Below, piece after piece: positions 1-64,000 of a DNA stretch of 64,000 nucleotides. The stretch covers positions 226,581 to 290,580 of the forward strand of contig DATAJY010000017.1 in the NCBI GenBank assembly GCA_036261885.1, in the 5' to 3' direction. The notes beneath the pieces were generated by a model. The model worked only from the letters and a program-made list of their open reading frames with translations. It had not been told where the DNA came from and ran no database searches. A program made the position numbers and the translations under genes. Source of the DNA: Thermoanaerobaculia bacterium (GTDB lineage: Bacteria > Acidobacteriota > Thermoanaerobaculia > Gp7-AA8). Within the stretch, counting starts at the first letter, position 1, and the number at the start of each line of letters is the position of its first letter.

Positions 1-317
1 GCGGGCCAGAGATCCGTCGGATTCGTGACCGACGCTTCATCCTCGGGATCGATGCCGCGCGCGAACAGCTCTTCGCGTCGCGCGTCGACGCTCTCTCCTT
101 TATGCGCGAGCTTCACGAGAGTGTTGAAGCTGAAGGCGGGGAAATGGCCCTCGTAGAAAACGATCGGATTGCGCAGCGCGATCGGCCGGTCGTAATACGC
201 CGCGTCGTTCACGAGCGCGAACAACTCCTTCGTCCGCTCGCGATTTGCGCGATACCACTTCAGCAGATCGTCACGCGTGATGCCGTTCGGATAGGCGTGA
301 TGCCGGAGACCGCTCAT
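1..317 (-). CDS. OvoA/EgtB-like non-heme iron sulfoxide synthase, N-terminal part (runs off window)
   Basis: Not in the ORF track. Manual translation from ATG at 317 gives MSGLRHHAYPNGITRDDLLKWYRANRERTKELFALVNDAAYYDRPIALRNPIVFYEGHFPAFSFNTLVK...EELFARGIDP..., resembling the OvoA RHPLIFYxGH...FxxGVD DinB-like segment. Confidence 0.65.
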   Translation of the reverse strand, partial: MSGLRHHAYPNGITRDDLLKWYRANRERTKELFALVNDAAYYDRPIALRNPIVFYEGHFPAFSFNTLVKLAHKGESVDARREELFARGIDPEDEASVTNPTDLWP

Positions 318-363
318 TGCGTCGCGTATGGTAGTGGAGTCGAAGCACGCGCCGCGCCTCAGC

Positions 364-1116
364 TCACGCCGTCACCTCTTCTCCCACCGGAATCTCCACG
401 ACCCGGAATGGCTGCCGCTCGGGAAAACTGGTCAGCAGCACCGGCATCGCCACGTTGTAAACCGGTGCGGCCCCTTTCGTTCGCCCCTGCGGCGCGCCGC
501 GGTGCGCATGACCGTGGAACACGGCATTGACGCGATAGCGATCGATCGGCTCTTCGAGTCGCGATGAGCCGAGGAAAGCGACGATCTCGAGCGGTTCCCC
601 TTCGACCGTGGCCTGAATCGGCGAGTAGTGCAGCACCGCGATCTTTTGCGGCGTACGCAAACGCGCCAGGGCCGCTTCGAGCTTCAACGATTCGTTGATC
701 GCCTCGTGCACGAAGTCTTTGATGATCGGCTCGCCCCATGCGCCGAGCGCGCGACGGCCGAAGCCGCCCGCGAAGCCTTTCACCCCGGCGAAGCCGACGC
801 CGTGCAACTCGTACGAGTCGCCGTCGAGAATGACCACGCCCGCATCGGAGAGGATCGAGACCAGCTCCTTCTCGTTGTTCGACTCACAGTCGTGATTGCC
901 GAGCACGGCGATGGCGGGGATGCGCAGCGACGAGGTGATTTCCTTCGCCAGAATCTTCGCCTCCTCGGAGGTGCCGTAATCGGTGAGGTCACCGCACAGC
1001 AGAATCACGTCGGCCTCTTCGGTCGCTTTCGCGAAGAGCGGCTGCAGCATTCCGGCCGAGCTCTTCTTTACATGAATGTCGGCGACGGCGGCGATCCGGA
1101 GTGTTTCTCGTTCCAT
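364..1116 (-). CDS. Calcineurin-like metallophosphoesterase
   Basis: Motifs ADIH, CGDLTD, LGNHD, LHY and HGHAH. ATG at 1116 directly follows the upstream stop. Confidence 0.9.
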   Translation of the reverse strand: MERETLRIAAVADIHVKKSSAGMLQPLFAKATEEADVILLCGDLTDYGTSEEAKILAKEITSSLRIPAIAVLGNHDCESNNEKELVSILSDAGVVILDGDSYELHGVGFAGVKGFAGGFGRRALGAWGEPIIKDFVHEAINESLKLEAALARLRTPQKIAVLHYSPIQATVEGEPLEIVAFLGSSRLEEPIDRYRVNAVFHGHAHRGAPQGRTKGAAPVYNVAMPVLLTSFPERQPFRVVEIPVGEEVTA

Positions 1117-1117
1117 G

Positions 1118-1924
1118 TCACTTCGCTCCATCAACAGCGATGCCCGCCGTCCACAGCTCGATGTCTTCGGGCGACATCGTGTCGTGCACGAGGCGTGCGT
1201 CGTCGTAACCCCATTCGCGAATGTCCTTCAGATACTGCTGGCGCGAGAGGATCGTGCCGTAGTTGACCTTCTCCTCCGCATTGCCGGAGAGCGTCTCCGC
1301 GCGCAGACGTGAGGTCAGCTCGTCGATCACCCAGCGCGGCACCTGGTCGCGATCGCTCGGATAGATGAAGCCGAACATCACGATGTGTGCGTAGAGCGCC
1401 CGCCAGTACGGGCCGAACCGGTCGAGTAACCGCTGCCAGTCGAGTCGATCGCCGACCGCACGCACGACATGCGCGACGTCCGCGCCGTCGAAACGCTCGC
1501 GCTCCATGATCAAACCTTTCGACCAGATCATCTCCTCGGCGGGGATGAGCTGCACCGGCACGCCGAAGACCGTCTCGTCCACCGCATGCTCGAACCAGAG
1601 GTCATCGACCTCCGCCACACCATTGCCGGCGCTGTAGATCAGGTCGACGAAATCGTCACCTTTGTAAGCCTTGCCGAGCCAGTGCGGAAACGTCAGCTCC
1701 GCCTTGTATCCGTGCTTCTGGAATGCCCACGCCGCGCGGCCGAAATCCTCGCGGCGGATGAAGACGTCGAAGTCCTTGGTGTGACGCTCGATTCCGGTGT
1801 AGCGGGCGAACGCATACGCCCCGCCGACGAGGTGCGGAATCGCGGCATCTTTGAGGATGGCGAGCGCGTGCCGGTAGAAGCGAATGCTCGCATCGGAGAG
1901 GACGGCCTGTTCAGTCGCAGCCAT
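1118..1924 (-). CDS. Nucleotidyltransferase family protein
   Basis: VGGAYA...RHTKDFDVF signature (GG...DxD). Start taken at MAATEQ. Confidence 0.8.
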   Translation of the reverse strand: MAATEQAVLSDASIRFYRHALAILKDAAIPHLVGGAYAFARYTGIERHTKDFDVFIRREDFGRAAWAFQKHGYKAELTFPHWLGKAYKGDDFVDLIYSAGNGVAEVDDLWFEHAVDETVFGVPVQLIPAEEMIWSKGLIMERERFDGADVAHVVRAVGDRLDWQRLLDRFGPYWRALYAHIVMFGFIYPSDRDQVPRWVIDELTSRLRAETLSGNAEEKVNYGTILSRQQYLKDIREWGYDDARLVHDTMSPEDIELWTAGIAVDGAK

Positions 1925-1978
1925 GTGGTCCCTGTCTCTTTCTTGCGCCAAATAACTGATGGCGTGGAATGGGAGAAG

Positions 1979-1994
1979 AGCAGGTTCTGTGCCG
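1979..1994 (-). promoter_or_regulatory. Putative sigma54 -24/-12 promoter
   Basis: Minus strand CGGCACAGAACCTGCT with GG-N10-GC spacing, about 55 nt upstream of the nucleotidyltransferase start. Confidence 0.55.
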
Positions 1995-2073
1995 CGGTGA
2001 TGAAGCGGTAAGAAGTGGGATTGCAGGGAGTTACGCGTGCAGATGGGGCGCGACGGACGAGCCCGTGCGGCTG

Positions 2074-2928
2074 CTAGTTCACGGCGGCGCCGATCATGAT
2101 CGGCGAGCCGGTGGTGGTGATGCGGAAGTCGGGCGGGGCGGTGCCGATGGTGAGCGAGCGTTTGTCCGCCGCCCATTTGCCGAGGCCGGCGTCGCAGTTC
2201 TTGAGGGCACAGAGGATGTGCGCGGAGGCCGTACGCGCCTCGATCTTCGGAGCGGTGGTGCTACTTTGCTGCACCTTCAATGCAACCGATCCTGCACGCG
2301 AGTAGGCTTCGGCGCGGCCGGTGATGCGGTCGAGAGTGATGCCGCCGCTGTCGGTGGAGATGACGTACTTGCCGATCGACTGCACCACCGAAATGCCTCC
2401 GCCGGTGGCGGAGGCTTTCACGCGTCCGTTCATGTTGCGGATGGCCACGCCCCCGTTTTTCGCGCGCACGTCGACGTACGTTCCCTTCGGCACGAAGAGG
2501 GTCATGTTCACCCACCACGCCTGCGTGTTGTCGTTCTGCGGCCCGAGAGCTTCGATGCGGCCGTTGGCGAAAGAGACGGTGATCGCGCCGAGAGCGCGCT
2601 GGGCCTGCTCGCGGGAGTTGGCGGCGGCGAAGCGGCAGACCTGCAGCCGCGCAAACGGCTTGTTCCAGCCGCGGATGGAGACGCCGCCTTCCTGACTTGC
2701 GTCCACACGGAGCTGCGGCTCTGCGCCGGTCAGCGAAAGCTCGCGCTGTTCGGAATCGCTGACCTGCTGCGTGAACGTGGTGAAGGTGGTCTTGTAGAAG
2801 TGTTCGCAGTCGCCCGCCGAGTCGGCGGAGTGGTCCTGCTCCGAGCCGATGATCTGACGCTCCAGTGCAGCGTCCGCCGGGATCGCCGCGAAGAGGACGA
2901 TCGACAGAATGAGGGCAACCCGTTTCAT
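2074..2928 (-). CDS. Secreted DUF4097/adhesin-like beta-strand repeat protein
   Basis: Signal peptide, then repeated units such as AKNGGVAI, ATGGGISV, TDSGGITL. Confidence 0.65.
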   Translation of the reverse strand: MKRVALILSIVLFAAIPADAALERQIIGSEQDHSADSAGDCEHFYKTTFTTFTQQVSDSEQRELSLTGAEPQLRVDASQEGGVSIRGWNKPFARLQVCRFAAANSREQAQRALGAITVSFANGRIEALGPQNDNTQAWWVNMTLFVPKGTYVDVRAKNGGVAIRNMNGRVKASATGGGISVVQSIGKYVISTDSGGITLDRITGRAEAYSRAGSVALKVQQSSTTAPKIEARTASAHILCALKNCDAGLGKWAADKRSLTIGTAPPDFRITTTGSPIMIGAAVN

Positions 2929-3050
2929 ACGGTCCTGATGTCTATACGGTTACGAACGAGCTTCAGTTAGGTTTCGACGGCGTGGCCGTCAGCGGTGGCC
3001 GGCCAAGCCTGCCTCACGGCGGGCTCCTCGGGGCCGAACATTTCGCAAAA

Positions 3051-4427
3051 TCATCCAGCGATCGGCGGAATGTACGGCAACGTGCGTGCGAACAGCCAGC
3101 ACAGCAGCAGCACCACCGGCGCGTGAAAGAGCAGTTGCAGGATCGAGTAGCCGGCCAGATCGCGCGCCTTGACGTTGAGGATGCCCATGAGCGGAAGCAT
3201 CCAGAACGGATTGATGAGGTTCGGCAGCGCTTCGGCGGCGTTGTAGATCTGCACCGTCCAGCCGAGGTGCACGTGCCATGAGCTCGCGGCGGCCATGACG
3301 TACGGCGCCTCGATGATCCACTTGCCGCCGCCCGACGGGACGAACATGCCGAGCATTGCGGAGTAGAGCGCGACCACGAGCGGAAACGTTTCCTTCGTGG
3401 TGATGTGCACGAAGAGCTCCGCGAGACGTTCGGCGATCGGTGTCTTCGAGATCATCCCGAAGATGCCGCCGTAGAACGGGAACTGGATCAACACGCCGGC
3501 CGTGGCCGGAACCGATCTGCCGACCGCGCGCAGAAACGAACGTGGCCGCCAGTGCAGCAGGAGGCCTGCCGCGAGGAACGCGAGATTGAAGTTGTTGAGA
3601 TCGAGCGCGGCCAGCCCTCCTTTCTCGAAGAACTGCTGGCCGAGAAACCAGAACATCAGCGCGGCGACGAGGATGCTGAGCACCGGATGGTTCTCCGCCC
3701 GTTCGCCCGGCGTCGCCGGTGGCGCGACGCGTTCTTCGGCCTCGCGCTGCGTGGGCATCGGACGCGCGTCTTCATCGCGCGGTGCGGAGTAGTAGGCGAC
3801 CAGAATCGAGACGACGATCAGCACCAGCGCCATGACCACGCTTTGCCAGAGAAAGATCGTCTGCGTCAGCGGAAGCACGCCGGTGATCGGCAGCAGCGAC
3901 GCCGGGATCGAAGACTTCGTCGCCTGCAGCAGCGCGGCGGACGATGAGAGACCGAGTGCCCAGACGCTCCCCAGCCCGAGGTAGGCGGCGGCGCCGATGG
4001 CGCGATAGTCGACGCGCGGATTGCGCCGCGTGATCTCGCGCACCAGCAGCCCGGTGAAGATCAGCGAGAGCCCCCACGAGAGCAGGGAGGAGAGCATCGC
4101 GAACGCCGCGACGAATGCCACCGCACCGCGACCGCTTTTCGGAATCGCGGCGAGCTTCGCGGTCAGCCGCGCAATCGGCGGCGAGCTGGCGACGACGAAT
4201 CCGCCGACGATCACGAGGGCCATCTGCATCGTGAAGTTCACGAGCGACCAGAAGCCGCTCCCGAATTCGTGCGCGAGCCTCGACGGCGCCACGCCGATCG
4301 AGAGTCCACCGGCGAACACGAGCACGATTGCACCGAGTGCGAAGACGAAGGCGTCGGGAAACCAGCGCTCGCAGGCGTCGGCGATGCGCGAGCCGAGACG
4401 GGCCAGAACGTTCGAGCGGTTCTGCAT
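3051..4427 (-). CDS. atoE: Short-chain fatty acid transporter (AtoE family)
   Basis: WFPDAFVFA, FTMQMAL, VDYR, FVPSGGGKW and NLINPFWMLP motifs; multiple TM helices. Confidence 0.85.
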   Translation of the reverse strand: MQNRSNVLARLGSRIADACERWFPDAFVFALGAIVLVFAGGLSIGVAPSRLAHEFGSGFWSLVNFTMQMALVIVGGFVVASSPPIARLTAKLAAIPKSGRGAVAFVAAFAMLSSLLSWGLSLIFTGLLVREITRRNPRVDYRAIGAAAYLGLGSVWALGLSSSAALLQATKSSIPASLLPITGVLPLTQTIFLWQSVVMALVLIVVSILVAYYSAPRDEDARPMPTQREAEERVAPPATPGERAENHPVLSILVAALMFWFLGQQFFEKGGLAALDLNNFNLAFLAAGLLLHWRPRSFLRAVGRSVPATAGVLIQFPFYGGIFGMISKTPIAERLAELFVHITTKETFPLVVALYSAMLGMFVPSGGGKWIIEAPYVMAAASSWHVHLGWTVQIYNAAEALPNLINPFWMLPLMGILNVKARDLAGYSILQLLFHAPVVLLLCWLFARTLPYIPPIAG

Positions 4428-4509
4428 TCGTCTATGGTGCCGGAGAGACGAAGTTCGGTCCTCCATTTTTCCGAAAGCGGAGCGCGGCGAATGATCGTGC
4501 GCACACGGC

Positions 4510-4525
4510 TGGCAATCGTTGTGCA
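4510..4525 (+). promoter_or_regulatory. Putative sigma54 -24/-12 promoter
   Basis: TGGCAATCGTTGTGCA; predicted +1 near 4536, 2 nt before the ATG at 4538. Confidence 0.5.
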
Positions 4526-4537
4526 CGCTGCGCTCGC

Positions 4538-5605
4538 ATGGCAACAGCACAAGCGACGACCGATCACGATGCAATTCGTCAGTGGGTGGAAGCGCGCGGT
4601 GGCAATCCGGCGCGCGTGACGGCGACGGGGACGCGCAGCGATCCTGGGATTCTGCGCATCGATTTTCCAGGCTACAGCGGCGAGGACACGCTCGAAGCGA
4701 TCGAATGGGACGAGTTCTTCGAGTGGTTCGATCGTGACGGGCTGGCGCTCCTTCTTTCGGAGGAAGACGACAACCGCTTCAACAAGTTCGTGAGCCGCGA
4801 CAACGTCGAAGGGGAAGCGTCTGGCGGCAATGCGTCCAGAGGCAAGTCGTCGTCGAAGCGACGCGCGCCTTCGTCTTCGAAGAAGCGCGCGTCCGCGTCG
4901 TCGAAGAAAGCCGCGTCGAAGAAAGCCGCTTCCGCCTCCTCGAAGAAAACATCTTCGAAGAAAGCATCGGCGAAAAAGGCGTCTTCGAAGAAAGGCTCCA
5001 CCGCTTCGAAGAAGGCGGCATCCAGGAAAGCAGCATCGAAGAAAGCCGGTGCGTCGCGAAAAGCGTCCTCCGCGTCGAAGCGCAGCGCTGCCTCCTCGAA
5101 ACGCAGCGCAACCGCGGCGAAGCGGAGCGCAGGTTCTTCGAAGAAGCGCGGCGTGACCTCGTCGAAGAAAGCGGCTTTCTCAAAGAAAGCTGCTACCTCG
5201 AAGAAAGCGACTTCCGCGAGGAAAGCGGCAGCTCCTGCGAGAAAGGCGGCCTCGTCGAAGAAAGCGCCGGGCGTGAAACGGACGGCGGCGAAAGCGTCGA
5301 AGAAGACGTCCACCAAGTCGAGAAAATCGACCGCGAAGAACGGCGGCTCGCTCATCACCACCGATCACGACGAGATCCGCGAGTGGGTCGAGGCGCGCGG
5401 CGGCTTCCCGGCGCACGTGAAACGGACCGGCCGGAAGAAGAACGATCCGGGTGTGCTGCGCATCGACTATCCCGGCTTCAGCGGCACCGAATCGCTCGAG
5501 CGCATCGACTGGGATGAGTGGTTCGATGCCTTCGACCGCAACAAACTCGCGTTCCTCTATCAGGACAAACGAAACTCGCGCTTCTCGAAGCTCGTGAACC
5601 GGTAG
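4538..5605 (+). CDS. Protein with two copies of a small TTDHDxIRxWVEARGG domain joined by a histone H1-like K/A/S-rich linker
   Basis: Both terminal domains share TTDHD.IR.WVEARGG.PA.V..TG...DPG.LRID.PG.SG...LE.I.WDE.F..FDR..LA.L...RF.K.V.R. The linker consists of SKKA-type repeats. Confidence 0.85.
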   Translation: MATAQATTDHDAIRQWVEARGGNPARVTATGTRSDPGILRIDFPGYSGEDTLEAIEWDEFFEWFDRDGLALLLSEEDDNRFNKFVSRDNVEGEASGGNASRGKSSSKRRAPSSSKKRASASSKKAASKKAASASSKKTSSKKASAKKASSKKGSTASKKAASRKAASKKAGASRKASSASKRSAASSKRSATAAKRSAGSSKKRGVTSSKKAAFSKKAATSKKATSARKAAAPARKAASSKKAPGVKRTAAKASKKTSTKSRKSTAKNGGSLITTDHDEIREWVEARGGFPAHVKRTGRKKNDPGVLRIDYPGFSGTESLERIDWDEWFDAFDRNKLAFLYQDKRNSRFSKLVNR

Positions 5606-5615
5606 ACTCGCGGCC

Positions 5616-8543
5616 GTGAGTCGCGAGTTTCAACGCTGGGATGCCGTTCCTTTCCCGCACGAAGAACGGGCGGTCGCGACACGCTTCGAGCATCGCGACC
5701 GCCTGCAGACCCTCTCCATCGACGCCGCCTCGCTCGCATCCGAATTGAAGCGTCACGTCCGCGGCGAAGTGCGCTTCGACGATGGCTCGCGCGCGCTCTA
5801 CGCCACCGACGCCTCGAACTACCGGCAGACGCCGATTGGCGTGGTCGTCCCCCGCGATGCCGATGACGTCGTCGCCACCGTGGCCCTGGCGCGCAAACAT
5901 GGCGCGCCGATCCTCGGCCGCGGCGCCGGCACGAGCCTGGCCGGGCAGTGCTGCAACGTCGCCGTGGTGCTCGACATGTCGAAGTACATGCACCGCGTCG
6001 TGGAGATGAATCCGGCCGCGAAGTACGCGCGCGTGGAACCGGGAATCGTGCTCGACGATCTGCGCCGCGAGGCGGAGAAACACACGCTCACGTTCGGTCC
6101 CGATCCGGCCACGCACGCGCAGTGCACCCTCGGCGGCATGATCGGCAACAACTCCTGCGGCGTGCACTCGATCATGTCCGGCAAGACCGTCGACAACATC
6201 GAGGCGCTCGAAGTGCTGACCTACGACGGCTTCCGCTTCCGCGTCGGCGCGACGCCCGACGACGAGCTCGAATCGATCATCAACGGCGGCGGCCGCGTCG
6301 CCGAGATCTACGCCAGCCTCAAAACCATTCGCGACAAATACGCGAACCTCATCCGCGAGAAGTTTCCGCGCGTCCCGCGCCGCGTCTCCGGCTACAACCT
6401 CGACGAGCTGCTGCCCGAGAACGGCTTTCATGTCGCGCGCGCGCTCGTCGGCAGCGAGTCGACGTGCGTGCTCGTGCTCGAAGCGACCACGAAGCTCGTG
6501 CACTCGCCCCCATCCCGCGCGCTCGTCGTGGCGGGATACGGCAGCGTCTACGACGCGGCTGATGACGTCACGCGCGTGCTGGCGTTCGGGCCGATCGGTC
6601 TCGAAGGCTTCGACGATCTGCTCGTGCGCGATCAGCAGTTCAAGCGGATGAATCCGCACGGGATCGCGCTGCTGCCTCCGGGCAATGGCTGGCTGCTCGT
6701 CGAGTTCGGCGGCCACACGCTCGAGGAAGCGATGGCGAAAGCCGGCGCCTTCGCCGCAACCGTGCCGAACGCGCGCGTGTTCGACAACGCGTCGAAGGAA
6801 GCGCGTTTCGTCTGGGCCGTGCGCGAGTCGGGACTCGGCGCCACCGGACACGTCCCCGGCAAGCCGCTGATGTGGGAAGGGTGGGAAGACGCGGCGGTGG
6901 CGCCGGAGAAGCTCGGCGGCTATCTGCGCGATCTGCGCAAGCTGCTCGAGCGTTATCAGTACGGCGGCGATTTCTACGGCCACTTCGGCGACGGCTGCGT
7001 GCACACGCGCACGAATTTCGATCTCACGTCGAACGAGGGAATCGCGAAGTTCCGCTCGTTTCTCAACGACGCGGCCGATCTCGTCGCGTCGTACGGCGGC
7101 TCGTTCTCCGGCGAGCACGGCGACGGACAGGCGCGCGCGGCGCTGCTCGAAAAAATGTTCGGCCCCGAGCTGATGCAGGCGTTCCGCGAGTTCAAGGCGG
7201 TGTGGGATCCGGAGTGGAAAATGAATCCCGGCAAGCTGATCTCGCCGTACGAGCCGGACGAGAACCTCCGCCTCGGCGCGGAGTACAAGCCGTGGAATCC
7301 GGAGACCCATTTCGCGTACGCCGAGGATCACGGGCGGATGAATCATGCGGTGCTGCGCTGCGTCGGTGTCGGCCGTTGCCGGCGACTCGACGGCGGCACG
7401 ATGTGCCCGAGCTATCAGGTCACGCGCGAAGAAGAGCATTCGACGCGCGGCCGTGCGCGGCTGCTGTTCGAGATGTTCGAAGGCGAGACCGTTCCGAGCT
7501 CGTGGGACAACCAGGCGGTTAAAGACTCGCTCGATCTCTGCCTCGCGTGCAAAGGCTGCAAGGGCGACTGCCCGACGCAGGTCGACATGGCCACGTACAA
7601 GGCCGAGTTCATGTCGCACTACTACGAGAACCATCGCCGGCCCCTGGCCGCGTACACGATGGGACTCATCCAGATGTGGGCCGGCTACGCGCAGCACATG
7701 CCGCGTCTCGCGAATCTGATGATGTCGCTCTCGAAGCCTTTCCTGCACGTCGCGGAGCAGCGGAAGATGCCGCGCTTCGCGAAGCAGACGTTCCTGCAGC
7801 GTTACGCGTCGGAACGGGTGATTCAGAAGGAGCCGCGTGGCCGCGTGGTGCTCTGGCCCGACACGTTCAACAATCACTTTCGTCCCGAGACCGCGAGCGC
7901 CGCGCTCGACGTGCTGCAGCAACTCGGCTACGACGTCACCGTTCCGCGGAAACGCGTCTGCTGCGGGCGGCCGCTGTACGACTGGGGTTTTCTCGATCGC
8001 GCGAAGCAGCAACTGCGCGAAACGCTCGACGTCCTGAAGCCGGAGCTCGATGAAGGATTGCCGATCGTCGGACTCGAGCCGAGTTGCGTGTCGGTGTTCC
8101 GCGATGAGCTGTTGAATCTTTTTCCGAATGACGAATCGGCGAAGAAGCTCGCGGCGACGGCGATGACGCTCAGCGAATTTCTACTGCGGGAGAACGTGGA
8201 GTTGCCGGCGGTGCACGCGAAGGCGATCGTGCAGGCGCACTGTCATCACAAGTCGGTGATGCGCTTCGATGCGGAGGAAGCGGTGTTGCGCAGGCTCGGC
8301 ATCGATCTCACGCATCCCGATTCCGGTTGCTGCGGAATGGCCGGCGCGTTCGGCTTCGAAGAAAAGCATTACGACCTGTCGATGAAGATCGGCGAGCGGG
8401 TGCTCCTGCCGATGGTGCGCGACGCATCGTCGGACACGCTGATCATCGCCAACGGGTTCAGTTGCCGCGAGCAGATCGAACAGGGAACGCGGCGGAAGAC
8501 TCTGCATCTCGCCGAGGTGGTGCGCCTGGCGTGGGAAGAGTGA
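5616..8543 (+). CDS. FAD-binding / Fe-S oxidoreductase (GlcD-GlcF fusion, YdiJ-like)
   Basis: GRGAGTSLAGQ, GGMIGNNSCG, SGEHGDG, CVGVGRC, CLACKGCKGDCP and CCG motifs. Confidence 0.9.
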   Translation: MSREFQRWDAVPFPHEERAVATRFEHRDRLQTLSIDAASLASELKRHVRGEVRFDDGSRALYATDASNYRQTPIGVVVPRDADDVVATVALARKHGAPILGRGAGTSLAGQCCNVAVVLDMSKYMHRVVEMNPAAKYARVEPGIVLDDLRREAEKHTLTFGPDPATHAQCTLGGMIGNNSCGVHSIMSGKTVDNIEALEVLTYDGFRFRVGATPDDELESIINGGGRVAEIYASLKTIRDKYANLIREKFPRVPRRVSGYNLDELLPENGFHVARALVGSESTCVLVLEATTKLVHSPPSRALVVAGYGSVYDAADDVTRVLAFGPIGLEGFDDLLVRDQQFKRMNPHGIALLPPGNGWLLVEFGGHTLEEAMAKAGAFAATVPNARVFDNASKEARFVWAVRESGLGATGHVPGKPLMWEGWEDAAVAPEKLGGYLRDLRKLLERYQYGGDFYGHFGDGCVHTRTNFDLTSNEGIAKFRSFLNDAADLVASYGGSFSGEHGDGQARAALLEKMFGPELMQAFREFKAVWDPEWKMNPGKLISPYEPDENLRLGAEYKPWNPETHFAYAEDHGRMNHAVLRCVGVGRCRRLDGGTMCPSYQVTREEEHSTRGRARLLFEMFEGETVPSSWDNQAVKDSLDLCLACKGCKGDCPTQVDMATYKAEFMSHYYENHRRPLAAYTMGLIQMWAGYAQHMPRLANLMMSLSKPFLHVAEQRKMPRFAKQTFLQRYASERVIQKEPRGRVVLWPDTFNNHFRPETASAALDVLQQLGYDVTVPRKRVCCGRPLYDWGFLDRAKQQLRETLDVLKPELDEGLPIVGLEPSCVSVFRDELLNLFPNDESAKKLAATAMTLSEFLLRENVELPAVHAKAIVQAHCHHKSVMRFDAEEAVLRRLGIDLTHPDSGCCGMAGAFGFEEKHYDLSMKIGERVLLPMVRDASSDTLIIANGFSCREQIEQGTRRKTLHLAEVVRLAWEE

Positions 8544-8574
8544 TGCTCGGGATTCGATACACTGCACGCACTGA

Positions 8575-9003
8575 ATGTCCTCGCGTGCGCGCCTCCTCGG
8601 TCATCCGCTGCATCAGGTTCTGATCGTCTTTCCGCTCGGACTGCTCGGAACGTCGTTCTTCTTCGATCTCGCGTATCTCGTGCACGAGAGTCCGAAGCTC
8701 GGCATCGCCTCGTCGTGGATGATCGCCGCGGGGGTGATCGGCGGTGCGATCGCGGCGCTGTTCGGGACGCTCGACTGGATGTCGATTCCGAAGGAAGCGC
8801 GGGCGCGGCGGGTCGGTGCATGGCACGGCGGAGGGAACGCGATCGTAGCGCTCCTCTTCGCCGCGAGTTGGGTGGTGCGCCGTGACCAGCCGGGACGTCC
8901 CGAGGGGGTCGCCATTGCGCTGTCGGCCCTCGGGGTTCTCCTCTGCGTGTTGACGGGCTGGCTGGGCAGCAAGCTCGCCGATCACTTTGAGGAGGAAAGC
9001 TGA
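8575..9003 (+). CDS. DUF2231 membrane protein
   Basis: GHPLH..LIVFPLG, G.LDW, HGGGN and GWLG motifs. Confidence 0.8.
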   Translation: MSSRARLLGHPLHQVLIVFPLGLLGTSFFFDLAYLVHESPKLGIASSWMIAAGVIGGAIAALFGTLDWMSIPKEARARRVGAWHGGGNAIVALLFAASWVVRRDQPGRPEGVAIALSALGVLLCVLTGWLGSKLADHFEEES

Positions 9004-9007
9004 CTTA

Positions 9008-9035
9008 CCCTCTCCCCGCACGTGCGGAGAGAGGG
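9008..9035. repeat. GC-rich hairpin between convergent genes (REP-like or terminator)
   Basis: CCCTCTCCCCGCA-CG-TGCGGAGAGAGGG. Confidence 0.55.
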
Positions 9036-9041
9036 AAGGCG

Positions 9042-9479
9042 TCAGATCCGGTCACGGCTCGATAGTGGCCCGTCCGAGCTGTTGTCGCCTCGCTCTTCGC
9101 GCGAGGAGCTGCTGCTCGACGTCGACGACGAGCTGCTCTGCGAGCGATTGCCGCCCGAGGACTCGAAGCCGCCGCGCTCTTCATTCGCCTGGCGAACGAA
9201 CGGCTGCGAGCCGGTGGCGATGTCGTTGCCGCCGCCGTTCCCGGTCGATGCAGCGCGGGCGCGTGCACCGCGGCTGTGACCGCCTTCGCGGCCGATCGCG
9301 GCCATGTGTGCCCGATCGCGACTGACTGCCTCGCCGCCCTTGCGTCCGGCGACGCGAGCTTCGTCGGAGGTGAATTCGTGCGCCGTGCCTTTCGCATGAG
9401 CCGCACGCCCGCCTTTGCTCGCGATCTCCTTCTGCTTGGACGGATCCATCGATGCAAAACCGCGCTTACTGGTTGCCAT
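9042..9479 (-). CDS. KGG-repeat general stress protein
   Basis: RGFASMDPSKQKEIASKGG..AHEFTSDEARVAGRKGG; GGGAG SD upstream. Confidence 0.9.
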   Translation of the reverse strand: MATSKRGFASMDPSKQKEIASKGGRAAHAKGTAHEFTSDEARVAGRKGGEAVSRDRAHMAAIGREGGHSRGARARAASTGNGGGNDIATGSQPFVRQANEERGGFESSGGNRSQSSSSSTSSSSSSREERGDNSSDGPLSSRDRI

Positions 9480-9541
9480 CTGTGTCTCCCTTCGGGGTTG
9501 GTTTCTCCATTTCCGTGCGCGTTGAACGCTGGAAACAGCCG

Positions 9542-9557
9542 AGCACGAAGCGCGCCA
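9542..9557 (-). promoter_or_regulatory. Putative sigma54 -24/-12 promoter
   Basis: Minus strand TGGCGCGCTTCGTGCT upstream of the KGG gene. Confidence 0.6.
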
Positions 9558-9624
9558 GCCGAGGCAGCTGACCGAGAAGCCAAGCAAACTGAAGGGTTTG
9601 GGGAAGCGCGTTCAGAAGGAAGGC

Positions 9625-9718
9625 TGGCGGAGAGAGAGGGATTCGAACCCTCGGTAGAGCTTTAAGGCCCTACGGCGGTTTAGCAAACCGCTGGTTTCAG
9701 CCACTCACCCATCTCTCC
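9625..9718 (-). tRNA. tRNA-Ser(GCT)
   Basis: GGAGAGATGGGTGAGTGG...GCGGT TT GCT AA ACCGC, long variable arm, GGTTCGAATCC...CCA. Confidence 0.95.
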
Positions 9719-9852
9719 GGCCGAACGCGAGATGGTAAAGGGTTTCCGAGTGAGGATCAATTCCCCGTGGCTCTTCTTTTCGGGGGGATCCGTGCTGACG
9801 CACGGGATGACACGCGGGGTTTTTACGATGCCGGTGCAGTTCACGCGGCCGT

Positions 9853-9942
9853 TGGCGGAGGAGGTGGGATTCGAACCCACGGTACCCGTGAGGGTACGGC
9901 GGTTTTCAAGACCGCTGCCTTAAACCACTCGACCACTCCTCC
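9853..9942 (-). tRNA. tRNA-Ser(TGA)
   Basis: GGAGGAGTGGTCGAGTGG...GCGGT CT TGA AA ACCGC...GGTTCGAATCC...CCA. Confidence 0.95.
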
Positions 9943-9960
9943 GTGAGGGGCACAACACAA

Positions 9961-11145
9961 CTAAATGAGATTCACATCCAGCGTGATTTTCAGCCGCAGC
10001 CGTTTGTGCTGGCGCAACTCGTCCATCGTCAGGTTGAGCGGGATGTTCACTTCCTTCACCAGTCCGTCCGTGCTGCGGCGTTCCGGTGAGGTGGACGGCA
10101 GGTTCGCGGATGCCGCGGGTGCGCCGCTGCCGAGAACCGGGAGCGAATCGAGGATCCCCGCGGGGAGCGGGATCTCGATCGAGGTGGTCGGCACTTCGAT
10201 CGGTTCGTTCGATTTCGAGGGGCTGAAGTACTCGCTCACGTCGTCGAACGGATTCTGCAGCGTGACCGGCGCCGGTGTCTGTCCGACCAGCTCCGTCGCC
10301 ACGAGCGGAATGCTTTCATCCGCGGCATCATCGAGCTCGAACTCGTCATCCGTCACCGTGCTCAGAGGAATCGCCGTGCGGGCGGGAGCCGCGACCGCGG
10401 CGGCGGGAGCGGGTGCCGGCTTCGCCGCCGGCGCGGGTGGTGCGGACGAGAAGGGATCATCGTCGTCGTCCCAGAGCGAATCGCTCGCCGCGGACGAAGG
10501 CTGCGATGGGGCGTTGAGAATCTGGATCTCGCGATCGAGCGGCTCGGAGCCTTCGAGCCCGTACTTTTTCACGAGGTGGGCGAGCACGAGCTGCGTGATG
10601 CCTTTGAGCGTTTCCTCGACGCCGAGGCCGGTCGTGGCGACCGAATCGAACGTCGGAACTTTCTGCTTGTTGATCTCCGCGTCGATCTCGCTCGTCGGCA
10701 GCGCGTTCGGCAGATCGCGCTTGTTGTACTGAAGCACGAGAGGCATGTCCTTGATGCGGATGCCCTGGCGTTTCAGGTTGTCTTCGAGGTTCTGCATCGA
10801 CTCGTGATTGGCGTCGAGCGCGAAGTCCTGCGAGTCGGCCACGAAGACGATGCCGTCGGCTCCTTTGAGCACGAGCTGGCGTGTCGAGTTGTAGTAGACC
10901 TGTCCCGGAACGGTGTAGAGCTGCAGCTTCGTGCGCATGCCGCGGATCTTGCCGAGGTCCAGCGGAAGGAAGTCGAAGAACAGCGTGCGGTCGGTCTTCG
11001 TCGCGAGCGAGAGCATCTTGCTCTTGTTGTTCGACGGCAGCGAGTCATAGACGAACTGCAGGTTCGTCGTTTTGCCGCAGAGGCCCGGCCCGTAATACAC
11101 GATCTTGGCCGTGATCTCTTTCGTGGCGTAGTTGAAGAGGACCAT
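9961..11145 (-). CDS. mglA: MglA-family small GTPase with a long acidic/Pro-Ala C-terminal extension
   Basis: KIVYYGPGLCGKTTNL, DRTLFFDFLPL, YTVPGQVYY, FVADSQ, YNKRDLP. Confidence 0.85.
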   Translation of the reverse strand: MVLFNYATKEITAKIVYYGPGLCGKTTNLQFVYDSLPSNNKSKMLSLATKTDRTLFFDFLPLDLGKIRGMRTKLQLYTVPGQVYYNSTRQLVLKGADGIVFVADSQDFALDANHESMQNLEDNLKRQGIRIKDMPLVLQYNKRDLPNALPTSEIDAEINKQKVPTFDSVATTGLGVEETLKGITQLVLAHLVKKYGLEGSEPLDREIQILNAPSQPSSAASDSLWDDDDDPFSSAPPAPAAKPAPAPAAAVAAPARTAIPLSTVTDDEFELDDAADESIPLVATELVGQTPAPVTLQNPFDDVSEYFSPSKSNEPIEVPTTSIEIPLPAGILDSLPVLGSGAPAASANLPSTSPERRSTDGLVKEVNIPLNLTMDELRQHKRLRLKITLDVNLI

Positions 11146-11202
11146 CGGATCTCCGAGGCGATGAGGGTAGTCGAATTCGGCAAGTGCGGCAATTGGTTCG
11201 CA

Positions 11203-11320
11203 GGAGTCGGTTGTCGGTTGTCGGGAGTCGGGGGGCCACCACCCAACCACGTTCCGATCAGCGAAACGGTGGGATGGGTGGTGGTCTCCCGACAACCGAC
11301 TCCCGACAACCGACTCCCGC
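11203..11320. repeat. Palindromic intergenic element with heptamer-repeat arms (copy 1)
   Basis: (GAGTCGG/TTGTCGG)n...CCACCACCC..CCACGTTCCGA...GGGTGGTGG...(CCGACAA/CCGACTC)n; second copy at 46555-46665. Confidence 0.8.
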
Positions 11321-11359
11321 TTTTGCCGCTATCATCGCGCGCCATCTGGAGGGTCACGC

Positions 11360-12916
11360 ATGATACTGAGGCGATCCGTCGCCATTGTTTTGCTCTTCCT
11401 CGCCGCACCGCTCCTCTTTGCTGATGCACCCGGCGTCTACGCCATCACCGGAGGCACCGTTCATCCGGTCTCCGGTCCCGACATCCCGAACGGCACCGTG
11501 GTCATACGCAACGGTCTGATCGAATCGGTCGGCTCCGGCGTTTCCATCCCCAGCGACGCCACGGTCATCGACGTCAAAGGAGCACACATCTATCCTGGGC
11601 TCATCGACGCGCAGACGTTCCTCGGCTTCACCACGCCGAAGCGCGGCGACAAGAGCGCGGAGCCGACGCCCGATGCGCTCGCGGTCCGCAACGCGAAGAT
11701 CTCCGATGACGATGCGAGCGCCGGCCGCAATCTCGGCGTGACCACCGTCCTCACCGCGCCGACGTCCGGCATCTTCAACGGCCAGTCCGCGATCATCAAT
11801 CTCGGCAGCGGCCCGATCGAATCGCGCGTCATCAAAAGCCCGGCCTCGACGCAGATCGCGTTCAACACGCGCCCGACGTGGACCTATCCGGACAGCCTGA
11901 TGGGCGTCATGTCGTACATCCGTCAGGAGCTGATGGATGCGCAGCAGCATCAGGCCGCGCGCTCGCTCTACGAGCGCAGCCCCGCCGGCCTGCGCAGACC
12001 GGCCGATGATGCGCAGCTCGAAGCGCTGCAGCCCGCGCTCACGCGACAGCTGCCGGTCGTCTTCGTCGCCGACTCCGCATCGATGATCCGCCGCGCGCAG
12101 ACGCTGGCGAAGGAGTTCAACCTCAAGCTGATCATCGCCGGCGCGCGTCAGGCGTATCAGATGCCCGACGAATTGAAAGGTGTTCCGCTGCTCGTCTCCG
12201 TGAAGTGGGACACCGCGCCGACCGACAAGGAAGATCGCGAGGATCAGCCGCTGCGCGTGATCCGCGATCGGCAGCTGCAGCCGACCACGCCGTCGGTGCT
12301 CGCGAAAGCGGGGGTCGAGTTCGCGCTCGTCAGCAGTCCGGGCAAGGCAGGCGATTACTTCGGCGGCATCCGCAAGGCCATCGAAAACGGGCTGACCGCG
12401 GAGCAGGCGCTGCGCGCGACCACGCTCGCGCCGGCGCGCATCTTCGGCATCGAGCGCCAGCTCGGCTCACTCGAGCGCGGCAAGATCGCGAACGTCATCG
12501 TCAGCGACAAACCGATCTTCGAGAAAGCATCGAAGGTCACGCGCGTCTTCATCGACGGGCGCGAAATGCATCTGCCGGCCGAGGAGAAGAAAGCCGCGGC
12601 GACGGCGGCCGCGCCGATCGACGGCACGTGGGCGCTCACCGTGCGCGCACCGCAGGGCAACGTCTCGATGTCGGTCACGCTCAAAGCCTCCGATGGCAAG
12701 CTCGCCGGCACGTTCAGCGGCGATCGCGGCAGCGGCGAGATCCGCGGCGGCTCGATCGACGGCACCGCGTTCGAGTTCACGATCTCCGCGAACGCGCAGA
12801 ACGAAGCCGAGGCCACCGACTGGCTCTTCAAAGGCACGCTGGCGGAGTCGAACATGACCGGCACAGTCAGTACGACCCTCGGCACATTCGAATTCAGCGG
12901 GAGCAAGTCCGAATGA
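11360..12916 (+). CDS. Secreted amidohydrolase-family protein (metal motif degenerate) with a C-terminal beta domain
   Basis: Signal peptide; PGLIDAQT in place of HxH; [11 protein letters not shown]. Confidence 0.8.
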
Positions 12917-14244
12917 AGAAGATCCTCTTTGCACTCGCTCTGACGATGACTCTGCACGCGCAGGAGCGCGTGACTCTGATTCGCAACGCCACGCTGCTCA
13001 CGATCACGAACGGCACGATCGAGAACGGCTCGGTGCTCATTCGCAACGGAAAGATCGCGGCCGTCGGGAAAGACATCGCCGCGCCCGCGGGAGCGAACGT
13101 CATCGACGCCACCGGCAAGTACGTGACGCCCGGCATCATCGACACGCACAGCCACACCGCGGTCGAAGGGAGCGTCAACGAGATCTCGCTGCCGAACACC
13201 GGCATGGTGCGCATCGGCGACGCGATCGATACCACCGACATCTCCGTCTATCGCCAGCTCGCCGGCGGCACGACCATGGCGCTCGTGCTGCACGGATCCG
13301 CGAACGCGATCGGCGGCCAGAGCCAGATCCTGAAATGGAAATGGGGACGGCCGCTCGGCGAATGGTTCATCCCCGATGCGCCGCGCACGATCAAATTCGC
13401 ACTCGGCGAGAATCCGAAGTCCGCGAACTTCCGTCCGCCCGCGGGGCAGGAACGCCAGTACCCCGCGACGCGGATGGGCGTCGAGGAGGTGATCCGCAAG
13501 TCATTCAACGACGCGCGCGATTACCTCGCCGCGTGGGACGAGTACAACGCCAGGGTCAAACGGAAAGAGACCGCCATTCCGCCGCGCCGCGATCTCCTCA
13601 TGGAGACGATGGCCGACATTCTCAACGGCAGGATCGACGTGCACGCGCACTCGTACCGCTCCGATGAGATCGTGATGCTCCTGAACCTGGCCGACGAGCA
13701 AGGCTTCAAGGTGCGCGAGCTGCAGCACGTGCTCGAGGGCTACAAGGTGGCGAAGGAGATCGCGCGTCACGGTGCCGCCGCCGGCACGTTCATCGACTGG
13801 TGGGGCTACAAGGCGGAGGCGTACGACGCGATTCCGTACAACATCGCGCTGATGACGCGGAACAACGTCGTCGTCTCGGTGAACTCCGATTCCGACGAGC
13901 TCGCGCGGCACCTCAATCTCGACGCCGCGAAAGCGATGAAGTACGGCGCGCTCACCGAGGAGGAAGCGCTGAAGCTCTGCACGCTCAATCCGGCGAAGCA
14001 GCTTCGTCTCGATCATCGCCTCGGCTCGATCGAAACCGGCAAGGACGCCGATCTCGTGATCTGGAGCGGCCATCCGTTCTCCACCTACACGCGCGCCGAG
14101 ACGACCATGATCGAAGGGACCGTCTACTTCGATCGCGCGCAGGATCTGTTGCGCCGCGAAGAGCTGCGCAAGGAAAAGGAGCAGCGCCTGAAGAAGGAAG
14201 AAGACGACGCGAATGCGGCGAAGAAGGAGAAGAAGGATGCGTAG
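12913..14244 (+). CDS. Secreted amidohydrolase (imidazolonepropionase-like), metal motif intact
   Basis: ATGA overlap with the upstream gene; [37 protein letters not shown]. Confidence 0.85.
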
Positions 14245-15541
14245 CGCAATCGCCGCCGCACTGCTCTTGACGACGAGCCTCTTCGCGCAGTCGACCATCC
14301 CGAACAATCCGGGAAAGAAGCCGAAGATCGCCATCCGCAACGTGACCATCGTGCCGGTGACGTCGCCGGCGATCGCCAAAGGCAACATCGTCTTCGAGAA
14401 CGGCATCATCACCGCCGTCGGTCCGAACATCACCATTCCGAACGACGCGGCGGTCATCGACGGCACCGGTCTCTTCGTCTATCCCGGCATGATCGATTCG
14501 GGCACGAACATCGGTCTCGTCGAGATCGACTCCGTGCCCGGCACGGTCGACACCGCGGAGCTCGGGGACATCAATCCGAACGCGCGCGCGGCGGTGGCGA
14601 TCAATCCGCACTCGGAGGTCGTGCCGGTCACGCGTGTGAACGGCGTGACGAACGCGATCACGATTCCGGAAGGCGGCATCATCTCCGGGCAGAGCGCGCT
14701 CATTCAGCTGTCCGGCTGGACGCCGCCGGAGATGGTCCTCAAGCCGTCGGTGGCGATGCACATCCGCTTTCCGCGACTGCGCGGCTTCCCGCTCGCGGGC
14801 GTGCCGCAGGACGAAGAGGCGGAGAAGGAAGCGAAGAAGGGCTACACCAGGGCGATCGATCAACTGCGCAACACGATGCGCGACGCGCAGGCGTATGCGA
14901 AGGCGCTCTCGGCGCGCAACAGCGACAAGAACGTGCAGCGCTTCGATCGCGATCCGATTCTCGAAGCGCTCGTGCCGGTGGTCGAAGGACGCACGCCGGT
15001 GGTGCTGCACGCGAATCAGGCCCGCGACATCAAGGCGGCCTTGCAGTTCGCCGACGAGTTCAAGCTGAAGGCGATTCTCAGCGGCGCGAACGACGTCGCG
15101 CGCGTCATCGACGAAGTGAAGAAGCGCAACGTGCCGGTGATTCTCGGGCCGATCCTCGCGCTTCCGCAGCGCGAAGACGATGCGTACGACGTGCTCTTCA
15201 CGAATGCGAAGACGCTCTACGACAACCAGATCCCGTTTGCCTTCCAGACCAGCGACGCCCACAACGCCCGCAATCTTCCGTATCACGCGGCGGCATCGGC
15301 GGCGTACGGTCTGCCGAAGGAAGAAGCGCTGAAAGCGGTCACGATCTACCCCGCGCAAATCTGGGGCGTCGCCGACCGCCTCGGCTCGATCGAAACCGGC
15401 AAGAGCGCGACGCTCATTCTCACGGACGGCGATCCGCTCGAGATCCGCACCAACGTGAAACGCGTCTACATCGGCGGCGAAGAAATCTCGATGGATTCAC
15501 GCCATACCCTGCTGTACGAGAAGTTCCGGCAACGCCAGTAA
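14237..15541 (+). CDS. Secreted amidohydrolase-family protein (metal motif degenerate)
   Basis: Signal peptide; YPGMIDSGT without HxH; [11 protein letters not shown]. Confidence 0.8.
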
Positions 15542-15556
15542 CGAAGCAACGCAGGA

Positions 15557-15656
15557 ACGTAGCGCCGGTATCCTTGCCGGCCGGACCGCCGGCATCGTGC
15601 CGGCGTCATGCGGGCTGGAAGCCCGCGCTCCGGCCGGCTGGAAGCCGGCGCTACGT
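15557..15656. repeat. REP-like inverted repeat element
   Basis: ACGTAGCGCCGG...CCGGCGCTACGT terminal inverted repeat containing GTAG, with internal GCTGGAAGCC hairpins. Confidence 0.65.
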
Positions 15657-15714
15657 GTTTGTTTGACGGGTGATCGTTGCTGCTATCATCCGCGTCCCTG
15701 TTCTTTCGCAATTG

Positions 15715-15872
15715 ACGTCTGACGTGGTGCACGGGAAGCCGGTGTGATGCCGGCGCGGCCCCCGCCACTGTAATCGGCGACGACTCACGGTTCGGCCAGG
15801 GATGGCCCCCACTGCGTACAGCGGGAAGGGAACGTGAGAAGGATGACCCGGAAGCCAGGAGACCGGCCAGGT
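15715..15872 (+). promoter_or_regulatory. Cobalamin (B12) riboswitch
   Basis: GGGAAGCCGGTG..CCGG..CGGCCCCCGCCACTGTAA...CCACTG...GGGAAGG...AGCCAGGAGACCGGCC directly upstream of a TonB receptor; boundaries approximate. Confidence 0.9.
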
Positions 15873-15913
15873 CGGACGAACCGCATGTGAGACCTTCGGA
15901 GGGAAGTGTCGTC

Positions 15914-17731
15914 ATGAAGTCGTTCGTCCTTTTTTTCTCCCTATCCCTTTCTCTTTTTCCTTTGACCGCGCAGCAGAACGCCGCGCCGGTGCAGGAGACG
16001 ATCGTCGTCACCGCATCCGCGCAACCGGAGAGCGTCGAAGAGACGCCCGCCACGGTCACGGTGATCACGCGCGAAGAGATCGAAGCGCGCGGCGCGCGTG
16101 ACGTGGCCGACGTGCTGCGCGAAGTGCCGGGGCTGGCGATCTCGCGCACCGGCTCGCCCGGAAAATCGACCTCGCTCTTCATCCGCGGCGGCAGCTCCAA
16201 GCAGGCGCTCGTGCTGTGGAACGGCGTGGAGATGAACAATCCGTATTTCTCGGGCTACAACTTCGGACAGCTCTCGACGTCCGGCGTCGAGCGCGTCGAG
16301 ATCGTGCGCGGTCCGTTCTCCGCGTTGTACGGTTCGGAAGCGGTCAGCGGCGTGGTGCAGGTGCTCACCGAACCGCGCGTCAGCGGTGGGACTGTCGATG
16401 TGCAGCTCGGCGAGAACGGTCTTCTCAACGGCTCGCTGGCCGGCGCGTACGTGGCCGATCGATTCGTGGCGCACGGCGGCGTCGAGCGTCGTGAAGACGA
16501 CGGCTTCTTCGCGAACGACGATTCGCAGTCGGATTCCTTCTCCGCCGGCGCGACCTGGAAGCCGCGCGCCGCACTTTCCCTCGGCCTGCTCGCCCGGCAC
16601 AGTTCCTACGAGCTCGGCATCCCGTTCAGCCCGAACGGTTCGTACGACGCGTTCGTCGCCTCGCCGCTGCGCCGCGAAGAAGGATCGGAGACGCAGCTGG
16701 TCGCGCCGATCCGTTACGAATCGAATGGGACCGCATACGAATTGCGCCTCTCGGAAGCGCGTCGCGATGAAACGTTCCGCGATCCGGACGGCTCGGGCGA
16801 CAGCGACACGGAATCGACGATTCGCGGTGCGCGCGCCTCGGCGCGCTTCAAGACCGGGTTCGGCACGATCACCGGCGGCGGCGAATACGAGCGCGCCGAG
16901 GTCGATCATCTGAGCGCGTTCTCAGTCATCGATCAGCGCGATCGCACCAACAAGTCGCTCTTCGTCGAAGACCGCCTCTCCTTCGCGCGGAGCGCCACCT
17001 CGTCGATCGAAGTGACCGCCGGTCTGCGTTACGACGACTTCGACTCATTTGGCGGCGAGACCACCCCGCGCATCGCCGCCGCGTATCTCAACAACGGCCA
17101 CAAGTTCCGCGCCGCGTACGGCGCCGGATTTCGCGCGCCCGCCATCGGCGAGCTCTATTCACCGTACTTCGGCAACGCCGCTCTCGATGCGGAGCGGAGC
17201 ACGAATTACGAGATCGGCTACGAGCGCTTCACGACGAACGGCAGCGCGTCGGTCACGCTCTTTCATTCGGACTACGACGAGCTGATCGCCTTCGGCGCGG
17301 CGACGTTCGAGAACATCGCTGCCGCGAATGCGACCGGCGTCGAGCTCGGCGCCTCGCATCGTTTCGGCGCATTCGATGTGCTCGCGAGCTACACATGGCT
17401 CGATACCGAAGACGAGGCCACGGGCGAGCGGCTGCTGCGGCGCCCGGAGCATTCGGGATCGATCGCATTCGGCTATCACCACGGCGCGTACGACGCGCAA
17501 TTCGTCGTGACGCACAAGGGCGAGCGCGATGACGTGACCGATCTCTTCCCGTTCGGCACCGTGCTCAACGAGGCCAACACCACCGCCGACTTCACCGTGC
17601 ACTACAGGATGGGATCGCTCTCGCCGTACCTGAAAGTCGAGAACCTCACCGACGAGTCGTACGAAGAGGTGTACGGCTACGCATCGGCGCCGCGCCGCGC
17701 GCTCATCGGCATTCGTTTCGAGGTGAGGTGA
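15914..17731 (+). CDS. btuB: TonB-dependent receptor, probably vitamin B12 (BtuB-like)
   Basis: ETIVVTA TonB box; plug FIRGG..., ERVEIVRGPFSALYGSEA; LRRP; ENLTDESYE; B12 riboswitch upstream. Confidence 0.85.
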   Translation: MKSFVLFFSLSLSLFPLTAQQNAAPVQETIVVTASAQPESVEETPATVTVITREEIEARGARDVADVLREVPGLAISRTGSPGKSTSLFIRGGSSKQALVLWNGVEMNNPYFSGYNFGQLSTSGVERVEIVRGPFSALYGSEAVSGVVQVLTEPRVSGGTVDVQLGENGLLNGSLAGAYVADRFVAHGGVERREDDGFFANDDSQSDSFSAGATWKPRAALSLGLLARHSSYELGIPFSPNGSYDAFVASPLRREEGSETQLVAPIRYESNGTAYELRLSEARRDETFRDPDGSGDSDTESTIRGARASARFKTGFGTITGGGEYERAEVDHLSAFSVIDQRDRTNKSLFVEDRLSFARSATSSIEVTAGLRYDDFDSFGGETTPRIAAAYLNNGHKFRAAYGAGFRAPAIGELYSPYFGNAALDAERSTNYEIGYERFTTNGSASVTLFHSDYDELIAFGAATFENIAAANATGVELGASHRFGAFDVLASYTWLDTEDEATGERLLRRPEHSGSIAFGYHHGAYDAQFVVTHKGERDDVTDLFPFGTVLNEANTTADFTVHYRMGSLSPYLKVENLTDESYEEVYGYASAPRRALIGIRFEVR

Positions 17732-17783
17732 ACCATCTTCTTCGGCGCCTTCGTTTTTGCGGAGCGCCGCTTTCATCTGCATC

Positions 17784-18464
17784 GTGAAAACTCTGCTCTC
17801 CTGGAGTAGCGGCAAAGACTCCGCGTGGTCGCTGCATCGCATGCAATCCGACGATCGACATGAGGTCGTCGGATTGCTCACCACGGTGAATCGCAATGCC
17901 GACCGCGTGGCCATGCACGCCGTCCGTTCCGAACTGCTGCGCCGTCAGGCGGAAGCCGCGGGTCTGCCGTTGTGGATCGTGCCAATCCCGAGTCCCTGCT
18001 CGAACGAAGAGTACGAGCGGGTGATGGGCGATGCCGTCCGCCACGCCGAAGCGGAAGGGATCGAGTGCATCGCCTTCGGCGATCTCTTTCTCGAAGAGAT
18101 CCGCGCGTATCGCGAAGAGAAGCTCGCGCCGACGAAGATCCGTCCGCACTTTCCGCTGTGGGGCAGCGACACAAGAACGCTCGCACGCGAGATGATCGAG
18201 GGCGGTCTGCGCGCGCGCATCACCTGCGTCGATCCGCGTGTGCTCGACGCCTCCTTCGCCGGACGTGAATTCGATGCGGCGTTGCTCGATGCTTTGCCGG
18301 CGACGATCGATCCCTGCGGCGAGCGAGGAGAGTTCCACACGTTCGCCCACGAGGGACCGATGTTCCGCGAGCGCATCGCCATCGAATCGGGAGTGATCGT
18401 CGAGCGGGACGGCTTCGTCTTCGCCGATCTGCTGCCATCCCGAGCTACGCTCGGGGTGACATGA
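17784..18464 (+). CDS. Dph6/MJ0570-like PP-loop ATPase
   Basis: LSWSSGKDS, FGDLFLE, DPCGERGEFHTF. Confidence 0.85.
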   Translation: MKTLLSWSSGKDSAWSLHRMQSDDRHEVVGLLTTVNRNADRVAMHAVRSELLRRQAEAAGLPLWIVPIPSPCSNEEYERVMGDAVRHAEAEGIECIAFGDLFLEEIRAYREEKLAPTKIRPHFPLWGSDTRTLAREMIEGGLRARITCVDPRVLDASFAGREFDAALLDALPATIDPCGERGEFHTFAHEGPMFRERIAIESGVIVERDGFVFADLLPSRATLGVT

Positions 18465-19755
18465 ATTCGTGAATCGACGAGAGCGCGCGTGAAACCTGTC
18501 GTTCGCGTTTCTCGATCTTTTTCACGCGTCCGACGACGTCTTCGATCATCGCCCACGTCACGTTGGACGGCTGATAACGATCGGGAGACGATTCGGCGAC
18601 GTGGCGGCCGAGCGAGCCGAGGGCGGTGTGATAGGGCAGGGCGTGCGCGGTGCCGGTGCGTGCGAGCTCGTCGATGTAGCGCGCCACGAGCAGACCGACG
18701 GCCGACGACTCGACGTAGCCTTCGACGCCGGTGATCTGTCCGGCGAAGAAGATGCGCTCGTCGCGCTTCGTGCGGAACGTCGGCGTCAGATGCTTCGGAC
18801 CGTTGATGAACGTGTTGCGGTGCATCGAGCCGAAGCGCGCGAACGTGGCGTTCTCCAGGCCCGGGATCATCGCCAGCACGCGTTTCTGCTCGTGCACCTT
18901 CATCTTCGTCTGGAAGCCGACCAGGTTGAAGTACTCGTCGGAGAGATCTTCCTTGCGCAGCTGCACCACCGCGTGCGGGCGCTCGTTCGTCTCCGGATGC
19001 TCGAGCCCCACCGGTTTCATCGGGCCGAAGCGCAGCGTGTCGATACCGCGGCTGGCGATCTCCTCGACCGGCAGGCAGCCTTCGAAGTGCACGGCGTTTT
19101 CGAAATCGTGCGGCGCGAAGAGCTCCGCGGAAAGCAGCGCGGCGACGAACGCCTCGTACTGCTCCTGATTCATCGCCGCGTTGAGGTAGTCGGTGGCGGA
19201 GCCTTTGCCGTAGCGCGATTTCCAGTACAGCTTCGAGAAATCGAGCGAGTCGGCGGCGATGATCGGCGCGATGGCGTCGTAGAAGTAGAGACCGTCGCGC
19301 CCGAGGAATTCGTTGATCGCGTCGAACAGCGGATCGCTCGTGAGCGGCCCCGTGGCGACGACGAGGAAATCGGCGTCACCGCGGTCGAGCGACGTCACTT
19401 CGGCGCGTGTGACGGTGATGTTCGGCTCGCTGGTGATCACACGCGTCATCGCGGCGGAGAAGCGATCGCGATCGACGGCGAATGCATCGCCGGCCGGTAC
19501 GCGCGCCTCTTCTCCCGCGGTGATGACGAGGGATCCCATGAGCCGCAGCTCCTGTTTCAGCAGGCCCACCGCATTCGTCTGCGCGGAGGAGCGGAACGAA
19601 TTCGAGCAGACCAGCTCCGCGAGGTTCGAGGTCGCGTGCGCGGGAGTCGTGCGCACCGGGCGCATCTCGAAGAGCTCGACCTGATGGCCGCGCCGCGCGA
19701 GCGCGAAGGCGCATTCACTGCCGGCCAGACCGGCGCCGATGATCCGGATCTTCAC
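18445..19755 (-). CDS. trmFO: tRNA (uracil-5-)-methyltransferase TrmFO
   Basis: IIGAGLAGSE, ELVCSNS, FEGCLP, FGPMKPVGL, AGQITGVEGYVES. Confidence 0.95.
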   Translation of the reverse strand: MKIRIIGAGLAGSECAFALARRGHQVELFEMRPVRTTPAHATSNLAELVCSNSFRSSAQTNAVGLLKQELRLMGSLVITAGEEARVPAGDAFAVDRDRFSAAMTRVITSEPNITVTRAEVTSLDRGDADFLVVATGPLTSDPLFDAINEFLGRDGLYFYDAIAPIIAADSLDFSKLYWKSRYGKGSATDYLNAAMNQEQYEAFVAALLSAELFAPHDFENAVHFEGCLPVEEIASRGIDTLRFGPMKPVGLEHPETNERPHAVVQLRKEDLSDEYFNLVGFQTKMKVHEQKRVLAMIPGLENATFARFGSMHRNTFINGPKHLTPTFRTKRDERIFFAGQITGVEGYVESSAVGLLVARYIDELARTGTAHALPYHTALGSLGRHVAESSPDRYQPSNVTWAMIEDVVGRVKKIEKRERQVSRALSSIHEFMSPRA

Positions 19756-19758
19756 GCG

Positions 19759-20064
19759 TTAGTTGGACGGCTCGTTGAGTCCGAAGGGAGCGACCGAGGA
19801 GTCGCCGCGGATCTCGCCGAATTTCTGCTCGAAGAGCGTGATGTTCTGCGCCATCGCTTCGAGGAACTGTTTGGCGTGCAGCGGCGTGAGGATCACGCGG
19901 CTGTAAATCTTCACGTCCGGACGGCCCGGAACGACGCGCCCGAGATCGATGATGAACTCGGCCTGCGAGTGAATGATGTTCGCGAAGTTGACGTACTCGC
20001 CCTGGGCGACGTTCTCGTCGATAGTGATGCGGATGGTCGGCGGCTGTTGCTGCGGATTGTCCAT
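19759..20064 (-). CDS. DUF3467 family protein
   Basis: AQGEYVNFANIIHSQAEFIIDL...SRVILTPLHAK...YE/FEQKFGEI. Confidence 0.8.
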   Translation of the reverse strand: MDNPQQQPPTIRITIDENVAQGEYVNFANIIHSQAEFIIDLGRVVPGRPDVKIYSRVILTPLHAKQFLEAMAQNITLFEQKFGEIRGDSSVAPFGLNEPSN

Positions 20065-20113
20065 TTCGGACGCGTCAACGGGGTGGCCGTGGAGGCAATT
20101 CCTCTGGCGAACG

Positions 20114-20923
20114 TCACGCGTGGGTCGCGGCGATGATGCGCAGCGGCGCCTTCGAGACCGCGCCGAGCACGCTCTTCGTCGCGTTCGCATGCATTTCCGC
20201 CGACTGCACGAGCACCGCCTCGGCGATGTCGCTCCACGCGCGGCCGCCGAGGTTCAGCATCGACAGCGCCACCTCGAGCGGCGACATGCTCGGATTGAAC
20301 GCCGCGTTCTCCGCGTACGCGCCGCTGACGATCGTGCCGTCGTGCGTGCGCAGCGCCACGCCGGCATACGCCTTCGAATACGGCGCGTAGCTGCGGTTCG
20401 CCGCATCGAGCGCCGCCTCCGCGAGCTCGTCCTCATCGAGGATCGCCAGATGATGGTTCTCGCGCTGCAGCAATCCGCCGGCGATGCCGAGATCGCGCGG
20501 GCCGAACGCATTCGGCAGCAGGGCCGTCAACGGCAGCGTGGCATTCGGCATCGCGATCGTCAGCGACGGCGCGGTGGTGAGCTCGTTGAGAAACTGCCGG
20601 CAGTAGCCGCACGGCGGTGCGTTCACCGCCAGCAGGTCGATTCCCTCTTCGCCGTGCATCCACGCGTTGGTGATGCTCGACTGCTCCGCGTGCACGGTGA
20701 AGCTGAGCGCCTCGCGGGCGAATTCGACGTTCGCACCGAGGTAGAGATTGCCGGTGGTCGTGCCGCGCGACACCACGCCGACGCGGTAATTCGACACCGG
20801 CGGCCGTGCGAATTCCGCCGCCTCCGCGAGCAGCGTCGTCATCAGCGCCGCGACGTCGAAGCCCGCTTCGCGCGCGCGCCGCTCTGCTTCTGCCGCGGGG
20901 ATCACAGCTCGTGGATCGCTCAT
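20114..20923 (-). CDS. cdd: Cytidine deaminase (two-domain type)
   Basis: GANVEF, HAEQ, PCGYCRQF, SYAPYS, ENAAFNPS. Confidence 0.92.
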   Translation of the reverse strand: MSDPRAVIPAAEAERRAREAGFDVAALMTTLLAEAAEFARPPVSNYRVGVVSRGTTTGNLYLGANVEFAREALSFTVHAEQSSITNAWMHGEEGIDLLAVNAPPCGYCRQFLNELTTAPSLTIAMPNATLPLTALLPNAFGPRDLGIAGGLLQRENHHLAILDEDELAEAALDAANRSYAPYSKAYAGVALRTHDGTIVSGAYAENAAFNPSMSPLEVALSMLNLGGRAWSDIAEAVLVQSAEMHANATKSVLGAVSKAPLRIIAATHA

Positions 20924-21084
20924 CGGAAGGGGGATGCTAACCCACCTTTCCCGCTCTCCGCTGAAACGCTGGCACTTCTTTCGTCACTACATCCATGACT
21001 CCTTAGGGTAGGGACTTCCCGACTTCTGTCACTCCCCTATTAAGCCAGTCCAATAAAAATTCGGTCACAGCGGGAGGTGCCCCC

Positions 21085-23322
21085 ATGCGGCGATTCCGTA
21101 ATCGCGTACTCGTCGGCGTCTGTGTTCCCATTCTCATCGCCTCTCTGGCCGGATGCGCTTCGACGCGGCCGGTGAAGCAGAGCTGGGTGGAGAACTATCA
21201 GTACGTCCGCTTCGATCCGTTTCCCGGCATGAACGTGCAGGGGCGGAACGTCACCCTTACTCAGGACGAAATCGACGGACGGGTGGTCTGGAACCTCTGG
21301 TCCGGCGACAACGCCGGCTTCTGGAACTGGCTGTCGCAATACGGTTTCGGCACCGGCGACCTGTTGAAGATGGTCGCTTCGCCGCGCAATCAGCGCTTCC
21401 AGACCTACGGCGTCGTGAATCAGCCGGGCTTCATGCAGGCCGCGCAACCCGATGAATACGGACTGCTCATCGACGTGCCGCGCGAGCCGGGCTCGAAGTA
21501 CGACATCGATCAGCGCCTCGACCTCAAAACGTACGGGAAGTCGAGCGGCATCATGGGCCTGCGGCTCTTCAGGAACCCGAACTTCAATGCCGCGACGTGG
21601 GACGCGAACAAGTACTGGAACGATCCCAATTACTACACCAATCCGAAGCTGGAGCGGCCGTATCGCGTCGGCATGGCCTGTTCGTTCTGCCACATCGGCC
21701 CCGATCCCACCAATCCGGCGAAGGATCCGAACGAGCCTGATTTCGCGAATCTCTCCGACTACGTCGGCCAGCACTACATGAAAGTGTGGGAAGTGTTCGG
21801 CCACGACATGAAGAACGACAACTTCATCAAGCAGCTGCTGATGACCAACCCGGCCGGCACGCTCGACACGTCGTTCATCGCCACCGATTACCTCAACAAC
21901 CCCGGCACGATGAACGCGGTCTACAACCTCGCCCCTCCGGGACGCGTCGGGGTGGCCGTTCCGGAAAAGCTCGCCGGCGGCGCGGCCGATCTCAGGAACC
22001 TCGAATACACGGCCGGTACGACCGACATGGTCACGACGCCGCGCGTGCTCAAAGAGGGAGCCGATTCCGTCGGCCTCAATGCGGCGCTGTCGCGCGTCTA
22101 TCTCAACATCGGCGAGTACTACGAAGAATGGTTGCGCCATTTCCGCCCGCTGGTCGGCATCAAGAAACAGACGCCGATCTCGGTCAAGGCGTCGCAGGCG
22201 AATTCGCCGGCGTGGAACTGGAGCGAGCGCGATGCGCCGAAGCTGGCGGGCTATCTGATCAAATACGCGAGACCGCACAAGCTCGCCGACGCTCCGGGCG
22301 GCAGCAAGTACCTCACCGCCGACGCGAAGACGCTCGAGCACGGCAAGATGGTCTTCGCGCAGAACTGCGCGCGCTGCCATTCGAGCAAGCGCCCGCCCAG
22401 CGGCGTCGATCCGAAGTCGAAAGAGGGAATCGCGTGGTTCGAGCAGTCGGTCGCGCAGAACGATTTTCTCGACGGCAACTTCCTCTCCAGTGAAGCGCGC
22501 GTACCGATCACCGAAGTGAAGACGAACGCCACGCGCGCCTCGGCGACGAACGCGCTCGCGGGACACGTCTGGGACAACTTCTCGTCGCAGACCTACAAAG
22601 AGCTTCCGGCCGTCGGCGCGATCGACGTCTGGGATCCGATCTCGAAGACCGATTCGAAATGGACCGTGCCGAGTCCCGGCCGCGGCTACTACCGCCCGCC
22701 CTCGCTCGTGAGCGTCTGGAGCGCGGCGCCGTTCCTTCACAACAATGCCGTCGGCAAGCACGTGCACGGCATCTCCGTCGAAGAACGGATGGAGGCCTTC
22801 CATGACGGCATCGAGAAAATGCTCTGGCCGGAAAAACGGGCCGGCGCCGCGGGGAACCACGACGGCGCGGCCGGGCAGTCGACCTCACTGTGGCTGACCA
22901 CGGAAGAGAGCTGGCTGCGCGTTCCGGAGTCGTATCTCGAATCGAGAACGCTGCGCCGCCTCCTCAAGCCGCACATGGAAATCGATCCGTCCGATGGCGC
23001 GCGCTATTTCGCCTTCGGCCCGATTCCGAAAGGGACGCCGGTCAATCTTCTCGCCAACACCAATCTCGAACTGGGCGGCGTGCACAAAGCGGGCGATCTG
23101 GCCAAGCTGCTGATCGAGTCCGTCAAGGTGATGAAGGAGATCAGGAAGCAGGGGCTCACCGGCGACGCCGCCACGAAGCGATGGCTGGAATCCGACGTCG
23201 TGCGCGCGCTCTACGCGCTCAATTCCTGTCCTGATTTCATTGAAGACCGCGGCCACTATTTCGGGACCGATCTTCCGGACGGCGACAAACGCGCGCTGGT
23301 CGAGTTTCTCAAGACGTTCTGA
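21085..23322 (+). CDS. Di-heme c-type lipoprotein, RoxA/bCcP/MauG-like superfamily
   Basis: Lipobox LAGC; CSFCH and CARCH; YRPPSL..VW..APFLHN; C-terminal GHYFGTDL...KRALVEFLKTF. Confidence 0.75.
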   Translation: MRRFRNRVLVGVCVPILIASLAGCASTRPVKQSWVENYQYVRFDPFPGMNVQGRNVTLTQDEIDGRVVWNLWSGDNAGFWNWLSQYGFGTGDLLKMVASPRNQRFQTYGVVNQPGFMQAAQPDEYGLLIDVPREPGSKYDIDQRLDLKTYGKSSGIMGLRLFRNPNFNAATWDANKYWNDPNYYTNPKLERPYRVGMACSFCHIGPDPTNPAKDPNEPDFANLSDYVGQHYMKVWEVFGHDMKNDNFIKQLLMTNPAGTLDTSFIATDYLNNPGTMNAVYNLAPPGRVGVAVPEKLAGGAADLRNLEYTAGTTDMVTTPRVLKEGADSVGLNAALSRVYLNIGEYYEEWLRHFRPLVGIKKQTPISVKASQANSPAWNWSERDAPKLAGYLIKYARPHKLADAPGGSKYLTADAKTLEHGKMVFAQNCARCHSSKRPPSGVDPKSKEGIAWFEQSVAQNDFLDGNFLSSEARVPITEVKTNATRASATNALAGHVWDNFSSQTYKELPAVGAIDVWDPISKTDSKWTVPSPGRGYYRPPSLVSVWSAAPFLHNNAVGKHVHGISVEERMEAFHDGIEKMLWPEKRAGAAGNHDGAAGQSTSLWLTTEESWLRVPESYLESRTLRRLLKPHMEIDPSDGARYFAFGPIPKGTPVNLLANTNLELGGVHKAGDLAKLLIESVKVMKEIRKQGLTGDAATKRWLESDVVRALYALNSCPDFIEDRGHYFGTDLPDGDKRALVEFLKTF

Positions 23323-23334
23323 GACGAGGCCTCG

Positions 23335-25167
23335 ATGCCAGACTCCGCTCAGAACCCTGATTTCGATTACATCGTGATCGGGTCGGGCGCGGGTGGCGGG
23401 CCGGTAGCGGCCCGCCTGGCTCGTGCCGGCTACGTGGTCGGTCTCATCGAGGCCGGCCGCGCACCGGAACAGGACTGGTACAACGTGCCGGTCCTGCATG
23501 CCTACGCGAGCGAGCATCCCGACATCTCCTGGGAATTCTTCATCCGCCATTACGAAGACGAGGCACGCTCCAGGCGCGATCCGAAATATCTGACCGATCC
23601 AGGCGGCGTCTTCTATCCGCGCGCCGGAACCCTCGGCGGATGCACGCAGCATCACGCCATGATCACCGTCTATCCGCACAACAGCGACTGGCAGCACATC
23701 GCCGATCTCACCGGTGACAATTCGTGGGCGCCCGACAAAATGCGCGCCTATTTCGAGAAGCTCGAAGCATGCTCGTACGTCAGGGATCCGGGTGCCGGAA
23801 ATCCGAACCCGACGCGTCACGGCTACAAGGGCTGGCTCGGTACCGCCGCACTCGACCTGACCCTCGGCCTTGGAGATCCCGCCGTGGTGCAGACGGTATT
23901 GCGGGCCGTGAAGGAGGCGTGGAAAGACGGCTTCAGTGGACCGCTTCCCGATCTCATTCCCAAAGATCCGAATGACTGGCGCACGCCGCAATTCGAAGGT
24001 GTGGCCTTCGCGCCGCTGGCGACGCTCAAAGGGCGCCGGGCCGGCACGCGCCAGCTCTTGCAGGACACGATGGCCACGTTTCCACAGAAACTGGTCCTCA
24101 AACAAAGCCACCTGGCCACGCGCATTCTCTTCGACGCCGGCAAGCGCGCCGTCGGCGTGGAATGCCTGCAGGGGCAGCACCTCTATCGCGCCGATCCGAA
24201 TGCGGCAGCCGCGAATGCGAATGCGACGAAAATCAGCTACTACTGCCGGCGCGAGGTCATTCTCGCCGGCGGCGCGTTCAATTCTCCGCAGTTGCTGATG
24301 CTCTCCGGAATCGGGCCGGCGGCGCATCTGCAGCAATTCAGGATTCCGGTCGTCGTCGATCGCGCGGGCGTCGGGAAGAACCTGCAGGACCGTTATGAAG
24401 TGGCGGTCGTCAGCGAATTGAAGCAGGACTGGAAAATCATCAGGAACGCGACGTTCGCGCCGCCGCCCGATTCCAATACCACCGGCGACCCGTGTTACGT
24501 CGACTGGCAGAACGGGAAAGGCGTCTATACGACCAACGGTGCGCTTCTGGCGGTGATCCAGAAATCATCGCCCCAGGTGCCGGAGCCCGATCTCTTCCTC
24601 TTTGCACTGGCCGGCAATTTCCACGGCTATTTCCCCGGCTATTCGAAGCAGGTGGAGCGGACGAAGAACTACCTCACCTGGATGGTTCTCAAAGGGCATA
24701 CGAAAAACAATGCCGGGTACGTGCGCCTGAAATCAGCGGACCCGCGCGACAGGCCCGAGATCAATTTCCGCTATTTCGACAATGCGGGCGACGCAAAGAG
24801 CGATCTCGATGCGCTGGTCAAGGGAGTTTCGTTCGCGCGGCGCATTTCGAAGAGCAATACGGCCATCAAGAGCGAAGTGATTCCCGGCCCGGCCGTGGCC
24901 ACCGACGAACAGGTGCGGTCGTTCATTACGGACAACGCGTGGGGACATCACGCCTCCTGTACGAATCGCATTGGAAAACCGGGCGATCCGGAGGCGGTGG
25001 TCGACAGCAGGTTTCGGGTCATCGGCGCGAGCAATCTGCGCGTCGTCGACGCTTCGGTATTTCCCCGCATTCCAGGATTTTTCATCGTCACGCCGATCTA
25101 CATGATCGCGGAGAAAGCCGCGGACGTGATTCTGGCGGACGCAACGAATGCCCAGGCGCGTCCCTGA
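23335..25167 (+). CDS. GMC family FAD oxidoreductase
   Basis: DYIVIGSGAGG, RAGTLGG, GGAFNSPQLLMLSGIG, VGKNLQD, WGHHASCT, LRVVDAS. Confidence 0.92.
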   Translation: MPDSAQNPDFDYIVIGSGAGGGPVAARLARAGYVVGLIEAGRAPEQDWYNVPVLHAYASEHPDISWEFFIRHYEDEARSRRDPKYLTDPGGVFYPRAGTLGGCTQHHAMITVYPHNSDWQHIADLTGDNSWAPDKMRAYFEKLEACSYVRDPGAGNPNPTRHGYKGWLGTAALDLTLGLGDPAVVQTVLRAVKEAWKDGFSGPLPDLIPKDPNDWRTPQFEGVAFAPLATLKGRRAGTRQLLQDTMATFPQKLVLKQSHLATRILFDAGKRAVGVECLQGQHLYRADPNAAAANANATKISYYCRREVILAGGAFNSPQLLMLSGIGPAAHLQQFRIPVVVDRAGVGKNLQDRYEVAVVSELKQDWKIIRNATFAPPPDSNTTGDPCYVDWQNGKGVYTTNGALLAVIQKSSPQVPEPDLFLFALAGNFHGYFPGYSKQVERTKNYLTWMVLKGHTKNNAGYVRLKSADPRDRPEINFRYFDNAGDAKSDLDALVKGVSFARRISKSNTAIKSEVIPGPAVATDEQVRSFITDNAWGHHASCTNRIGKPGDPEAVVDSRFRVIGASNLRVVDASVFPRIPGFFIVTPIYMIAEKAADVILADATNAQARP

Positions 25168-25188
25168 CGTGCCGGCAGAGGAGGCCTC

Positions 25189-26925
25189 ATGAGGAAAGCC
25201 GGGCTTTTATGCATCGTCCTGCTGGCGCATGCGGGGGCGTTCGGACAGATCGTTCCGAATCCGCCACCGGAGAAGAACCCGCACGCGTGGGCGGATGCAG
25301 ACAGGAAGTATCCATCGGCGAAGGTCTGTGGCCAGTGCCATCCCTCGCAATATCAGCAGTGGAGCGTGTCGTCGCACGCGTACGCGAACCTCTCGCCGAT
25401 GTTCAATAAATTCGAGCAGACCATCAATGACCTGTCGCAGGGCACAGTGGGCCATTTCTGCGTCCGCTGCCACGCCAGCGTCGGCACGGCATTGGGGGAG
25501 CTCCGGAACATCGCCTGGTGGGATCGCAGCGCCGCGTCGCGGGAAGGCATTACGTGCGTGAGCTGCCACCGCGTCGGCGAGGCGTATGGGAAAGTCAATG
25601 CCGCGCGCCGCATTACACCGGGCGACATTCACGAGCCGGTATTCGGCCCGCTCGATAACAGCGGCGGCGTCAAGGCGATCAGCAACGCCGCCGATTTCAA
25701 AATTCTCGTCAGTCCGGATCAACCCGATCAGCCCGGCTATCTGCGCATTCACCAGACCGTCGTGCAGTCGGATCTGATCCGCAAATCGGAATTCTGCGTC
25801 GCCTGCCACCAGGTGCAGGTGCATCCGGGCATCAAGCTCGAAACGGTCTGGGAAGAATACCGGGCCTCTCCCGCGGCGAAAGAAGGGATCACCTGCCAGC
25901 AGTGCCACATGAGCACGAATCCCGGCACGCCGAGCGGGTACGGCGAGGGGCCGATTGCGTTCGTCAATGGCAACGTCGTCAATTCCAAACGCCCGATGAC
26001 CGATCACACATTCGTCGGTCCGGGCTATCCGATCAGCCATCCCGGCCTCTTTCCGTTCCGGCTCGAAGAGTCGCCGTTCACGCCGCAGCAATGGCTGACC
26101 TTCAACTATCGCGAGGAATGGGGCGACGAGGCGTTCGAAAGCACCTCGCCGCCGGCGGACAAGTTCCCACCCGAATGGCAGAACGTCGCCGATCGCCGGA
26201 AGGCGTGGGTGATCGTGAAGGAGAATCTCGGCCGCTGGTATGAGCGACGCGAAGGGCGCAGGAAAATCCTGAGCAATGCCTCGCACCTCGACGGCCCGTT
26301 CTTCAAGAACAAGCCGGCGGCGGGGAAGGCGCTCACGTTCGAATACCGGATCCGCAATCTCAACAAGGGCCACAACCTCCCATCCGGATCTCTCGGCGCG
26401 CAGCCGGAGCTGTGGCTCAACGTCGCGCTGCTCGATCCGAGCGGAGCGATCGTCTGGGAATCGGGGTATGTCGACAGTGTCGGCGACGTTGCCGATCTGC
26501 AGTCGGACGACGTTCGTCATGGACGCGTTCCGCATGACGACCAGCTCGTGAGCATGCAGGCGAAATTCATCACGACCAACGTCAAGGGGACCGATCGCGA
26601 GATGTACCTGCCGATCAACCTCGACGTCGACCAGCGGCCGTTCATTCGACCCGGTGGAACGCCGACCTCTCTCGTCAATCACCCGCCGCTGGCGCGCATG
26701 GAAAAGCGCAGCATCCCGCCATTGGGAACCCGCGTCGCGCAATACAAAGTGCCGGCCGCAAAACTGCAGCAGCGCGGAACCTACAAGCTCGCGGTGCGAT
26801 TACGCGGCCGCACGGAGCCGATCTATTTCATGAATTTCGTCAAGGCCACGAAGGACATGATCCGCGCCGAAAACGAATGGGCCGATGACATCCATCCGTA
26901 TGCCGTCGAATTCGAAGTTCATTGA
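25189..26925 (+). CDS. Periplasmic multiheme (5 CxxCH) cytochrome c
   Basis: Signal peptide; CGQCH, CVRCH, CVSCH, CVACH, CQQCH; C-terminal GHNLPSG Ig-like region. Confidence 0.88.
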   Translation: MRKAGLLCIVLLAHAGAFGQIVPNPPPEKNPHAWADADRKYPSAKVCGQCHPSQYQQWSVSSHAYANLSPMFNKFEQTINDLSQGTVGHFCVRCHASVGTALGELRNIAWWDRSAASREGITCVSCHRVGEAYGKVNAARRITPGDIHEPVFGPLDNSGGVKAISNAADFKILVSPDQPDQPGYLRIHQTVVQSDLIRKSEFCVACHQVQVHPGIKLETVWEEYRASPAAKEGITCQQCHMSTNPGTPSGYGEGPIAFVNGNVVNSKRPMTDHTFVGPGYPISHPGLFPFRLEESPFTPQQWLTFNYREEWGDEAFESTSPPADKFPPEWQNVADRRKAWVIVKENLGRWYERREGRRKILSNASHLDGPFFKNKPAAGKALTFEYRIRNLNKGHNLPSGSLGAQPELWLNVALLDPSGAIVWESGYVDSVGDVADLQSDDVRHGRVPHDDQLVSMQAKFITTNVKGTDREMYLPINLDVDQRPFIRPGGTPTSLVNHPPLARMEKRSIPPLGTRVAQYKVPAAKLQQRGTYKLAVRLRGRTEPIYFMNFVKATKDMIRAENEWADDIHPYAVEFEVH

Positions 26926-26939
26926 GAAAGGAGGCGAAC

Positions 26940-28427
26940 GTGAACGTAATCCAACGCACTGTGACCCTCCTCGTGGCACTGTCAATGACAATGGCCGTGG
27001 CGATGCCGCTGTGGGCCGATGATGAACCGCCGTTGATGTCGCCGGAAGCGAAAATGCTCGGCGAGCTGAAAGACGTCAAGGGATGGTTCGGTCCCGATCC
27101 GCAATACCCGAAAGCGGAGTACGACGGCCAGGCGCAACTCGAAATCTACAGTGGCAAATACCTCAACAAGACGGCGAAGCCGCTCATTGAATGGGGCATG
27201 CGTCTGTACGACCGAGGCGAGTACACGCCGCGGCCGACGTGGCTGGGGCGTGAGAATCCGATCTACTTCCACTTCATGTCGTATGGCGATCTGCGCGTGG
27301 CGGGTGCTCTGTATGACCGCGGCGTGTCGGGTGCGAGCGGTACCGAGCAGTCGGCGATCGCGGTCCGTCTCAATCTCGACATGGATCTCGCGCTCACGTC
27401 GACCGAGCGCATCCACGCTTTCGTTCGTCCGCTCGACAAGAACGGTTCGTTCACGCGCTATCAATTCAAAGGCGCGGTGGACGACGAATTCATCGACGAA
27501 TTCGATTTCGATCTCGACACGCTCTTTTTCGAAGGCGACCTCGGATCGATTCGCGAAGGGCTGACCGGCCGCCGCCAGGGGCCGGATCATCCGATCGCGT
27601 TCGGGCGCGTGCCTCTCCTGACGCAGAACGGCGTCTGGGTCGAGGACGCATTCGACGGCCTCGCCTTCGGCTTCACGGCGCGCAACAGTCCGAAGTACGA
27701 CATCAGCAACATGGATCTGACGTTCTTCGCGGCGTTCGACAAAGTCACCACCGCCGCGGCGCCGGGCGACGATGCGAAAGCGTTCGGCTTCGCCGGTTTC
27801 ATGGATGCGCGCAAGGGCTACATCGAATACGGCTACGGGTTCGTCGCGGCCGACGATGACGATCTCAGCTACCACAACGTCACGGCCGCATTCACGCGCC
27901 GCTATTTCGGCCATCTCGCCAACAGCGTGCGCGTGATCGGCAACTTCGGGCAGCAGGGCGTCGCCGGTAACAAGACCGCGGACGGCGTGCTGCTGCTGGT
28001 CGAGAATTCGTTCTTCCGCCGCGATCCGATCAAGCTCGTGCCGTATGTGAATCTCTTCGCCGGCTTCGACTCGCCGCAGTCGCTGGCCCGCAATGCCGAT
28101 GCCGGCGGCGTCCTGCGCAATACCGGAATCAATTTCGAATCCGACGGCATCACCGCCTATCCGACGCTCGATGCCAGCGCGCACAAGGCGTATGGCGGAG
28201 CGGCCGGACTGGAATGGCTGTTCAAGCTCGACCGGCAGATCGTGGTCGAAGGAGCAGTGGTGCAACGTACCGGCGGCAGCGCGCTCGGCGACGAATACGC
28301 GCTCGGTGTCCGCTATCAACATCCGATCACCAACGCCTGGATCGTCCGCGCCGACGCCATGCACGGATGGCGGCAGGGACAGAAGGACGTCTATGGCGTC
28401 CGTCTGGAACTGCGCCGGAAATTCTGA
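26940..28427 (+). CDS. Putative outer-membrane beta-barrel protein
   Basis: GGAGG SD then GTG; signal peptide; alternating aromatic/Gly strands; ends VRLELRRKF with terminal Phe. Confidence 0.65.
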
Positions 28428-28437
28428 GGAGGATGCG

Positions 28438-28902
28438 ATGCCTGTATTTCAGCTCCACGTCAATGGCAGCGTGCGTACAGTGAACGTCGACGGCAACATG
28501 CCGCTCCTGTGGGTCTTGCGCGACGAGCTCGGACTGACCGGAACGAAATTCGGATGCGGTATCGCTCAATGCGGCGCCTGCACGGTGCATCTCAATGGGC
28601 ACCCGGTGCGCTCCTGCGTCACGGACGTCGGCGTCGCCGCGCTCGCCGAGATCACCACCATTGAAGGCTTGTCGCCCGACGCCAGCCATCCGTGTCAGCG
28701 CGCGTGGCTCGAGCTCGGCGTACCGCAATGCGGCTTCTGCCAGCCCGGCCAGATCATGAGCGCGGCGGCGCTGCTGCACGACAAGCCGAATTGCACCGAC
28801 GACGAAATCGACGACGCGATGCGCGGCAACATCTGCCGCTGCGGCACCTATCCGCGCATCAAGGACGCGATCCGCAGACTCTCCGGAGGCACGCGGTCAT
28901 GA
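28438..28902 (+). CDS. (2Fe-2S)-binding small subunit, IorA/CoxS family
   Basis: [16 protein letters not shown]...SC; QCGFCQPG; GNICRCGTY. Confidence 0.93.
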
Positions 28903-31454
28903 CCACGCTCGTCGAGATCACCCGCAGAGACTTCCTCCGCCACACCGGCGTCGGCACGAGCGCACTGGTGCTCGGATTCACCGTTTCGCCGAATCTCTTC
29001 GCCGCCGGAAAATTGATCGATGCCGTGACCAACGGCGTCGCGCTGGCGCCGTTCGTGGCCATCAAGCCGTTGAGCGGCGATATCGTGATCATCACCCATC
29101 GCGCAGAGATGGGGCAGGGCATCCGCTCCAGTCTGGCCGCGGTCATCGCCGATGAGATGGATGCGGACTGGAAACGCGTGACCCTGCGGCAGTCCGATGC
29201 GGATTCGGTCACGTTCGCCGTCGCCTATCCGTATCAGCCGGCCGATCAACCGAAGTACATCGTCGACGGCAATCTCGCGCAATTCACCGACAGCTCGCGC
29301 AGCATGGCCGCCTATTTCGGGCCGATGCGCCTGTTCGGCGCCGCCATCCGGCTGGTGATGATGCGCGCGGCCGCGAGGAAGTGGAAGATGCCCGACACCT
29401 CGCAGCTCGAGACGCGCGAGCACAAGGTGTGGGTCAAAGGGACGAAACGGAATGTCGATTACGGCAAGCTGCTGCTGCACGCGCGCGCGGTGGCGAAAAC
29501 TCCTCCCGATTACGAGGAGATCGTGGCCGCGCTGAAGCCGATCGACAAATGCACGTTCATCAACAAGGAGAAGATTCCGTTCGTCGACGCGCCCGACATG
29601 GTGACGGGCAGGACGAAATACGGCGCCGACATTCGTCTGCGCGGCATGCTCACGGCCGTCATCGAGCGATCGCCGGTAGCGAACGGCGACGTCGAGAGTT
29701 TTGACGACAGCGAAACGCGCAAGGTCGATGGCGTCGTCGACGTCATTCCGGTGCGCCTGCCCGGCCCGCTCGGTCTTGGCGGCGTCGGCGGCGCATTCGC
29801 ACCACACAGCGGTGTGGCCGTCCTGGCGAAGAACACCTGGGCGGCGATGCAGGGCCGCAAGAAGCTGAAGGTGAAATGGACGCAGAGCCCGCACGACGGT
29901 TATGAGACCGAGGCGTATCGGCGGGAGCTCGAAGCCTCGGCTGCGGCGCCGGGCGAGAAGGTGCGCGTACGCGGCGACGTCGACCGGGCATTCGCCGGCG
30001 CGGCCACGATCGTCGAGGCGCAGTATTACGTGCCGCATCTCGCACAAGCGCCGATGGAGCCGCCGGTGGCGACGGCGCTATTCGAAAACGGCAAACTCGA
30101 GGTGTGGGCGCCTTCCCAGAATCCCGATAGCGCGCAGCAGATGGCCGGTGTGGCCGCGTTCGGCATTCCGCCCGAACAGTGGGAGCTCCCGAGCACCATC
30201 GAGGAAATGCGCCGCAAGGTCACCGTGCATCTCCCGCTCCTCGGCGGCGGATTCGGCCGCAAATCGAAACCCGACTACATCGTCGAGGCGGCCATTCTCG
30301 CGGCGAAGAAACCAGGCACGCCCATCCGCGTGCAATGGACGCGCGAAGACGACGTTCGCTTCAGCTACTTCAACGCCGTTTCCAGCCAGTACCTGAAGGC
30401 TGGTCTCGATGGCTCCGGCCGGGCCACCGCGATTCTGCAGCGCAGTGCGGCGCCGTCGATTTTTGCGACGCTGTTTCCGCCGCCCGCGGATCCCGAGCAT
30501 CCGACTCCGGCCGAACAGTTCTTCATTCAGAAACGCGCCGATTTTCACGACGGCGGCAAGTACCCATACTCCTCGGCGACGGAACGCGCGCAGGGGCTGG
30601 AGGACATGCCGTTCGATCTTCCCAACCTGCAACTCGAGAGCTGCGCGGCGAAGAACCACATCCGCATCGGCTGGATGCGTTCCGTGGCGAACGTCTATCA
30701 CGCCTTCGCCATCGGCTCGTTTGTCGACGAAATGGCGCGCGCGGCCGGCAATCAGGACCCGGTGAATTACCTGCTCGAGCTGATCGGAAAGGGCTCGGTG
30801 CTGGATGAGAAGACGTTCCACAAGGAAGGCGTCGCGCATTTCAACAACAATGAATTTCCGTTGAACCCCGGCGTGGTCACCAATCCGCGCGGCGAGTCGA
30901 TCATCGTGGTCAAGCCATACGAGCCTGATTCGCGGCGCCTGCGCAACGTCATCGAACGCGCGGCCGCGAGCGCTCAGTGGAAGGATCGCCATGGCCGGCT
31001 GCCGAAAGGACGGGGACTCGGCATCGCCGCGCATCGCAGCTTCCTCACGTACGTGGCGATGGTGTTCGACGTATCGCTCAATGAATCGAATGAACTGACG
31101 ATCAACGAGGTGCACGCTTCGATCGATTGCGGTCTGGCCGTCAATCCCGATCGCGTGCGTGCGCAGATCGAAGGGGGCATCAATTACGGGTTGAGCATGG
31201 CCCTGCTGGGAGAGATCACGGTGCGGGACGGACAGGTGCAGCAGCGCAATTTCGACAATTACCCGGTGCTGCGCATCACGCAGATCCCGAAGAAGATCAT
31301 CATCGACATCGTCGAGAGCGATCGCGATCCGACCGGTGTCGGCGAGCCTCCCACTCCGGTGGTGGCGCCGGCGCTCGCCAATGCGATCGTCGCCGCCGGT
31401 GGGCCGCGCATTCGCGAGATGCCGTTCCACAGGCACATCAAAGTCGTCGCGTGA
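28899..31454 (+). CDS. Molybdopterin large subunit, isoquinoline/aldehyde oxidoreductase (IorB-like), Tat-exported
   Basis: ITRRDFL Tat motif; [25 protein letters not shown]; ATGA overlap. Confidence 0.9.
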
Positions 31455-31457
31455 ACG

Positions 31458-32981
31458 ATGGAGCTCCTGCGCATCCTCGAAGAGGCGCGTGCCGCGGGTG
31501 GTGGTGACTGCGCGCTGGCGACGGTGGTCGAGACCAACGGCTCGACCTACCGTCGTGCCGGGGCTCGGCTGATCGTGCGCGGCGATCGCAGAACGTGGGG
31601 TGCGATCAGCGGCGGCTGTCTCGAAGCAGACATCATCGAGCGCGCACTGCGCGCGATCGCAACCGGTGAAGCCGCGCTGGCGCGCTACAAGCCGGCCGCG
31701 GACGATCTCGTGGTCGGTCTCGGCAGCGGCTGTCAGGGCGAAGTGGTGGTCTTCATCGAGCCGCTGCCTCCTTCACTCCTCGAAGCAGGGCCGGACGCGA
31801 ACGACGGAGATGCATGGATCACCATGTATCGCGGAGAGACCCGCGGTACGACCATCGGTCGCACGGTCGATGCGCCGGACGACGCCTTCGTGCAGCCGAT
31901 CGTGGCGCGGCCGGCGCTGCTGTTGTTCGGCGCGTCACCGGCCGCCGAGGATCTGCTGCGGTTTGCCAAAGGCCTCGGATGGTGCGTGCGTGTCGGCGAT
32001 CATCGGCCGTTCGTGGCGAACGACCCGCGTTTCGCCGCCGCCGACTCGATCGAGATCGCGCCGGTCGAAGAACTGCCCGCGCGATTTTCCTATGCATCCT
32101 CGACGGCCGCGGTGGTGATGACGCATCACTACCTGCGCGACCTCGCGCTCCTGCGCCGGCTCGCTCCGATGCGACTCGCGTATCTCGGACTGATCGGTGC
32201 GCGGGAGCGGGCGCGTAAACTCATCGCCGAAGCCGGAATCGACGAATCGGCCGTGCACGCGCCGGCGGGACTCGACCTCGGCGCCGACGCACCGGCCGAG
32301 ATCGCGTTGTCGATCGTGGCGGAGATCCAGTCCGTGTTGAAACGAACCACCGCCACCGCTCTCCGGAATCGCCCCGGCCGCATTCATGACGCGCCGGAAG
32401 AAAACGCGATCGTCATTCTCGCCGCCGGCGGGTCGCGACGACTGGGCCATCCGAAACAGCTCGTCGAGATCGACGGCCAGTCGCTCATCCGTCGCGCGGC
32501 GGAAGCGGCACTGGCGGTGGGGAGCGGCTCGGTACACATCGTCGTCGGCGCCGAGGTTCTTCGCGTGCGCGCGGCGCTGGAGGGCCTGCCGGTCGAGTGG
32601 ATCGTCAACGACGCGTGGGAGGAGGGGATCGCCTCCTCGATTCGCGCGGCCGTTGATGCCATCGAACAGCGCCCGCAACCCGTCGAGACGATGACGCTCA
32701 TGCTGTGCGATCAACCGGGCGTGACCACGGATGTGCTGCGTCGTCTGCTCGATGCCTGGCGCGGCACGCGTTCCGCCGTCATCGCCTCGCGTTATCCCGA
32801 AGGGGCGGGCGTGCCGGCGCTGCTGCATTCCGCGCTCTTTCCGGCGCTGAAAACGCTGCGGGGCGACATCGGGGCACGGCAGCTGATTCGCGAGCTCGAT
32901 CGCGACATCGTCACCATTCCGCTCGACCTTCCGGACGATGTCGATACGGCGGAAGATGTGCGCCGTTTGCGCATTCCGTGA
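31458..32981 (+). CDS. XdhC/CoxI chaperone fused to a MocA-like NTP transferase
   Basis: GSTYRRAGA, ISGGCLE, MTH..RD, PAGLDLG..PAEIALSI, followed by ILAAGGSRRLG.PKQL, LCDQP, GDIGAR, DVDT. Confidence 0.9.
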   Translation: MELLRILEEARAAGGGDCALATVVETNGSTYRRAGARLIVRGDRRTWGAISGGCLEADIIERALRAIATGEAALARYKPAADDLVVGLGSGCQGEVVVFIEPLPPSLLEAGPDANDGDAWITMYRGETRGTTIGRTVDAPDDAFVQPIVARPALLLFGASPAAEDLLRFAKGLGWCVRVGDHRPFVANDPRFAAADSIEIAPVEELPARFSYASSTAAVVMTHHYLRDLALLRRLAPMRLAYLGLIGARERARKLIAEAGIDESAVHAPAGLDLGADAPAEIALSIVAEIQSVLKRTTATALRNRPGRIHDAPEENAIVILAAGGSRRLGHPKQLVEIDGQSLIRRAAEAALAVGSGSVHIVVGAEVLRVRAALEGLPVEWIVNDAWEEGIASSIRAAVDAIEQRPQPVETMTLMLCDQPGVTTDVLRRLLDAWRGTRSAVIASRYPEGAGVPALLHSALFPALKTLRGDIGARQLIRELDRDIVTIPLDLPDDVDTAEDVRRLRIP

Positions 32982-32984
32982 GCC

Positions 32985-33007
32985 GATTGCGCACTCATTG
33001 CGCAATC
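32985..33007. promoter_or_regulatory. Perfect 9-bp inverted repeat at the junction of the redox and lanthipeptide modules
   Basis: GATTGCGCA-CTCAT-TGCGCAATC. Confidence 0.45.
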
Positions 33008-33152
33008 CCGTGTCAGGCGTCACTGAAGCGGCACACTTTAGTTACGTCATGACGGACAAACATACTTGAACCGTTACCGCCGCGTCTCTAATGTAGATGC
33101 ACATACATCAGGAGATCGGGAAACGGTGGACGGACTCACGCGGGAAGCAGTG

Positions 33153-34505
33153 ATGGCCGGCGCTTCGGCGGCGGTACATGCGGAAGCGGAAGAACCGGCT
33201 GGTTGTACGCGCGGCCGACTCGTGTACTGGCTCGGCTGGCAACTGCCGCCGCGCGGTGCCTGCGAGCGGCTCGAAGCGAACGGCTTCCGCTGGCGCGTGG
33301 CCACCAATGCCGCGGATGTCTCGCGCATCGCCGCGCAGTCGGTGCTCTGTTTCGCTCCCCACGCGTCGAGCGCACTGGTGAAACGAACGCTGGACGCGCT
33401 GGCGGGCCGTGCCTGCGCGGTGATCGTGCACGGCGCGCGCGAGCAACTCGCGGCGTTCGCGGAGCTGCTGGACGGCGATCGACTCTTCTATCTCGCGGCG
33501 GGTGTGCTCGAAGAGCGCGACCTCGCGGCGATCGTCGAGGCGGCGGCGCGGCAATTCGAGGAACGGCGCGAGCTCGATGATGCCGCGCATGAGATCACGG
33601 CTGGCGTGCTGCGCCGCATCGCGCTGGCGCAGAGCGTCGTCGAGCTCTCCACCGCCGTGAAGGCGGCGATCGTGCGAACCGTGAGCGCGGAGCGCGGTCG
33701 ATGTCTGCTCTTCGATCGGGAACGGCAGGTGCTCTGGCCGGCGTCGCGTGGAGACGATGACGGCGAGAGCATCGCCGCGGGGCTGAGCAGTTTCGCGCTG
33801 CGCACCGGCGAGGCAGTGCTGGCTGGCTGTGCGGTGGCCGATCCCCGGTTCGATCGCGAGCTCGATCATCCCGAGGGTCGCGACAGCGATCGGCTTCTGG
33901 CGGTGCCGGTGCGCGCGCGCAAAGGCGACGGAGTGGCGGTGCTGATCGCTTCACGTCCGAAAGAGGAGCGCGCTTTCGACGCGCGCGATGTGGCTGCGCT
34001 CGAAACGCTGGCCGCGCACGTGGCGCCCTACATCGTCGCGTGGCTGCCGGCGCCCGATGTGCCGACGGACTCGCCGTTTCGTACGCAGGCGTTGCGCGAG
34101 CTCGCATCGCCGTCGGTCGCCGGCGCGGAACCGCTGCGACTCGATCCGGCGTGGACCAGGCGGGTGACGCTCCTCGGAGTGGTGACGCTGCTGGTGGCCA
34201 TCGTCGCCGCGATCTTCGTACGCGTGCCGGAGTACGCAGCGGCAGACGCGATGGTGCGCAACGGCACACTGACCGCGACCTTTGCCGCTCCGCACGCGAA
34301 CGAGATCGAGCGCGGCATGACGCTGCGCTACGGCAAGGAATTGATGACCGTCGAACGCGTCGATGCGATCGGGTCGCGCGTCATCGTCATCGCGCGCGTG
34401 CCTTCGCTTGTCGATGAATCGCATGGTCGCGCCGAGGTGCGCGTGGGGAGCGAGCGGCTGCTCTTCGTGATTTTCCCGAAACTCAAAGGAGCCACGCGTG
34501 TCTGA
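33153..34505 (+). CDS. GAF-domain protein fused to a TM helix and a truncated HlyD/secretion-adaptor-like region
   Basis: GAF motifs (GL..FALRTGE, DPRFD, LLAVPV, AFD.RDV..LE.LA), then PFRTQAL...PLRL.PAW, a TM helix, and GRAEVRVGSERLL..IFP. Start could be as far up as 33066. Confidence 0.7.
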   Translation: MAGASAAVHAEAEEPAGCTRGRLVYWLGWQLPPRGACERLEANGFRWRVATNAADVSRIAAQSVLCFAPHASSALVKRTLDALAGRACAVIVHGAREQLAAFAELLDGDRLFYLAAGVLEERDLAAIVEAAARQFEERRELDDAAHEITAGVLRRIALAQSVVELSTAVKAAIVRTVSAERGRCLLFDRERQVLWPASRGDDDGESIAAGLSSFALRTGEAVLAGCAVADPRFDRELDHPEGRDSDRLLAVPVRARKGDGVAVLIASRPKEERAFDARDVAALETLAAHVAPYIVAWLPAPDVPTDSPFRTQALRELASPSVAGAEPLRLDPAWTRRVTLLGVVTLLVAIVAAIFVRVPEYAAADAMVRNGTLTATFAAPHANEIERGMTLRYGKELMTVERVDAIGSRVIVIARVPSLVDESHGRAEVRVGSERLLFVIFPKLKGATRV

Positions 34506-36741
34506 GCGGGTGCGATACATCGCGCAGACCGCCGCCGCCGATTGCGGCGCGGCCTGTCTGGCGATGACGCTCGGCGTGCATGGCCGCGACGTGACGCTCG
34601 AAGACGTTCGTCGCGTGACCGGCCTCTCGCGGCACGGTCTCGACGCGCAGATCCTCGTCGATGCCGCCGCACATTTCCGGCTGCGCGGGCGCGGCGTGCA
34701 ACTGCGCACGCCGCAGGAGCTGGCGTATCTCGAGCGCGGCAGCATTCTGCATTGGGAGTTCCGCCACTTCGTCGTGCTCGATCGCTTCGAAAAGAGCGGC
34801 GCGTGGATCGTCGATCCTGCAGCGGGACGGCGCTTCGTCACACTCGGCGAGCTCGATCGCGCGCTCACGGGCGTGGCCATCAGCTTCGAGCCGGCCGGCG
34901 ATTTCGAGAGCGGCGGACTGCAGCGCGAATCGTTGCTGCGCCGCTATCTGCAACGCGTGCTCCGTCACGACGGCGCGCTCGTGCGCATCGTGCTCGCATC
35001 GATTCTGCTGCAGCTCTTCGCGCTGGCCGTGCCGCTCGTGACCGGCGTGCTGATCGATCGCGTGATTCCGCACGCCGATCGATCGCTGTTCACGATTCTC
35101 GGCATCGGCGCGTTCGCGCTGGTCACGTTCTCCTTCTTCGCCGCGCTCATTCGCGGACACATCCTGCTCGCGCTGCGCACGCGCCTCGACTCGCAGCTCA
35201 CGCACGACTTTCTCGAACATCTCGTGCAGCTGCCGTTCTCGTTTTTCCAGAACCGCTCGGCTGGCGATCTCCTGATGCGACTCGGCAGCAACGCCACGAT
35301 TCGCGAGATCCTCACCTCGGCCGTCCTTTCCGGCGCGCTCGACGGCCTGATGGTGTTGTCGTATCTCGCGCTGCTGCTCTTCGCCGACTGGCGCGTCGGG
35401 TTGCTGGTCTCGCTGCTTGCCGTGGTGCGCGTGATCATTCTCGTCGGCGCCCTGCAACGCCGGCGTCGGCTCACGTCCGAAGCGCTGCAGGCGCAGGCCG
35501 CATCGCAGAGCTTCGAGGTACAGCTGCTGGCCGGAATCGAGGCGCTGAAAGCGTGCGGCGCGGAACGTCGCGCCGTCGATTCGTGGTCTCAACTCTTCGT
35601 GCGCGAGCTGAACGTCTCTCTTGCGCGCGGCCGCCTCGACGCGCTCGTCAATTCATTGCTGGATGGACTGGCGCTGGCCTCGCCGATCGCCGTGCTGCTT
35701 TACGGCGGCTCGCGGGTGATGAGCGGCGAGCTGACGCTCGGCATGATGCTCGCGCTCGCGTCGCTGGCGGCCGGATTCCTCGCACCGCTCTCGACGCTCG
35801 TCTCCAACGCATCGCAGTTCCAGCTGCTCGGCAGCTATCTCGAGCGGCTCGACGATGTGCTCTCGACGCCCGCGGAGCCGCAGCGTCGCGAGCTCGCGCC
35901 GCCGAAATCATTCGAAGGACGCATCGCGCTCGACGGCGTCACGTTCGGCTACAGCCCGCTCGTGCCGCCGGCGATCGCGCGCGCGTCGTTCGAGGTCGAC
36001 GCGGGACGGCTGATCGCCATCGTCGGACCGTCGGGCTCGGGGAAGTCGACGCTGGCCGGATTGATCGCCGGCCTCCTGCACGCCGACTCGGGACGCGTGC
36101 TCTACGACGGCCGTCCGCTCGACGAATATCCGCGCGAATGGCTGCGCACGCGCATCGCCTACGTGCCCCAGCGCTCGTACCTGTTCGGGAGCTCGATTCG
36201 CGCGAACATCGCTCTGCAGGATCCGGAGCTGCCGCTCGAACGGATCATCGAAGCGGCGAAGCTGGCCGAGATTCACGACGATATCGCGCGCATGCCGCTC
36301 GGCTACGAGACCGTGCTCGCCGATGGAGGGACGTCGCTTTCGGGCGGCCAGCGGCAGCGCATCGCTCTGGCCCGCGCGCTGGTCGGTCAGCCGCGCGTGC
36401 TCATTCTCGACGAAGCCACGAGCGCGCTCGATGCCATCACCGAAGAGAAGATCCAGCGGAACCTCCTGCGCATGCACGTGACGCGCATCGTTGCCGCACA
36501 TCGACTGAGCACGATCCGCGATGCCGACCGCATCGTCGTGCTCGAAGAAGGAACGATCACCGATTCAGGCACTCACGGCGAGTTGATCGCGCGTGAGGGT
36601 CTGTACCCCCGGCTCGTCGCCGCGCAACTCGAGAGCGCAGACGAGCCGGACTCCCTTCCACCCGCGGTCCGCTCCGCCTCGGTACCGGTCGAAGCGCGAA
36701 CGGCCCGCAGAACTTCGATGATGAAAGGAATTCAGTCATGA
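34498..36741 (+). CDS. lanT: Peptidase-containing ABC transporter (LanT/PCAT)
   Basis: C39 motifs Q...DCGAACLAM, HW..HFVV, DP; GPSGSGKST; LSGGQRQR; ILDEATSALD. Confidence 0.93.
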   Translation: MSERVRYIAQTAAADCGAACLAMTLGVHGRDVTLEDVRRVTGLSRHGLDAQILVDAAAHFRLRGRGVQLRTPQELAYLERGSILHWEFRHFVVLDRFEKSGAWIVDPAAGRRFVTLGELDRALTGVAISFEPAGDFESGGLQRESLLRRYLQRVLRHDGALVRIVLASILLQLFALAVPLVTGVLIDRVIPHADRSLFTILGIGAFALVTFSFFAALIRGHILLALRTRLDSQLTHDFLEHLVQLPFSFFQNRSAGDLLMRLGSNATIREILTSAVLSGALDGLMVLSYLALLLFADWRVGLLVSLLAVVRVIILVGALQRRRRLTSEALQAQAASQSFEVQLLAGIEALKACGAERRAVDSWSQLFVRELNVSLARGRLDALVNSLLDGLALASPIAVLLYGGSRVMSGELTLGMMLALASLAAGFLAPLSTLVSNASQFQLLGSYLERLDDVLSTPAEPQRRELAPPKSFEGRIALDGVTFGYSPLVPPAIARASFEVDAGRLIAIVGPSGSGKSTLAGLIAGLLHADSGRVLYDGRPLDEYPREWLRTRIAYVPQRSYLFGSSIRANIALQDPELPLERIIEAAKLAEIHDDIARMPLGYETVLADGGTSLSGGQRQRIALARALVGQPRVLILDEATSALDAITEEKIQRNLLRMHVTRIVAAHRLSTIRDADRIVVLEEGTITDSGTHGELIAREGLYPRLVAAQLESADEPDSLPPAVRSASVPVEARTARRTSMMKGIQS

Positions 36742-36926
36742 AGAAGCAGATCACCCGCAAGCTCGAACTCTCGAAGGAAACGCTGCGCAATCTCTCCGAA
36801 CGCGATCTGAAGGGCGCGGTCGGTGGCATCTCCGCGATCTGTCAGCCGACGGGCGTCTCGGACTGCTACCCGTGTCCGACCGAAAGCTGTTCGGACGGCA
36901 GCTGCAGCTCGTGGCGCTGCTGCTGA
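36738..36926 (+). CDS. lanA: Class I lanthipeptide precursor
   Basis: SD AAGGA; leader KLELSKETLRNL...VGG; Cys/Ser/Thr-rich core; sits between lanT and lanC. Confidence 0.92.
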   Translation: MKKQITRKLELSKETLRNLSERDLKGAVGGISAICQPTGVSDCYPCPTESCSDGSCSSWRCC

Positions 36927-36988
36927 TGCGTTTCGCATCAGCGTGGCCGGCGGTGGCCTCCTTCAGGAATTGAGGTCCTGAAGGAGGC
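36922..36988 (+). terminator. Two stem-loops downstream of lanA
   Basis: GCTGATGCG-TTT-CGCATCAGC and GCCTCCTTCAGGA-N7-TCCTGAAGGAGGC; no U-tract. Confidence 0.55.
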
Positions 36989-37097
36989 GTGACGTCCGGT
37001 CGGCACGACCAAGGGTTCGCAACCTTTTCGCAAACGCGGCCGTCGGTGTGCGAGTGTGCACCTCGCATACCGGCTGCCGCAACTGGAGGATCTCCGC

Positions 37098-38357
37098 ATG
37101 TGGCAGTCCGTGACGGACGCCGAGCTCGCGGCTGAGTGCTGGTCCGCGATCGGCGAGATCGAATCGTGTCTCGTCGCCCATCTCGAATCGAATGAGTCGC
37201 GCGATCCGTTGCTCGCCAGCGGCGACTCCGGTCTGGCGCTCTTCTTCGCCTATCTCTCCGCGGCGCGGCCCGATTCACCGGCCGGGGACCGCGCGCTCGA
37301 GGCGTTGTCGCGCAGTCTCGACGGCCTCGCCGCCATGCAGCTGCTGCCGGCGCTGCTGATCGGCTACAGCGGCATCGGCTGGGTCGTCGAACATCTCACC
37401 CGCGACTTCTTCGAAGGCGATGACGATCTCGCCACGCCGATCGACGATGCGCTCGAAACGCTGCTGCACGACGTCAACGATGCGCCGCCGTACGAGCTGG
37501 TCGGAGGTCTGGTCGGCATCGGCACGTATCTGATCGAACGCCTGCCGCATCCGCGCGCCGCGAGAACACTCACACGCATCCTCGACCTGCTCGAGATGCG
37601 CGCCGAACATTCGCGCGACGGCATCACCTGGTTCACTCCCGCCGAATGGCTCGCGAACTGGCAGCGCGAGCAGATGCCGCACGGCTGCTACAACCTCGGC
37701 GTCGCGCACGGCGTCCCCGGCATCATCGGATTTCTCGCCGCTGCAAAACAGGAGGGATTCGACGACGCGCGGATCGAAACACTCGCCGCGGGTGCGGTGC
37801 GCTGGTTGCGCGCGCAACGCATCGAGGCCGATCAGTCGTCGCTGTACGGCGCCTGGCTCGTTCCAGGGAAGCCGCTCGAGACCACGCGCACCGCCTGGTG
37901 CTACGGAGACATCGGCGTCGCGGCCGTACTGCTGCGCGCCGCGCGCGCATTCGATCGAAAGGATTGGGAAGACGAAGCGCTGTCGGTCGCGCGCGCCGCG
38001 GCGACGCGACCCGCCGAGCGGACGCTGGCCATCGATCCCGGCCTCTGCCACGGCGCGGTCGGCAACGCCCATCTCTTCAATCGTTTCTATCAGGCCACGC
38101 GCGAGCCGCTGATGAAGGAGGCGGCTCTGGAGTGGTATCGCCGCGCGCTGGCGATGCGCCGGCCGGGCGAAGGTCTGGCCGGCCTGCTGACGTGGATCAA
38201 TCCTGTCGGCCGCGAGGGATTCTGGAAAGGGGAGTACGGCTTTCTCAGCGGCATCAGCGGATTCGCGCTGGCGATGCTCGCGGCGGTGACGGACGTCGAG
38301 CCGAAATGGGATCGCGTGATGCTCGTCGCCGTTCCGCCGAAGGAGCTCGCGGCTTGA
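37098..38357 (+). CDS. lanC: Lanthionine synthetase (cyclase) LanC
   Basis: GVAHGVPG, AWCYGD, GLCHG zinc-ligand motifs; GGAGG SD. Confidence 0.93.
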   Translation: MWQSVTDAELAAECWSAIGEIESCLVAHLESNESRDPLLASGDSGLALFFAYLSAARPDSPAGDRALEALSRSLDGLAAMQLLPALLIGYSGIGWVVEHLTRDFFEGDDDLATPIDDALETLLHDVNDAPPYELVGGLVGIGTYLIERLPHPRAARTLTRILDLLEMRAEHSRDGITWFTPAEWLANWQREQMPHGCYNLGVAHGVPGIIGFLAAAKQEGFDDARIETLAAGAVRWLRAQRIEADQSSLYGAWLVPGKPLETTRTAWCYGDIGVAAVLLRAARAFDRKDWEDEALSVARAAATRPAERTLAIDPGLCHGAVGNAHLFNRFYQATREPLMKEAALEWYRRALAMRRPGEGLAGLLTWINPVGREGFWKGEYGFLSGISGFALAMLAAVTDVEPKWDRVMLVAVPPKELAA

Positions 38358-41300
38358 GCCTCGAACGCGAGTACGCCGCCTCCGAGCTGATCGTGCTGCG
38401 CACGCCGCTGCTGCCGTTCGATGCCGTCGAAGCGTGGAGCAGCGGCAACCCCGATCGCGCGCAGTTGCGCGAGCGCCTCGTGCAGATCGTCACCCGTCCC
38501 GATGTGCGGGAAGCGTTGTTCGTCGCATCCCCCGATCTCGTGGCCAGCATCGACAACTGGCTGCACGATCCGCTCTCGAAAAAAGGACAGCGGACCGAGC
38601 TCGGGCTCGTGCGCTATTTCCTGCGGATGGCCACACGCCCGACGCCGTTCGGACTCTTCTCCGGCTGCACCGCCGGCAGCAGCGGCGGCACGACACGCCT
38701 CGCGCTCGCGTCGCGCGACGACTACCGGCGCCACACGCGGCTCGACATGGATTACCTCTTCGCGCTCTGCGAAAGCCTCACGCGCAGTCACGACCTGCGC
38801 GCCGAGATCCGCTTTCGCCCGAACGCGAGTCTCTACGAAACCGCGGGACGCCTGCGCTACGCCGAAGCGCGCGTGAACGGACGGCATCGCACCTATCACC
38901 TCGTGGCGGTCGATACGTTTGACGCGCTGCAGCTCGCGCTCGATCGCGCCGCGAACGGTGCGACACTCGACGAGCTGGCGCTCGCACTCGTCGAAAGCGA
39001 TGCCGAAGGGGAGATCACGTACGACGACGCGGCTGGGTTCGTGCACGATCTCGTCGACAACCAGCTGCTGCTGCCGGAACTGAGCCTGCCGGTCACCGGC
39101 GAAGAGAGCACGCACGGACTGGTGCGCCAACTGGCGGCGACGCGTTCGATGCGCGGTGCGGCAGCGCTGCTCGCACGCACCGACTCCGCACTCGACGCGC
39201 TCGACGCGCGTGGCGTCGGCTGCGAAACAAACGCGTATCTCGACATCGCCCGCGAGCTCGAACCGCTCGGCGTGCCGGTCGAGCTCTCGCGGCTCTTTCA
39301 GCTCGATCTCTTCAAGCCGGCGGTCGACGTCGGTCTCAGCGATGCCGTGATTCAGGAGATTCTCCGCGGCGTCGAATGGATGCACCGTCCCGTCGCGCAA
39401 CGCCGCTTCGATCCGATCCTCGAAGAATTTCGCCGCTCGTTCCGCGATCGTTATGGCGAGGGAAACGACGTGCCGCTGCTGGCCGTGCTCGACGAAGAGA
39501 CCGGCATCGGCTTCGATCGCTCGGGCATGGCCGGTGCGGACGCGTCGCCGCTGCTGGCCGGTCTCCCGTTCAGCGGTAAGGCGACGCCGTCGATCTCGTG
39601 GATGCCCTCCGATGCGACGCTCATCCGACTGCTGTCGGATGCCGTCGCCGGCGGCCGCATGGAGATCGAGCTGACGGACGACGACTGGAAGTATCTCGAA
39701 AATCGCGAGCGCCCTCCGATGCCCGACGCGTTTCATGCGGTGGTGACGCTCGCGGCGCCGTCGATCGACGCGATCGAGCGCGGCGACTATCGGATCCTGC
39801 TGCACAGCACCACCGGCCCCTCGGGCGCGCGGATGTTCGGCCGCTTCTGTCACGCGGACGAACGGATCCGCGCGGGCGTGAAAGCGCACCTGGCCGCGGA
39901 GGAGGCGCTCGCCCCCGAGGCGATCTTTGCGGAGCTCGTGCATCTCCCGGCGGGGCGTATGGGAAACATCCTCGCGCGTCCCGTTCTCCGGGAATGGGAG
40001 ATCTCGTTCCTCGGCAAATCGGGCGCGCCGGAAGAACGCCAGCTCGCCGTGAGCGATCTCGTCGTGACGGTCATCGGCGATCGCATCCGCCTTCGCTCGC
40101 TGACGCACGATCGCGAAGTCATCCCCCGCCTCACGACCGCCCACAACACCACGTTCGAGAGTCTCGGCGTCTACCGCTTCCTCGCCGCGATGCAGAACGC
40201 CCTCGGCATCGAATGGAACTGGGGACCGCTCGAGGCCGCACCGTTTCTGCCGCGCGTCAGTTGCGGCCGCGTCGTCTTCTCGCGCGCGCGATGGCGGATG
40301 CGCGAACGCGACATCAAGCCGCTCGCGGCGGTCTCCGGTGACGCGCGCTTCGCGCTCGCGCGCGAATGGCGCGCCCGGCATCGCATGCCGCGCTTCGTCG
40401 TGCTCGTCGACGGAGACAATGAGCTGTTGCTCGATTTCGAAAATCCGCTCAACGTCGATGCGGTGATGGAGCTCTTCAAAACCCGCGAGGAGGCGGTGCT
40501 GCACGAAGTCTTTCCCGCGCCCGATGAGCTCTGCGCCACCGGTGCGGAAGGACGCTTCGTGCACGAGCTGATCGTGCCGTTCGTCCGGAAGACAGCGGTC
40601 CCCGCGAAACCGTTCGTCACGAAGAGCGTGCCGCTGCCACCGCGTCCGCGAATCTTCGCTCCCGGCTCCGAATGGCTCTTCGCGAAACTCTACGTCGGCA
40701 GCGGCAGCGCGGATCTCGTGTTGCGCGACGAGGTCGCGCCGCTCGCACACGACGCGCTCGCATCGGGCGCCGCACGCGCCTGGTTCTTCATCCGTTTCGG
40801 CGATCCCGCCTGGCACCTTCGCGTGCGCTTTCGCGGAGAGCGGGATGCGCTGCGCGACGCCGTGCTGCCGAAACTCGAAGCGCTGTTCGAACGGCTGCAG
40901 GCCAGCGGCACCGCCTGGAAGTTTCAGCTCGACACCTACGAGCGTGAGATCGAGCGCTACGGCGGCCCGGCAGGAATCGAGCTGTGCGAGGAACTCTTCT
41001 TCTTCGACTCGGAAGCGGTGGTGTCGTTGCTCGAAACGTTCACGAGCGACGCCGGCGCCGAGGTCCGCTGGCGGACGATTCTTCTCGGAATGGATCGCCT
41101 CCTCGAAGATTTCGGCTACGACCTTCCGGCGAAGATCGAGCTCGCCGAACGCGCGCGCGACGGCTTTGCCCGCAACTACCGCTACGACCCGCTGCGCACG
41201 AGGATCGCCGACCGCCTGCGCAGCGATCGCGCCGCGCTGCTCCGCCTCCTCGCCGAACCCCCGCCCCCCGCGCTGCGCCGCCGCTCCGAATCGAACGCCC

Positions 41301-41515
41301 CGCTCATTCAGGAGCTCCGCGCCCGCGAATCCCGAGGCCACCTGCAAACCCCCATCGCCTCGATCGTCCCCAGCCTCATCCACATGTTCGTCAACCGCGC
41401 CACCCGCTCCGCCGGCCCCGAACACGAGCTCGTCCTCTACGACTACCTCGTGCAGCTCTACCGCTCACAAGTGGCCAGGGAAAAGAAAGGAAGGGAGGTG
41501 GGAGTTGCGGTGTGA
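38354..41515 (+). CDS. lanB: Lantibiotic dehydratase LanB (glutamylation and elimination domains)
   Basis: LRTPLLP, RYFLRMATRPTPFGLF, GRF, FLPRV, DNEL, EWLFAKLY, WFFIRF.DP..HLRVR, YEREIERYGG, HMFVNR; TTG start overlaps the lanC stop. Confidence 0.93.
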   Translation: MSLEREYAASELIVLRTPLLPFDAVEAWSSGNPDRAQLRERLVQIVTRPDVREALFVASPDLVASIDNWLHDPLSKKGQRTELGLVRYFLRMATRPTPFGLFSGCTAGSSGGTTRLALASRDDYRRHTRLDMDYLFALCESLTRSHDLRAEIRFRPNASLYETAGRLRYAEARVNGRHRTYHLVAVDTFDALQLALDRAANGATLDELALALVESDAEGEITYDDAAGFVHDLVDNQLLLPELSLPVTGEESTHGLVRQLAATRSMRGAAALLARTDSALDALDARGVGCETNAYLDIARELEPLGVPVELSRLFQLDLFKPAVDVGLSDAVIQEILRGVEWMHRPVAQRRFDPILEEFRRSFRDRYGEGNDVPLLAVLDEETGIGFDRSGMAGADASPLLAGLPFSGKATPSISWMPSDATLIRLLSDAVAGGRMEIELTDDDWKYLENRERPPMPDAFHAVVTLAAPSIDAIERGDYRILLHSTTGPSGARMFGRFCHADERIRAGVKAHLAAEEALAPEAIFAELVHLPAGRMGNILARPVLREWEISFLGKSGAPEERQLAVSDLVVTVIGDRIRLRSLTHDREVIPRLTTAHNTTFESLGVYRFLAAMQNALGIEWNWGPLEAAPFLPRVSCGRVVFSRARWRMRERDIKPLAAVSGDARFALAREWRARHRMPRFVVLVDGDNELLLDFENPLNVDAVMELFKTREEAVLHEVFPAPDELCATGAEGRFVHELIVPFVRKTAVPAKPFVTKSVPLPPRPRIFAPGSEWLFAKLYVGSGSADLVLRDEVAPLAHDALASGAARAWFFIRFGDPAWHLRVRFRGERDALRDAVLPKLEALFERLQASGTAWKFQLDTYEREIERYGGPAGIELCEELFFFDSEAVVSLLETFTSDAGAEVRWRTILLGMDRLLEDFGYDLPAKIELAERARDGFARNYRYDPLRTRIADRLRSDRAALLRLLAEPPPPALRRRSESNAPLIQELRARESRGHLQTPIASIVPSLIHMFVNRATRSAGPEHELVLYDYLVQLYRSQVAREKKGREVGVAV

Positions 41516-41533
41516 AGGGGGTGGGGTTGTGAT

Positions 41534-41610
41534 TGGTCGGGCAGGGGGGATTTGAACCCCCGACCACCTGAACCCCATTCAGGTACGCTACCAGGCTGCG
41601 CTACTGCCCG
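41534..41610 (-). tRNA. tRNA-Pro(GGG)
   Basis: CGGGCAGTAGCGCAGCCTGGTAGCG..CCTGA AT GGG GT TCAGG..GGTTCAAATCC..CCA. Confidence 0.95.
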
Positions 41611-41675
41611 ACTCGAGGCCGCGCGGGATCGTACCACGCGCGGGGTTGCTAACGGTTTGAGGCGGTCCGTATTCC

Positions 41676-43541
41676 TCAGCCGAGGTTGGGGGCCCAGAGG
41701 ATGAGGTACTTGGTCACTTCGATGTTGCGGCTCGTCGGCGTGATGGAGATCTCTTCGATCGAGCGCGCTTTCGACTGCAGGTCTTCGCGCAGCGACTGCA
41801 GCTCGCGGTCCCAGGCGCGCTGGATCTGGGCGATGTTTTCGAGGTAGTCCACTTCGCGCACGGAGGTGCCGGGATCGGACGCCACCGAGGCGGGACGGCC
41901 GCTCGTGATGTTGTAGAGCGCCTGGCCCCAGGCGACGTTCACCTCGGGGGCATCGGAGCGGGAGTGCTCCTGGTTCTTGTCGATCTCGCGCTGTTCGCGC
42001 TCCGACTTTTCGCGGAGCTGATCGATGCGGCGGCGGAACGTCGACTCCAGCCGCTCCTGCTGCTCTTCGACGCGGCGGTTCGCCTCTTCGAGACAGCGCT
42101 CGATGAACGCCTCGCGCGTTTCCGCCGGTTCGGAGTAGAGACCGAATGCCGCGTTGTGGAAGATCTGCAGGCGCTCGTTCTGCTCGAGGTACTGCTTGAA
42201 TCCTTCCTGCGACTGCGCCGCGTTCTGCATCAGAGCTTCGGGCGTGATGTCGATCTGCATGCGCCGATCGGGATCCGGCACCGCGCGCAGCTCGAGCTTC
42301 TCCGCATCGACGAGCGACGCCTGATGCCACAGCACGCGTCCGTCGGCCGCCGACATCGGAGCGATGTACGAGCGCGTCGTCGAATGATGCGTGCCGCTGC
42401 GGCCTTCGGTGTGCGTGACGATCCCTTCGGCGAGCACGAACGGACGGTAATTGCCGGTTCCACCCGAAACATAGAGCTGCTCGAGGACATCATCGCCGCG
42501 GCGTGCACGCGGCACGCGGACGATCGGCGTCGCGTGCGCTTCACCGTCGTGTTCGACGGTCATCCCGTGTGCGACCGGCACGGCGTCGAGCACCCGTCCC
42601 GGCACGGTCGACAGCGCGCGTGTGATCGCCTCGCGCCGATCGGGCGGGAAGAGGAAGACGATGCAACCGCCGCCGCCTGCGCCGCAGACTTTGCCGGCCC
42701 ATGCGCCGGCGCCCTTCGCCGCGTCGATGGCCGCGTCGATCTCGGGAGTCGAAATGCCGTCGATGAGCGCCTTGCGCGCGTCCCACTCTTTGCCGAGTGC
42801 CGCGCCCGCCGCTTCGAAGTTTCCGGAGTCGAGCGCGCGCTCCATTTCGATCGAGATCTCGGCGATCGAGGCGAGTCCGCGATCGACCTTCTTCTTCTTC
42901 TCGACCTGGCGCTTGTAGAGCTCCCAGTTGTTCGTGCCGGAGAAATGCGCGACGCCGGTGTAATGCAGCAGCATGTGCGACGCGAGGTCGTGCACGGAAA
43001 TCTGCAGCGGATGACGGGCCGGCTTTCCGGGATGGAGATGCAGCGAGCTAAGGCCGCCGAAGACCGGCGGGTAGTAATCCTGAATGCCGGCGGGGACGCC
43101 GAGGAGACGGGTTTCGAGATCGCGCACGAGGTGGATCAGCTCTTCGCCTTCGATCGGATTCTTCGCCAGCTCCGAGAGCGCGCGCACGAGCGTGATCGCC
43201 AGAGCGGACGAACCGCCGAGGCCCGAGCCGCGCGGTGCGTCGGTACGGGTGGTGATGCGGATGCCGGTCAGTTTGAAGTGCTCGAGCGCGCGATGCAGCA
43301 GCGCGGCCTTCGGATCGTTCGACATCTCCTGCAGCGACTCGTAGCGCTGCCGGTATTGCTGATCGGTGAGATGGATCTCGATGCCACCGGTGCCGGTCTC
43401 GCAGACTTCCGATTCAGCGAAGAACGAGATCGCGACGTTGACCGTGCGCGAGCCGGGGTGGAAGAGATACAGCGGCCAGAGGTCGAGAGTACCACCAGCG
43501 AGATCGGCGCGGACCGGCGCCCGGACGGTGACCTTGTTCAT
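41676..43541 (-). CDS. GHMP sugar kinase (HddA-like) fused to a C-terminal coiled-coil domain
   Basis: APVRADLAGGTLD, PRGSGLGGSS, GIQDY, GKVCGAGGGG, plus about 290 extra residues. Confidence 0.8.
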   Translation of the reverse strand: MNKVTVRAPVRADLAGGTLDLWPLYLFHPGSRTVNVAISFFAESEVCETGTGGIEIHLTDQQYRQRYESLQEMSNDPKAALLHRALEHFKLTGIRITTRTDAPRGSGLGGSSALAITLVRALSELAKNPIEGEELIHLVRDLETRLLGVPAGIQDYYPPVFGGLSSLHLHPGKPARHPLQISVHDLASHMLLHYTGVAHFSGTNNWELYKRQVEKKKKVDRGLASIAEISIEMERALDSGNFEAAGAALGKEWDARKALIDGISTPEIDAAIDAAKGAGAWAGKVCGAGGGGCIVFLFPPDRREAITRALSTVPGRVLDAVPVAHGMTVEHDGEAHATPIVRVPRARRGDDVLEQLYVSGGTGNYRPFVLAEGIVTHTEGRSGTHHSTTRSYIAPMSAADGRVLWHQASLVDAEKLELRAVPDPDRRMQIDITPEALMQNAAQSQEGFKQYLEQNERLQIFHNAAFGLYSEPAETREAFIERCLEEANRRVEEQQERLESTFRRRIDQLREKSEREQREIDKNQEHSRSDAPEVNVAWGQALYNITSGRPASVASDPGTSVREVDYLENIAQIQRAWDRELQSLREDLQSKARSIEEISITPTSRNIEVTKYLILWAPNLG

Positions 43542-43560
43542 ATGGGTAGCGCGGATTCTG

Positions 43561-44895
43561 CTAGAAGAGTGCCCGCTGTTGCATCTTTTGCTTTTGTGAC
43601 GCGACGCCCGTGGCGGGGGTCGCGAGACGGGGCGAAAGATGCGCGACGCTCGCACGGAAACGCGCCAGAGACGCGCCGCGCAGCGGATCGGGAGTGATGG
43701 ATTTCAGTTTCAACGGATCGAGCCACTTCCCGTTTTCCGACACTCGGTAATCGAGGTGCGGACCGGTGGCGAGGCCGGTCGAGCCGACGTAGCCGATGAT
43801 CTCGCCCTGCTGCACGCGCGTTCCCTTCTTCAGGTTTTTGGCGAAGCGCGAGAGGTGCAGGTAGCAGGTGTCGTAGCGCGACGAGTGGCGAACGCGGATG
43901 AAGTTTCCTTCGCTCGGGCTGAAGCGTGCTTCGATCACCGTGCCGTCGGCGGTCGACATCACCGGCGTTCCGGTCGGCGCGCCGTAATCGACGCCGTAAT
44001 GCGGGCGGAAGTACTTCAGCACGGGGTGGAAACGCTTGCGCGTGAACCCGGAGGTGACGCGCGAGAACTTCAGTGGCGCTTTGAGGAACTGCTTGCGCAG
44101 CGGAGAGCCGGAAGCGCCGTAGTAGCCGGCGGTGCCGTCGGCGTTTTCGTGGCGGAACGCCTCGTAGGTCGTACCGCGATGCGTGAAGCGTGCGGCGAGG
44201 ATCGGACCGTAGCCGGCGAAGTCGCTGCCGGAGAACTGCTTGGCGACGACGAGGCTGAACGCGTCGCCTTTGCGCAATTCAAAGAAGTCGATGTCCCACT
44301 GGAAGACGTCGACGATCTCCTGCACGAGCGCGGGGTTCTCGCCGATGTTGCGAACGGCTTCGTAGAGTGAGGAATCGATCGTCGCGGAGACGACCTGCTG
44401 CGCGGTGTGGATCTCGGCCTGCTTCGACGTCACGTCGAAGCCGCCGGCGGTGCGCACCGCGTTCACCTCGCCCCAGCCGGTGACTTTCATCTGCACGGCG
44501 TCGATCGTGCCGGCGTTGTCGTGATGGAAGCGAATGAGGTTGCCGGGACGGAGCTTGCGAACGTCGATCGTCTTCGAGAGCTGCGTGGTGAGAACATTCG
44601 CGTCGCCGCGGGAAAGACCGCCCGCCTGCAGGACTTTATCGAGCGTGTCGTTCTTCTCGACGGAAAGCACCAGCGAGTGTTCGGGAAGCTCGGCGCGATA
44701 CGGTTCGGCGAGTGCGTCGTAGCGGAGCTCGGGAGGGGTGATGGAGGCGGCCTGCGAGGTGGTGCCGAACTCCGGTTGCACGCGAACGGCGGCAACGAAG
44801 AGTGGAATCGCGACCGGCAGAGCCAGGGCCGCGTACACTCGCGAGCGCCTGGCCACCCAGCCCAGTCGCTCACCAAGAGCGCGAAGTGTCTTCAT
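43561..44895 (-). CDS. M23 peptidoglycan DD-endopeptidase (MepM-like)
   Basis: RFHPV..HYGVDYGAP.GTPV, YLHLS, TGPHLDY. Confidence 0.9.
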   Translation of the reverse strand: MKTLRALGERLGWVARRSRVYAALALPVAIPLFVAAVRVQPEFGTTSQAASITPPELRYDALAEPYRAELPEHSLVLSVEKNDTLDKVLQAGGLSRGDANVLTTQLSKTIDVRKLRPGNLIRFHHDNAGTIDAVQMKVTGWGEVNAVRTAGGFDVTSKQAEIHTAQQVVSATIDSSLYEAVRNIGENPALVQEIVDVFQWDIDFFELRKGDAFSLVVAKQFSGSDFAGYGPILAARFTHRGTTYEAFRHENADGTAGYYGASGSPLRKQFLKAPLKFSRVTSGFTRKRFHPVLKYFRPHYGVDYGAPTGTPVMSTADGTVIEARFSPSEGNFIRVRHSSRYDTCYLHLSRFAKNLKKGTRVQQGEIIGYVGSTGLATGPHLDYRVSENGKWLDPLKLKSITPDPLRGASLARFRASVAHLSPRLATPATGVASQKQKMQQRALF

Positions 44896-44982
44896 TCAGT
44901 AAGAGTTAGGGGAACCGGTACTGCGCTTCCGCGGCGGAGTGTAGCACGGGGTGGAACGGCGGACGGAGCGCCCGCCACTCCA

Positions 44983-45795
44983 CTAGTTGGAGGCTGGCTC
45001 CATGGTCACCTGCGTCACTGCCTTTTCCTCGGGCTGATCGGCGCGGCGATAGGACGCCGGCACGTTGAACAGGCCTGCGTTCGGTGCGATCTCGCGCACC
45101 TTCGTCACCCACATCTCGCGCACGATCGTGCGCTGCGTCGGCACTTTCAGTTCCGTGCGGCGCTTCGGCGCATCGAAGACCGTCTTGGTCGTCACGGTCT
45201 GGCGCATCACGAAGCCGGGGATCTTTCCGCTCTCGGCATCGAGGAGGGAATCGACTGCCGCGTTGCCGGTGCGGGCCGTCGTCGTGCCAAACGTGTCGAC
45301 GCCGACGAACTGCTGCGTCGTCCAGCGATCGATGTCCGTCGAGACGCGCTGGCGCAGGGCGATGCCGCGGATGGTGAGCGTGATGTCGTACGTCATCGAG
45401 AGGCGGTAGTGATCGGTCTGCACGCCGGCGATGTCGAGACGATCGTCGAACCGCTTCACGTCGGATTTGAGATTCGCGATCTTGATGTCGGAGGAGGCGA
45501 GGGCGGTGGCGGCGTGCGTGGTGTTGAACTCCGTGTACCACTGCCGCGCGGGATCGACGAAGAAGAGGCGCTGGGAGCCGTCGGTGGAGACGACATAGGT
45601 GCCCGGCGGGTAGAGATTGCCGCCGATGAAATCGACGCGCGTGCGGGTGCCGTCGAGGATCGCGCGGGCCGTGAGATCGGTGACGGGGGTGACTGGATCA
45701 TCCGAGGTGTTCTTCTGGACGAACTCGTATTCGATGGCGGCGAACGCCGGGAGGGCGATCAACGCGAGCGCAACCGTAACCATCAGTCTTTTCAT
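44983..45795 (-). CDS. Secreted hypothetical protein (DUF4412-like)
   Basis: Signal peptide; beta-rich; ends LFNVPASYR. Confidence 0.6.
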   Translation of the reverse strand: MKRLMVTVALALIALPAFAAIEYEFVQKNTSDDPVTPVTDLTARAILDGTRTRVDFIGGNLYPPGTYVVSTDGSQRLFFVDPARQWYTEFNTTHAATALASSDIKIANLKSDVKRFDDRLDIAGVQTDHYRLSMTYDITLTIRGIALRQRVSTDIDRWTTQQFVGVDTFGTTTARTGNAAVDSLLDAESGKIPGFVMRQTVTTKTVFDAPKRRTELKVPTQRTIVREMWVTKVREIAPNAGLFNVPASYRRADQPEEKAVTQVTMEPASN

Positions 45796-45801
45796 AAATA
45801 A

Positions 45802-48086
<2,285 letters not shown>

Positions 48087-48110
48087 AGCGGTAGTGGTCC
48101 GGAGGAAATC

Positions 48111-49676
48111 TTGAATAGAAACATCCTGTGGAAAGTCGTGTTGATCCTGGCGGTGCTGGTGGTGTTCACGGTCGCCATCATCCCGACGGCGGACAACCCT
48201 CAGCCCATCCGTCGCGGTCTCGACCTCAAGGGCGGCATTCACCTGGTCATGCGCGTCAACGTGAATGAGGCGACGCGTCTCGAAGTCGACCAGGCGATGA
48301 ATTCGCTCAAGAGTCAGTCGCAGCAGCAGAACATCCCGGTTCCGACCACGCGCCGCATCAGCGATACGGCGTTCATGGCCGCGTTGCCGGCCGGCACGTC
48401 GACCGCACCGTACGAGAAGATCGCCGCCGATTTCCTGCCGTCGTTCGAGCTGACGAAAGTCGGCAGCGAGCTGCGCATGACGCTCAAGCCGCAGGCCGCG
48501 CGCGACCTGCAGCGCGACACCGTCGAGCAGGCCAAGGAAGCGATCGACCGCCGCGTGAACGCCCTCGGCGTCACCGAGCCGCTCATCGTTCCGGAAGGGG
48601 AAGACCGCATCGTCATCCAGCTCCCCGGCGTCGACGATCCGGCCCGCGTCAAAGACATCATCAAGACCACGGCGCAGCTGCAGTTCCGCCTCGTGGAAGG
48701 CAGCCCGGCACCGACGCCGCAGGCGGCCTACGAAGCGGTTCCGGCGAACCTGCGCAGCGACGTCGACATCCTCCCGGGCAACCGTGAGGACGAGCTCGGC
48801 CGCACCGTCGGCACCGAGTACTACGCCGTCCGGAAGGAAGTCCCGGTCAGCGGGCGCGATCTGAAGAACGCGCGCGTGCAGAAGGGACGCGTGAACGAGC
48901 CGGTCATCGGTTTCTCGCTCACGCCGGAAGGCGCGCCGAAGTTCGGCAACCTGACCCGTAACAACATCAACCGCCGCCTGGCGATCGTCCTCGACAACAA
49001 GGTGGTCTCCGCTCCGAACATCAACAGCGAGATCAACGATCAGGGCGTGATCGAAGGCAGCTTCACGCAGCAGCAGGCGAGCGATCTCGCGCTGGTCCTC
49101 CGCAGCGGTTCGCTCCCGGCTTCGCTGACGACGCTCGAAGAGCGTACGGTCGGACCGTCGCTCGGCCGCGATTCGATTCGCCAGGGTGTCACGGCCTCGG
49201 TCATCGGCTTCATCGTGCTGGTGCTGGCCATCCTGCTCTACTACAAGGGCGCCGGCGTCAACGCGGTTCTCGCGCTGCTGCTCAACCTCATCATCCTGCT
49301 CGGCATGATGGCCTACTTCAAGGCCACACTGACGCTGCCCGGCATCGCCGGCATCATCCTCACCCTCGGCATGGCCGTCGACTCGAACGTGCTCGTGTTC
49401 GAGCGCATCCGTGAGGAGCTGAAGGAAGGGAAGACCGTTCGCGCCTCCATCGAGCAAGGCTTCTCGCGCGCGTTCGCCACGATCATCGACACCCACCTGA
49501 CGACGATCATCTCGGCCCTCTTCCTCTTCCAGTTCGGCACCGGTCCGATCAAGGGCTTCGCGGTCACGCTGCTCATCGGTCTCGGCGCCTCGGTGTTCAC
49601 CGCGTTCTTCGTATCGCGAATGATCTTCGACATCGTCTACAAGCCGACCGAGCGTCCGCGCGAGCTCAGCATCTAA
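48111..49676 (+). CDS. secD: Protein translocase SecD
   Basis: GLDLKGG, LRSGSLP, VGPSLG, GMAVDSNVLVFERIRE. Confidence 0.96.
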   Translation: MNRNILWKVVLILAVLVVFTVAIIPTADNPQPIRRGLDLKGGIHLVMRVNVNEATRLEVDQAMNSLKSQSQQQNIPVPTTRRISDTAFMAALPAGTSTAPYEKIAADFLPSFELTKVGSELRMTLKPQAARDLQRDTVEQAKEAIDRRVNALGVTEPLIVPEGEDRIVIQLPGVDDPARVKDIIKTTAQLQFRLVEGSPAPTPQAAYEAVPANLRSDVDILPGNREDELGRTVGTEYYAVRKEVPVSGRDLKNARVQKGRVNEPVIGFSLTPEGAPKFGNLTRNNINRRLAIVLDNKVVSAPNINSEINDQGVIEGSFTQQQASDLALVLRSGSLPASLTTLEERTVGPSLGRDSIRQGVTASVIGFIVLVLAILLYYKGAGVNAVLALLLNLIILLGMMAYFKATLTLPGIAGIILTLGMAVDSNVLVFERIREELKEGKTVRASIEQGFSRAFATIIDTHLTTIISALFLFQFGTGPIKGFAVTLLIGLGASVFTAFFVSRMIFDIVYKPTERPRELSI

Positions 49677-49694
49677 GCGGCGAGGAAATCACCC

Positions 49695-50879
49695 ATGCGA
49701 ATTTTCGATAATCCGAATTACGACTTCGTCAAATACCGCTGGCACGCGGTGATCATCTCGACGTTGATCATCCTGGCCGGTGTGGGCGTCTTCCTGACGC
49801 GCGGCATCAACCTCGGCGTCGACTTCGCCGGCGGCGCGAACATCATTCTCAAGTTCGGCGCCGAGCCGCCGATCAGCGACCTCCGCAACGACCTGCCGGC
49901 CGCCACGATCCAGCAGTACGGCAAGCCGGCCGATCACTCCGTGCTCATCCGCCTGCCGCAGCAGAAGGGCGAAGGCGACTACGCCGGCACGATCGTGGAG
50001 AACCTCGCCACGAAGATGAATCCGGAATCGGCCGCCAAGCACGACCTCAACTATCGCGGCACCGATCGTCTCGCGGCGCTCCTGCAGCAGAACGATCCGG
50101 ACAATCGCGGCACCAGCCCCGCCGCGCTCCAGTATTACGAAGATCTGGCGCGCAAGATCATCGCCAAGCGCTCCGAGCTCGGCATCTTCTCGAGCATGTC
50201 CCAGGCTACGGGCGTGCAGGGCGTGACGACCAACGTCGCCAAGCTGCTCAACGAGAAAACCTTCCTCGGCAAGTTCAACGTCCTCAATCAGGAGACGGTC
50301 GGTCCGCAGGTCGGCGGCCAGCTCCAGCAGAAGGCGTTCTGGGCCATCGTGCTCTCGTCGCTGGCGATGGGCATCTACATCTGGCTGCGCTTCGACTTCA
50401 TCTTCGGCGTCGCGGCCATGCTCTGCATCATCCATGACGTTTTCATCGCCATGGCCTTCCTGCTGTTCATGAACCTCGAGTTCTCCCTGAACGTCGTGGC
50501 CGCGCTGCTCACGATCGTCGGTTACTCGATCAACGACACGGTCGTCACCTACGACCGCGTGCGCGAGAACAAGAAGAGAATCAAGCGTCCGATGTCGCTG
50601 GCCGAGAACCTCAACCTCGGCATGAACCAGACCCTCTCCCGCACGATCCTCACCAGCGGCTCGGTGTTCCTCGTGCTGGTGGCGATGCTCGTCTTCGGCG
50701 GTGAAGTCATCCGCGGCTTCTCGTGGATTCTCACCATCGGCGTCATCAGCGGTACCTACTCGACGCTGCTCATCGTTCCGGCCGTGGCCGTGGCGTGGGA
50801 CAAGTGGTCCGACAAGCGCCGTCCCGATCCGGCAGCAGCCGCGGTCGTCGATGCGCCGCGTGCGCGCCGCGCCAGCTGA
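49695..50879 (+). CDS. secF: Protein translocase SecF
   Basis: GVDFAGG, VGPQVG, GYSINDTVVTYDRVRE. Confidence 0.96.
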   Translation: MRIFDNPNYDFVKYRWHAVIISTLIILAGVGVFLTRGINLGVDFAGGANIILKFGAEPPISDLRNDLPAATIQQYGKPADHSVLIRLPQQKGEGDYAGTIVENLATKMNPESAAKHDLNYRGTDRLAALLQQNDPDNRGTSPAALQYYEDLARKIIAKRSELGIFSSMSQATGVQGVTTNVAKLLNEKTFLGKFNVLNQETVGPQVGGQLQQKAFWAIVLSSLAMGIYIWLRFDFIFGVAAMLCIIHDVFIAMAFLLFMNLEFSLNVVAALLTIVGYSINDTVVTYDRVRENKKRIKRPMSLAENLNLGMNQTLSRTILTSGSVFLVLVAMLVFGGEVIRGFSWILTIGVISGTYSTLLIVPAVAVAWDKWSDKRRPDPAAAAVVDAPRARRAS

Positions 50880-50902
50880 GCGCACACAATCTGCCTTTCA
50901 CG

Positions 50903-50930
50903 AAAAGCGGGCTTCGGCCCGCTTTTTTCG
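50903..50930 (+). terminator. Intrinsic terminator
   Basis: AAAAGCGGGC-TTCG-GCCCGCTTTTTT. Confidence 0.9.
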
Positions 50931-51017
50931 TTTCGACGTCACGCGCCCCGAGTGACCTGCCGCACGTCTTTTGTTTTCCGGTCCGTGCGATAGACTCCGG
51001 CGCCGCAAGGAGAAGCC

Positions 51018-53285
51018 ATGCCTGAGAACAAGCGCAACGACGCGCTCGACTACCACGCCAACGGACGCCCGGGAAAAATCGAGGTCGTCCCCTCGAAACC
51101 GACGGCGACACAACGCGATCTCTCGCTCGCGTACACCCCCGGCGTGGCGGTGCCGTGTCTCGAGATCGCGGCCGATCCGTCGCTCGCCTACAAATACACG
51201 AGCAAAGGGAATCTGGTTGCCGTCATCAGCAACGGCACGGCCGTACTCGGGCTCGGCGACATCGGCGCGCTGGCCGGCAAACCGGTCATGGAAGGAAAGG
51301 GCGTTCTCTTCAAGAGATTCGCCGACATCGATGTCTTCGACATCGAAGTGAACACGAAAGACACCGAGGAGTTCATTCGCTGCGTGAAGCTCCTCGAGCC
51401 GACGTTCGGCGGCATCAACCTCGAGGACATCGCTGCCCCCGAATGCTTCGAGATCGAAGAGCGGCTCAAGAAGGAGATGAACATCCCGGTCTTCCATGAC
51501 GATCAGCATGGAACGGCGATCATCTCCGCGGCCGCGCTGATCAACGCGCTCGAAGTGGCGGGCAAGAAGATCGGAGACGTGCGCATCGTCATCAGCGGTG
51601 CGGGCGCGGCGGCGATGGCCTGCCTGCGGCTGTACATCAAGCTGGGACTGAGCAAAGAGAACGTGATCCTCGTCGACCGTCACGGCGTGATCTACAAAGG
51701 CCGCAAGGAAGACATGACCCCGTACAAGGAGGAGTTTGCGGCCGAGACCGATCGCCGCACGCTCATGGACGCGTTCCGCGATGCCGACGTCTTCATCGGA
51801 CTCTCCGCCGGCGGAATCGTCTCGCAGGACATGGTGCGCGCGATGGCGCCCGATCCGATCGTCTTCGCGATGGCCAATCCGAATCCGGAGATCGGCTATG
51901 AAGAAGCGACCTCCGCGCGCGCCGACGTGATCATGGCCACCGGGCGCAGCGACTTTCCGAATCAGGTCAACAACGTCCTCGGGTTCCCTTTCATCTTCCG
52001 CGGTGCGCTCGATTGCCGCGCCACCACGATCAACGACGAGATGAAGCTGGCCGCGTCGAAGGCGCTGGCCGATCTGGCGAAGGAAGACGTTCCGGACTCG
52101 GTGCTGCGCGCGTACGGCATGGATCGCATGTCCTTCGGCCGTGAGTATCTGATTCCGAAGCCGTTCGACTATCGCGTGCTCCTGCGCGTTCCGGTCGCGG
52201 TGGCCGAGGCAGCGGCGGAGACTGGCGTTGCCCAGCAGCCGATTCAGGATTACGACGCATACCGCCGCCGTCTGGAGAGCATGCTCGGACGTTCGCGCGG
52301 CCTGATGCACGACATCTTCGGCCAGGCGCGCAAGAGTCCGAAGCGCATCGTCTTCCCGGAAGGCGATCAGGAGAAGATCGTTCGCGCCGCGAAGATCCTC
52401 ATCGACGAGCATCTGGCCCGTCCGATTCTCCTCGGCCGGCAGAACGAGATCGCGCCGCTCCTGCAGAAGTACAACATCGACGAATCGAAGATCACCACCA
52501 TCGACATCTTCAACTGCGACGAAAAATACGAAGAATACGTGCGCAGCTTCCACGAACTGCGCAAGCGCCACGGCATTACCCTGGCCGATGCGCGGCGCAT
52601 TCTCAACAGCCGCAATTACTACGCGATGATGATGCTCGAGAACGGCGACGCCGACGGCGTGATCGCCGGCTTGCGCGCCTACTACCCGGCCACGATTCGT
52701 CCGGCCCTGCAGATCGTGAAGACGCATCCGTCGGTGAAACACGTCTCCGGCGCGTACCTGCTGATGTTCAAGAACAAGATGCTGGTGCTCGCCGATACGA
52801 CGGTGAACATCAATCCCGACAGCGAGACGATCGCGGAGATCGCGGAGCAGACCGCCGAAACGGCAAAGCGGTTTCACATGGAGCCGCGCATCGCCATGGT
52901 CTCGTTTTCGAACTTCGGCTCGACGCAGCACCCCGAGGCCGAGAAGATGCGCGATGCGGTGGAGATCCTGAAGAAACGCCGCCCCGACCTCATCGTCGAA
53001 GGGGAGATGCAGGCCGACACCGCGGTCGAGCCCGACATCGCCCACCAGGATTACGCCTGGAGCGCGATTCAGGGCGACGCGAACGTGCTCGTCTTCCCGA
53101 ATCTCGATGCCGCGAACGCCGCGTACAAGCTGCTCTGGAGACTCGGCGGCGCCGAAGTGATCGGCCCGATTCTGCAGGGCATCGCCAAACCGGTGCACGT
53201 GCTCCAGCGCGGGGTCGACGTGAATGACATCGTGAACATGGCCGCGATCGCGGTGCTCGACGCGCAGAAGTTGAAAGGCGAGTAG
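51018..53285 (+). CDS. maeB: NADP-dependent malic enzyme with PTA domain
   Basis: [30 protein letters not shown]; C-terminal PTA-like domain. Confidence 0.96.
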
Positions 53286-53294
53286 GGCGGTTCA

Positions 53295-53326
53295 GAAGGA
53301 TTCCGCGCGGAAGCGCGGGATCCTTC
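53295..53326. terminator. Hairpin between convergent genes
   Basis: GAAGGATTCCGCGC-GGAA-GCGCGGGATCCTTC. Confidence 0.5.
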
Positions 53327-53336
53327 CCGCAAGCGG

Positions 53337-53723
53337 TCAGTGCGCGAGCGGAATGCAGCTCCGCACCAGCGCGCTGAGCGCGCCGATGTCGAACGGCTTC
53401 GGCAGAAATGCGCAGATGCCCGCCGTCACGGCGGTGGCGACTTCGGGGTCGCGGTTCGCGCTCACGACGATCACCGGGATCTTGAGCAGGTCGGTGTCGT
53501 GCGCGCGCTCGCGAAGCACGTCCCAGCCCGAAACGACCGGCATCATCAGGTCGAGCACGACCACGTCGGGATGATGCTCGCGCATCGCCTCGAGCGCGTC
53601 TTTGCCGTTCGCCGCCTCGAGGAACGAATAGCCATCACGCTTCAACGCGACGACGATCAGCTTCCGAATGTTCGGATCATCGTCGACCACCAGTACCTTA
53701 CACGTCTGTGCCACCACGTCCAC
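53337..53723 (-). CDS. Single-domain response regulator (CheY-like)
   Basis: VLVVDDD, LDLMMP, VSA, KPF; start approximate. Confidence 0.88.
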   Translation of the reverse strand: MDVVAQTCKVLVVDDDPNIRKLIVVALKRDGYSFLEAANGKDALEAMREHHPDVVVLDLMMPVVSGWDVLRERAHDTDLLKIPVIVVSANRDPEVATAVTAGICAFLPKPFDIGALSALVRSCIPLAH

Positions 53724-53766
53724 CGCAATGGAATTATGCCCGATGTGCGCCGTTAGCGAACCTGCT

Positions 53767-54855
53767 GTGAAAATCGCGGTGGCCATGTCGGGCGGCGTCG
53801 ACTCATCGACGGCCGCATTCATCCTCAAGTCGCAGGGGCATGAGGTGGTCGGATTGTCGATGCAGATGTACGACAACCTCAGCAATTCGGCCGTCAACGC
53901 CGACACGACCTACGGCGGCTGCTGCACCATCGACGATCTCGTCGACGCGCGTCGCGTGGCGTGGCGTCTCGAGATCCCGCACTTCACGCTCAATCTCGAA
54001 ACGAACTTCCATGACAAGGTCATCAAGCCGTTCGTGCAGGGATATCTCGCCGGCACTACACCGAGCCCGTGCGTGCTCTGCAACACGCATGTGAAGTTCG
54101 ATCTCTTTCACAAGAAAGCCATCGCCATCGGCGCGCAGAAGATCGCCACCGGCCATTACGCGCGCATCACGGAGAACGGCGGCACGTTCGAGCTCCGCAA
54201 GGCAATCGATCTGGCGAAGGATCAGTCGTACTTCCTCTTCGAGCTTTCCCAGGAGCAGCTCCGCGAGGCGCTCTTTCCCCTCGGCGAGCTGACGAAGCCG
54301 GAGGTGCGCGACATCGCCGAAGAGGCGGGATTGTCGGTCGCGCGCAAAAAGGAGTCGTACGAGATCTGCTTCGTGCCGGAGAAGGATGGGTACGCGAAGA
54401 TCGTCGAGAAGGAAGCGGGACTCGCGCCCGGCGAAGGGGCGGGCGAGCTCGTCGATACCGAGGGGAATGTGCTCGGGATGCACGACGGCTACTACCACTT
54501 CACGATCGGCCAGCGTCGCGGTCTGCAGATCGGCGGCACTGCCGATCGCACGTACGTCGTCGACGTGAATCCGTTCACGAAGCGCGTCGTGGTCGGGCCT
54601 GCATCCGCGCTCGAGAAGGACGAGCTCATCGCCGAGCGCGTGCACTGGATTTCCGGAACCGCGCCGTCCGGGCCGGTCGAAGTGCAGGCGCGCGTGCGCT
54701 CGCGCATGGCCGACGTCGCCGCGACGGTCACACCGCTCGACGGCCAGCGCGCGCGTGTGACGTTCGCGCAGAAGCTGCGCGCCGTCGCGCCCGGTCAGGC
54801 GGTCGTCTTCTATCAGGACGATCTCTGTCTCGGCGGTGGCTGGATCACGCGTTAG
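53767..54855 (+). CDS. mnmA: tRNA 2-thiouridylase MnmA
   Basis: AMSGGVDSS, PCVLCN, ATGHYA, KDQSYFL, ICF, TIGQRRGL, PGQAVVFY. Confidence 0.96.
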   Translation: MKIAVAMSGGVDSSTAAFILKSQGHEVVGLSMQMYDNLSNSAVNADTTYGGCCTIDDLVDARRVAWRLEIPHFTLNLETNFHDKVIKPFVQGYLAGTTPSPCVLCNTHVKFDLFHKKAIAIGAQKIATGHYARITENGGTFELRKAIDLAKDQSYFLFELSQEQLREALFPLGELTKPEVRDIAEEAGLSVARKKESYEICFVPEKDGYAKIVEKEAGLAPGEGAGELVDTEGNVLGMHDGYYHFTIGQRRGLQIGGTADRTYVVDVNPFTKRVVVGPASALEKDELIAERVHWISGTAPSGPVEVQARVRSRMADVAATVTPLDGQRARVTFAQKLRAVAPGQAVVFYQDDLCLGGGWITR

Positions 54856-54856
54856 C

Positions 54857-56293
54857 TCAGCCGAGCTGCGACAACTTCGCCTCGATCGCCGGTGCCCACT
54901 CCGCCGTGCATGCCGGGTGCGCACGCGCTTTCATCAGCGCTTCGCGCGCACCGTTCCTGTCGCCGTTCAGCCGCAGCAGCGTCCCGATCTTCACGAGCGA
55001 GCTGACCGCGGCGGCGCTCACCGGATCGGAGTCGTAAAGACGCTCGTACAGCGCGAGCGCCCATTCGCGATCGCCGCTGCGTTCGACGATCGGCGCGGCG
55101 CGGGCGAGGAACTTCGGCACGCGCGCATCGCGATCGGTCGTGACTTCGCGAATGAGCTCGAGCGCCAGTTCCTGATCTTTCGATTCGGCGTGGCGTGCCA
55201 GCAGTCGCGCCGCGGCGGCGTCGTAACGCGGGAGATCGTTTTCCTCGAGCGCGATGTCCATCGCCACGACGAACGCATCGGTCGGTGCTTTCGGATCGCG
55301 CATCAGCAGGTCGAGCGCCTTCTGCGCCCCTTCGATGTTGCCGAACTTGCGCGCCTCCATCGCCGTTACCAGTCGGTCGTCGATGGCCCACGTCGTCTGG
55401 GACACGACTTTCGGATTCACGAACCGCTCTTCGAATTTCGTCAGTCGCACGATGCCGCCGAGGATCAGGCCGAACGCGAATCCGCCGACGTGCGCGGAGA
55501 AGCCCACGCCTCCTGTTTCGGATTCGCGCATCATCGCCAGCAGCTGTTCGCCGAACCAGAGCGGCAACACCACGAACGCGGGCAGCCAGAATCGAAAGTT
55601 GAACATCGGCCGCCACCACAACGGAATGAAGAGGAACTCGATCTTCGACGTGGCGAAGCGCACGAGGTACGCCCCCATCACCGCCGCGATGGCTCCCGAC
55701 GCGCCCATCGCGCGAACCATGCTGCCGGGATGCTGGCTCGCGTACGTGAGCGCCGCCGCGATGCCGCCCGCGAGATAAAGGAACGCGAACAGCGGCCGCC
55801 CGAACACGTCTTCGACGAATGGACCGGAGAGAAAGAAGAACAGCAGATTTCCGAGCAGATGCAGGAGGCCCGCGTGCAGGAACATCGACGTGAACATCGT
55901 CAGTACGCCGCCGCGTGCGGGGACGTACGCGAGCGCCGTGCGCGGGCGATTCTCGTGCGCGCGCAACGTCTCTGCTGCCATGCGGTCGAGGATCTCCTGC
56001 TCCCTGCGCATGCGGGCCGGCGCGACGTAGCCATAGTCGCTGCGCAGATCGCTGATGCGCGCGATCGCGTAGGGCGCAAGGAGTTGCTCGAGATTCTTCG
56101 GCGTCCGCAGATACGGGTGCTCGATCTGATACTCGTACGTCTCGCGGAAGCGGCGCTCGTACTCTCGTTCGGCGCTGCGTTCGACCAGCCCCAGCACCAC
56201 GAAAACGATGACGTTCAACGCGATGATGGCGTACGAAACCCATGCATGACGGCGAATCTCCGCGTCATCACGGCCGATCGGAATCACGAACAT
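54857..56293 (-). CDS. Rhomboid intramembrane protease with a C-terminal TPR-like region
   Basis: SMFLHAG..HLLGN, GASGAI, AHVGG. Confidence 0.88.
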   Translation of the reverse strand: MFVIPIGRDDAEIRRHAWVSYAIIALNVIVFVVLGLVERSAEREYERRFRETYEYQIEHPYLRTPKNLEQLLAPYAIARISDLRSDYGYVAPARMRREQEILDRMAAETLRAHENRPRTALAYVPARGGVLTMFTSMFLHAGLLHLLGNLLFFFLSGPFVEDVFGRPLFAFLYLAGGIAAALTYASQHPGSMVRAMGASGAIAAVMGAYLVRFATSKIEFLFIPLWWRPMFNFRFWLPAFVVLPLWFGEQLLAMMRESETGGVGFSAHVGGFAFGLILGGIVRLTKFEERFVNPKVVSQTTWAIDDRLVTAMEARKFGNIEGAQKALDLLMRDPKAPTDAFVVAMDIALEENDLPRYDAAAARLLARHAESKDQELALELIREVTTDRDARVPKFLARAAPIVERSGDREWALALYERLYDSDPVSAAAVSSLVKIGTLLRLNGDRNGAREALMKARAHPACTAEWAPAIEAKLSQLG

Positions 56294-56362
56294 GGAGGTC
56301 CCTCGGAAACGCCGGAATGATACCCTTGGGCCGGGTCTACACCACCAAACAGAGGGGTTCAC

Positions 56363-57235
56363 ATGTCCACGCAGAGCTGGAACGTCGACGTCGATGGCGT
56401 CACGCGTCAGATCGTCGTCGATACCGATGAAGTCGCGCAGCGCACAGCCGTGCGCGTCGACGGCCGTATGGTCACTCGTCCGCTGGCCTCCGACGAGCAC
56501 GAGCGCGTCTTCCTCATCGGATCGACCGCTTATCAGCTGAAGCGCGTGCTCGACGGCACGTTCGATCTCGACATCGCGCCGCCGCAGTTCCAGCCCGCTC
56601 CCGCACCGCCGAGTGCCGCGACGCTGCAGCGGGCGCAGGTGGCCACCGGAACCGCGAAACAGACGATGACGCGCGTTGCGGTTCCGACGAAGAAAGGCTT
56701 CCCGATCTTCAAGGTCATCTTCGCCGTGATCGTCTCGATCGCCGGCTTCATCGGGATCCGCTACTTCGCTTCCGTGTACACGTACATGAGCGTGCCGTGG
56801 AAGACGTACACGCACGAAGACAATCGCTTCCGCGTCAAATTCGCCGGGAAGCCGGAGCGCTCCACCGAATTCATCTCCACGCCGATCGGTGTACTGCGCA
56901 CCGTGCAGCTCAAGACGCGCCACGCGCGGCACCACTACGTCGTCGAGTACATCGATCTGCCGTTCGTTGTGCCGGTCGATAAGGAGGGTCCGCTCGTCGA
57001 AGGAGTGCTGAAGGAGATCGTCGGCAAAGACAAACTCCTCACCAGCGAGTGGTCCGGTTCCGCGCTCAACTTCATTACCGAAGTCTCGAAGAAAAAGGAC
57101 TGGTCCGAAGGGACGATGCGCGGAAAGATCCGCTGCGAAGGGAGACGTCTCTACATCGTCTACGCGTTCGTCCCGCGCGGCGAATCGATCGGCTGGGATG
57201 TCGGAGAGTTTCTGCGATCGCTGGAAGTGGGTTGA
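56363..57235 (+). CDS. Hypothetical single-TM protein
   Basis: SD-like GAGGGG; central TM helix; coding-like codon usage. Confidence 0.65.
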   Translation: MSTQSWNVDVDGVTRQIVVDTDEVAQRTAVRVDGRMVTRPLASDEHERVFLIGSTAYQLKRVLDGTFDLDIAPPQFQPAPAPPSAATLQRAQVATGTAKQTMTRVAVPTKKGFPIFKVIFAVIVSIAGFIGIRYFASVYTYMSVPWKTYTHEDNRFRVKFAGKPERSTEFISTPIGVLRTVQLKTRHARHHYVVEYIDLPFVVPVDKEGPLVEGVLKEIVGKDKLLTSEWSGSALNFITEVSKKKDWSEGTMRGKIRCEGRRLYIVYAFVPRGESIGWDVGEFLRSLEVG

Positions 57236-57256
57236 TCACGCGTCTCGCGCGTGATC
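57234..57256. terminator. Hairpin between convergent genes
   Basis: GATCACGCG-TCTCG-CGCGTGATC. Confidence 0.4.
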
Positions 57257-57263
57257 GAACCCT

Positions 57264-59099
57264 CTACTCCACCGTCACGCTCTTCGCCAGATTTCTCGGT
57301 TGATCGACGTCGCATCCGCGGCGCAGCGCGATGTAGTACGCGAGCAGCTGCGTCGGCACGACGGCGAGAATCGGCTGCAGTTCCGGAATGGACCATGGGA
57401 TCTCGATCGATTCGTCGGCGAGCTTGATCATCGCTTCGTCGCCTTCGTCGCAGATCACGATCAGCTTGCCGTCGCGCGCTTTCACTTCCTGCAGGTTCGA
57501 CGCGACCTTGTCGTAGACCGGCGTGTGCGTGGCGATCGAGACGATCGGCATGTTCTCGTCGATGAGCGCGATCGGTCCGTGTTTCATCTCGCCGGCGGGA
57601 TAGCCCTCGGCGTGGATGTATGAGATCTCTTTCAGCTTCAGCGCTCCTTCGAGCGCGATCGGGTAGTGCAGGCCGCGGCCGAGGAAGAGAAAGTCCTGCG
57701 CGGTGTGAAACTTGTTCGCCAGCTGCTGGATGCGTTTCTCTTGCGTTTTGAGGAGATGCTCGATCTTGTGCGGAATCGTCGACAGCTCGTGCATGGCGTG
57801 ACGGATGTCGTCGCGATCGTCGCCGCGTAGCTGCCGCACGTAGAGCGAGAGGAGGTAGAACGCGGTGAGCTGCGTCGTGAACGCTTTCGTCGACGCCACG
57901 CCGATCTCCGGCCCGGCATTCGTGTAGATCGTGCCGTCGGCCATGCGCGTCGCGGCCGCGCCGATCACGTTGCAGATCGCGATCAGCCGCGCCCCTTTTC
58001 CTTTCGCTTCCTGCATCGCCGCGATCGTGTCCGCGGTCTCGCCCGATTGCGTCACGCCGATCACCAGCGTCTCCGCGTCGACGATCGGATCGCGATAGCG
58101 GTACTCCGAGCCGTAATCGACTTCCACCGGGATCTTGGCGGCGCTCTCCAGAAGGAACTTGCCGACCAGACCGGAATGCCACGACGTGCCGCAGGCGACG
58201 ATGTGAATGCGCTTGAACTGCGCGAACTCCTCGGGCGTGAACTGGAGGTCGTTGAAAAACACCTCGCCCGATTCTTCGAACATGCGGCCGGTGAACGTGT
58301 CGCGCACCGCGCGCGGCTGCTCGTGAATCTCCTTGAGCATGTAGTGGCGGTAGCCTTCCTTCTCCGCCATGACCGCGTCCCACGTGATGCGCGTCGGCGT
58401 GCGATCGACTTTCTGATCGTCACGCGTGAAGAGCTCGACCTTCTGATCGTCGGCGATCGCATATTCGCCGTCCTCGAGATAGATGATGTTGCGGGTGTAG
58501 CTGAGCAGCGGTGCGACGTCGGAGGCGACGATGTTCTCCCCTTCGCCGAGTCCCACCACGAGCGGCGGACCATGTTTCGCGGCGATGATCGTTCCCGGCT
58601 CGTCGGCCGCGATCATCACCAGCGCGTAATGTCCCTCCAGTTCCTTGAGCGATTTCTTCACCGCTTCGACGAACGAGATGCCGCTCTTGCGATGCTGCTC
58701 GATGAGATGCGCGACCACTTCCGTATCGGTCTCGCTCTTGAACTCGTGCCCCTGGGATTTCAGACGCTGTTTGAGCGAGAGGAAGTTCTCGATGATGCCG
58801 TTGTGGATGACGACCACGTTGCCGGTGCAGTCGCGATGCGGATGGGCGTTGTTCTCGTTCGGCTTGCCGTGCGTGGCCCAGCGCGTGTGGCCCATGCCGA
58901 ACGTGCCGTGCAGCGGCTGGTCGGCGAGTTTTCCTTCGAGATTCGAGAGCTTCCCTTCGGCGCGCACGACGTCCACTCCGTGGCCGTTCACTACCGCCAC
59001 GCCGGCGCTGTCGTAGCCGCGGTATTCGAGCTTCTTCAATCCGCCGATGAGAACCGGAACGACGTCACGCGTTCCGACATACCCAATGATTCCGCACAT
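57264..59099 (-). CDS. glmS: Glutamine--fructose-6-phosphate aminotransferase
   Basis: MCGIIG, GHTRWATHG, SQ/TQSGETAD, PRNLAKSVTVE. Confidence 0.97.
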   Translation of the reverse strand: MCGIIGYVGTRDVVPVLIGGLKKLEYRGYDSAGVAVVNGHGVDVVRAEGKLSNLEGKLADQPLHGTFGMGHTRWATHGKPNENNAHPHRDCTGNVVVIHNGIIENFLSLKQRLKSQGHEFKSETDTEVVAHLIEQHRKSGISFVEAVKKSLKELEGHYALVMIAADEPGTIIAAKHGPPLVVGLGEGENIVASDVAPLLSYTRNIIYLEDGEYAIADDQKVELFTRDDQKVDRTPTRITWDAVMAEKEGYRHYMLKEIHEQPRAVRDTFTGRMFEESGEVFFNDLQFTPEEFAQFKRIHIVACGTSWHSGLVGKFLLESAAKIPVEVDYGSEYRYRDPIVDAETLVIGVTQSGETADTIAAMQEAKGKGARLIAICNVIGAAATRMADGTIYTNAGPEIGVASTKAFTTQLTAFYLLSLYVRQLRGDDRDDIRHAMHELSTIPHKIEHLLKTQEKRIQQLANKFHTAQDFLFLGRGLHYPIALEGALKLKEISYIHAEGYPAGEMKHGPIALIDENMPIVSIATHTPVYDKVASNLQEVKARDGKLIVICDEGDEAMIKLADESIEIPWSIPELQPILAVVPTQLLAYYIALRRGCDVDQPRNLAKSVTVE

Positions 59100-59128
59100 A
59101 CTGTCTTTCCCCCGTTAGAATCGCGCGC

Positions 59129-60304
59129 GTGACGCCGAGAAAACTCCTGGCCGCGCTTTTCCTGCTGACGCTCGTCGCCTGCGGCAAACGTGGCGACCCA
59201 CGTCCGCCGGTGCCGGTGATTCCTCAGGCAACCAGCGACCTCGTTGTAACACAGCGCGCGAATCGCGTGATTCTCACCTGGAGCTATCCGTCTCTGACGA
59301 CGGCGGGCCGCAGCCTCACCGAGATCCGCCGCATTTCCGTCTACCGCTATTCCGAAGAGCTGCCGGTGGCACCGGGCGGTCGCGATCCGAAGACGCTCCT
59401 GCCGGGCGACATCGATCCGACCGAGCCGCTGCCGGTGGCGTTGTTCTCGAAAATCCCGACCATCCCTGCCGCGCAATTTGCCAGGCTCAGTCAGCGCGTA
59501 GACAGCATAGAAAAGGCCAACATGGCCGCGGCCTCCGCCGGCACGAAACTCGTCTTCACGGATGAGCCGCCGTTCGCGAGCACCGACGGCCGGCCGGTGC
59601 GGCTGACGTATGCCGTCGTCACGGAAGGGGGCACCGCGCGCAGCGAGCTCTCGAACCTCATCAGCATCGTGCCGCTGCCGGTGGCCGTTGCGCCGAATCC
59701 GCTCACGGCCGAGGTGAAGCCGGAAGGGGTGACGCTGCACTGGCTCGTTCCTTCGGGATCGATCGCGCAGGGAGTCGCGCCGGTCGTCACCGGCTACAAC
59801 GTCTATCGCACCGCGCCGGGACAGGCGCCGGGTGAGTTCGACGCGCCGATCAACAACGCGCCGGTGAAGGAGACGTCGTATACGGACGTCCCGCCGTACG
59901 GCGAGCATGAATACCGGATCACCGCCGTTGCGGCAGAGCGCATTCAGAGCGAGCTCTCGCAGCCGGTGCGCGCCACGTACAAGGATCTGCTCGCGCCGCC
60001 CGCGCCCGCGAGCGTGACCGCGCTTCTCGAAACGAAGTCGGTGCGTCTGTTGTGGGATCCGGTGGAAGCGGGCGATCTCGCCGGCTACCGCGTCTATCGC
60101 ACCGAGGGGGTCGGCCACGAGAGCAACATCAAGGAAGTGGGCACCGTGCCGCTCGTGAACGAGATCGTGACCACCACCACCATCACCGACGCGAACGTCA
60201 ATCTCGGCATCGCCTATCGCTACGGCATCGCCTCGATCGACAAGAGCGGCAACGAGAGCAAACGCGTCTGGACAGAGTGGGTCGTCGTTCCGAAAGCGCC
60301 TTGA
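59129..60304 (+). CDS. Lipoprotein with fibronectin type III domains
   Basis: LVAC-GKRGDPRPP lipobox; LHW..GYNVYR..Y.D..YRITAV repeats. Confidence 0.8.
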   Translation: MTPRKLLAALFLLTLVACGKRGDPRPPVPVIPQATSDLVVTQRANRVILTWSYPSLTTAGRSLTEIRRISVYRYSEELPVAPGGRDPKTLLPGDIDPTEPLPVALFSKIPTIPAAQFARLSQRVDSIEKANMAAASAGTKLVFTDEPPFASTDGRPVRLTYAVVTEGGTARSELSNLISIVPLPVAVAPNPLTAEVKPEGVTLHWLVPSGSIAQGVAPVVTGYNVYRTAPGQAPGEFDAPINNAPVKETSYTDVPPYGEHEYRITAVAAERIQSELSQPVRATYKDLLAPPAPASVTALLETKSVRLLWDPVEAGDLAGYRVYRTEGVGHESNIKEVGTVPLVNEIVTTTTITDANVNLGIAYRYGIASIDKSGNESKRVWTEWVVVPKAP

Positions 60305-62457
60305 CCGATTCGACGGTCGCGCGCATCACGAACTTCGCATTGATTGCGCTCGCCGTCGCGATCGGTGCGTGGCTTCGTTTCGACGGTCTCGGCGTCCCGA
60401 GCTACTGGCTCGACGAGATCCTCGCGCAGGGATTCAAGCAGAACGCGCTCGCCGGGCCGTGGTGGCACTGGCTCGCCGGCTTCGGCTCCGATCAGGGACC
60501 GCTCTACTTCGCGACGCAACTCGTCGGCGATGAGTTCACCGGACGGCTGCTGCCGGCGCTCTTCGGTGTGGCCGCAATCGCGGTGCTGGCGTGGATGCGG
60601 CAGCCATTCGCGGCGCTGCTGCTTGCCGTTTCGCCGCTGCACGTTTACTACAGCCGCGAGGCCCGTCCCTACGCGCTGCTGATGCTCCTCACCGCGCTGC
60701 TGATCGCGCAGCTGCTGCGCGAAACGCGCGACTGGCCGATCGTGCTCACGCTCGTGGCGATGCTGCTCACGCACGCCTCGGCCGCGCCGGTGGTGGCCGC
60801 ATTCGCGATCACCGCGTTTCTCGTGAAGCGCGAGCGGCTCGCGTTCCTCGCCGCCGGCATCGCCATCGCGTTTCTCGTCTTCTATCGTGGTGGTCCGGGC
60901 GCAACGCCGCATGCGCCGTTTCCGGAGGATGTCTTTGCGACCATCGCCCGATCGCTCACCGTCTCCGCGTTCGCCGATGACATTCGCGGCCGGGCGGTTT
61001 TCGCGATGCTCGCATTCGCGGGGATCGGCGGCCTGGCCCTCTGGCGTCGCGAGCGCAGGCACGCGTTGATCGTGATCGCCATGACGCTGTTGCCGATCGC
61101 CTTCGCCGTGATCACGCTCCGTCTGTTCGGGCACTGGTTCGCGGCGCGTTACGTCTGCGCCGGCTTGATCGGATTCGTGCTGCTGGTGGCCGCCGGGATC
61201 GGCGCGGTCTCGACGATCGCGCGCGCGGGACGGGACATGCTCGCGCTGCTGATCGTGCTCGCCATCGCGCGCGAAACCGTTCCGGCCGCGCGTACGGAAC
61301 CGTTTCGCAAACTCGACTGGCGGGCCGTCGCGATGACGCTGCGCGAGAACGCGAAACCGGGCGACACGGTGCTCGCGGCAGAAGAATGGTCGCAGGTCTC
61401 GCTGCAGCATTACCTCGGCGAAACGATGAAGGTGATCAGCACGCCGCGCGTGGAGCTCGCCGAGATGCTCATCGATCGCAGACAGGCAACGTGGCTCGTG
61501 AGCGCCGGCTATTCGAATGACGGCGCGGTGCGTTCCTGGATGTGCCGCTATCCGCTGGTGATGTCGAGCGGGCTGGAAGACTTCCGGCTGCATTTCATCG
61601 GCTCGCAACGCGAGCTGCTGCAGCGTGCGCGGCCGGCGACGTTGCGCGCGGCCGCGGCGTCGTTCCGCACCATCCTGCCGAACGACGATCCGTTCTTCGT
61701 CGACGGATGGGCGCAATCCGAAACCGATTTCCGCTGGGCGATCGAGAAACGTGCGACGGTGTTGATCCCGCGCAGCGGAAGACGCGACGGCGTGATTCGC
61801 GTGGTGCTGCTGCCGCTGCCGCGGCAATCGATGCGCGTTTCACTCAACGGCCACGATCTCGAAGCGTTCGCGCTGAAGAATGAATGGACGGAGATCGAGA
61901 TTCATGCGCCCGCGTCCGCCTGGATCGATGGATTGAATACGCTCGCCTTCGACTTCGCGTTCACGCGCGCGCCGGGCACCCGCGATGAGCGCACGCTCGC
62001 GGCCTCGTTCGCGGCGATTGCGGTCGATGATTCCGAGAAGCGCGATCGTCCGCTGCTGCCGGCGCTGCGCATCGATGCGAACCGCCTTCTCGATGCGACG
62101 AGTATGTGGCCCAACACGAAGACGCGGTTTCCCGCGGCGCGGCTGCATCGGCGCAATGTCGAGGCGCTTCTCGGCCGGCTCGGATTCGATCCGCTGGCGG
62201 CGTGGCCGCGCCTGGCGAACGGCGAGATTCATCTCGATGACGTCGTGGAGACGATCGCGTACGGCAGCGACTGCGAAGACGATCGTGCATTTCTCCATCG
62301 CGCCTTCGCCGTGCTGCTCGAGCGGCGGCCGAACGACGTCGAGGAACGCGATCTGCTGGCGCGGCTGGCGCGCGGCGCCACGCGCGAAGTTATTGTCGGG
62401 CGCATCGTGAAATCGGGCGATTTTCGCGCTCTTGCGTTATCGTTCGCGTCCCGATGA
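60301..62457 (+). CDS. GT-C (family 39-like) membrane glycosyltransferase with soluble C-terminal domains
   Basis: LRF..LG..SYWLDE, PLYF, SP.H.YYS.EARPYAL; many TM helices. Confidence 0.75.
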   Translation: MTDSTVARITNFALIALAVAIGAWLRFDGLGVPSYWLDEILAQGFKQNALAGPWWHWLAGFGSDQGPLYFATQLVGDEFTGRLLPALFGVAAIAVLAWMRQPFAALLLAVSPLHVYYSREARPYALLMLLTALLIAQLLRETRDWPIVLTLVAMLLTHASAAPVVAAFAITAFLVKRERLAFLAAGIAIAFLVFYRGGPGATPHAPFPEDVFATIARSLTVSAFADDIRGRAVFAMLAFAGIGGLALWRRERRHALIVIAMTLLPIAFAVITLRLFGHWFAARYVCAGLIGFVLLVAAGIGAVSTIARAGRDMLALLIVLAIARETVPAARTEPFRKLDWRAVAMTLRENAKPGDTVLAAEEWSQVSLQHYLGETMKVISTPRVELAEMLIDRRQATWLVSAGYSNDGAVRSWMCRYPLVMSSGLEDFRLHFIGSQRELLQRARPATLRAAAASFRTILPNDDPFFVDGWAQSETDFRWAIEKRATVLIPRSGRRDGVIRVVLLPLPRQSMRVSLNGHDLEAFALKNEWTEIEIHAPASAWIDGLNTLAFDFAFTRAPGTRDERTLAASFAAIAVDDSEKRDRPLLPALRIDANRLLDATSMWPNTKTRFPAARLHRRNVEALLGRLGFDPLAAWPRLANGEIHLDDVVETIAYGSDCEDDRAFLHRAFAVLLERRPNDVEERDLLARLARGATREVIVGRIVKSGDFRALALSFASR

Positions 62458-62993
62458 ACCGCCTCATTCCCGTCAATCGCGTCGAAGACATTCCGGCATC
62501 GTTTCGAGGGACCCCGGTCCAACGACTCCTCGGCTGGCACAACGGTTTTCTCGACGACGAGCAGGTCACGAAGCCCGACGTGCTCGTCGGCATGTGCATG
62601 GACAACCGCAAGAAGCTGCGCATCCCGGAGAACTTCGCGTTCATTCTCCGATCCGGCGGCGCGAACATGCGCCCGAGCGAGTTCAAGGTTTCGTTCGCCG
62701 TCGCCGTCGGCGGCGTGCGCACGATCGCGCTGATCGTGCACAACCACTGCGGCATGGTCGGCCTCTCGGGACGGAGAGCCGATTTCGTCGACGGCCTCGT
62801 CGACGCCGGCTGGGATCGCGAGCTCGCCGAACAGCATTTCGATGCGTATGCGCCGCTGTTCGAGATCGGCAACGAAATCGATTTCGTGCTCAGTGAAGCG
62901 GTCCGCCTGCGCGCGCGCTATCCGAAGGTGCTGGTTGCGCCGCTCTTCTACAACGTGGACGACAACCGGCTGTACGCGATTCAGGAGACGTAG
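62454..62993 (+). CDS. Beta-class carbonic anhydrase
   Basis: CMDNR...RSGG...HNHCG zinc motifs. Confidence 0.85.
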   Translation: MNRLIPVNRVEDIPASFRGTPVQRLLGWHNGFLDDEQVTKPDVLVGMCMDNRKKLRIPENFAFILRSGGANMRPSEFKVSFAVAVGGVRTIALIVHNHCGMVGLSGRRADFVDGLVDAGWDRELAEQHFDAYAPLFEIGNEIDFVLSEAVRLRARYPKVLVAPLFYNVDDNRLYAIQET

Positions 62994-62995
62994 GG

Positions 62996-64000
62996 CTACA
63001 ACATCGCCCGCAATCTCTCCGGATCGCTGGTCGGTTCCTCGCACGCGTATCCGAGGCAGACGTACGCGCGCGTTTCGTCGTTCGGCCGATGCTGCAGGAG
63101 CGGCAGATCCGCCGATTGCTCGCCGGCGACGAGCACGCGATGCGGAATGTACGTTTCGCCGACGACGCGCTTCAGTGCGGCGAAATCACCGGTGAGCGCG
63201 ATCTCCTTCGGCTGCGAGGCGCGCCATTCCGCAACGCCGAGGAGGAAGCCGAAGCCGCTCGGATACTTCTCCGCGAGCGGCCACGTCGATTCGAGCGCGT
63301 CGGTCGCGGCGCGCGCGTACTCTTCGTTTCCGTAGAGCAGTGCCAGCCGCAACAGCACATCGCACGTCACCGATGTACCCGCGGGCGTGGCGTTGTCGAA
63401 GAGATCCTTCGGTCGCGTGATCAGTTTCTCGTGATCGACGGGCGTGTCGTAGAAGCCGCCGTTTTCGCGATCGCTGAAGCGATCGACGATGGCATCGATG
63501 AGCGTGCGTGCGCCGTCGAGATACTTTCGTTCGTGCGTTGCCTCGTACGCGAGCGTCAGGCCCCACGCCACGCCCGAATAGTCTTCGAGCAGCCCGGCGA
63601 TCTTCGCGTGTCGCATCAGGCGGCCGCTCGCATCGATGCGCGTCAGCAGAAAGTCGGCGTTGCGGCGGACGACGTCGTCGTAACGCTGAAAGGCGATTGC
63701 CGCTTCGGCGAACGCCGCGAGCATCCAGCCGTTCCAGCCGGCGAGCCGCTTCTCATCGCGGCCGGGCCACACGCGCTTCGCGCGCACGCCGTACAGCTTG
63801 CACTTGCCGCGCGAGGCGACGTCGGCGAGTTGATCGAGCGTGATGCCGAGGTCCGCCGCCACGGTTTCGGGCGGACGCGGCACGTTCAGGATGTTGTGCC
63901 CTTCCCAGTTGCCGCCGTCCGTGATGTCGAAGAGCGCGCAGAAAACTCGGCCGTCCTCCGCGCCGAGTAGCTCCATCACCTCGTCGCGCGTCCAGACGTA
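62996..64000 (-). CDS. YyaL/SPATA20-like thioredoxin-domain protein, C-terminal part
   Basis: GNWEG.NIL, RDEK.LAGWNG, LEDY, DNATPAG, AYVC...C..P. Confidence 0.85.
   Translation of the reverse strand, partial: YVWTRDEVMELLGAEDGRVFCALFDITDGGNWEGHNILNVPRPPETVAADLGITLDQLADVASRGKCKLYGVRAKRVWPGRDEKRLAGWNGWMLAAFAEAAIAFQRYDDVVRRNADFLLTRIDASGRLMRHAKIAGLLEDYSGVAWGLTLAYEATHERKYLDGARTLIDAIVDRFSDRENGGFYDTPVDHEKLITRPKDLFDNATPAGTSVTCDVLLRLALLYGNEEYARAATDALESTWPLAEKYPSGFGFLLGVAEWRASQPKEIALTGDFAALKRVVGETYIPHRVLVAGEQSADLPLLQHRPNDETRAYVCLGYACEEPTSDPERLRAML

Follow-up and report, generated by a model that had tools for sequence, protein, structure and literature searches.

A 64,000-nucleotide stretch of soil acidobacterium DNA (hereafter the window) carries seven adjacent genes, among them those for a multiheme cytochrome, a barrel-like protein and a molybdenum enzyme, and raises the question of whether they form a single exported pathway whose electrons cross the outer membrane. 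We confirmed all seven open reading frames (g1 to g7) on the plus strand. The tight, co-oriented packing given in a preliminary description of this DNA was borne out, with intergenic gaps from g1 to g7 of 12, 21, -4, 10, -4 and 3 nt, so that the largest is 21 nt and two are 4-nt overlaps. Because the genes recur jointly in dozens of loci, their clustering is far beyond chance. In one soil metatranscriptome run, contigs at least 99% identical to the window lay on g1, g3 and g6 and spanned the g2/g3 and g6/g7 junctions; the library may contain DNA, and a divergent upstream gene was covered too. These contigs are weak evidence for expression of the cluster.

Three separately conserved modules

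We found a g3 homologue immediately before g4, in the same orientation, in 59/59 loci with at least 1.9 kb of DNA upstream of g4, and a g5 homologue after g4 in 44 of the 76 loci with at least 700 nt downstream. Where class A loci had 6 kb or more on each side, g3-g4-g5-g6 were contiguous, g1 was present in 18/18 and g2 in 14/18, so the genes do co-occur elsewhere. They do not, however, make up the single seven-gene module first described: the g1-g2 pair was also found in other genomes without the remaining cluster genes, and g3-g4 was found within ptd/PCC4 clusters without the molybdenum enzyme, g1 or g2. The cluster is thus a composite of three separately conserved modules, g1-g2, g3-g4 and g5-g6-g7. 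Since g1-g2 occurs without the other genes, its link to the molybdenum enzyme may be loose.

In class B loci, the ptd/PCC4 gene set surrounds g3-g4, meaning that a different electron-feeding chain is attached to the same unit. A tree of the barrel split 21 rows from molybdenum-enzyme loci and 14 rows from ptd contexts on one branch (support 100/100), and the named members of the lineage with g3-g4 directly upstream of the molybdenum enzyme all belonged to Thermoanaerobaculia or Holophagales. As the preliminary description had stated, no characterised pathway matched the cluster.

The pentaheme cytochrome and its barrel

The g3 gene (25189-26925, +) encodes a 578-residue, Sec-exported, PtdA-type pentaheme cytochrome with five CxxCH motifs (residues 47, 91, 123, 203 and 236) and a heme-free C-terminal domain (~290-578). 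The protein matches PF13435 (4.9e-10), and its family profile matches pentaheme cytochrome c552 (5ze8; 5.5e-12), while the C-terminal domain has no Pfam match and structural matches only to PtdA-like cytochromes. The next gene, g4 (26922-28427, +; 501 residues, ending in RRKF), encodes a PtdB-type outer-membrane beta-barrel with a conserved N-terminal arm (residues ~46-112). It starts at a TTG at 26922; the start at 26940 used earlier is an in-frame GTG six codons downstream. We found no family match for g4 in Pfam or NCBIfam and no sequence relative among solved structures (best E 0.45). Its AF2 model, built from a 67-sequence alignment, is nonetheless the beta-barrel that had been suspected (pLDDT 88.8, pTM 0.80); the top Foldseek match is AlgE (8.2e-11), and structure comparison (VIA) gave Z-scores of 26.8 to OpdQ, 26.8 to MOMP, 24.3 to AlgE and 23.2 to chitoporin, with 314-335 residues aligned at an rmsd of 3.0-3.3. 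We are therefore confident of an 18-strand OprD/AlgE-like fold for the modelled protein. It differs from the OprD/Occ, MOMP, AlgE and chitoporin channels that share this fold in having no sequence-family match, and in its conserved 70-residue N-terminal arm and obligate cytochrome partner.

Judged by sequence, g3-g4 is a homologue of an already described pair, the PtdA-PtdB pentaheme cytochrome and porin of the ptdABCDEFG cluster (Elbon, Stewart & Glass, bioRxiv 10.1101/2023.11.21.568154), which is the same as PCC4 (He et al. 2017, PMC5566968). In the available text of both papers, the function of ptd/PCC4 is a proposal, and the hosts are marine or freshwater Proteobacteria, Nitrospirales and Planctomycetes (10.1101/2023.11.21.568154, PMC5566968). 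The likeness covers the five hemes and heme-free C-terminal domain of g3, the porin-type g4 and the gene order from cytochrome to barrel, and identity to the copies in loci with a full ptd gene set (a tetraheme protein, a cNMP and 4Fe-4S protein, a membrane protein, a decaheme protein and an FAD/NAD reductase) is 46-59% for g3 and 44-56% for g4. The hosts seen here, in contrast, are soil Acidobacteriota, and the window lacks ptdC-G, carrying instead a Tat-exported molybdenum enzyme, its maturase, a di-heme lipoprotein and a GMC enzyme. One protein query found no PtdG in the window's genome, and the only PtdF-like match there is weak (3.1e-9) and on another contig. What is new here is the joining of a PtdAB-type cytochrome-barrel unit to an exported molybdenum oxidase of the aldehyde type.

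Several lines of evidence indicate that g3 and g4 very probably form a complex. Beyond their invariant adjacency, the two are naturally fused in three (L008, L011 and L013) of the 52 loci that carry complete copies of both genes; in these three, the C-terminus of g3 runs in frame into mature g4, which has lost its signal peptide. Fusions of g3 and g4 also occur in the protein database, as 16 clusters of 1038-1079 residues with PF13435 among the 25 longer homologues. We also co-folded residues 46-501 of g4 with residues 36-578 of g3, each given as its own 35-row alignment and with no hemes included. The score was 0.90 in 3/3 runs, compared to 0.00 for the best of three controls; among solved complexes 116 of 157 attain the mark for this score, and among mismatched pairs 2 of 215 do, a rough guide only where alignments of one's own are used. 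Because the barrel has no solved sequence relative, this pass is unlikely to reflect memory of a solved complex. The runs shared at least 72% of their ~400 contacts, with a partner pLDDT of at least 84. On many strands the contacts involved alternating residues and reached as far as 7-9 residues above the periplasmic turns; they also ran along residues 52-113 of g4. Invariant g4 residues were enriched in the predicted interface (28/64 versus 139/456 overall; odds ratio 1.97, p = 0.018), but those of g3 were not (43/149 versus 137/543, p = 0.27). Docking of g3 on g4 is thus supported by structure prediction and natural fusions, although a co-fold without hemes cannot show how close they would come to the outer face.

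The cytochrome-porin pair of the preliminary description therefore stands as a unit, but it is neither Mtr-like nor new, having been described as PCC4 in 2017 and as PtdAB in 2023. As in MtrCAB, MtoAB and PioAB, a periplasmic multiheme cytochrome gene adjoins an outer-membrane barrel gene, and the co-fold places g3 partly inside the barrel; we found no sequence relation to those systems, however, and g3 has five hemes rather than ten. The MtrB barrel has 26 strands, compared to 18 in g4, and the match between the two structures is weak (Z 11.3, rmsd 8.9). The g4 barrel is not an Mtr-type sleeve, and an 18-strand barrel cannot sheathe an entire multiheme protein. The fused members of the g3-g4 family, in which one polypeptide starts with the cytochrome and ends with the barrel, resemble Cyc2 of iron oxidisers. 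Cyc2 is a fused cytochrome-porin with one heme and a 16-strand barrel, whereas the g3-g4 family has five hemes, an extra domain of 290 residues and 18 strands, and its members in the window are two separate genes.

The molybdenum enzyme and the genes upstream

Downstream of the barrel, g5 (28438-28902, +; 154 residues, ATG start at 28438) encodes the 2x[2Fe-2S] small subunit of a molybdenum enzyme, lacks a signal peptide of its own and matches PF01799 (2.2e-30) and PF00111 (7.8e-8). The molybdopterin large subunit of IorB/membrane-ALDH type, g6 (28899-31454, +; 851 residues), matches PF02738 (7e-28) and PF20256 (7.5e-21) and carries the Tat motif RRDFLRH (TIGR01409, 20.5 bits; cut-off 16.7), which is retained in 37 of 38 homologues, the odd row being a truncated match. 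Every score of g6 against the NCBIfam equivalogs was far below its cut-off. The best solved matches are the small and large subunits of an aldehyde dehydrogenase, 8gy3_B for g5 (1.1e-53) and 8gy3_C for g6 (9e-56), in keeping with the earlier view of a Tat-exported enzyme that may oxidise aldehydes. The last gene, g7 (31458-32981, +; 507 residues), encodes an XdhC-MocA fusion, a cytoplasmic maturase and cytidylyltransferase for the molybdenum cofactor, with matches to PF02625 (1.8e-23), PF13478 (3.6e-29) and PF12804 (4.8e-37; XdhC plus a MobA-like NTP-transferase) and, each below its cut-off, to NF045664 (XdhC family AOR maturation factor; 2.6e-37) and TIGR03310 (MocA; 5.7e-32). From these matches, g5-g6-g7 is a Tat-exported molybdenum enzyme of the IorAB or membrane-ALDH type with an XdhC-MocA maturase, as listed in the preliminary description.

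Like the Gluconobacter membrane-bound aldehyde dehydrogenase (PDB 8gy3) and the IorAB-type hydroxylases, this enzyme has its Tat signal on the large subunit and no FAD subunit. Enzymes of this family act mostly as dehydrogenases, and the Gluconobacter enzyme delivers electrons to the respiratory chain through a triheme cytochrome c subunit. The g6 subunit differs in being ~80 residues longer, and the window has no triheme subunit, a PtdA-type pentaheme cytochrome and barrel standing in that place. The g5-g6-g7 module has no cytochrome subunit of its own, and the cluster contains no cytochrome gene for it apart from g3.

Upstream, g1 (21085-23322, +) encodes a 745-residue di-heme c-type lipoprotein (lipobox LAGC; CxxCH at residues 199 and 428), distantly related to RoxA and the NF040606 di-heme family. 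Two CxxCH motifs were present in 31/31 homologues extracted from loci, and the N-termini that were read are lipobox-like. A bCcP/MauG/RoxA fold had been suggested for this protein, but the matches that speak for it are weak and partial. The matches to NF040606 (3.9e-11; 42.8 bits, cut-off 150) and PF21419 (2e-4) are below cut-off; three family members match NF040606 at 3.9e-11 to 4.2e-13, with weak RoxB and RoxC matches and a RoxB-type C-terminal motif, and a C-terminal motif of g1 recurs in a true NF040606 member (hhalign probability 92%, 25 columns). The RoxA homology is limited to the second heme region and this motif, PF03150 gave no hit, and among solved chains the g1 profile retrieved none of RoxA, MauG or CcpA, its best match (E 0.0076) being to generic cytochrome c motifs.

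The second gene, g2 (23335-25167, +; 610 residues), encodes an FAD oxidoreductase with both GMC domains (PF05199, 3.1e-30; PF00732, 1.2e-19). Among solved structures, it comes closest to a chloramphenicol-inactivating oxidoreductase (8b7s, 4.2e-40), choline oxidase and fatty-acid photodecarboxylase. It has no signal peptide; its Rossmann motif begins at residue 11 and the GxGxxG at residue 15, and none of the 19 homologues with a readable N-terminus has room for one. Export of all seven products, as first proposed, thus fails for g2 as it does for the cytoplasmic maturase g7, and alcohol oxidation in the envelope is not indicated. Without an export signal, g2 cannot simply feed a periplasmic enzyme unless an intermediate crosses the inner membrane.

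The route of the electrons

We propose that the g3-g4 unit takes the electrons of a periplasmic molybdenum enzyme and discharges them at the barrel, and we regard the chances of this model as a whole as evenly balanced. Exported pentaheme g3 would dock on outer-membrane g4, whose N-terminal arm would clasp it and whose periplasmic half would hold part of it. Matured by g7 in the cytoplasm and then exported by Tat, g5-g6 would oxidise an aldehyde or similar activated C-H substrate in the periplasm, and its two [2Fe-2S] clusters would pass electrons to g3, the putative acceptor, a step that we favour slightly. From g3 the electrons would be discharged at the barrel to an acceptor outside the cell or to one reaching the hemes through the barrel; that they leave the cell through g4 is doubtful, if possible. 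The g1-g2 pair would probably generate the substrate or process it beforehand, with g1 acting in the envelope through oxidative cleavage or peroxide chemistry and g2 oxidising an alcohol on the cytoplasmic side.

The closeness of the g4 fold to substrate-specific channels, together with the cytochrome c subunit through which the 8gy3 enzyme feeds the respiratory chain, could instead mean that g4 is an OprD/AlgE-type channel for substrate or product, with g3 sitting at its mouth in the role of the absent cytochrome c subunit. Electrons would then run inward through soluble cytochromes to a terminal oxidase, and none would cross the outer membrane. We consider this somewhat unlikely, as a g3 fused to g4, or lying in its lumen as predicted, would block a simple channel, and the same pair serves another electron chain in ptd/PCC4 loci that lack the molybdenum enzyme, where its partners are a cytoplasmic NAD(P)-binding reductase, a ferric-reductase-like membrane protein and tetra- and decaheme proteins. 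Its presence in such unlike electron chains argues for a redox role of the pair itself rather than uptake of one substrate. Electrons could also flow inward from an extracellular donor such as Fe(II), Mn(II) or reduced humics, with the molybdenum enzyme a reductase or unrelated; the available text on PCC4 proposes that it links an extracellular donor with the quinone pool in this way (He et al. 2017, PMC5566968). Class A loci lack a membrane quinone-linked partner in the cluster, and the window's genome offers only the weak PtdF-like match and no PtdG match noted above. With the dehydrogenase activity usual in this molybdenum family, inward flow becomes very improbable.

Two other readings start from the upstream genes. 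The co-conservation of all enzyme classes in class A loci and the aldehyde dehydrogenase-like molybdenum enzyme would fit an envelope pathway in which the GMC enzyme turns alcohol into aldehyde and H2O2, the molybdenum enzyme turns aldehyde into acid, the di-heme enzyme consumes the peroxide and the cytochrome-porin conduit exports the electrons; but g2 lacks a signal peptide and is absent from four of the 18 well-covered class A loci, g1-g2 stands alone in other genomes, and the peroxidase assignment of g1 is weak, making this pathway quite improbable. Only a little less so is a pathway analogous to rubber degradation by Lcp or RoxA and then OxiAB, in which g1, as a RoxA-like di-heme dioxygenase, would act at the cell surface and cleave an unsaturated lipid or polyisoprenoid into aldehydes, g5-g6 would convert these to acids and g3-g4 would take the electrons. 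In the available text of PMC13737355, Streptomyces sp. K30 and Actinoplanes sp. OR16 have oxiB and oxiA, in that order, after a rubber oxygenase gene, and the two products make up a heterodimeric molybdenum hydroxylase acting outside the cell to oxidise oligo-isoprene aldehydes. The likeness is one of logic, an extracytoplasmic heme oxygenase gene beside an exported heterodimeric molybdenum hydroxylase for the aldehyde products (PMC13737355), and the NF040606, RoxB and RoxC matches of the g1 family are consistent with it. However, g1 is at most a distant RoxA relative, with its homology confined as described above and no solved chain found; the rubber systems have no cytochrome-porin unit, and the role of g2 is left without explanation.

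Should our proposal of a g3-g4 unit fed by the molybdenum enzyme hold, a periplasmic oxidation would probably gain its own electron outlet at the cell surface.

Two classes of loci around a shared cytochrome-barrel pair

The region from 21085 to 32981, in a window with a G+C content of 62-68%, is filled by seven plus-strand open reading frames, g1 to g7, separated by 12, 21, -4, 10, -4 and 3 nt when g5 is started at the ATG at 28438. Domain scans and motif counts recovered each of the features listed for these genes in a preliminary description made from the sequence alone. The observation of a seven-gene cluster is thereby confirmed, and the interpretation given with it is partly supported. 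Its description of the whole module as exported does not hold for g2, a GMC flavoenzyme that has no signal peptide here or in any of 19 homologues with a readable N-terminus, nor for g7, a cytoplasmic maturase.

Upstream of g1 lies a 161-nt intergenic region (20924-21084), which is divergent because the genes before it, encoding a dimeric-type cytidine deaminase (20114-20923; NF006537, 1e-90) and a trmFO-like protein (18445-19755; PF01134), are on the minus strand. The same trmFO and deaminase synteny occurs in loci L009, L052, L054 and L090. Beyond them are genes for a diphthamide-synthase-like protein (17757-18464; PF01902) and a TonB-dependent receptor (15887-17731). On the other side, starting 84 nt past the cluster, 33066-36741 encodes a 479-aa GAF-domain protein and then a 747-aa ABC exporter that begins with a C39 peptidase domain and is of the bacteriocin or peptide exporter type. 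A scan for promoter-like sites (1 found, 2.5 expected) and terminator-like sites (7 found, 10.5 expected) was uninformative.

We mapped the window proteins onto 91 loci containing homologues, 11 from species genomes and 80 from metagenomes, using conserved stretches from a 10-row alignment as the query for the metagenome loci. The division into classes rests on the 76 loci whose sequence continues for at least 700 nt past g4, the barrel gene; a g5 homologue follows g4 in 44 of the 76, and 13 loci were too short to classify. In class A (46 loci) g4 is followed by g5 and/or g6, the subunits of a molybdenum enzyme, and is 56-72% identical to the window copy; class B (32 loci) has neither, and its g4 is 44-56% identical. 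As the preliminary description had anticipated, the genes do co-occur elsewhere: where class A loci extend at least 6 kb on both sides, g1, a di-heme lipoprotein, is present in all 18, g2 in 14 and g7 in 9, with g1 and g2 variable in position and strand. Neither g1 nor g2 was found in the 12 class B loci with the same coverage. All ten class A loci from named genomes come from Thermoanaerobaculia or Holophagales MAGs. In a maximum-likelihood tree of the barrel, built from 35 rows with complete, normal-length gene pairs only, a single branch with 100/100 support splits the 21 class A rows from the 14 class B rows; one partner change therefore explains the pattern, its direction not being given by this unrooted tree.

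When the open reading frames of the 32 class B loci were clustered, a recurrent gene set emerged around g3-g4. It comprises two further cytochromes, one tetraheme and c554-like and the other decaheme, a protein that combines cNMP binding with 4Fe-4S clusters, a ~274-aa protein without a Pfam or NCBIfam family, a reductase that binds FAD/NAD and has a 2Fe-2S domain and, often, an FHA-domain protein. With exactly this content, ptdABCDEFG was defined by Elbon, Stewart and Glass, whose preprint, in its accessible portion, calls the function completely unknown (bioRxiv 10.1101/2023.11.21.568154). The same set appears as "PCC4" in the accessible portion of He et al. 2017 (PMC5566968), where extracellular electron transfer is proposed. 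Class B thus being the ptd/PCC4 gene set, g3 and g4 are a homologue of its PtdA-PtdB pair: g3, with five hemes and a heme-free C-terminal domain, fits PtdA, and the porin gene g4, homologous to the barrels of ptd clusters, comes immediately after it. We found no description of the class A arrangement in the literature, in line with the earlier statement that no characterized operon with this combination was known. A preprint on extracellular electron transfer in peat (10.64898/2026.05.27.727921) was considered as a prior description and set aside, as its accessible portion deals with other clusters, with 8-13 hemes.

The cytochrome, the barrel and their predicted complex

All five CxxCH motifs of g3 lie within residues 47-240, with none beyond. 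The heme-free C-terminal domain gave structural matches to PtdA-like cytochromes only and no Pfam match at E up to 5; the only solved relative of g3 is a lone c552 structure, 5ze8 (5.5e-12). In both locus classes this domain of PtdA carries the near-invariant motifs GHNLPSGSLGAQPELW and KGT.RE..LP...D.DQ.P..RP, and the near-invariant blocks of g3 itself are residues 390-409 and 466-510 (about 26356-26718 in the window). The first block could be a catalytic or ligand site. Part of the second falls in the predicted interface with the barrel.

No Pfam or NCBIfam family matched g4 at E up to 0.01. By Pfam model it falls outside the OprD/Occ and AlgE channel families, with which it has the fold alone in common, and no solved sequence relative of the barrel was found. 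The family is large: a word-indexed search that scored 8000 candidates gave 1525 proteins with E up to 1e-3, and none of the best 120 listed has a Pfam domain, those with a name being "hypothetical". An exhaustive search of representatives at 50% identity gave 659 matches at a threshold of 1e-3, of which 189 reach 1e-30. The AF2 model built with a 67-row alignment (pLDDT 88.8, pTM 0.80; single-sequence model, pLDDT 33.2) bears out the earlier reading of g4 as a beta-barrel, with long antiparallel strands over residues 114-500 that we read as 18. Aligned against 48,161 chains with VIA-align, this model matched OpdQ and Campylobacter jejuni MOMP (Z 26.8 each), OccAB3 (Z 26.0), AlgE (Z 24.3) and chitoporin (Z 23.2), and its best Foldseek match was AlgE (8.2e-11). 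The model and these matches make g4 an outer-membrane barrel in the size class of 18-strand solute channels. Ahead of the barrel is a conserved ~70-residue arm that had no Pfam match at E up to 5.

Other PtdB barrels are extended in different ways. Some begin with one or two Cds6_C NTF2-like domains (L003, 8903-11419; L092, 3468-5981; P0125 and P0129); Pfam scans found Cds6_C in only 2 of 19 long homologues and assigned most of the N-terminal extensions to no family. Many others carry disordered extensions of 100-800 residues whose sequence, rich in P, S, T and Q, is uninformative.

Three lines of evidence, from adjacency, natural fusions and co-folding, agree in favour of binding between g3 and g4. 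The two genes overlap by 4 nt, and all 59 loci whose known sequence reaches at least 1.9 kb upstream of g4 have a g3 homologue immediately before it in the same orientation; in the short locus L060, where only 267 nt of upstream DNA is known, g3 is downstream on the opposite strand. Natural fusions are encoded by L008, L011 and L013, three of the 52 loci in which both genes are complete: there the reading frame continues from the last residues of g3 (...AVEFE-) straight into mature g4 (...SPEVRMLGELKD...), the g4 signal peptide being cleanly deleted. Among 25 longer database homologues of g4 at E up to 1e-20, 16 are proteins of 1038-1079 aa with a cytochrome c554 domain, and the other 9 have unassigned N-terminal extensions only. 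The co-fold of g4 (residues 46-501) with g3 (36-578), each supplied as a custom 35-row alignment in the same locus order, scored 0.90 in all three runs versus 0.00 for the best of three controls. Of 157 solved complexes 116 attain this mark, and of 215 mismatched pairs 2 do, counts that apply only approximately to custom alignments. Contact agreement between runs was at least 72%, and partner pLDDT at least 84.

The predicted interface is very large (~400 contacts). It covers the arm of g4 (residues 52-113), where residue 56 contacts g3 residues 411, 413, 535 and 537 in an added-strand pattern, and it takes in alternating residues on many of the barrel's strands, as far as 7-9 residues above the turns on the periplasmic side. 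Part of the cytochrome may accordingly sit inside the periplasmic half of the barrel lumen in this model, which contains no hemes and describes docking alone, being silent on electron flow. Conservation gives the interface mixed support: invariant residues are modestly enriched there in g4 (28/64 versus 139/456, p = 0.018) and not in g3 (43/149 versus 137/543, p = 0.27). Of the whole finding, this cytochrome-porin unit is the best-supported element, and the evidence for it is now firmer than what has been published.

Three known systems can be compared with this unit. The cluster does not amount to a complete ptd/PCC4 set, which would include tetraheme and decaheme cytochromes, a membrane protein resembling ferric reductases, an Fe-S/cNMP protein and an FAD/NAD reductase: between 21085 and 32981 there is no second cytochrome gene beside g3, no ptdC-G-type domains were found in the scanned flanks, and in the window's genome (99.6% complete) one protein query for PtdG gave no match and a PtdF-like match was weak (3.1e-9) and on another contig. 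An Mtr-type conduit consists of a barrel of ~26 strands sheathing a decaheme cytochrome, together with a surface decaheme lipoprotein. Here the barrel has 18 strands and matches MtrB at only Z 11.3 with an rmsd of 8.9, versus Z 24-27 for 18-strand channels; the cytochrome has five hemes, and the lipoprotein g1 only two. As for a Cyc2-type fusion of an N-terminal cytochrome with a C-terminal barrel, the window has two separate genes. The fused form does occur in relatives (3 of 52 loci, 16 of 25 longer homologues), but Cyc2 differs from the g3-g4 family by heme count and barrel size. The g3-g4 pair is a member of a family already named in print, with a channel-size barrel.

The molybdenum enzyme and the di-heme and GMC partners

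The best solved matches of g5 and g6 are the small (8gy3_B, 1.1e-53) and large (8gy3_C, 9e-56) subunits of one entry, titled aldehyde dehydrogenase, followed by a Methylobacillus aldehyde oxidase, PaoABC and 4-hydroxybenzoyl-CoA reductase. With a 2x[2Fe-2S] subunit, a MoCo subunit and a Tat signal, the enzyme conforms to the IorAB or membrane-bound ALDH type of the xanthine oxidase family, which is without an FAD subunit. The Pfam domains of g5 and g6 and the Tat model TIGR01409 score above their cut-offs, as do the XdhC_CoxI, XdhC Rossmann and MobA-like NTP transferase domains of the XdhC/MocA maturase g7 (PF02625, PF13478 and PF12804), and the Tat motif is kept in 37 of 38 g6 homologues, the one left being a truncated match. 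All NCBIfam equivalog scores of g6 are far under their cut-offs and so assign it no substrate. Two further IorB-type paralogues occur elsewhere in the window's genome.

The third subunit of the 8gy3-type Gluconobacter enzyme is a triheme cytochrome c. A gene for such a subunit is absent from the cluster, and in class A loci g3 is the only cytochrome gene beside g5-g6, always two genes upstream; for these reasons g3 probably accepts the electrons of g5-g6.

The GMC identity of g2 is clear from PF00732 (1.2e-19) and PF05199 (3.1e-30), both above cut-offs, an N-terminal FAD-binding GxGxxG motif and 64 solved GMC relatives. Its partner g1 belongs to a family of two subfamilies, of ~740 aa and ~825 aa, in which all 31 extracted proteins have two CxxCH motifs and the N-termini that were read are lipobox-like. 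Against NF040606 g1 scored 42.8 bits (cut-off 150) and against PF21419 21.3 bits (cut-off 26.7). The matches of three family members to NF040606 (3.9e-11 to 4.2e-13) cover positions 293-466 of the 524 in that profile, PF21419 was seen in 6 of 23 members, RoxB and RoxC matched the family weakly, and a short C-terminal motif of 25 columns is common to g1 and a true member of NF040606 (hhalign probability 92%). PF03150 did not match g1 at E up to 0.01, and the g1 profile found no RoxA, MauG or CcpA chain among solved structures; the structure matches that sequence and profile did return were generic cytochrome c heme motifs or chance antibody matches and were discarded. An Atlas search with g1 gave unnamed cytochrome clusters only and no g1 model. 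Judged from these profile matches, the relation of g1 to RoxA/CCP enzymes appears real, but distant and partial.

A sample of 301 genomes from the phylum contained g4 in 11 cases, g1 in 14 (E up to 1e-20) and both in only 3. We examined 10 regions around g1 homologues, nine from genomes without a g4 match and the tenth from another contig of a genome (G070) that has one. A g2 homologue lay within ~3 kb in 7 of the 10, and homologues of g3-g6 in none. The g1-g2 pair is therefore a module in its own right, which has been recruited into class A loci. Its neighbours in these regions included other di-heme proteins resembling RoxA, besides DUF4331, TPR and HupE/UreJ_2 proteins. In Acidobacteriota without PtdAB, g1-g2 adjoins recurring DUF4331, TPR and HupE/UreJ_2 genes (L106, 12447-16667; L110, 10242-13045), and this recurrence hints at a metal-linked function for the module. 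Several class A loci have two g1-family genes (L004, 2730-8013; L019, 730-6013; L023, 3217-5694 and 12612-14975), some pairs being divergent 825-aa copies and others having one copy per subfamily; such pairing suggests that the di-heme lipoproteins may have specialized. A precedent for the logic of g1-g2 beside a molybdenum enzyme comes from rubber-degrading actinomycetes, in which, according to the accessible portion of the report, the oxygenase gene lcp is followed by oxiB and oxiA, encoding an exported molybdenum hydroxylase that oxidizes the aldehyde products (PMC13737355).

Occurrence, RNA contigs and proposed role

Three soil DNA runs from one study contain 81-100% of the stretch's sampled words, a plant-associated metagenome 43% and a metatranscriptome of the same soil study 28%; one of the three soil runs could be where this DNA originated. 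Runs X6-X10 contain small shares only. The contigs of the RNA run (X5) on 19800-34600 are short, with 22 of 23 at ≥99% identity. They lie on g1, g3 and g6 and span the g2/g3 (25081-25308) and g6/g7 (31394-31618) junctions, and they also cover the divergent upstream gene; the 10 of 30 bins without cover are not evidence of silence. These contigs are weak evidence for transcription of the cluster, because the library may hold DNA, contigs show neither strand nor level, and the divergent gene is covered too. One RNA contig joining 24206 to 33996 (skipping 9789 nt, at a depth of 185) has 22 letters on one side and was dismissed as probably foreign or chimeric.

The best mechanism, in our view, is one in which a periplasmic aldehyde-type oxidation by the molybdenum enzyme would discharge into PtdA (g3) at the barrel, a proposal we regard as evenly balanced. 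Within it, true export of electrons across the outer membrane is a more doubtful step. If it occurs, a periplasmic dehydrogenase would feed a form of extracellular respiration that bypasses the quinone pool. With similarly low confidence, we propose that PtdAB could be a minimal, portable electron outlet (five hemes and an 18-strand barrel, sometimes in one polypeptide) for varied redox chains, here coupling a molybdenum aldehyde oxidase directly to an extracellular acceptor in abundant soil Thermoanaerobaculia.

The PtdAB/PCC4 pair has been named twice in print and is widely distributed, with 659 sequences matching g4 among representatives clustered at 50% identity. What is new is its joining with a Tat-exported molybdenum enzyme, a di-heme lipoprotein and a GMC enzyme, found among named genomes in Thermoanaerobaculia and Holophagales only. 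Because this second redox partner is quite different from the first, the data suggest that the pair is a reusable module. The locus adds that second partner, natural single-chain fusions, and a confident model of the barrel and of its complex, and together these make the question of conduit or channel directly testable. Should the unit prove to be a conduit, a short route would link the oxidation of organic aldehydes to extracellular acceptors in uncultured soil Acidobacteriota, and this route would bear on soil carbon turnover.

Follow-up and report, generated by a model that had tools for sequence, protein, structure and literature searches.

The locus at positions 33153-41515 (+ strand) of the window, i.e., the whole stretch of 64,000 nucleotides that was analysed, is very probably a working biosynthetic operon whose product is a class I lanthipeptide of the kind made with a Gly-Gly leader in Gram-negative bacteria, irrespective of the gate role that may be assigned to its accessory protein. 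A previous reading of the letters alone (the sequence-only reading) had proposed a class I cluster (LanB plus LanC) of five genes with a Gly-Gly leader and a C39 exporter, and our results bear this out, all genes being found on the + strand at the positions proposed and with matches to the respective families. What is new here is the core family of the precursor, the receiver-GAF-remnant build of the accessory protein and the several architectures of its module, while the cluster architecture itself has already been published.

Organization of the operon

The five coupled genes are arranged in the order accessory-LanT-LanA-LanC-LanB (Table 1), and all frames are open with their motifs intact. 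The sequence-only reading had described mostly overlapping stop and start codons, and three junctions were indeed found to overlap (8 nt between the accessory gene and LanT, ATGA between LanT and LanA, TTGA between LanC and LanB), LanA and LanC being separated by 171 nt. This spacer displays a minimum free energy of -104 kcal/mol, against -75.6 +/- 4.6 for shuffled sequences (z -6.2; 0/200 shuffles as good), and a hairpin with a G+C-rich stem of at least 12 pairs, differing in sequence, was found in 9/9 orthologous loci folded. The spacer likely terminates part of the transcripts behind lanA or stabilises the mRNA 3' end there. Terminator-like sites in a scan of 32700-42000 numbered 6 against 5.2 expected, a count that is uninformative.

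Table 1. Features of the lanthipeptide operon and their positions in the window
Feature	Position	Strand	Description
Accessory protein gene	33153-34505	+	450 aa; Pfam GAF_2
LanT	34498-36741	+	747 aa; Pfam Peptidase_C39, ABC_membrane, ABC_tran
LanA precursor	36738-36926	+	62 aa; NF038153 lant_leader_L1a
Structured lanA-lanC spacer	36927-37097	+	row of stable hairpins
LanC cyclase	37098-38357	+	419 aa; Pfam LANC_like
LanB glutamyl-tRNA-dependent dehydratase	38354-41515	+	1053 aa; TTG start; Pfam Lant_dehydr_N, Lant_dehydr_C

Regarding the genes reported as missing (lanP, lanI, lanFEG and a two-component system), no subtilisin-type protease, LanFEG-type transporter, LanI or two-component system was recognised by Pfam in selected ORFs across the 64-kb window, comprising two hand-picked sets of 16 and 31 ORFs, the second chosen by codon-position GC. 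Since several of the scanned ORFs match no family, the immunity, protease and regulator genes are best described as not recognised rather than absent.

The precursor and its core family

The leader of LanA (residues 1-30) carries the box L9-x-L11-x-K13-x5-L19 (LxLxKx5L), ends in G29-G30, and is recognised by the NCBIfam model NF038153 lant_leader_L1a with 29.2 bits (cut-off 22). Further, it displays hydrophobic residues at -15, -12 and -7 and Ala at -4 before the Gly-Gly, positions which fit the C39-exporter recognition pattern quoted in PMC10885120. The core (residues 31-62; 32 residues) contains 7 Cys and 9 Ser/Thr, with CC at its end; a recognised leader, a core rich in Ser/Thr and Cys, and adjoining lanBC genes together mark LanA as a lanthipeptide precursor. 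The two lipid II-binding motifs quoted in an excerpt of PMC7268733, SxxxCTP(G/S)C and TxTxEC, are absent from this core.

A single copy of lanA is present in the genome. Searches for homologues yielded 67 matches, and in an alignment of 39 precursors (A1) the core residues Cys 35, 46, 51, 61 and 62 show little or no variation. The core family, with 7 Cys, 9 Ser/Thr and the CC end, was found in uncultured Acidobacteriota only, and we found no characterised member. The relatives are named in their sources only as 'class I lanthipeptide', 'natural product precursor' or 'hypothetical protein', and precursor strings retrieved no relevant paper from the main text of the literature (figures being outside the search); the product thus looks like an undescribed RiPP, as had been proposed.

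LanC, LanB and LanT

LanC (Pfam LANC_like PF05147, 1.5e-43) matches 8byk and NisC chains, with the His of AHG, the Cys of WCYG and the Cys-His of CHG aligned, and therefore has the zinc ligands (Cys, Cys, His) and the catalytic His of a stand-alone LanC; a Glu occupies the place of the aligned Asp in the YDV motif of NisC. Both the glutamylation and the elimination domains of a stand-alone LanB are present in LanB (Lant_dehydr_N PF04738, 7e-161, model 2-647 of 649; Lant_dehydr_C PF14028, 4e-63, model 1-255 of 255), which matches MibB (5ehk, 2.6e-63) and NisB. It keeps the residues aligned to NisB R786, E823, R826 and H961, which we take to be catalytic-motif residues. Of five loci with LanB relatives in a species-genome collection, the four that were long enough (L006-L009) have no LanC, LanT, LanA or accessory gene within 10 kb and were set aside as other cluster types.

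LanT is a peptidase-containing ABC transporter constituted by a C39 peptidase (Peptidase_C39 PF03412, 5.7e-25), a membrane domain and an ATPase, with full-length matches to PCAT1, ComA and HlyB chains; its best NCBIfam match, TIGR03796, reaches 631 bits and lies under the cut-off of 853. In the C39 domain, Gln and Cys are conserved in the Q..DCG motif, as is the His in HFVV, and Q10, C16 and H90 are invariant in 12 orthologues. The catalytic motifs had been read as intact, and the alignments agree, key residues being kept in LanC and LanT and, for LanB, at the four NisB positions given above. With LxLxKx5L, a GG end, and a C39 domain bearing its Cys and His, the operon has the features of the Gly-Gly-leader/C39 subgroup as defined in an excerpt of Walker et al. 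(2020; PMC7268733).

The accessory protein

The accessory protein comprises a receiver-like domain (residues ~20-145), a GAF domain (~148-299), a juxtamembrane FR..AL helix, a membrane helix (332-355), and an 80-residue beta remnant of a membrane fusion protein, which lacks the lipoyl and alpha-hairpin parts. An alternative start at GTG 33126 is possible. The GAF assignment holds at the level of both profile and fold: GAF_2 PF13185 scores 42.3 bits (cut-off 28.6), and the AlphaFold model (mean pLDDT 78) aligns to 4mcw with a VIA-align Z of 18.6 and an rmsd of 2.5 over 149 residues, GAF matches also being returned by Foldseek (E 8.5e-10). Residues 20-145 align to receiver domains with Z values of 12-13.4 and an rmsd of 2.3-3.4 over 114-127 residues. 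Since strand 3 (64-67) is followed by A-P-H with no Asp (family consensus FGPG at this place), and Pfam returned no Response_reg match, it is probably not a normal phospho-receiver and more closely resembles a pseudo-receiver.

No HlyD or lipoyl family was found in the accessory protein by Pfam at E <= 0.01, nor by NCBIfam at E <= 0.01 with the whole protein or at E <= 0.1 with the last 101 residues. In alignment A2 (19 sequences, 16 of which are among the 64 homologues described below), the accessory protein is gapped over the ~130 columns in which the long forms have their lipoyl and hairpin parts, and it does not display the HlyD-family succession of membrane helix, lipoyl domain, alpha-helical hairpin and beta-barrel. 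The flanking strands are homologous; hence, the protein descends from membrane fusion proteins without having their full build. The earlier label 'GAF-adaptor' was correct as to descent, A2 supporting an origin from a fusion of GAF and membrane fusion protein; as for the adaptor part, only a remnant is left, which makes a link to an outer-membrane channel improbable. The genome also encodes a second exporter, whose 322-aa accessory protein has the same hairpin-less remnant and no GAF.

Architectures of the receiver-GAF module

Of the 64 homologues of the accessory protein, 2 are unrelated sequences; by length, the others comprise 28 long, 10 medium and 24 short forms, the long ones carrying HlyD and lipoyl domains. 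In these relatives, the receiver-GAF module is located on a full membrane fusion protein, occurs without the periplasmic part, or is fused to the exporter. The latter arrangement, with module and C39 exporter in one ORF of 1064-1108 aa, was found in 4 genomes of the same family, where Pfam calls no GAF and the link comes from tblastn and a custom profile. The module forms 215 clusters at 50% identity; among its best 80 representatives (ranks 1-81 minus one 2051-aa protein), HlyD_3 was found in 36, C39 in 3 and PilZ in 4, and kinase, cyclase and DNA-binding domains are missing from the 11 families detected. Furthermore, a strong accessory match was present in 32/36 genomes with a precursor match and in 5/365 without, figures to be read with the relatives not being independent and 2/4 misses being contigs cut at LanT.

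We tentatively favor the view, at somewhat less than an even chance, that the receiver-GAF module acts on the exporter from the cytoplasmic side as a sensor or gate. Alternatively, the accessory protein may be merely a decaying membrane fusion protein with the GAF as a roleless passenger, the exporter acting alone or with an adaptor encoded elsewhere. This explanation is rather unlikely, even though the periplasmic part is clearly being lost in the lineage, as indicated by the lengths and located by A2, and the GAF-less accessory protein of the second exporter bears the same kind of remnant: the loss affects the fusion-protein part, while the module, the FR..AL helix and the membrane helix are kept at 30-57% identity; medium forms remain conserved at identities as low as 45%; the module has moved onto the exporter itself in four genomes; and a passenger would not be expected to persist through four architectures. 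A complex prediction with the receiver-GAF part (residues 20-330) and the C39 domain (1-150) gave a score of 0.00, which speaks neither way.

As the module stays with C39 exporters through four architectures, post-translational control of peptide export becomes testable; control of this process is usually sought at transcription only. Moreover, with the periplasmic bridge being lost step by step, the question arises of the destination of such peptides in a two-membrane bacterium. A much bolder proposal, which we regard as improbable, is that the module constitutes a ligand-operated switch on C39 exporters, a widespread and undescribed layer almost always joined to a fusion protein or exporter, and that this lineage abandoned the outer-membrane bridge, the lanthipeptide being released to the periplasm or kept at the envelope only on a cellular signal, with a role in the cell's own envelope or in signalling rather than as a freely secreted antibiotic.

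Comparison with known systems

Class I clusters of Bacteroidetes combine an LxLxKx5L...GG leader with a C39 protease, according to an excerpt of Walker et al. (2020; PMC7268733). The sequence-only reading had taken LanBC with a Gly-Gly leader and C39 as a departure from the nisin pattern resembling Gram-negative systems; the resemblance to the Gram-negative group rather than to nisin holds, but 'departure' was overstated, since this architecture is in print (Walker et al., 2020) and an NCBIfam model exists. In the portions of the literature consulted, pinensin, Ped15.1/15.2, thalassomonasins, viridisins and the Bacteroidetes family of Walker et al. have in common separate LanB and LanC, an LxLxKx5L plus GG leader, a C39 exporter, and no LanP. 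Our operon differs from this group in its phylum (its named relatives being Thermoanaerobaculia/Acidobacteriota), in having one precursor instead of several, in a core family of its own (CPTESC...CC type), and in the receiver-GAF accessory protein, for which we found no description with lanthipeptides or in any other RiPP cluster in the literature searched. In addition, its LanB is unsplit, whereas that of pinensin is split (PMC9680876, in part). In Edaphobacter, PMC11354219 deals with class IV only.

The nisin and epidermin operons share with ours the LanB/LanC chemistry and the hairpin behind the precursor gene, a trait typical of nisin-type operons. In contrast, our operon has no FNLD-type leader and no SxxxCTP(G/S)C motif, LanP, LanI/LanFEG and LanRK were not recognised, and its exporter carries a C39 domain; the nisin-type set of LanP, LanI/LanFEG, LanRK and lipid II motif was thus not found.

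Our operon has in common with the NHLP/Nif11-type export cassettes (TIGR03796, an exporter with peptidase; TIGR03794, an HlyD-like protein; TIGR03797) the pairing of exporter and fusion protein seen in PMC2887384; LanT has its best match in TIGR03796, and the long accessory forms match TIGR03794 weakly. However, none of the scores reaches its curated cut-off, a second ABC subunit is missing, and the accessory protein, here devoid of the lipoyl and hairpin parts, bears a receiver-like and a GAF domain. The only GAF-HlyD proteins encountered in the literature searched are those of PMC4452313, outside RiPP clusters: in the section consulted, proteins with GAF, HlyD and biotin-lipoyl domains belong to SecA_DEAD-associated type I secretion-like loci, and a regulatory or sensory role was suggested by the authors. 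Likened by description, these loci also join a GAF to a membrane fusion protein beside secretion genes, but they occur in other phyla, with SecA_DEAD and M50 peptidase partners and no RiPP genes in that account.

Proposed pathway

In the pathway that we propose, LanA would be produced in larger amounts than the enzymes, part of the transcript probably being stopped or stabilised by the hairpins downstream of lanA. LanB would bind the LxLxKx5L leader, glutamylate core Ser/Thr with Glu-tRNA and eliminate glutamate, giving up to nine dehydro residues, to which the zinc enzyme LanC would add up to seven Cys thiols, with a compact polycyclic peptide as the predicted outcome and the number of rings likewise a prediction. 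The C39 domain of LanT would cut behind G29-G30 and the ABC part would export the core over the inner membrane. The accessory protein would be anchored beside LanT, with the receiver-like and GAF domains in the cytoplasm, most likely sensing a small ligand or a protein partner and in turn gating cleavage or export; its periplasmic part would be too reduced to reach an outer-membrane channel.

Possible role of the peptide

Gram-negative Gly-Gly-leader class I lanthipeptides are numerous in genomes and few have been characterised; our operon adds a compact, conserved, single-precursor case from a soil Acidobacteriota, whose five genes may be transferred to a host as they are. The suggestion of the sequence-only reading that the peptide is a signal or an anti-eukaryotic (e.g., antifungal) agent rather than self-toxic or antibacterial would explain the missing immunity genes, but it found no supporting evidence, given that a lack of recognisable immunity genes does not discriminate, and we consider it doubtful. 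Consistent with it, immunity genes were not recognised in the scanned ORFs, the core has neither of the lipid II-binding motifs quoted in part of PMC7268733, and pinensin, a member of the same broad group, is antifungal (excerpt of PMC9680876). Conversely, there is no sign of a signal receptor, no kinase or regulator having been recognised in the cassette or the window, and the outer membrane may itself protect a producer from its own peptide. The bioactivities of the closest characterised group, the Gram-negative Gly-Gly-leader group, are mostly unreported, as far as the consulted text of PMC9680876 goes.

Conservation and possible transcription of the cassette

The cassette accessory-LanT-LanA-LanC-LanB was found in the same order in 11/11 related loci with enough contig, and LanT to LanB are present in 2 truncated related contigs; it is conserved in at least 4 genera of one family and in a second family. 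The flanks are unshared: the GHMP kinase, M23 peptidase and XdhC/MobA genes were found in 0/13 loci and the molybdopterin enzyme in 2/13. As for promoters, sigma-70-like sites numbered 0 in 32700-42000. A sigma-54 promoter was considered and rejected: the window contains 66 matches with <=3 mismatches where 97 would be expected by chance, and none near the operon was better than 3 mismatches or convincing.

Two studies contain runs with near-identical DNA; for the habitat reading, any run in which the word share was small (X5, X7-X13) was excluded. Several bins of lanT, lanC and lanB were uncovered in the X6 contigs, which proves nothing. A metatranscriptome contig of 440 nt, identical to 36599-37038, covers lanA, with a word depth of 80.8 against 5.5-11.6 in other fitting contigs (0 or 1 other letter); this RNA signal is only a hint, since the contig is assembled, the library may hold DNA, and depth values of contigs do not allow genes to be ranked. 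A silent or decaying cluster that yields no product is very improbable: although no promoter-like site was found and related peptides, 'seemingly cryptic' in an excerpt of PMC9680876, were not isolated from native Thalassomonas and Pedobacter, the open frames and intact motifs, the conservation of the cassette across genera and families, the recurrence of its DNA in two studies and the RNA-library contig over lanA all argue against it.

Organization of the lanthipeptide operon

A class I lanthipeptide cluster had been claimed at 33153..41515 by the sequence-only reading, and five genes were found in place there, all on the + strand and tightly joined, with stop/start overlaps at three junctions (8 nt, ATGA and TTGA) and a sole gap of 171 nt between lanA and lanC. 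The operon is slightly richer in G+C (66-68%) than the whole window (~64%). No other RiPP-like genes were apparent in the rest of the window, which carries molybdenum-cofactor genes, cytochromes, SecDF/YajC, Tgt, MnmA, GlmS and similar genes. Upstream of the molybdopterin enzyme genes lies a row encoding cytochrome c-like proteins, a GMC oxidoreductase, a multihaem cytochrome (c554/MtrC-like matches) and a family-less 501-aa protein.

Coordinates of the features described (window positions, accessory-protein residues or positions in the named locus)
Feature	Position	Strand	Match or remark
Accessory gene, GAF domain	33153-34505	+	Pfam GAF_2, 42 bits vs cut-off 28.6
Accessory, alpha/beta domain	residues 20-145		AlphaFold model
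Accessory, GAF	residues 148-299		AlphaFold model
Accessory, short helix + membrane helix	residues 332-355 (membrane helix)		AlphaFold model
Accessory, beta domain			AlphaFold model; 80 residues
C39-peptidase ABC exporter LanT	34498-36741	+	
lanA	36738-36926	+	62 codons
LanC cyclase	37098-38357	+	LANC_like 1.5e-43
LanB dehydratase	38354-41515	+	TTG start; both Pfam dehydratase models, full length, 7e-161 and 4e-63
GHMP-kinase ORF	41676-43655	-	extra ~290 residues at 41676-42545
Cytochrome/GMC oxidoreductase row	21085-28427	+	
L058 lanC	7458-8696	-	contig C2, ~669-675 kb
L058 lanB	9068-12388		divergent from lanC
L066 class II cluster	3439-6657, 6697-6963, 7226-9361 (-), 9358-10326 (-)		contig C12

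Regarding the enzymes, the nearest solved structure to LanB is MibB (5ehk, 2.6e-63), and residues aligned to NisB R786, E823, R826 and H961 are present. In LanC, the AHG His, the WCYG Cys and the CHG Cys-His are present and aligned to NisC, with Glu replacing one Asp of the NisC YDV motif; these aligned NisB and NisC residues we take to be catalytic, as in the literature. In LanT, Q..DCG retains its Gln and Cys and HFVV its His, all invariant across 12 orthologues.

The precursor and its subgroup

LanA, present in one copy in the 6.06-Mb genome, scores above the cut-off of NCBIfam NF038153 ('lant_leader_L1a, class I lanthipeptide'), with 29.2 bits vs 22. Its leader (residues 1-30) reads L9-x-L11-x-K13-x5-L19 followed by G29-G30, with Leu at -15, -12 and -7 and Ala at -4 counted back from Gly-Gly, a spacing that a passage of PMC10885120 presents as read by C39 exporters. 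The core comprises 32 residues, including 7 Cys, 9 Ser/Thr and a C-terminal CC, and lacks SxxxCTP(G/S)C and TxTxEC, given as two lipid II-binding motifs in part of PMC7268733. A search of 5.8 billion proteins yielded 67 homologues at E <= 0.01 among 69 candidates, all from metagenomes or MAGs; in an alignment of the query with 38 of these 67, the leader is near-invariant, C51 of the core is invariant, and C35, C46, C61 and C62 are nearly so.

Passages of Walker et al. (2020, PMC7268733) describe many Bacteroidetes class I LanAs with LxLxKx5L, many such leaders ending in Gly-Gly, and a C39 protease often in the cluster. Class I peptides of Gram-negative bacteria discussed in the relevant portion of PMC9680876 are pinensin, Ped15.1/15.2, thalassomonasins and viridisins, with bioactivities mostly unknown, and double-glycine leaders are noted there for the Ped15, thalassomonasin and viridisin precursors. 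The cluster thus belongs to a subgroup already described and does not depart from known systems. The assignment to class I, the Gly-Gly/C39 type and the likeness to Gram-negative systems stood, and the proposed signalling or anti-eukaryote role stays a candidate, so that the interpretation is supported in part. The product itself looks undescribed, as that reading had it: among the homologues, informative names are limited to 'natural product precursor' and 'class I lanthipeptide [Thermoanaerobaculia bacterium]'. The cluster is a new peptide family within a known subgroup, and its new element is an exporter accessory that carries a receiver-GAF module and, here, a stripped periplasmic part.

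Architecture of the accessory protein

This accessory protein, encoded by the first gene, is the non-ordinary part of the cluster. Its AlphaFold model (mean pLDDT 78) has four parts. The second matches a GAF domain (VIA-align Z 18.6, rmsd 2.5, 149 residues), with which Foldseek concurs, and the first matches receiver domains (Z 12-13.4, rmsd 2.3-3.4, 114-127 residues); as it lacks an Asp after strand 3 and is matched by no Pfam family, the latter is termed a pseudo-receiver. Its 64 homologues include 28 long (590-749 aa), 10 medium (381-459 aa, the window's included) and 24 short forms (268-346 aa, some of which may be fragments), the remaining 2 being unrelated GAF or fusion proteins. Most long forms have precomputed lipoyl or membrane-fusion families, several are named 'membrane fusion protein' at source, and one that was scanned matched HlyD_3, Biotin_lipoyl and HlyD_D23. 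In the homologue alignment, the window's protein retains the first periplasmic strand and the last barrel strands and is missing ~130 columns with the lipoyl domain and helical hairpin; short forms end directly after the membrane helix. The medium build is kept down to 45% identity, and therefore is no assembly fault.

Conservation of the cassette and distribution of the module

The class was represented by 401 genomes, each a different species and the window's genome among them, and 36 of these gave a precursor-profile match (E <= 0.001); leaving that genome aside, such matches occur in 7/24 of the same genus and 17/96 of the same family; the unpublished genome G175 is counted in the precursor and accessory tallies. 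Among 13 fetched loci, the order accessory-LanT-LanA-LanC-LanB held in all 11 with enough contig, and the 2 on cut contigs have LanT to LanB. Identity to the window is 64-75% for LanT, 53-61% for LanB, 46-57% for LanC and 36-48% for the accessory, and one locus has six tandem precursors. As the flanking genes are not common to the loci (GHMP kinase, M23 peptidase and XdhC/MobA in 0/13, molybdopterin enzyme in 2/13), the five genes form a self-contained cassette. The window's GHMP-kinase ORF, which converges on lanB and is not kept beside the cassette in relatives, is matched best in NCBIfam by a heptose 7-phosphate kinase model, far under the cut-off; its extra residues match no family.

In another family of the class (L064 of genome G397 and L065 of G337), leader-type precursor matches number up to 15 per genome and are scattered genome-wide, with one pair of a long GAF-fusion protein and a C39 exporter and no LanB/LanC match in the fetched 20-kb stretch, which looks like an export module common to many precursors. 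Two other Acidobacteriota MAGs and one Kofleriaceae MAG (L006, L007 and L008) encode LanB homologues (44-51% identical) with neither LanC nor an exporter nor a related precursor inside 10 kb; these homologues may act in other pathways to dehydrated peptides.

A strong accessory match (E <= 1e-40) occurs in 32/36 genomes with a precursor match vs 5/365 without, relatives not being independent in this comparison; 2 of the 4 exceptions lie on contigs that break off at LanT. Four genomes of the window's family have the module built into the exporter as its N-terminal 370-390 residues (ORFs of 1064-1108 aa); the C39 domain of the two ORFs scanned begins at residue 371 or 392. Pfam called no GAF in these fused forms, which are tied to the module by tblastn (E 1e-14 to 1e-21) and by its own profile (E 1e-47 to 1e-52). 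A search with the receiver-GAF part through 1.84 billion representatives gave 215 protein matches at E <= 1e-10, of which 14 reached <= 1e-30. The best 80 of the 215 (ranks 1-81 minus one 2051-aa protein) carried GAF_2 (64), HlyD_3 (36), HlyD_D23 (27), Biotin_lipoyl_2 (18), PilZ (4) and C39 (3), with no kinase, cyclase or DNA-binding domain among the 11 families found; therefore, the module belongs to peptide exporters, and its mode of tethering varies. PilZ on 4 of these 80 (alignment A5 of module representatives) hints at c-di-GMP control of some exporter accessories.

Proposed mode of action

By analogy with established LanB, LanC and C39-exporter knowledge, LanA would be overproduced, dehydrated by LanB, closed into rings by LanC, and cleaved and exported by the C39 exporter. 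Lacking the hairpin, the accessory could hardly reach an outer-membrane channel. Because the receiver-GAF module is retained while the periplasmic part decays, and also occurs fused to the exporter, we tentatively suggest that it might act on the exporter from the cytoplasmic side, as a sensor of a ligand or partner and a gate for cleavage or export; the main rival, that the module is a vestigial passenger, seems rather unlikely. GAF-HlyD-lipoyl proteins are noted in unrelated secretion-like loci in part of PMC4452313, where a sensory role is merely suggested.

Expression hints

The lanA-lanC spacer is predicted to fold into a row of hairpins (-104 kcal/mol vs -75.6 +/- 4.6 shuffled; z -6.2; 0/200 shuffles as good), and a hairpin with a G+C-rich stem of at least 12 pairs, differing in sequence, was found in this spacer in 9/9 orthologous loci folded (z -2.3 to -5.3 vs mononucleotide shuffles). 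A 440-nt contig identical to 36599-37038 (the lanT end, lanA and the first hairpins) occurs in a soil metatranscriptome run whose study is probably the source of this genome. Its word depth is 80.8 vs 5.5-11.6 for the run's other listed contigs on this stretch (0 or 1 other letter), which we take as a mere hint of expression because contigs cannot rank genes and the RNA library may contain DNA. Parts of the operon are also spanned by contigs (0 to 6 other letters) from another study, whose label is plant metagenome.

Other lanthipeptide loci in the same genome

The genome holds a second class I pair (L058), its LanC 41% and LanB 49% identical to the window's, with a small candidate precursor between the two genes that has a related leader box without Gly-Gly; its surroundings yielded neither an exporter nor an accessory gene. 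A class II cluster is also present (L066). Its LanM carries DUF4135 and LANC_like, an 88-codon ORF encodes a Gly-Gly leader followed by a tail rich in Cys and Thr, and the gene of a second C39 exporter is coupled to that of a 322-aa accessory. This accessory, encoded upstream of the exporter, shares 30% identity with the window's accessory over 163 residues (E 2e-12); the FR..AL helix, the membrane helix and the hairpin-less remnant are common to both, and the GAF domain is missing from the 322-aa protein. As this class II exporter has one too, the hairpin-less accessory build is a habit of the organism.

Follow-up and report, generated by a model that had tools for sequence, protein, structure and literature searches.

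Class I lanthipeptide precursors that pair an LxLxKx5L leader and a Gly-Gly end with a C39-domain transporter have been described from Bacteroidetes (Walker et al., 2020; PMC7268733). The locus studied here shares with this class (the pinensin family; NCBIfam NF038153, Pfam PF28317) its leader motif, the GG end, the C39 transporter and the LanB and LanC enzymes, and differs from the pinensins, whose LanB is split, in its full-length LanB, its single precursor and its probable host, a soil bacterium of the Acidobacteriota. The motif of its core had no match among the searched entries of that study's table (PMC7268733). The viridisins, thalassomonasins and Ped15 likewise combine a double-Gly leader with LanB and LanC in a Gram-negative host, but come from other phyla and have several precursors per cluster. 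In the viridisins, products of a double-Gly class I operon, all Cys are cyclised, and no antimicrobial activity was found according to PMC11270710.

With regard to ring number, the characterised maximum is seven, reached by geobacillin I and elgicin, and eight rings were predicted for a Tannerella peptide (PMC11251773). Geobacillin I, elgicin and maddinglicin have 7 Cys and seven known or predicted overlapping rings at about 3.2-3.3 kDa, as predicted here, but they come from Bacillota, whereas the core of the present precursor (LanA) is acidic and lacks a lipid II motif. Maddinglicin, for which seven rings were predicted, further differs from LanA in its FDLD-type leader and nisin-like N-terminal rings. 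Geobacillin I is nisin-like, and the core of Z-geobacillin (~3.3 kDa) equals that of LanA in its numbers of Cys (7) and Ser/Thr (9); the rarity implied when the original prediction measured the LanA core against nisin was thus overstated, given these counts and the seven rings of geobacillin I and elgicin.

From the same bacterial class, the tha/the clusters of Thermoanaerobaculia also encode a Cys-rich lanthipeptide core, but with a class II LanM, a thiazole-forming GMC oxidase and only two lanthionines (PMC13083261). In the literature searched, which included few subscription papers, the characterised Acidobacteriota lanthipeptides were of classes II and III only (PMC13083261). Seven rings, the leader family and the textbook biosynthetic logic were already known, and Cys-rich cores are the rule for this leader family in this bacterial class. 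New here are the core scaffold and the 8-Cys orthologues, and the core sequence, the predicted overlap code, the acidity and the host differ from those of the known peptides.

We analysed a 64,000-nt stretch of DNA from a Thermoanaerobaculia genome (the window), in which lanA lies in a five-gene run made of a GAF/adaptor-remnant gene, a C39-ABC exporter gene, lanA, lanC and a full-length lanB (Table 1). The best explanation of this locus, and in our view a likely one, is that LanA is a class I lanthipeptide precursor that is cleaved after Gly-Gly and yields an acidic product with seven partly interlocked rings. We infer enzyme activity, ring number, pairing, export and function from genes, motifs, synteny and conservation.

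Table 1. Features of the lan locus, with positions counted from the first nucleotide of the window
Feature	Position	Strand	Remarks
GAF/adaptor-remnant gene	33066..34505	+	start codon uncertain, probably later
LanT (C39 peptidase-ABC transporter, PCAT)	34498..36741	+	747 aa; Pfam C39 + ABC_membrane + ABC_tran
lanA RBS	36724..36729	+	AAAGGA, 8 nt upstream of start; from sequence
LanA leader	36738..36827	+	30 aa, LxLxKx5L, ending Gly29-Gly30; NF038153 match
LanA core	36828..36926	+	32 aa plus stop; Cys 5, 13, 16, 21, 26, 31, 32
LanA core hydroxy residues			conserved Ser/Thr 2, 8, 11, 18, 20, 22, 25, 28; Ser27 variable
Stem-loop 3' of lanA	36956..36988	+	13-bp perfect stem
Second long hairpin	37036-37080		lanA-lanC intergenic region
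LanC cyclase	37098..38357	+	419 aa; Pfam LANC_like
LanB dehydratase, full-length	38354..41515	+	~1050 aa with glutamylation and elimination domains; approximate start

The lanA gene is a 62-aa ORF on the + strand (36738-36926) that reads MKKQITRKLELSKETLRNLSERDLKGAVGG ahead of its 32-residue core, which contains 7 Cys, 7 Ser, 2 Thr, 2 Asp, 1 Glu and 1 Arg (net charge -2) and ends in Cys-Cys; the translation reproduced exactly what had been claimed of it, namely a leader with LxLxKETLxxL and GG and an acidic 32-aa core with these Cys, Ser and Thr counts. Its ATG overlaps the lanT stop codon, a purine-rich GGA(G/A) stands upstream of the start in 12/12 loci, and its GC3 (0.83) is similar to that of the adjacent genes. 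Over leader codons 2-30, differences from 11 orthologues fall mainly at third positions (7 synonymous and 1 non-synonymous against orthologue L003). An opposite-strand or shadow ORF reading was rejected after comparison of the orthologous loci and on the leader-model match. A Pfam scan of the LanA peptide matched no family, and the top score in the ESM Atlas (0.88) was below the 0.9 threshold, a lead only.

Cys density by itself is weak evidence and not diagnostic, because 30 of the 27,613 short ATG-started ORFs of the genome have at least 7 Cys within their last 32 residues; among those 30, lanA is the only one that also has the leader motif. The description of the core as very Cys-dense was right as a count, yet such a core is ordinary in its family, since among 68 sequences (the query and 67 homologues, a set whose retrieval by similarity favours relatives close to the query) 7 Cys are found in 35 and a Cys-Cys end in 55. 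Of 20 precursors retrieved from other Thermoanaerobaculia families with the leader model as sole criterion, 6 carry 7-10 Cys. The search for paralogous precursors that had been proposed was carried out by tBLASTn and returned lanA itself as the sole match; a paralogue using the same LanB and LanC was rejected on this basis, a motif scan having added one other plausible leader, which belongs to another class I cluster (contig C2).

To characterise the leader, we scored LanA against NF038153 (class I lanthipeptide leader L1a), obtaining 29.2 bits for a cut-off of 22, and LanA was the only sequence above cut-off in the whole genome. The leader carries LxLxKx5L, not the FxLD of nisin-type leaders, and L11, T15, L19, R22, L24, G29 and G30 are invariant in the 45 aligned sequences. 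Cleavage after Gly29-Gly30, as originally proposed, is supported as a prediction from sequence, because A27, L24 and L19 fit positions -4, -7 and -12 of the PCAT motif and G29-G30 is invariant; a hydrophobic residue is thus found at each of these positions, next to a C39 domain with its triad. Cleavage at G26-A27 was rejected, as it would place D, S and T at -4/-7/-12 and leave the G29-G30 invariance aside.

The products of the neighbouring genes have the features expected of a class I pathway, namely a separate LanB, a stand-alone LanC with a Cys-Cys-His zinc site and catalytic His, and a precursor with a class I leader and 9 Ser/Thr for 7 Cys. LanB matched Lant_dehydr_N and _C (PF04738, 537 bits; PF14028, 214 bits) and, in the PDB, MibB, MadB and NisB. 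Of the five LanB motifs checked, whose catalytic roles we take to be those of the corresponding NisB residues, four are present in 11/11 orthologues and one in 10/11. LanC matched MadC (E 1e-21) and NisC (E 2e-11), its zinc ligands Cys268, Cys317 and His318 together with His204 and Arg264 are invariant in 9/9 orthologues, and Glu133, at the position of NisC Asp141, is Glu in all nine, a departure that counts against the proposed pathway (residue roles from PMC9889658). LanT has Cys16/His90/Asp106 and the Walker motifs, which are present in 5/5 sequences checked, and the PDB entry that matches it best is 6mpz (E 2e-21), the protease domain of LahT. Decarboxylation of Cys32 by a LanD (AviCys) was discarded, as the cluster has no LanD and the sole PF02441 gene of the genome, a 408-aa frame whose length suggests that it is probably CoaBC, is on another contig.

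The GAF/adaptor-remnant protein is modelled as a receiver-like alpha/beta region, a GAF domain, one TM helix and a short LcnD/AprE-type beta-barrel, and the AF2 model (pLDDT 67; DSSP) has no alpha-hairpin of the kind found in LcnD/HlyD-type adaptors. The GAF domain was matched by Pfam and by Foldseek, whose matches are GAF domains, while residues 325-479 gave Atlas structure matches to LcnD_C; 8 of 9 orthologues terminate right past the TM helix. A literature search for the combination of GAF and adaptor remnant found nothing relevant.

Between lanA and lanC, intergenic folding was stronger than in any of 200 shuffles (z = -5.3; 0/200), and a strong hairpin follows lanA in 12/12 loci (z -2.6 to -6.2) with differing sequences. 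A search for a U-tract terminator at this hairpin called none, and it is likely to act as a transcript stabiliser or a partial stop between the two genes. Relative L036 has at this place (its positions 9650-9870) an insertion of ~150 nt with a long imperfect hairpin. Promoter scanning returned 0 promoter-like sites, and terminator calls were at chance level. The last ~35 codons of lanT (36599-36741) encode a C-terminal tail of low similarity and hold DNA motifs conserved among relatives, possibly as an internal promoter or a processing site for lanA. In one of three soil RNA runs, all from a single study, a contig covers 36599-37038, including lanA, with zero mismatches, and the other two runs gave short partial matches only. 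Its depth over lanA (80.8, against 2-7 for the other listed pieces) is not a gene ranking, and the contig, assembled without strand and open to DNA carry-over, is compatible with transcription and gives neither strand nor level.

To assess the distribution of the locus, we searched the 124 genomes of the bacterial family with a peptide profile; 15 of them hold a full-length LanA orthologue (E < 1e-29), and 5 others gave weaker matches with shorter cores (tallies that include genome G175). A LanC-based search for related loci retrieved one locus only; the nearest named LanC relative (76%) comes from a MAG of the Thermoanaerobaculia whose precursor is nearly identical, which makes this the probable class of the host, and some homologues already bear the NCBI name 'class I lanthipeptide [Thermoanaerobaculia bacterium]'. 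In regions from 10 orthologue-bearing genomes, the order lanT-lanA-lanC-lanB is preserved in all ten and the GAF gene is present in nine, the tenth contig beginning inside lanT. Flanking genes vary, and no tailoring or oxidase gene is common to the 10 regions (a GMC gene is nearby in one and is not shared). A LytTR two-component system adjacent to the operon in 6/10 regions was dropped as evidence of signalling, because it represents one orthologous set and this genome, with about nine such systems, lacks a close orthologue (best match 47%). Upstream of the operon, the block at 25189-32981 encodes a multiheme cytochrome c, a porin-like protein, a 2Fe-2S subunit, a molybdopterin oxidoreductase and an XdhC-MobA fusion, and part of this block also occurs close to the lan operon in 2/10 regions. 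At the level of the class, NF038153 matched 36 of 401 genomes, in some of which as many as 19 copies were scored. The bacterial family of this genome has one copy per genome, and multi-copy genomes of other families (G020, G097, G213, G269, G337, G357, G365, G369, G397 and others, with 6-19 leader copies each) have very diverse Cys-rich cores.

To examine the relation between Cys and hydroxy residues, we aligned the query with the best 44 of the 67 homologues, six core Cys being invariant and Cys5 present in >90% of the 45 sequences. The Cys-spacing pattern fits 42 of these cores, the three left out being one divergent and two N-terminally shortened sequences. Ser/Thr occupies positions 8, 11, 18, 20, 22 and 28 in all 42, position 25 in 41 and position 2 in 39, against only 13 for position 27; position 19 (Glu19 in the query) is acidic in 39, and the spacing from position 28 to Cys-Cys varies between homologues. 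Parsimony on a 44-sequence tree gave 34 changes at the eight columns with conserved Ser/Thr, of which 30 are Ser-Thr swaps (30/52 with the Ser27 column added), against 1/146 at the 11 other scored columns; since the eight columns were picked after viewing the alignment and the tree rests on short sequences, the exact P value carries no weight. Homologue counts overstate independence, because the sequences are related and were retrieved by similarity. In variants with an extra N-terminal Cys, Ser/Thr stands three residues upstream of both Cys (7/7, possibly only one or two events), two variants without Cys5 also lack its upstream segment, and the variant ending in Cys-Cys-Cys has one additional Ser ahead of the Cys26 equivalent. 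Selection thus maintains, for every Cys, a beta-hydroxy side chain in the matching register, which is what a substrate of a dehydratase and a cyclase requires and what a disulfide or metal cluster could do without.

Pairing was then predicted with the nearest-upstream rule of PMC11251773, which is correct for 92/100 known ring patterns and misassigns heavily overlapped peptides such as myxococin (PMC11251773). Every Cys was paired within 10 residues in 45/45 cores, and all Cys were paired in 35% of shuffles that kept the Cys fixed. For the C-terminal half of LanA the rule returned Ser22-Cys26, Ser27-Cys31 and Ser28-Cys32. Because Ser27 is not conserved and Ser25 is, we prefer Ser25 and Ser28 as partners of Cys31 and Cys32, which would therefore make Ser20 the spare hydroxy residue; this assignment is uncertain, eight acceptors for seven Cys leaving the C-terminal pairing ambiguous, and Ser2-Cys5 is the best supported of the predicted rings. 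The overlap code predicted for LanA is SCSSCCSCSCSSCC or SCSSCCSCSSCSCC, compared with SCSCSCSSCSCSCC for geobacillin. Conserved Ser/Thr registers that change together with the Cys are what one would expect of thioether rings, and do not fit disulfides or metal binding. The proposal of up to seven thioethers thus gains support from Ser/Thr conservation, co-gain with Cys and rule-based pairing, and the disulfide or metal-binding topologies offered beside it no longer appear as equal alternatives.

According to the pathway that we propose, LanB would bind the LxLxKx5L leader, glutamylate the core Ser/Thr and then eliminate them (7-8 dehydrations), the zinc cyclase LanC would add each Cys to Dha/Dhb, closing up to seven rings, and the PCAT would cut after Gly29-Gly30 and export the core through the inner membrane. 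The rings would be Ser2-Cys5, the interlocked Thr8-Cys13 and Ser11-Cys16, and then Thr18-Cys21, while Cys26, Cys31 and Cys32 would take three partners out of Ser20, Ser22, Ser25 and Ser28 (Ser22-Cys26 being the simplest). One conserved hydroxy residue would remain as Dha/Dhb or unmodified, and the product would be a rigid acidic polycycle of ~3.2 kDa. The monoisotopic masses calculated for the core are 3344.27 without modification and 3218.19, 3200.18 and 3182.17 after loss of 7, 8 and 9 H2O.

The same pathway could close only 4-6 rings, leaving some Cys free or in a disulfide formed after export (for instance between the vicinal Cys31 and Cys32) together with extra Dha/Dhb, an outcome that we consider unlikely while giving it some weight. 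A precedent from Thermoanaerobaculia exists in ThaA, a class II peptide whose Cys-rich core has two lanthionines and three free Cys (PMC13083261), and in LanA the variable spacing ahead of Cys-Cys, together with the fact that Ser20 and Ser25 immediately precede a Cys, makes pairing in the C-terminal half ambiguous. However, Cys are gained or lost singly and always with Ser/Thr, when disulfide scaffolds would be expected to change pairwise, Cys31 and Cys32 are the sole non-adjacent downstream partners of the conserved residues 25 and 28, and the 10 loci have no common oxidase or tailoring gene. In one tested Bacteroidota class I case, expressed in E. coli, all Cys were in rings (PMC9993889).

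If all seven rings do form, the product might still be a conventional antibacterial lantibiotic acting on lipid II or through pores, like seven-ring geobacillin I, which appears rather improbable to us. The size and the Cys/Ser/Thr count are equal to those of Z-geobacillin, and a cationic charge is not shared by all lipid II binders, mersacidin being one without it. Against this, inspection of the LanA core sequence found neither of the lipid II motifs SxxxCTP(G/S)C and TxTxEC (PMC7268733). A nisin-type leader, the SxxxCTP(G/S)C motif and a cationic core are all absent. The cores are net negative in 67 of 68 sequences (the query and 67 homologues), which agrees with the earlier argument that an acidic core speaks against a cationic pore former, and no immunity gene of lanI/lanFEG type was recognised among the scanned neighbours. 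On account of the acidic cores, the absence of a known lipid II motif and the lack of a recognised immunity gene, we lean slightly, within our preferred explanation of a seven-ring class I product, towards a peptide that binds a specific protein target or signals over one that acts on lipid II or forms pores.

A metallothionein-like or metallophore peptide, binding metal through free thiolates and carboxylates with little or no lanthionine modification, would account for the seven Cys, the CxxC and CC motifs, the conserved acidic position 19 and the acidic core, but is very improbable, as it leaves unexplained the eight Ser/Thr-only columns and the co-gain of Ser/Thr with Cys, the class I leader stands beside LanB and LanC with intact motifs in 10/10 regions, and none of the 29 flanking proteins scanned is a metal-handling one.

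Extending the seven-ring class I reading, one may imagine, although we doubt that all of it holds, that acidic class I peptides form a family conserved in Acidobacteriota, with an uncharacterised seven-ring interlocked scaffold that grows to eight rings by modular [S/T]xxC addition and has two rings on the terminal Cys-Cys, and with a PCAT adaptor that has lost the hairpin needed for reaching an outer-membrane channel but has a GAF sensor, so that the peptide may enter the periplasm under signal control and have a non-antibiotic action there. A compact single-precursor cluster with natural 6-, 7- and 8-Cys variants makes ring number, ring order and Cys-Cys closure testable in E. coli. If true, an eight-ring orthologue would exceed the characterised maximum of seven given in a 2024 survey (PMC11251773). 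A first structure would also give access to the class I chemistry of a phylum for which the searched literature yielded only class II and III products as characterised.

Other loci of potential interest were noted in the same genome. Contig C12 (260752-270325) carries a class II cluster with prenyltransferase-like and GMC-oxidoreductase-like genes, LanM, two precursors whose cores start with Gly-Gly-Cys, a PCAT and, preceding it, a GAF-adaptor gene similar to that of the window; from gene names assigned by inspection, it resembles the thiazole-forming tha/the clusters of PMC13083261. The second class I cluster, on contig C2 (669457-674387), has a lanC (41% to that of the window) divergent from lanA, followed by lanB (49%); its 45-aa LanA, which lacks a clear GG, combines 3 Cys with a leader that reads LxLxRETL, no transporter was seen adjoining, and a LytTR pair is adjacent. 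Finally, two short Cys-rich ORFs on contig C4 (212320-212541 and 35657-35800) appear peptide-like rather than shadow frames.
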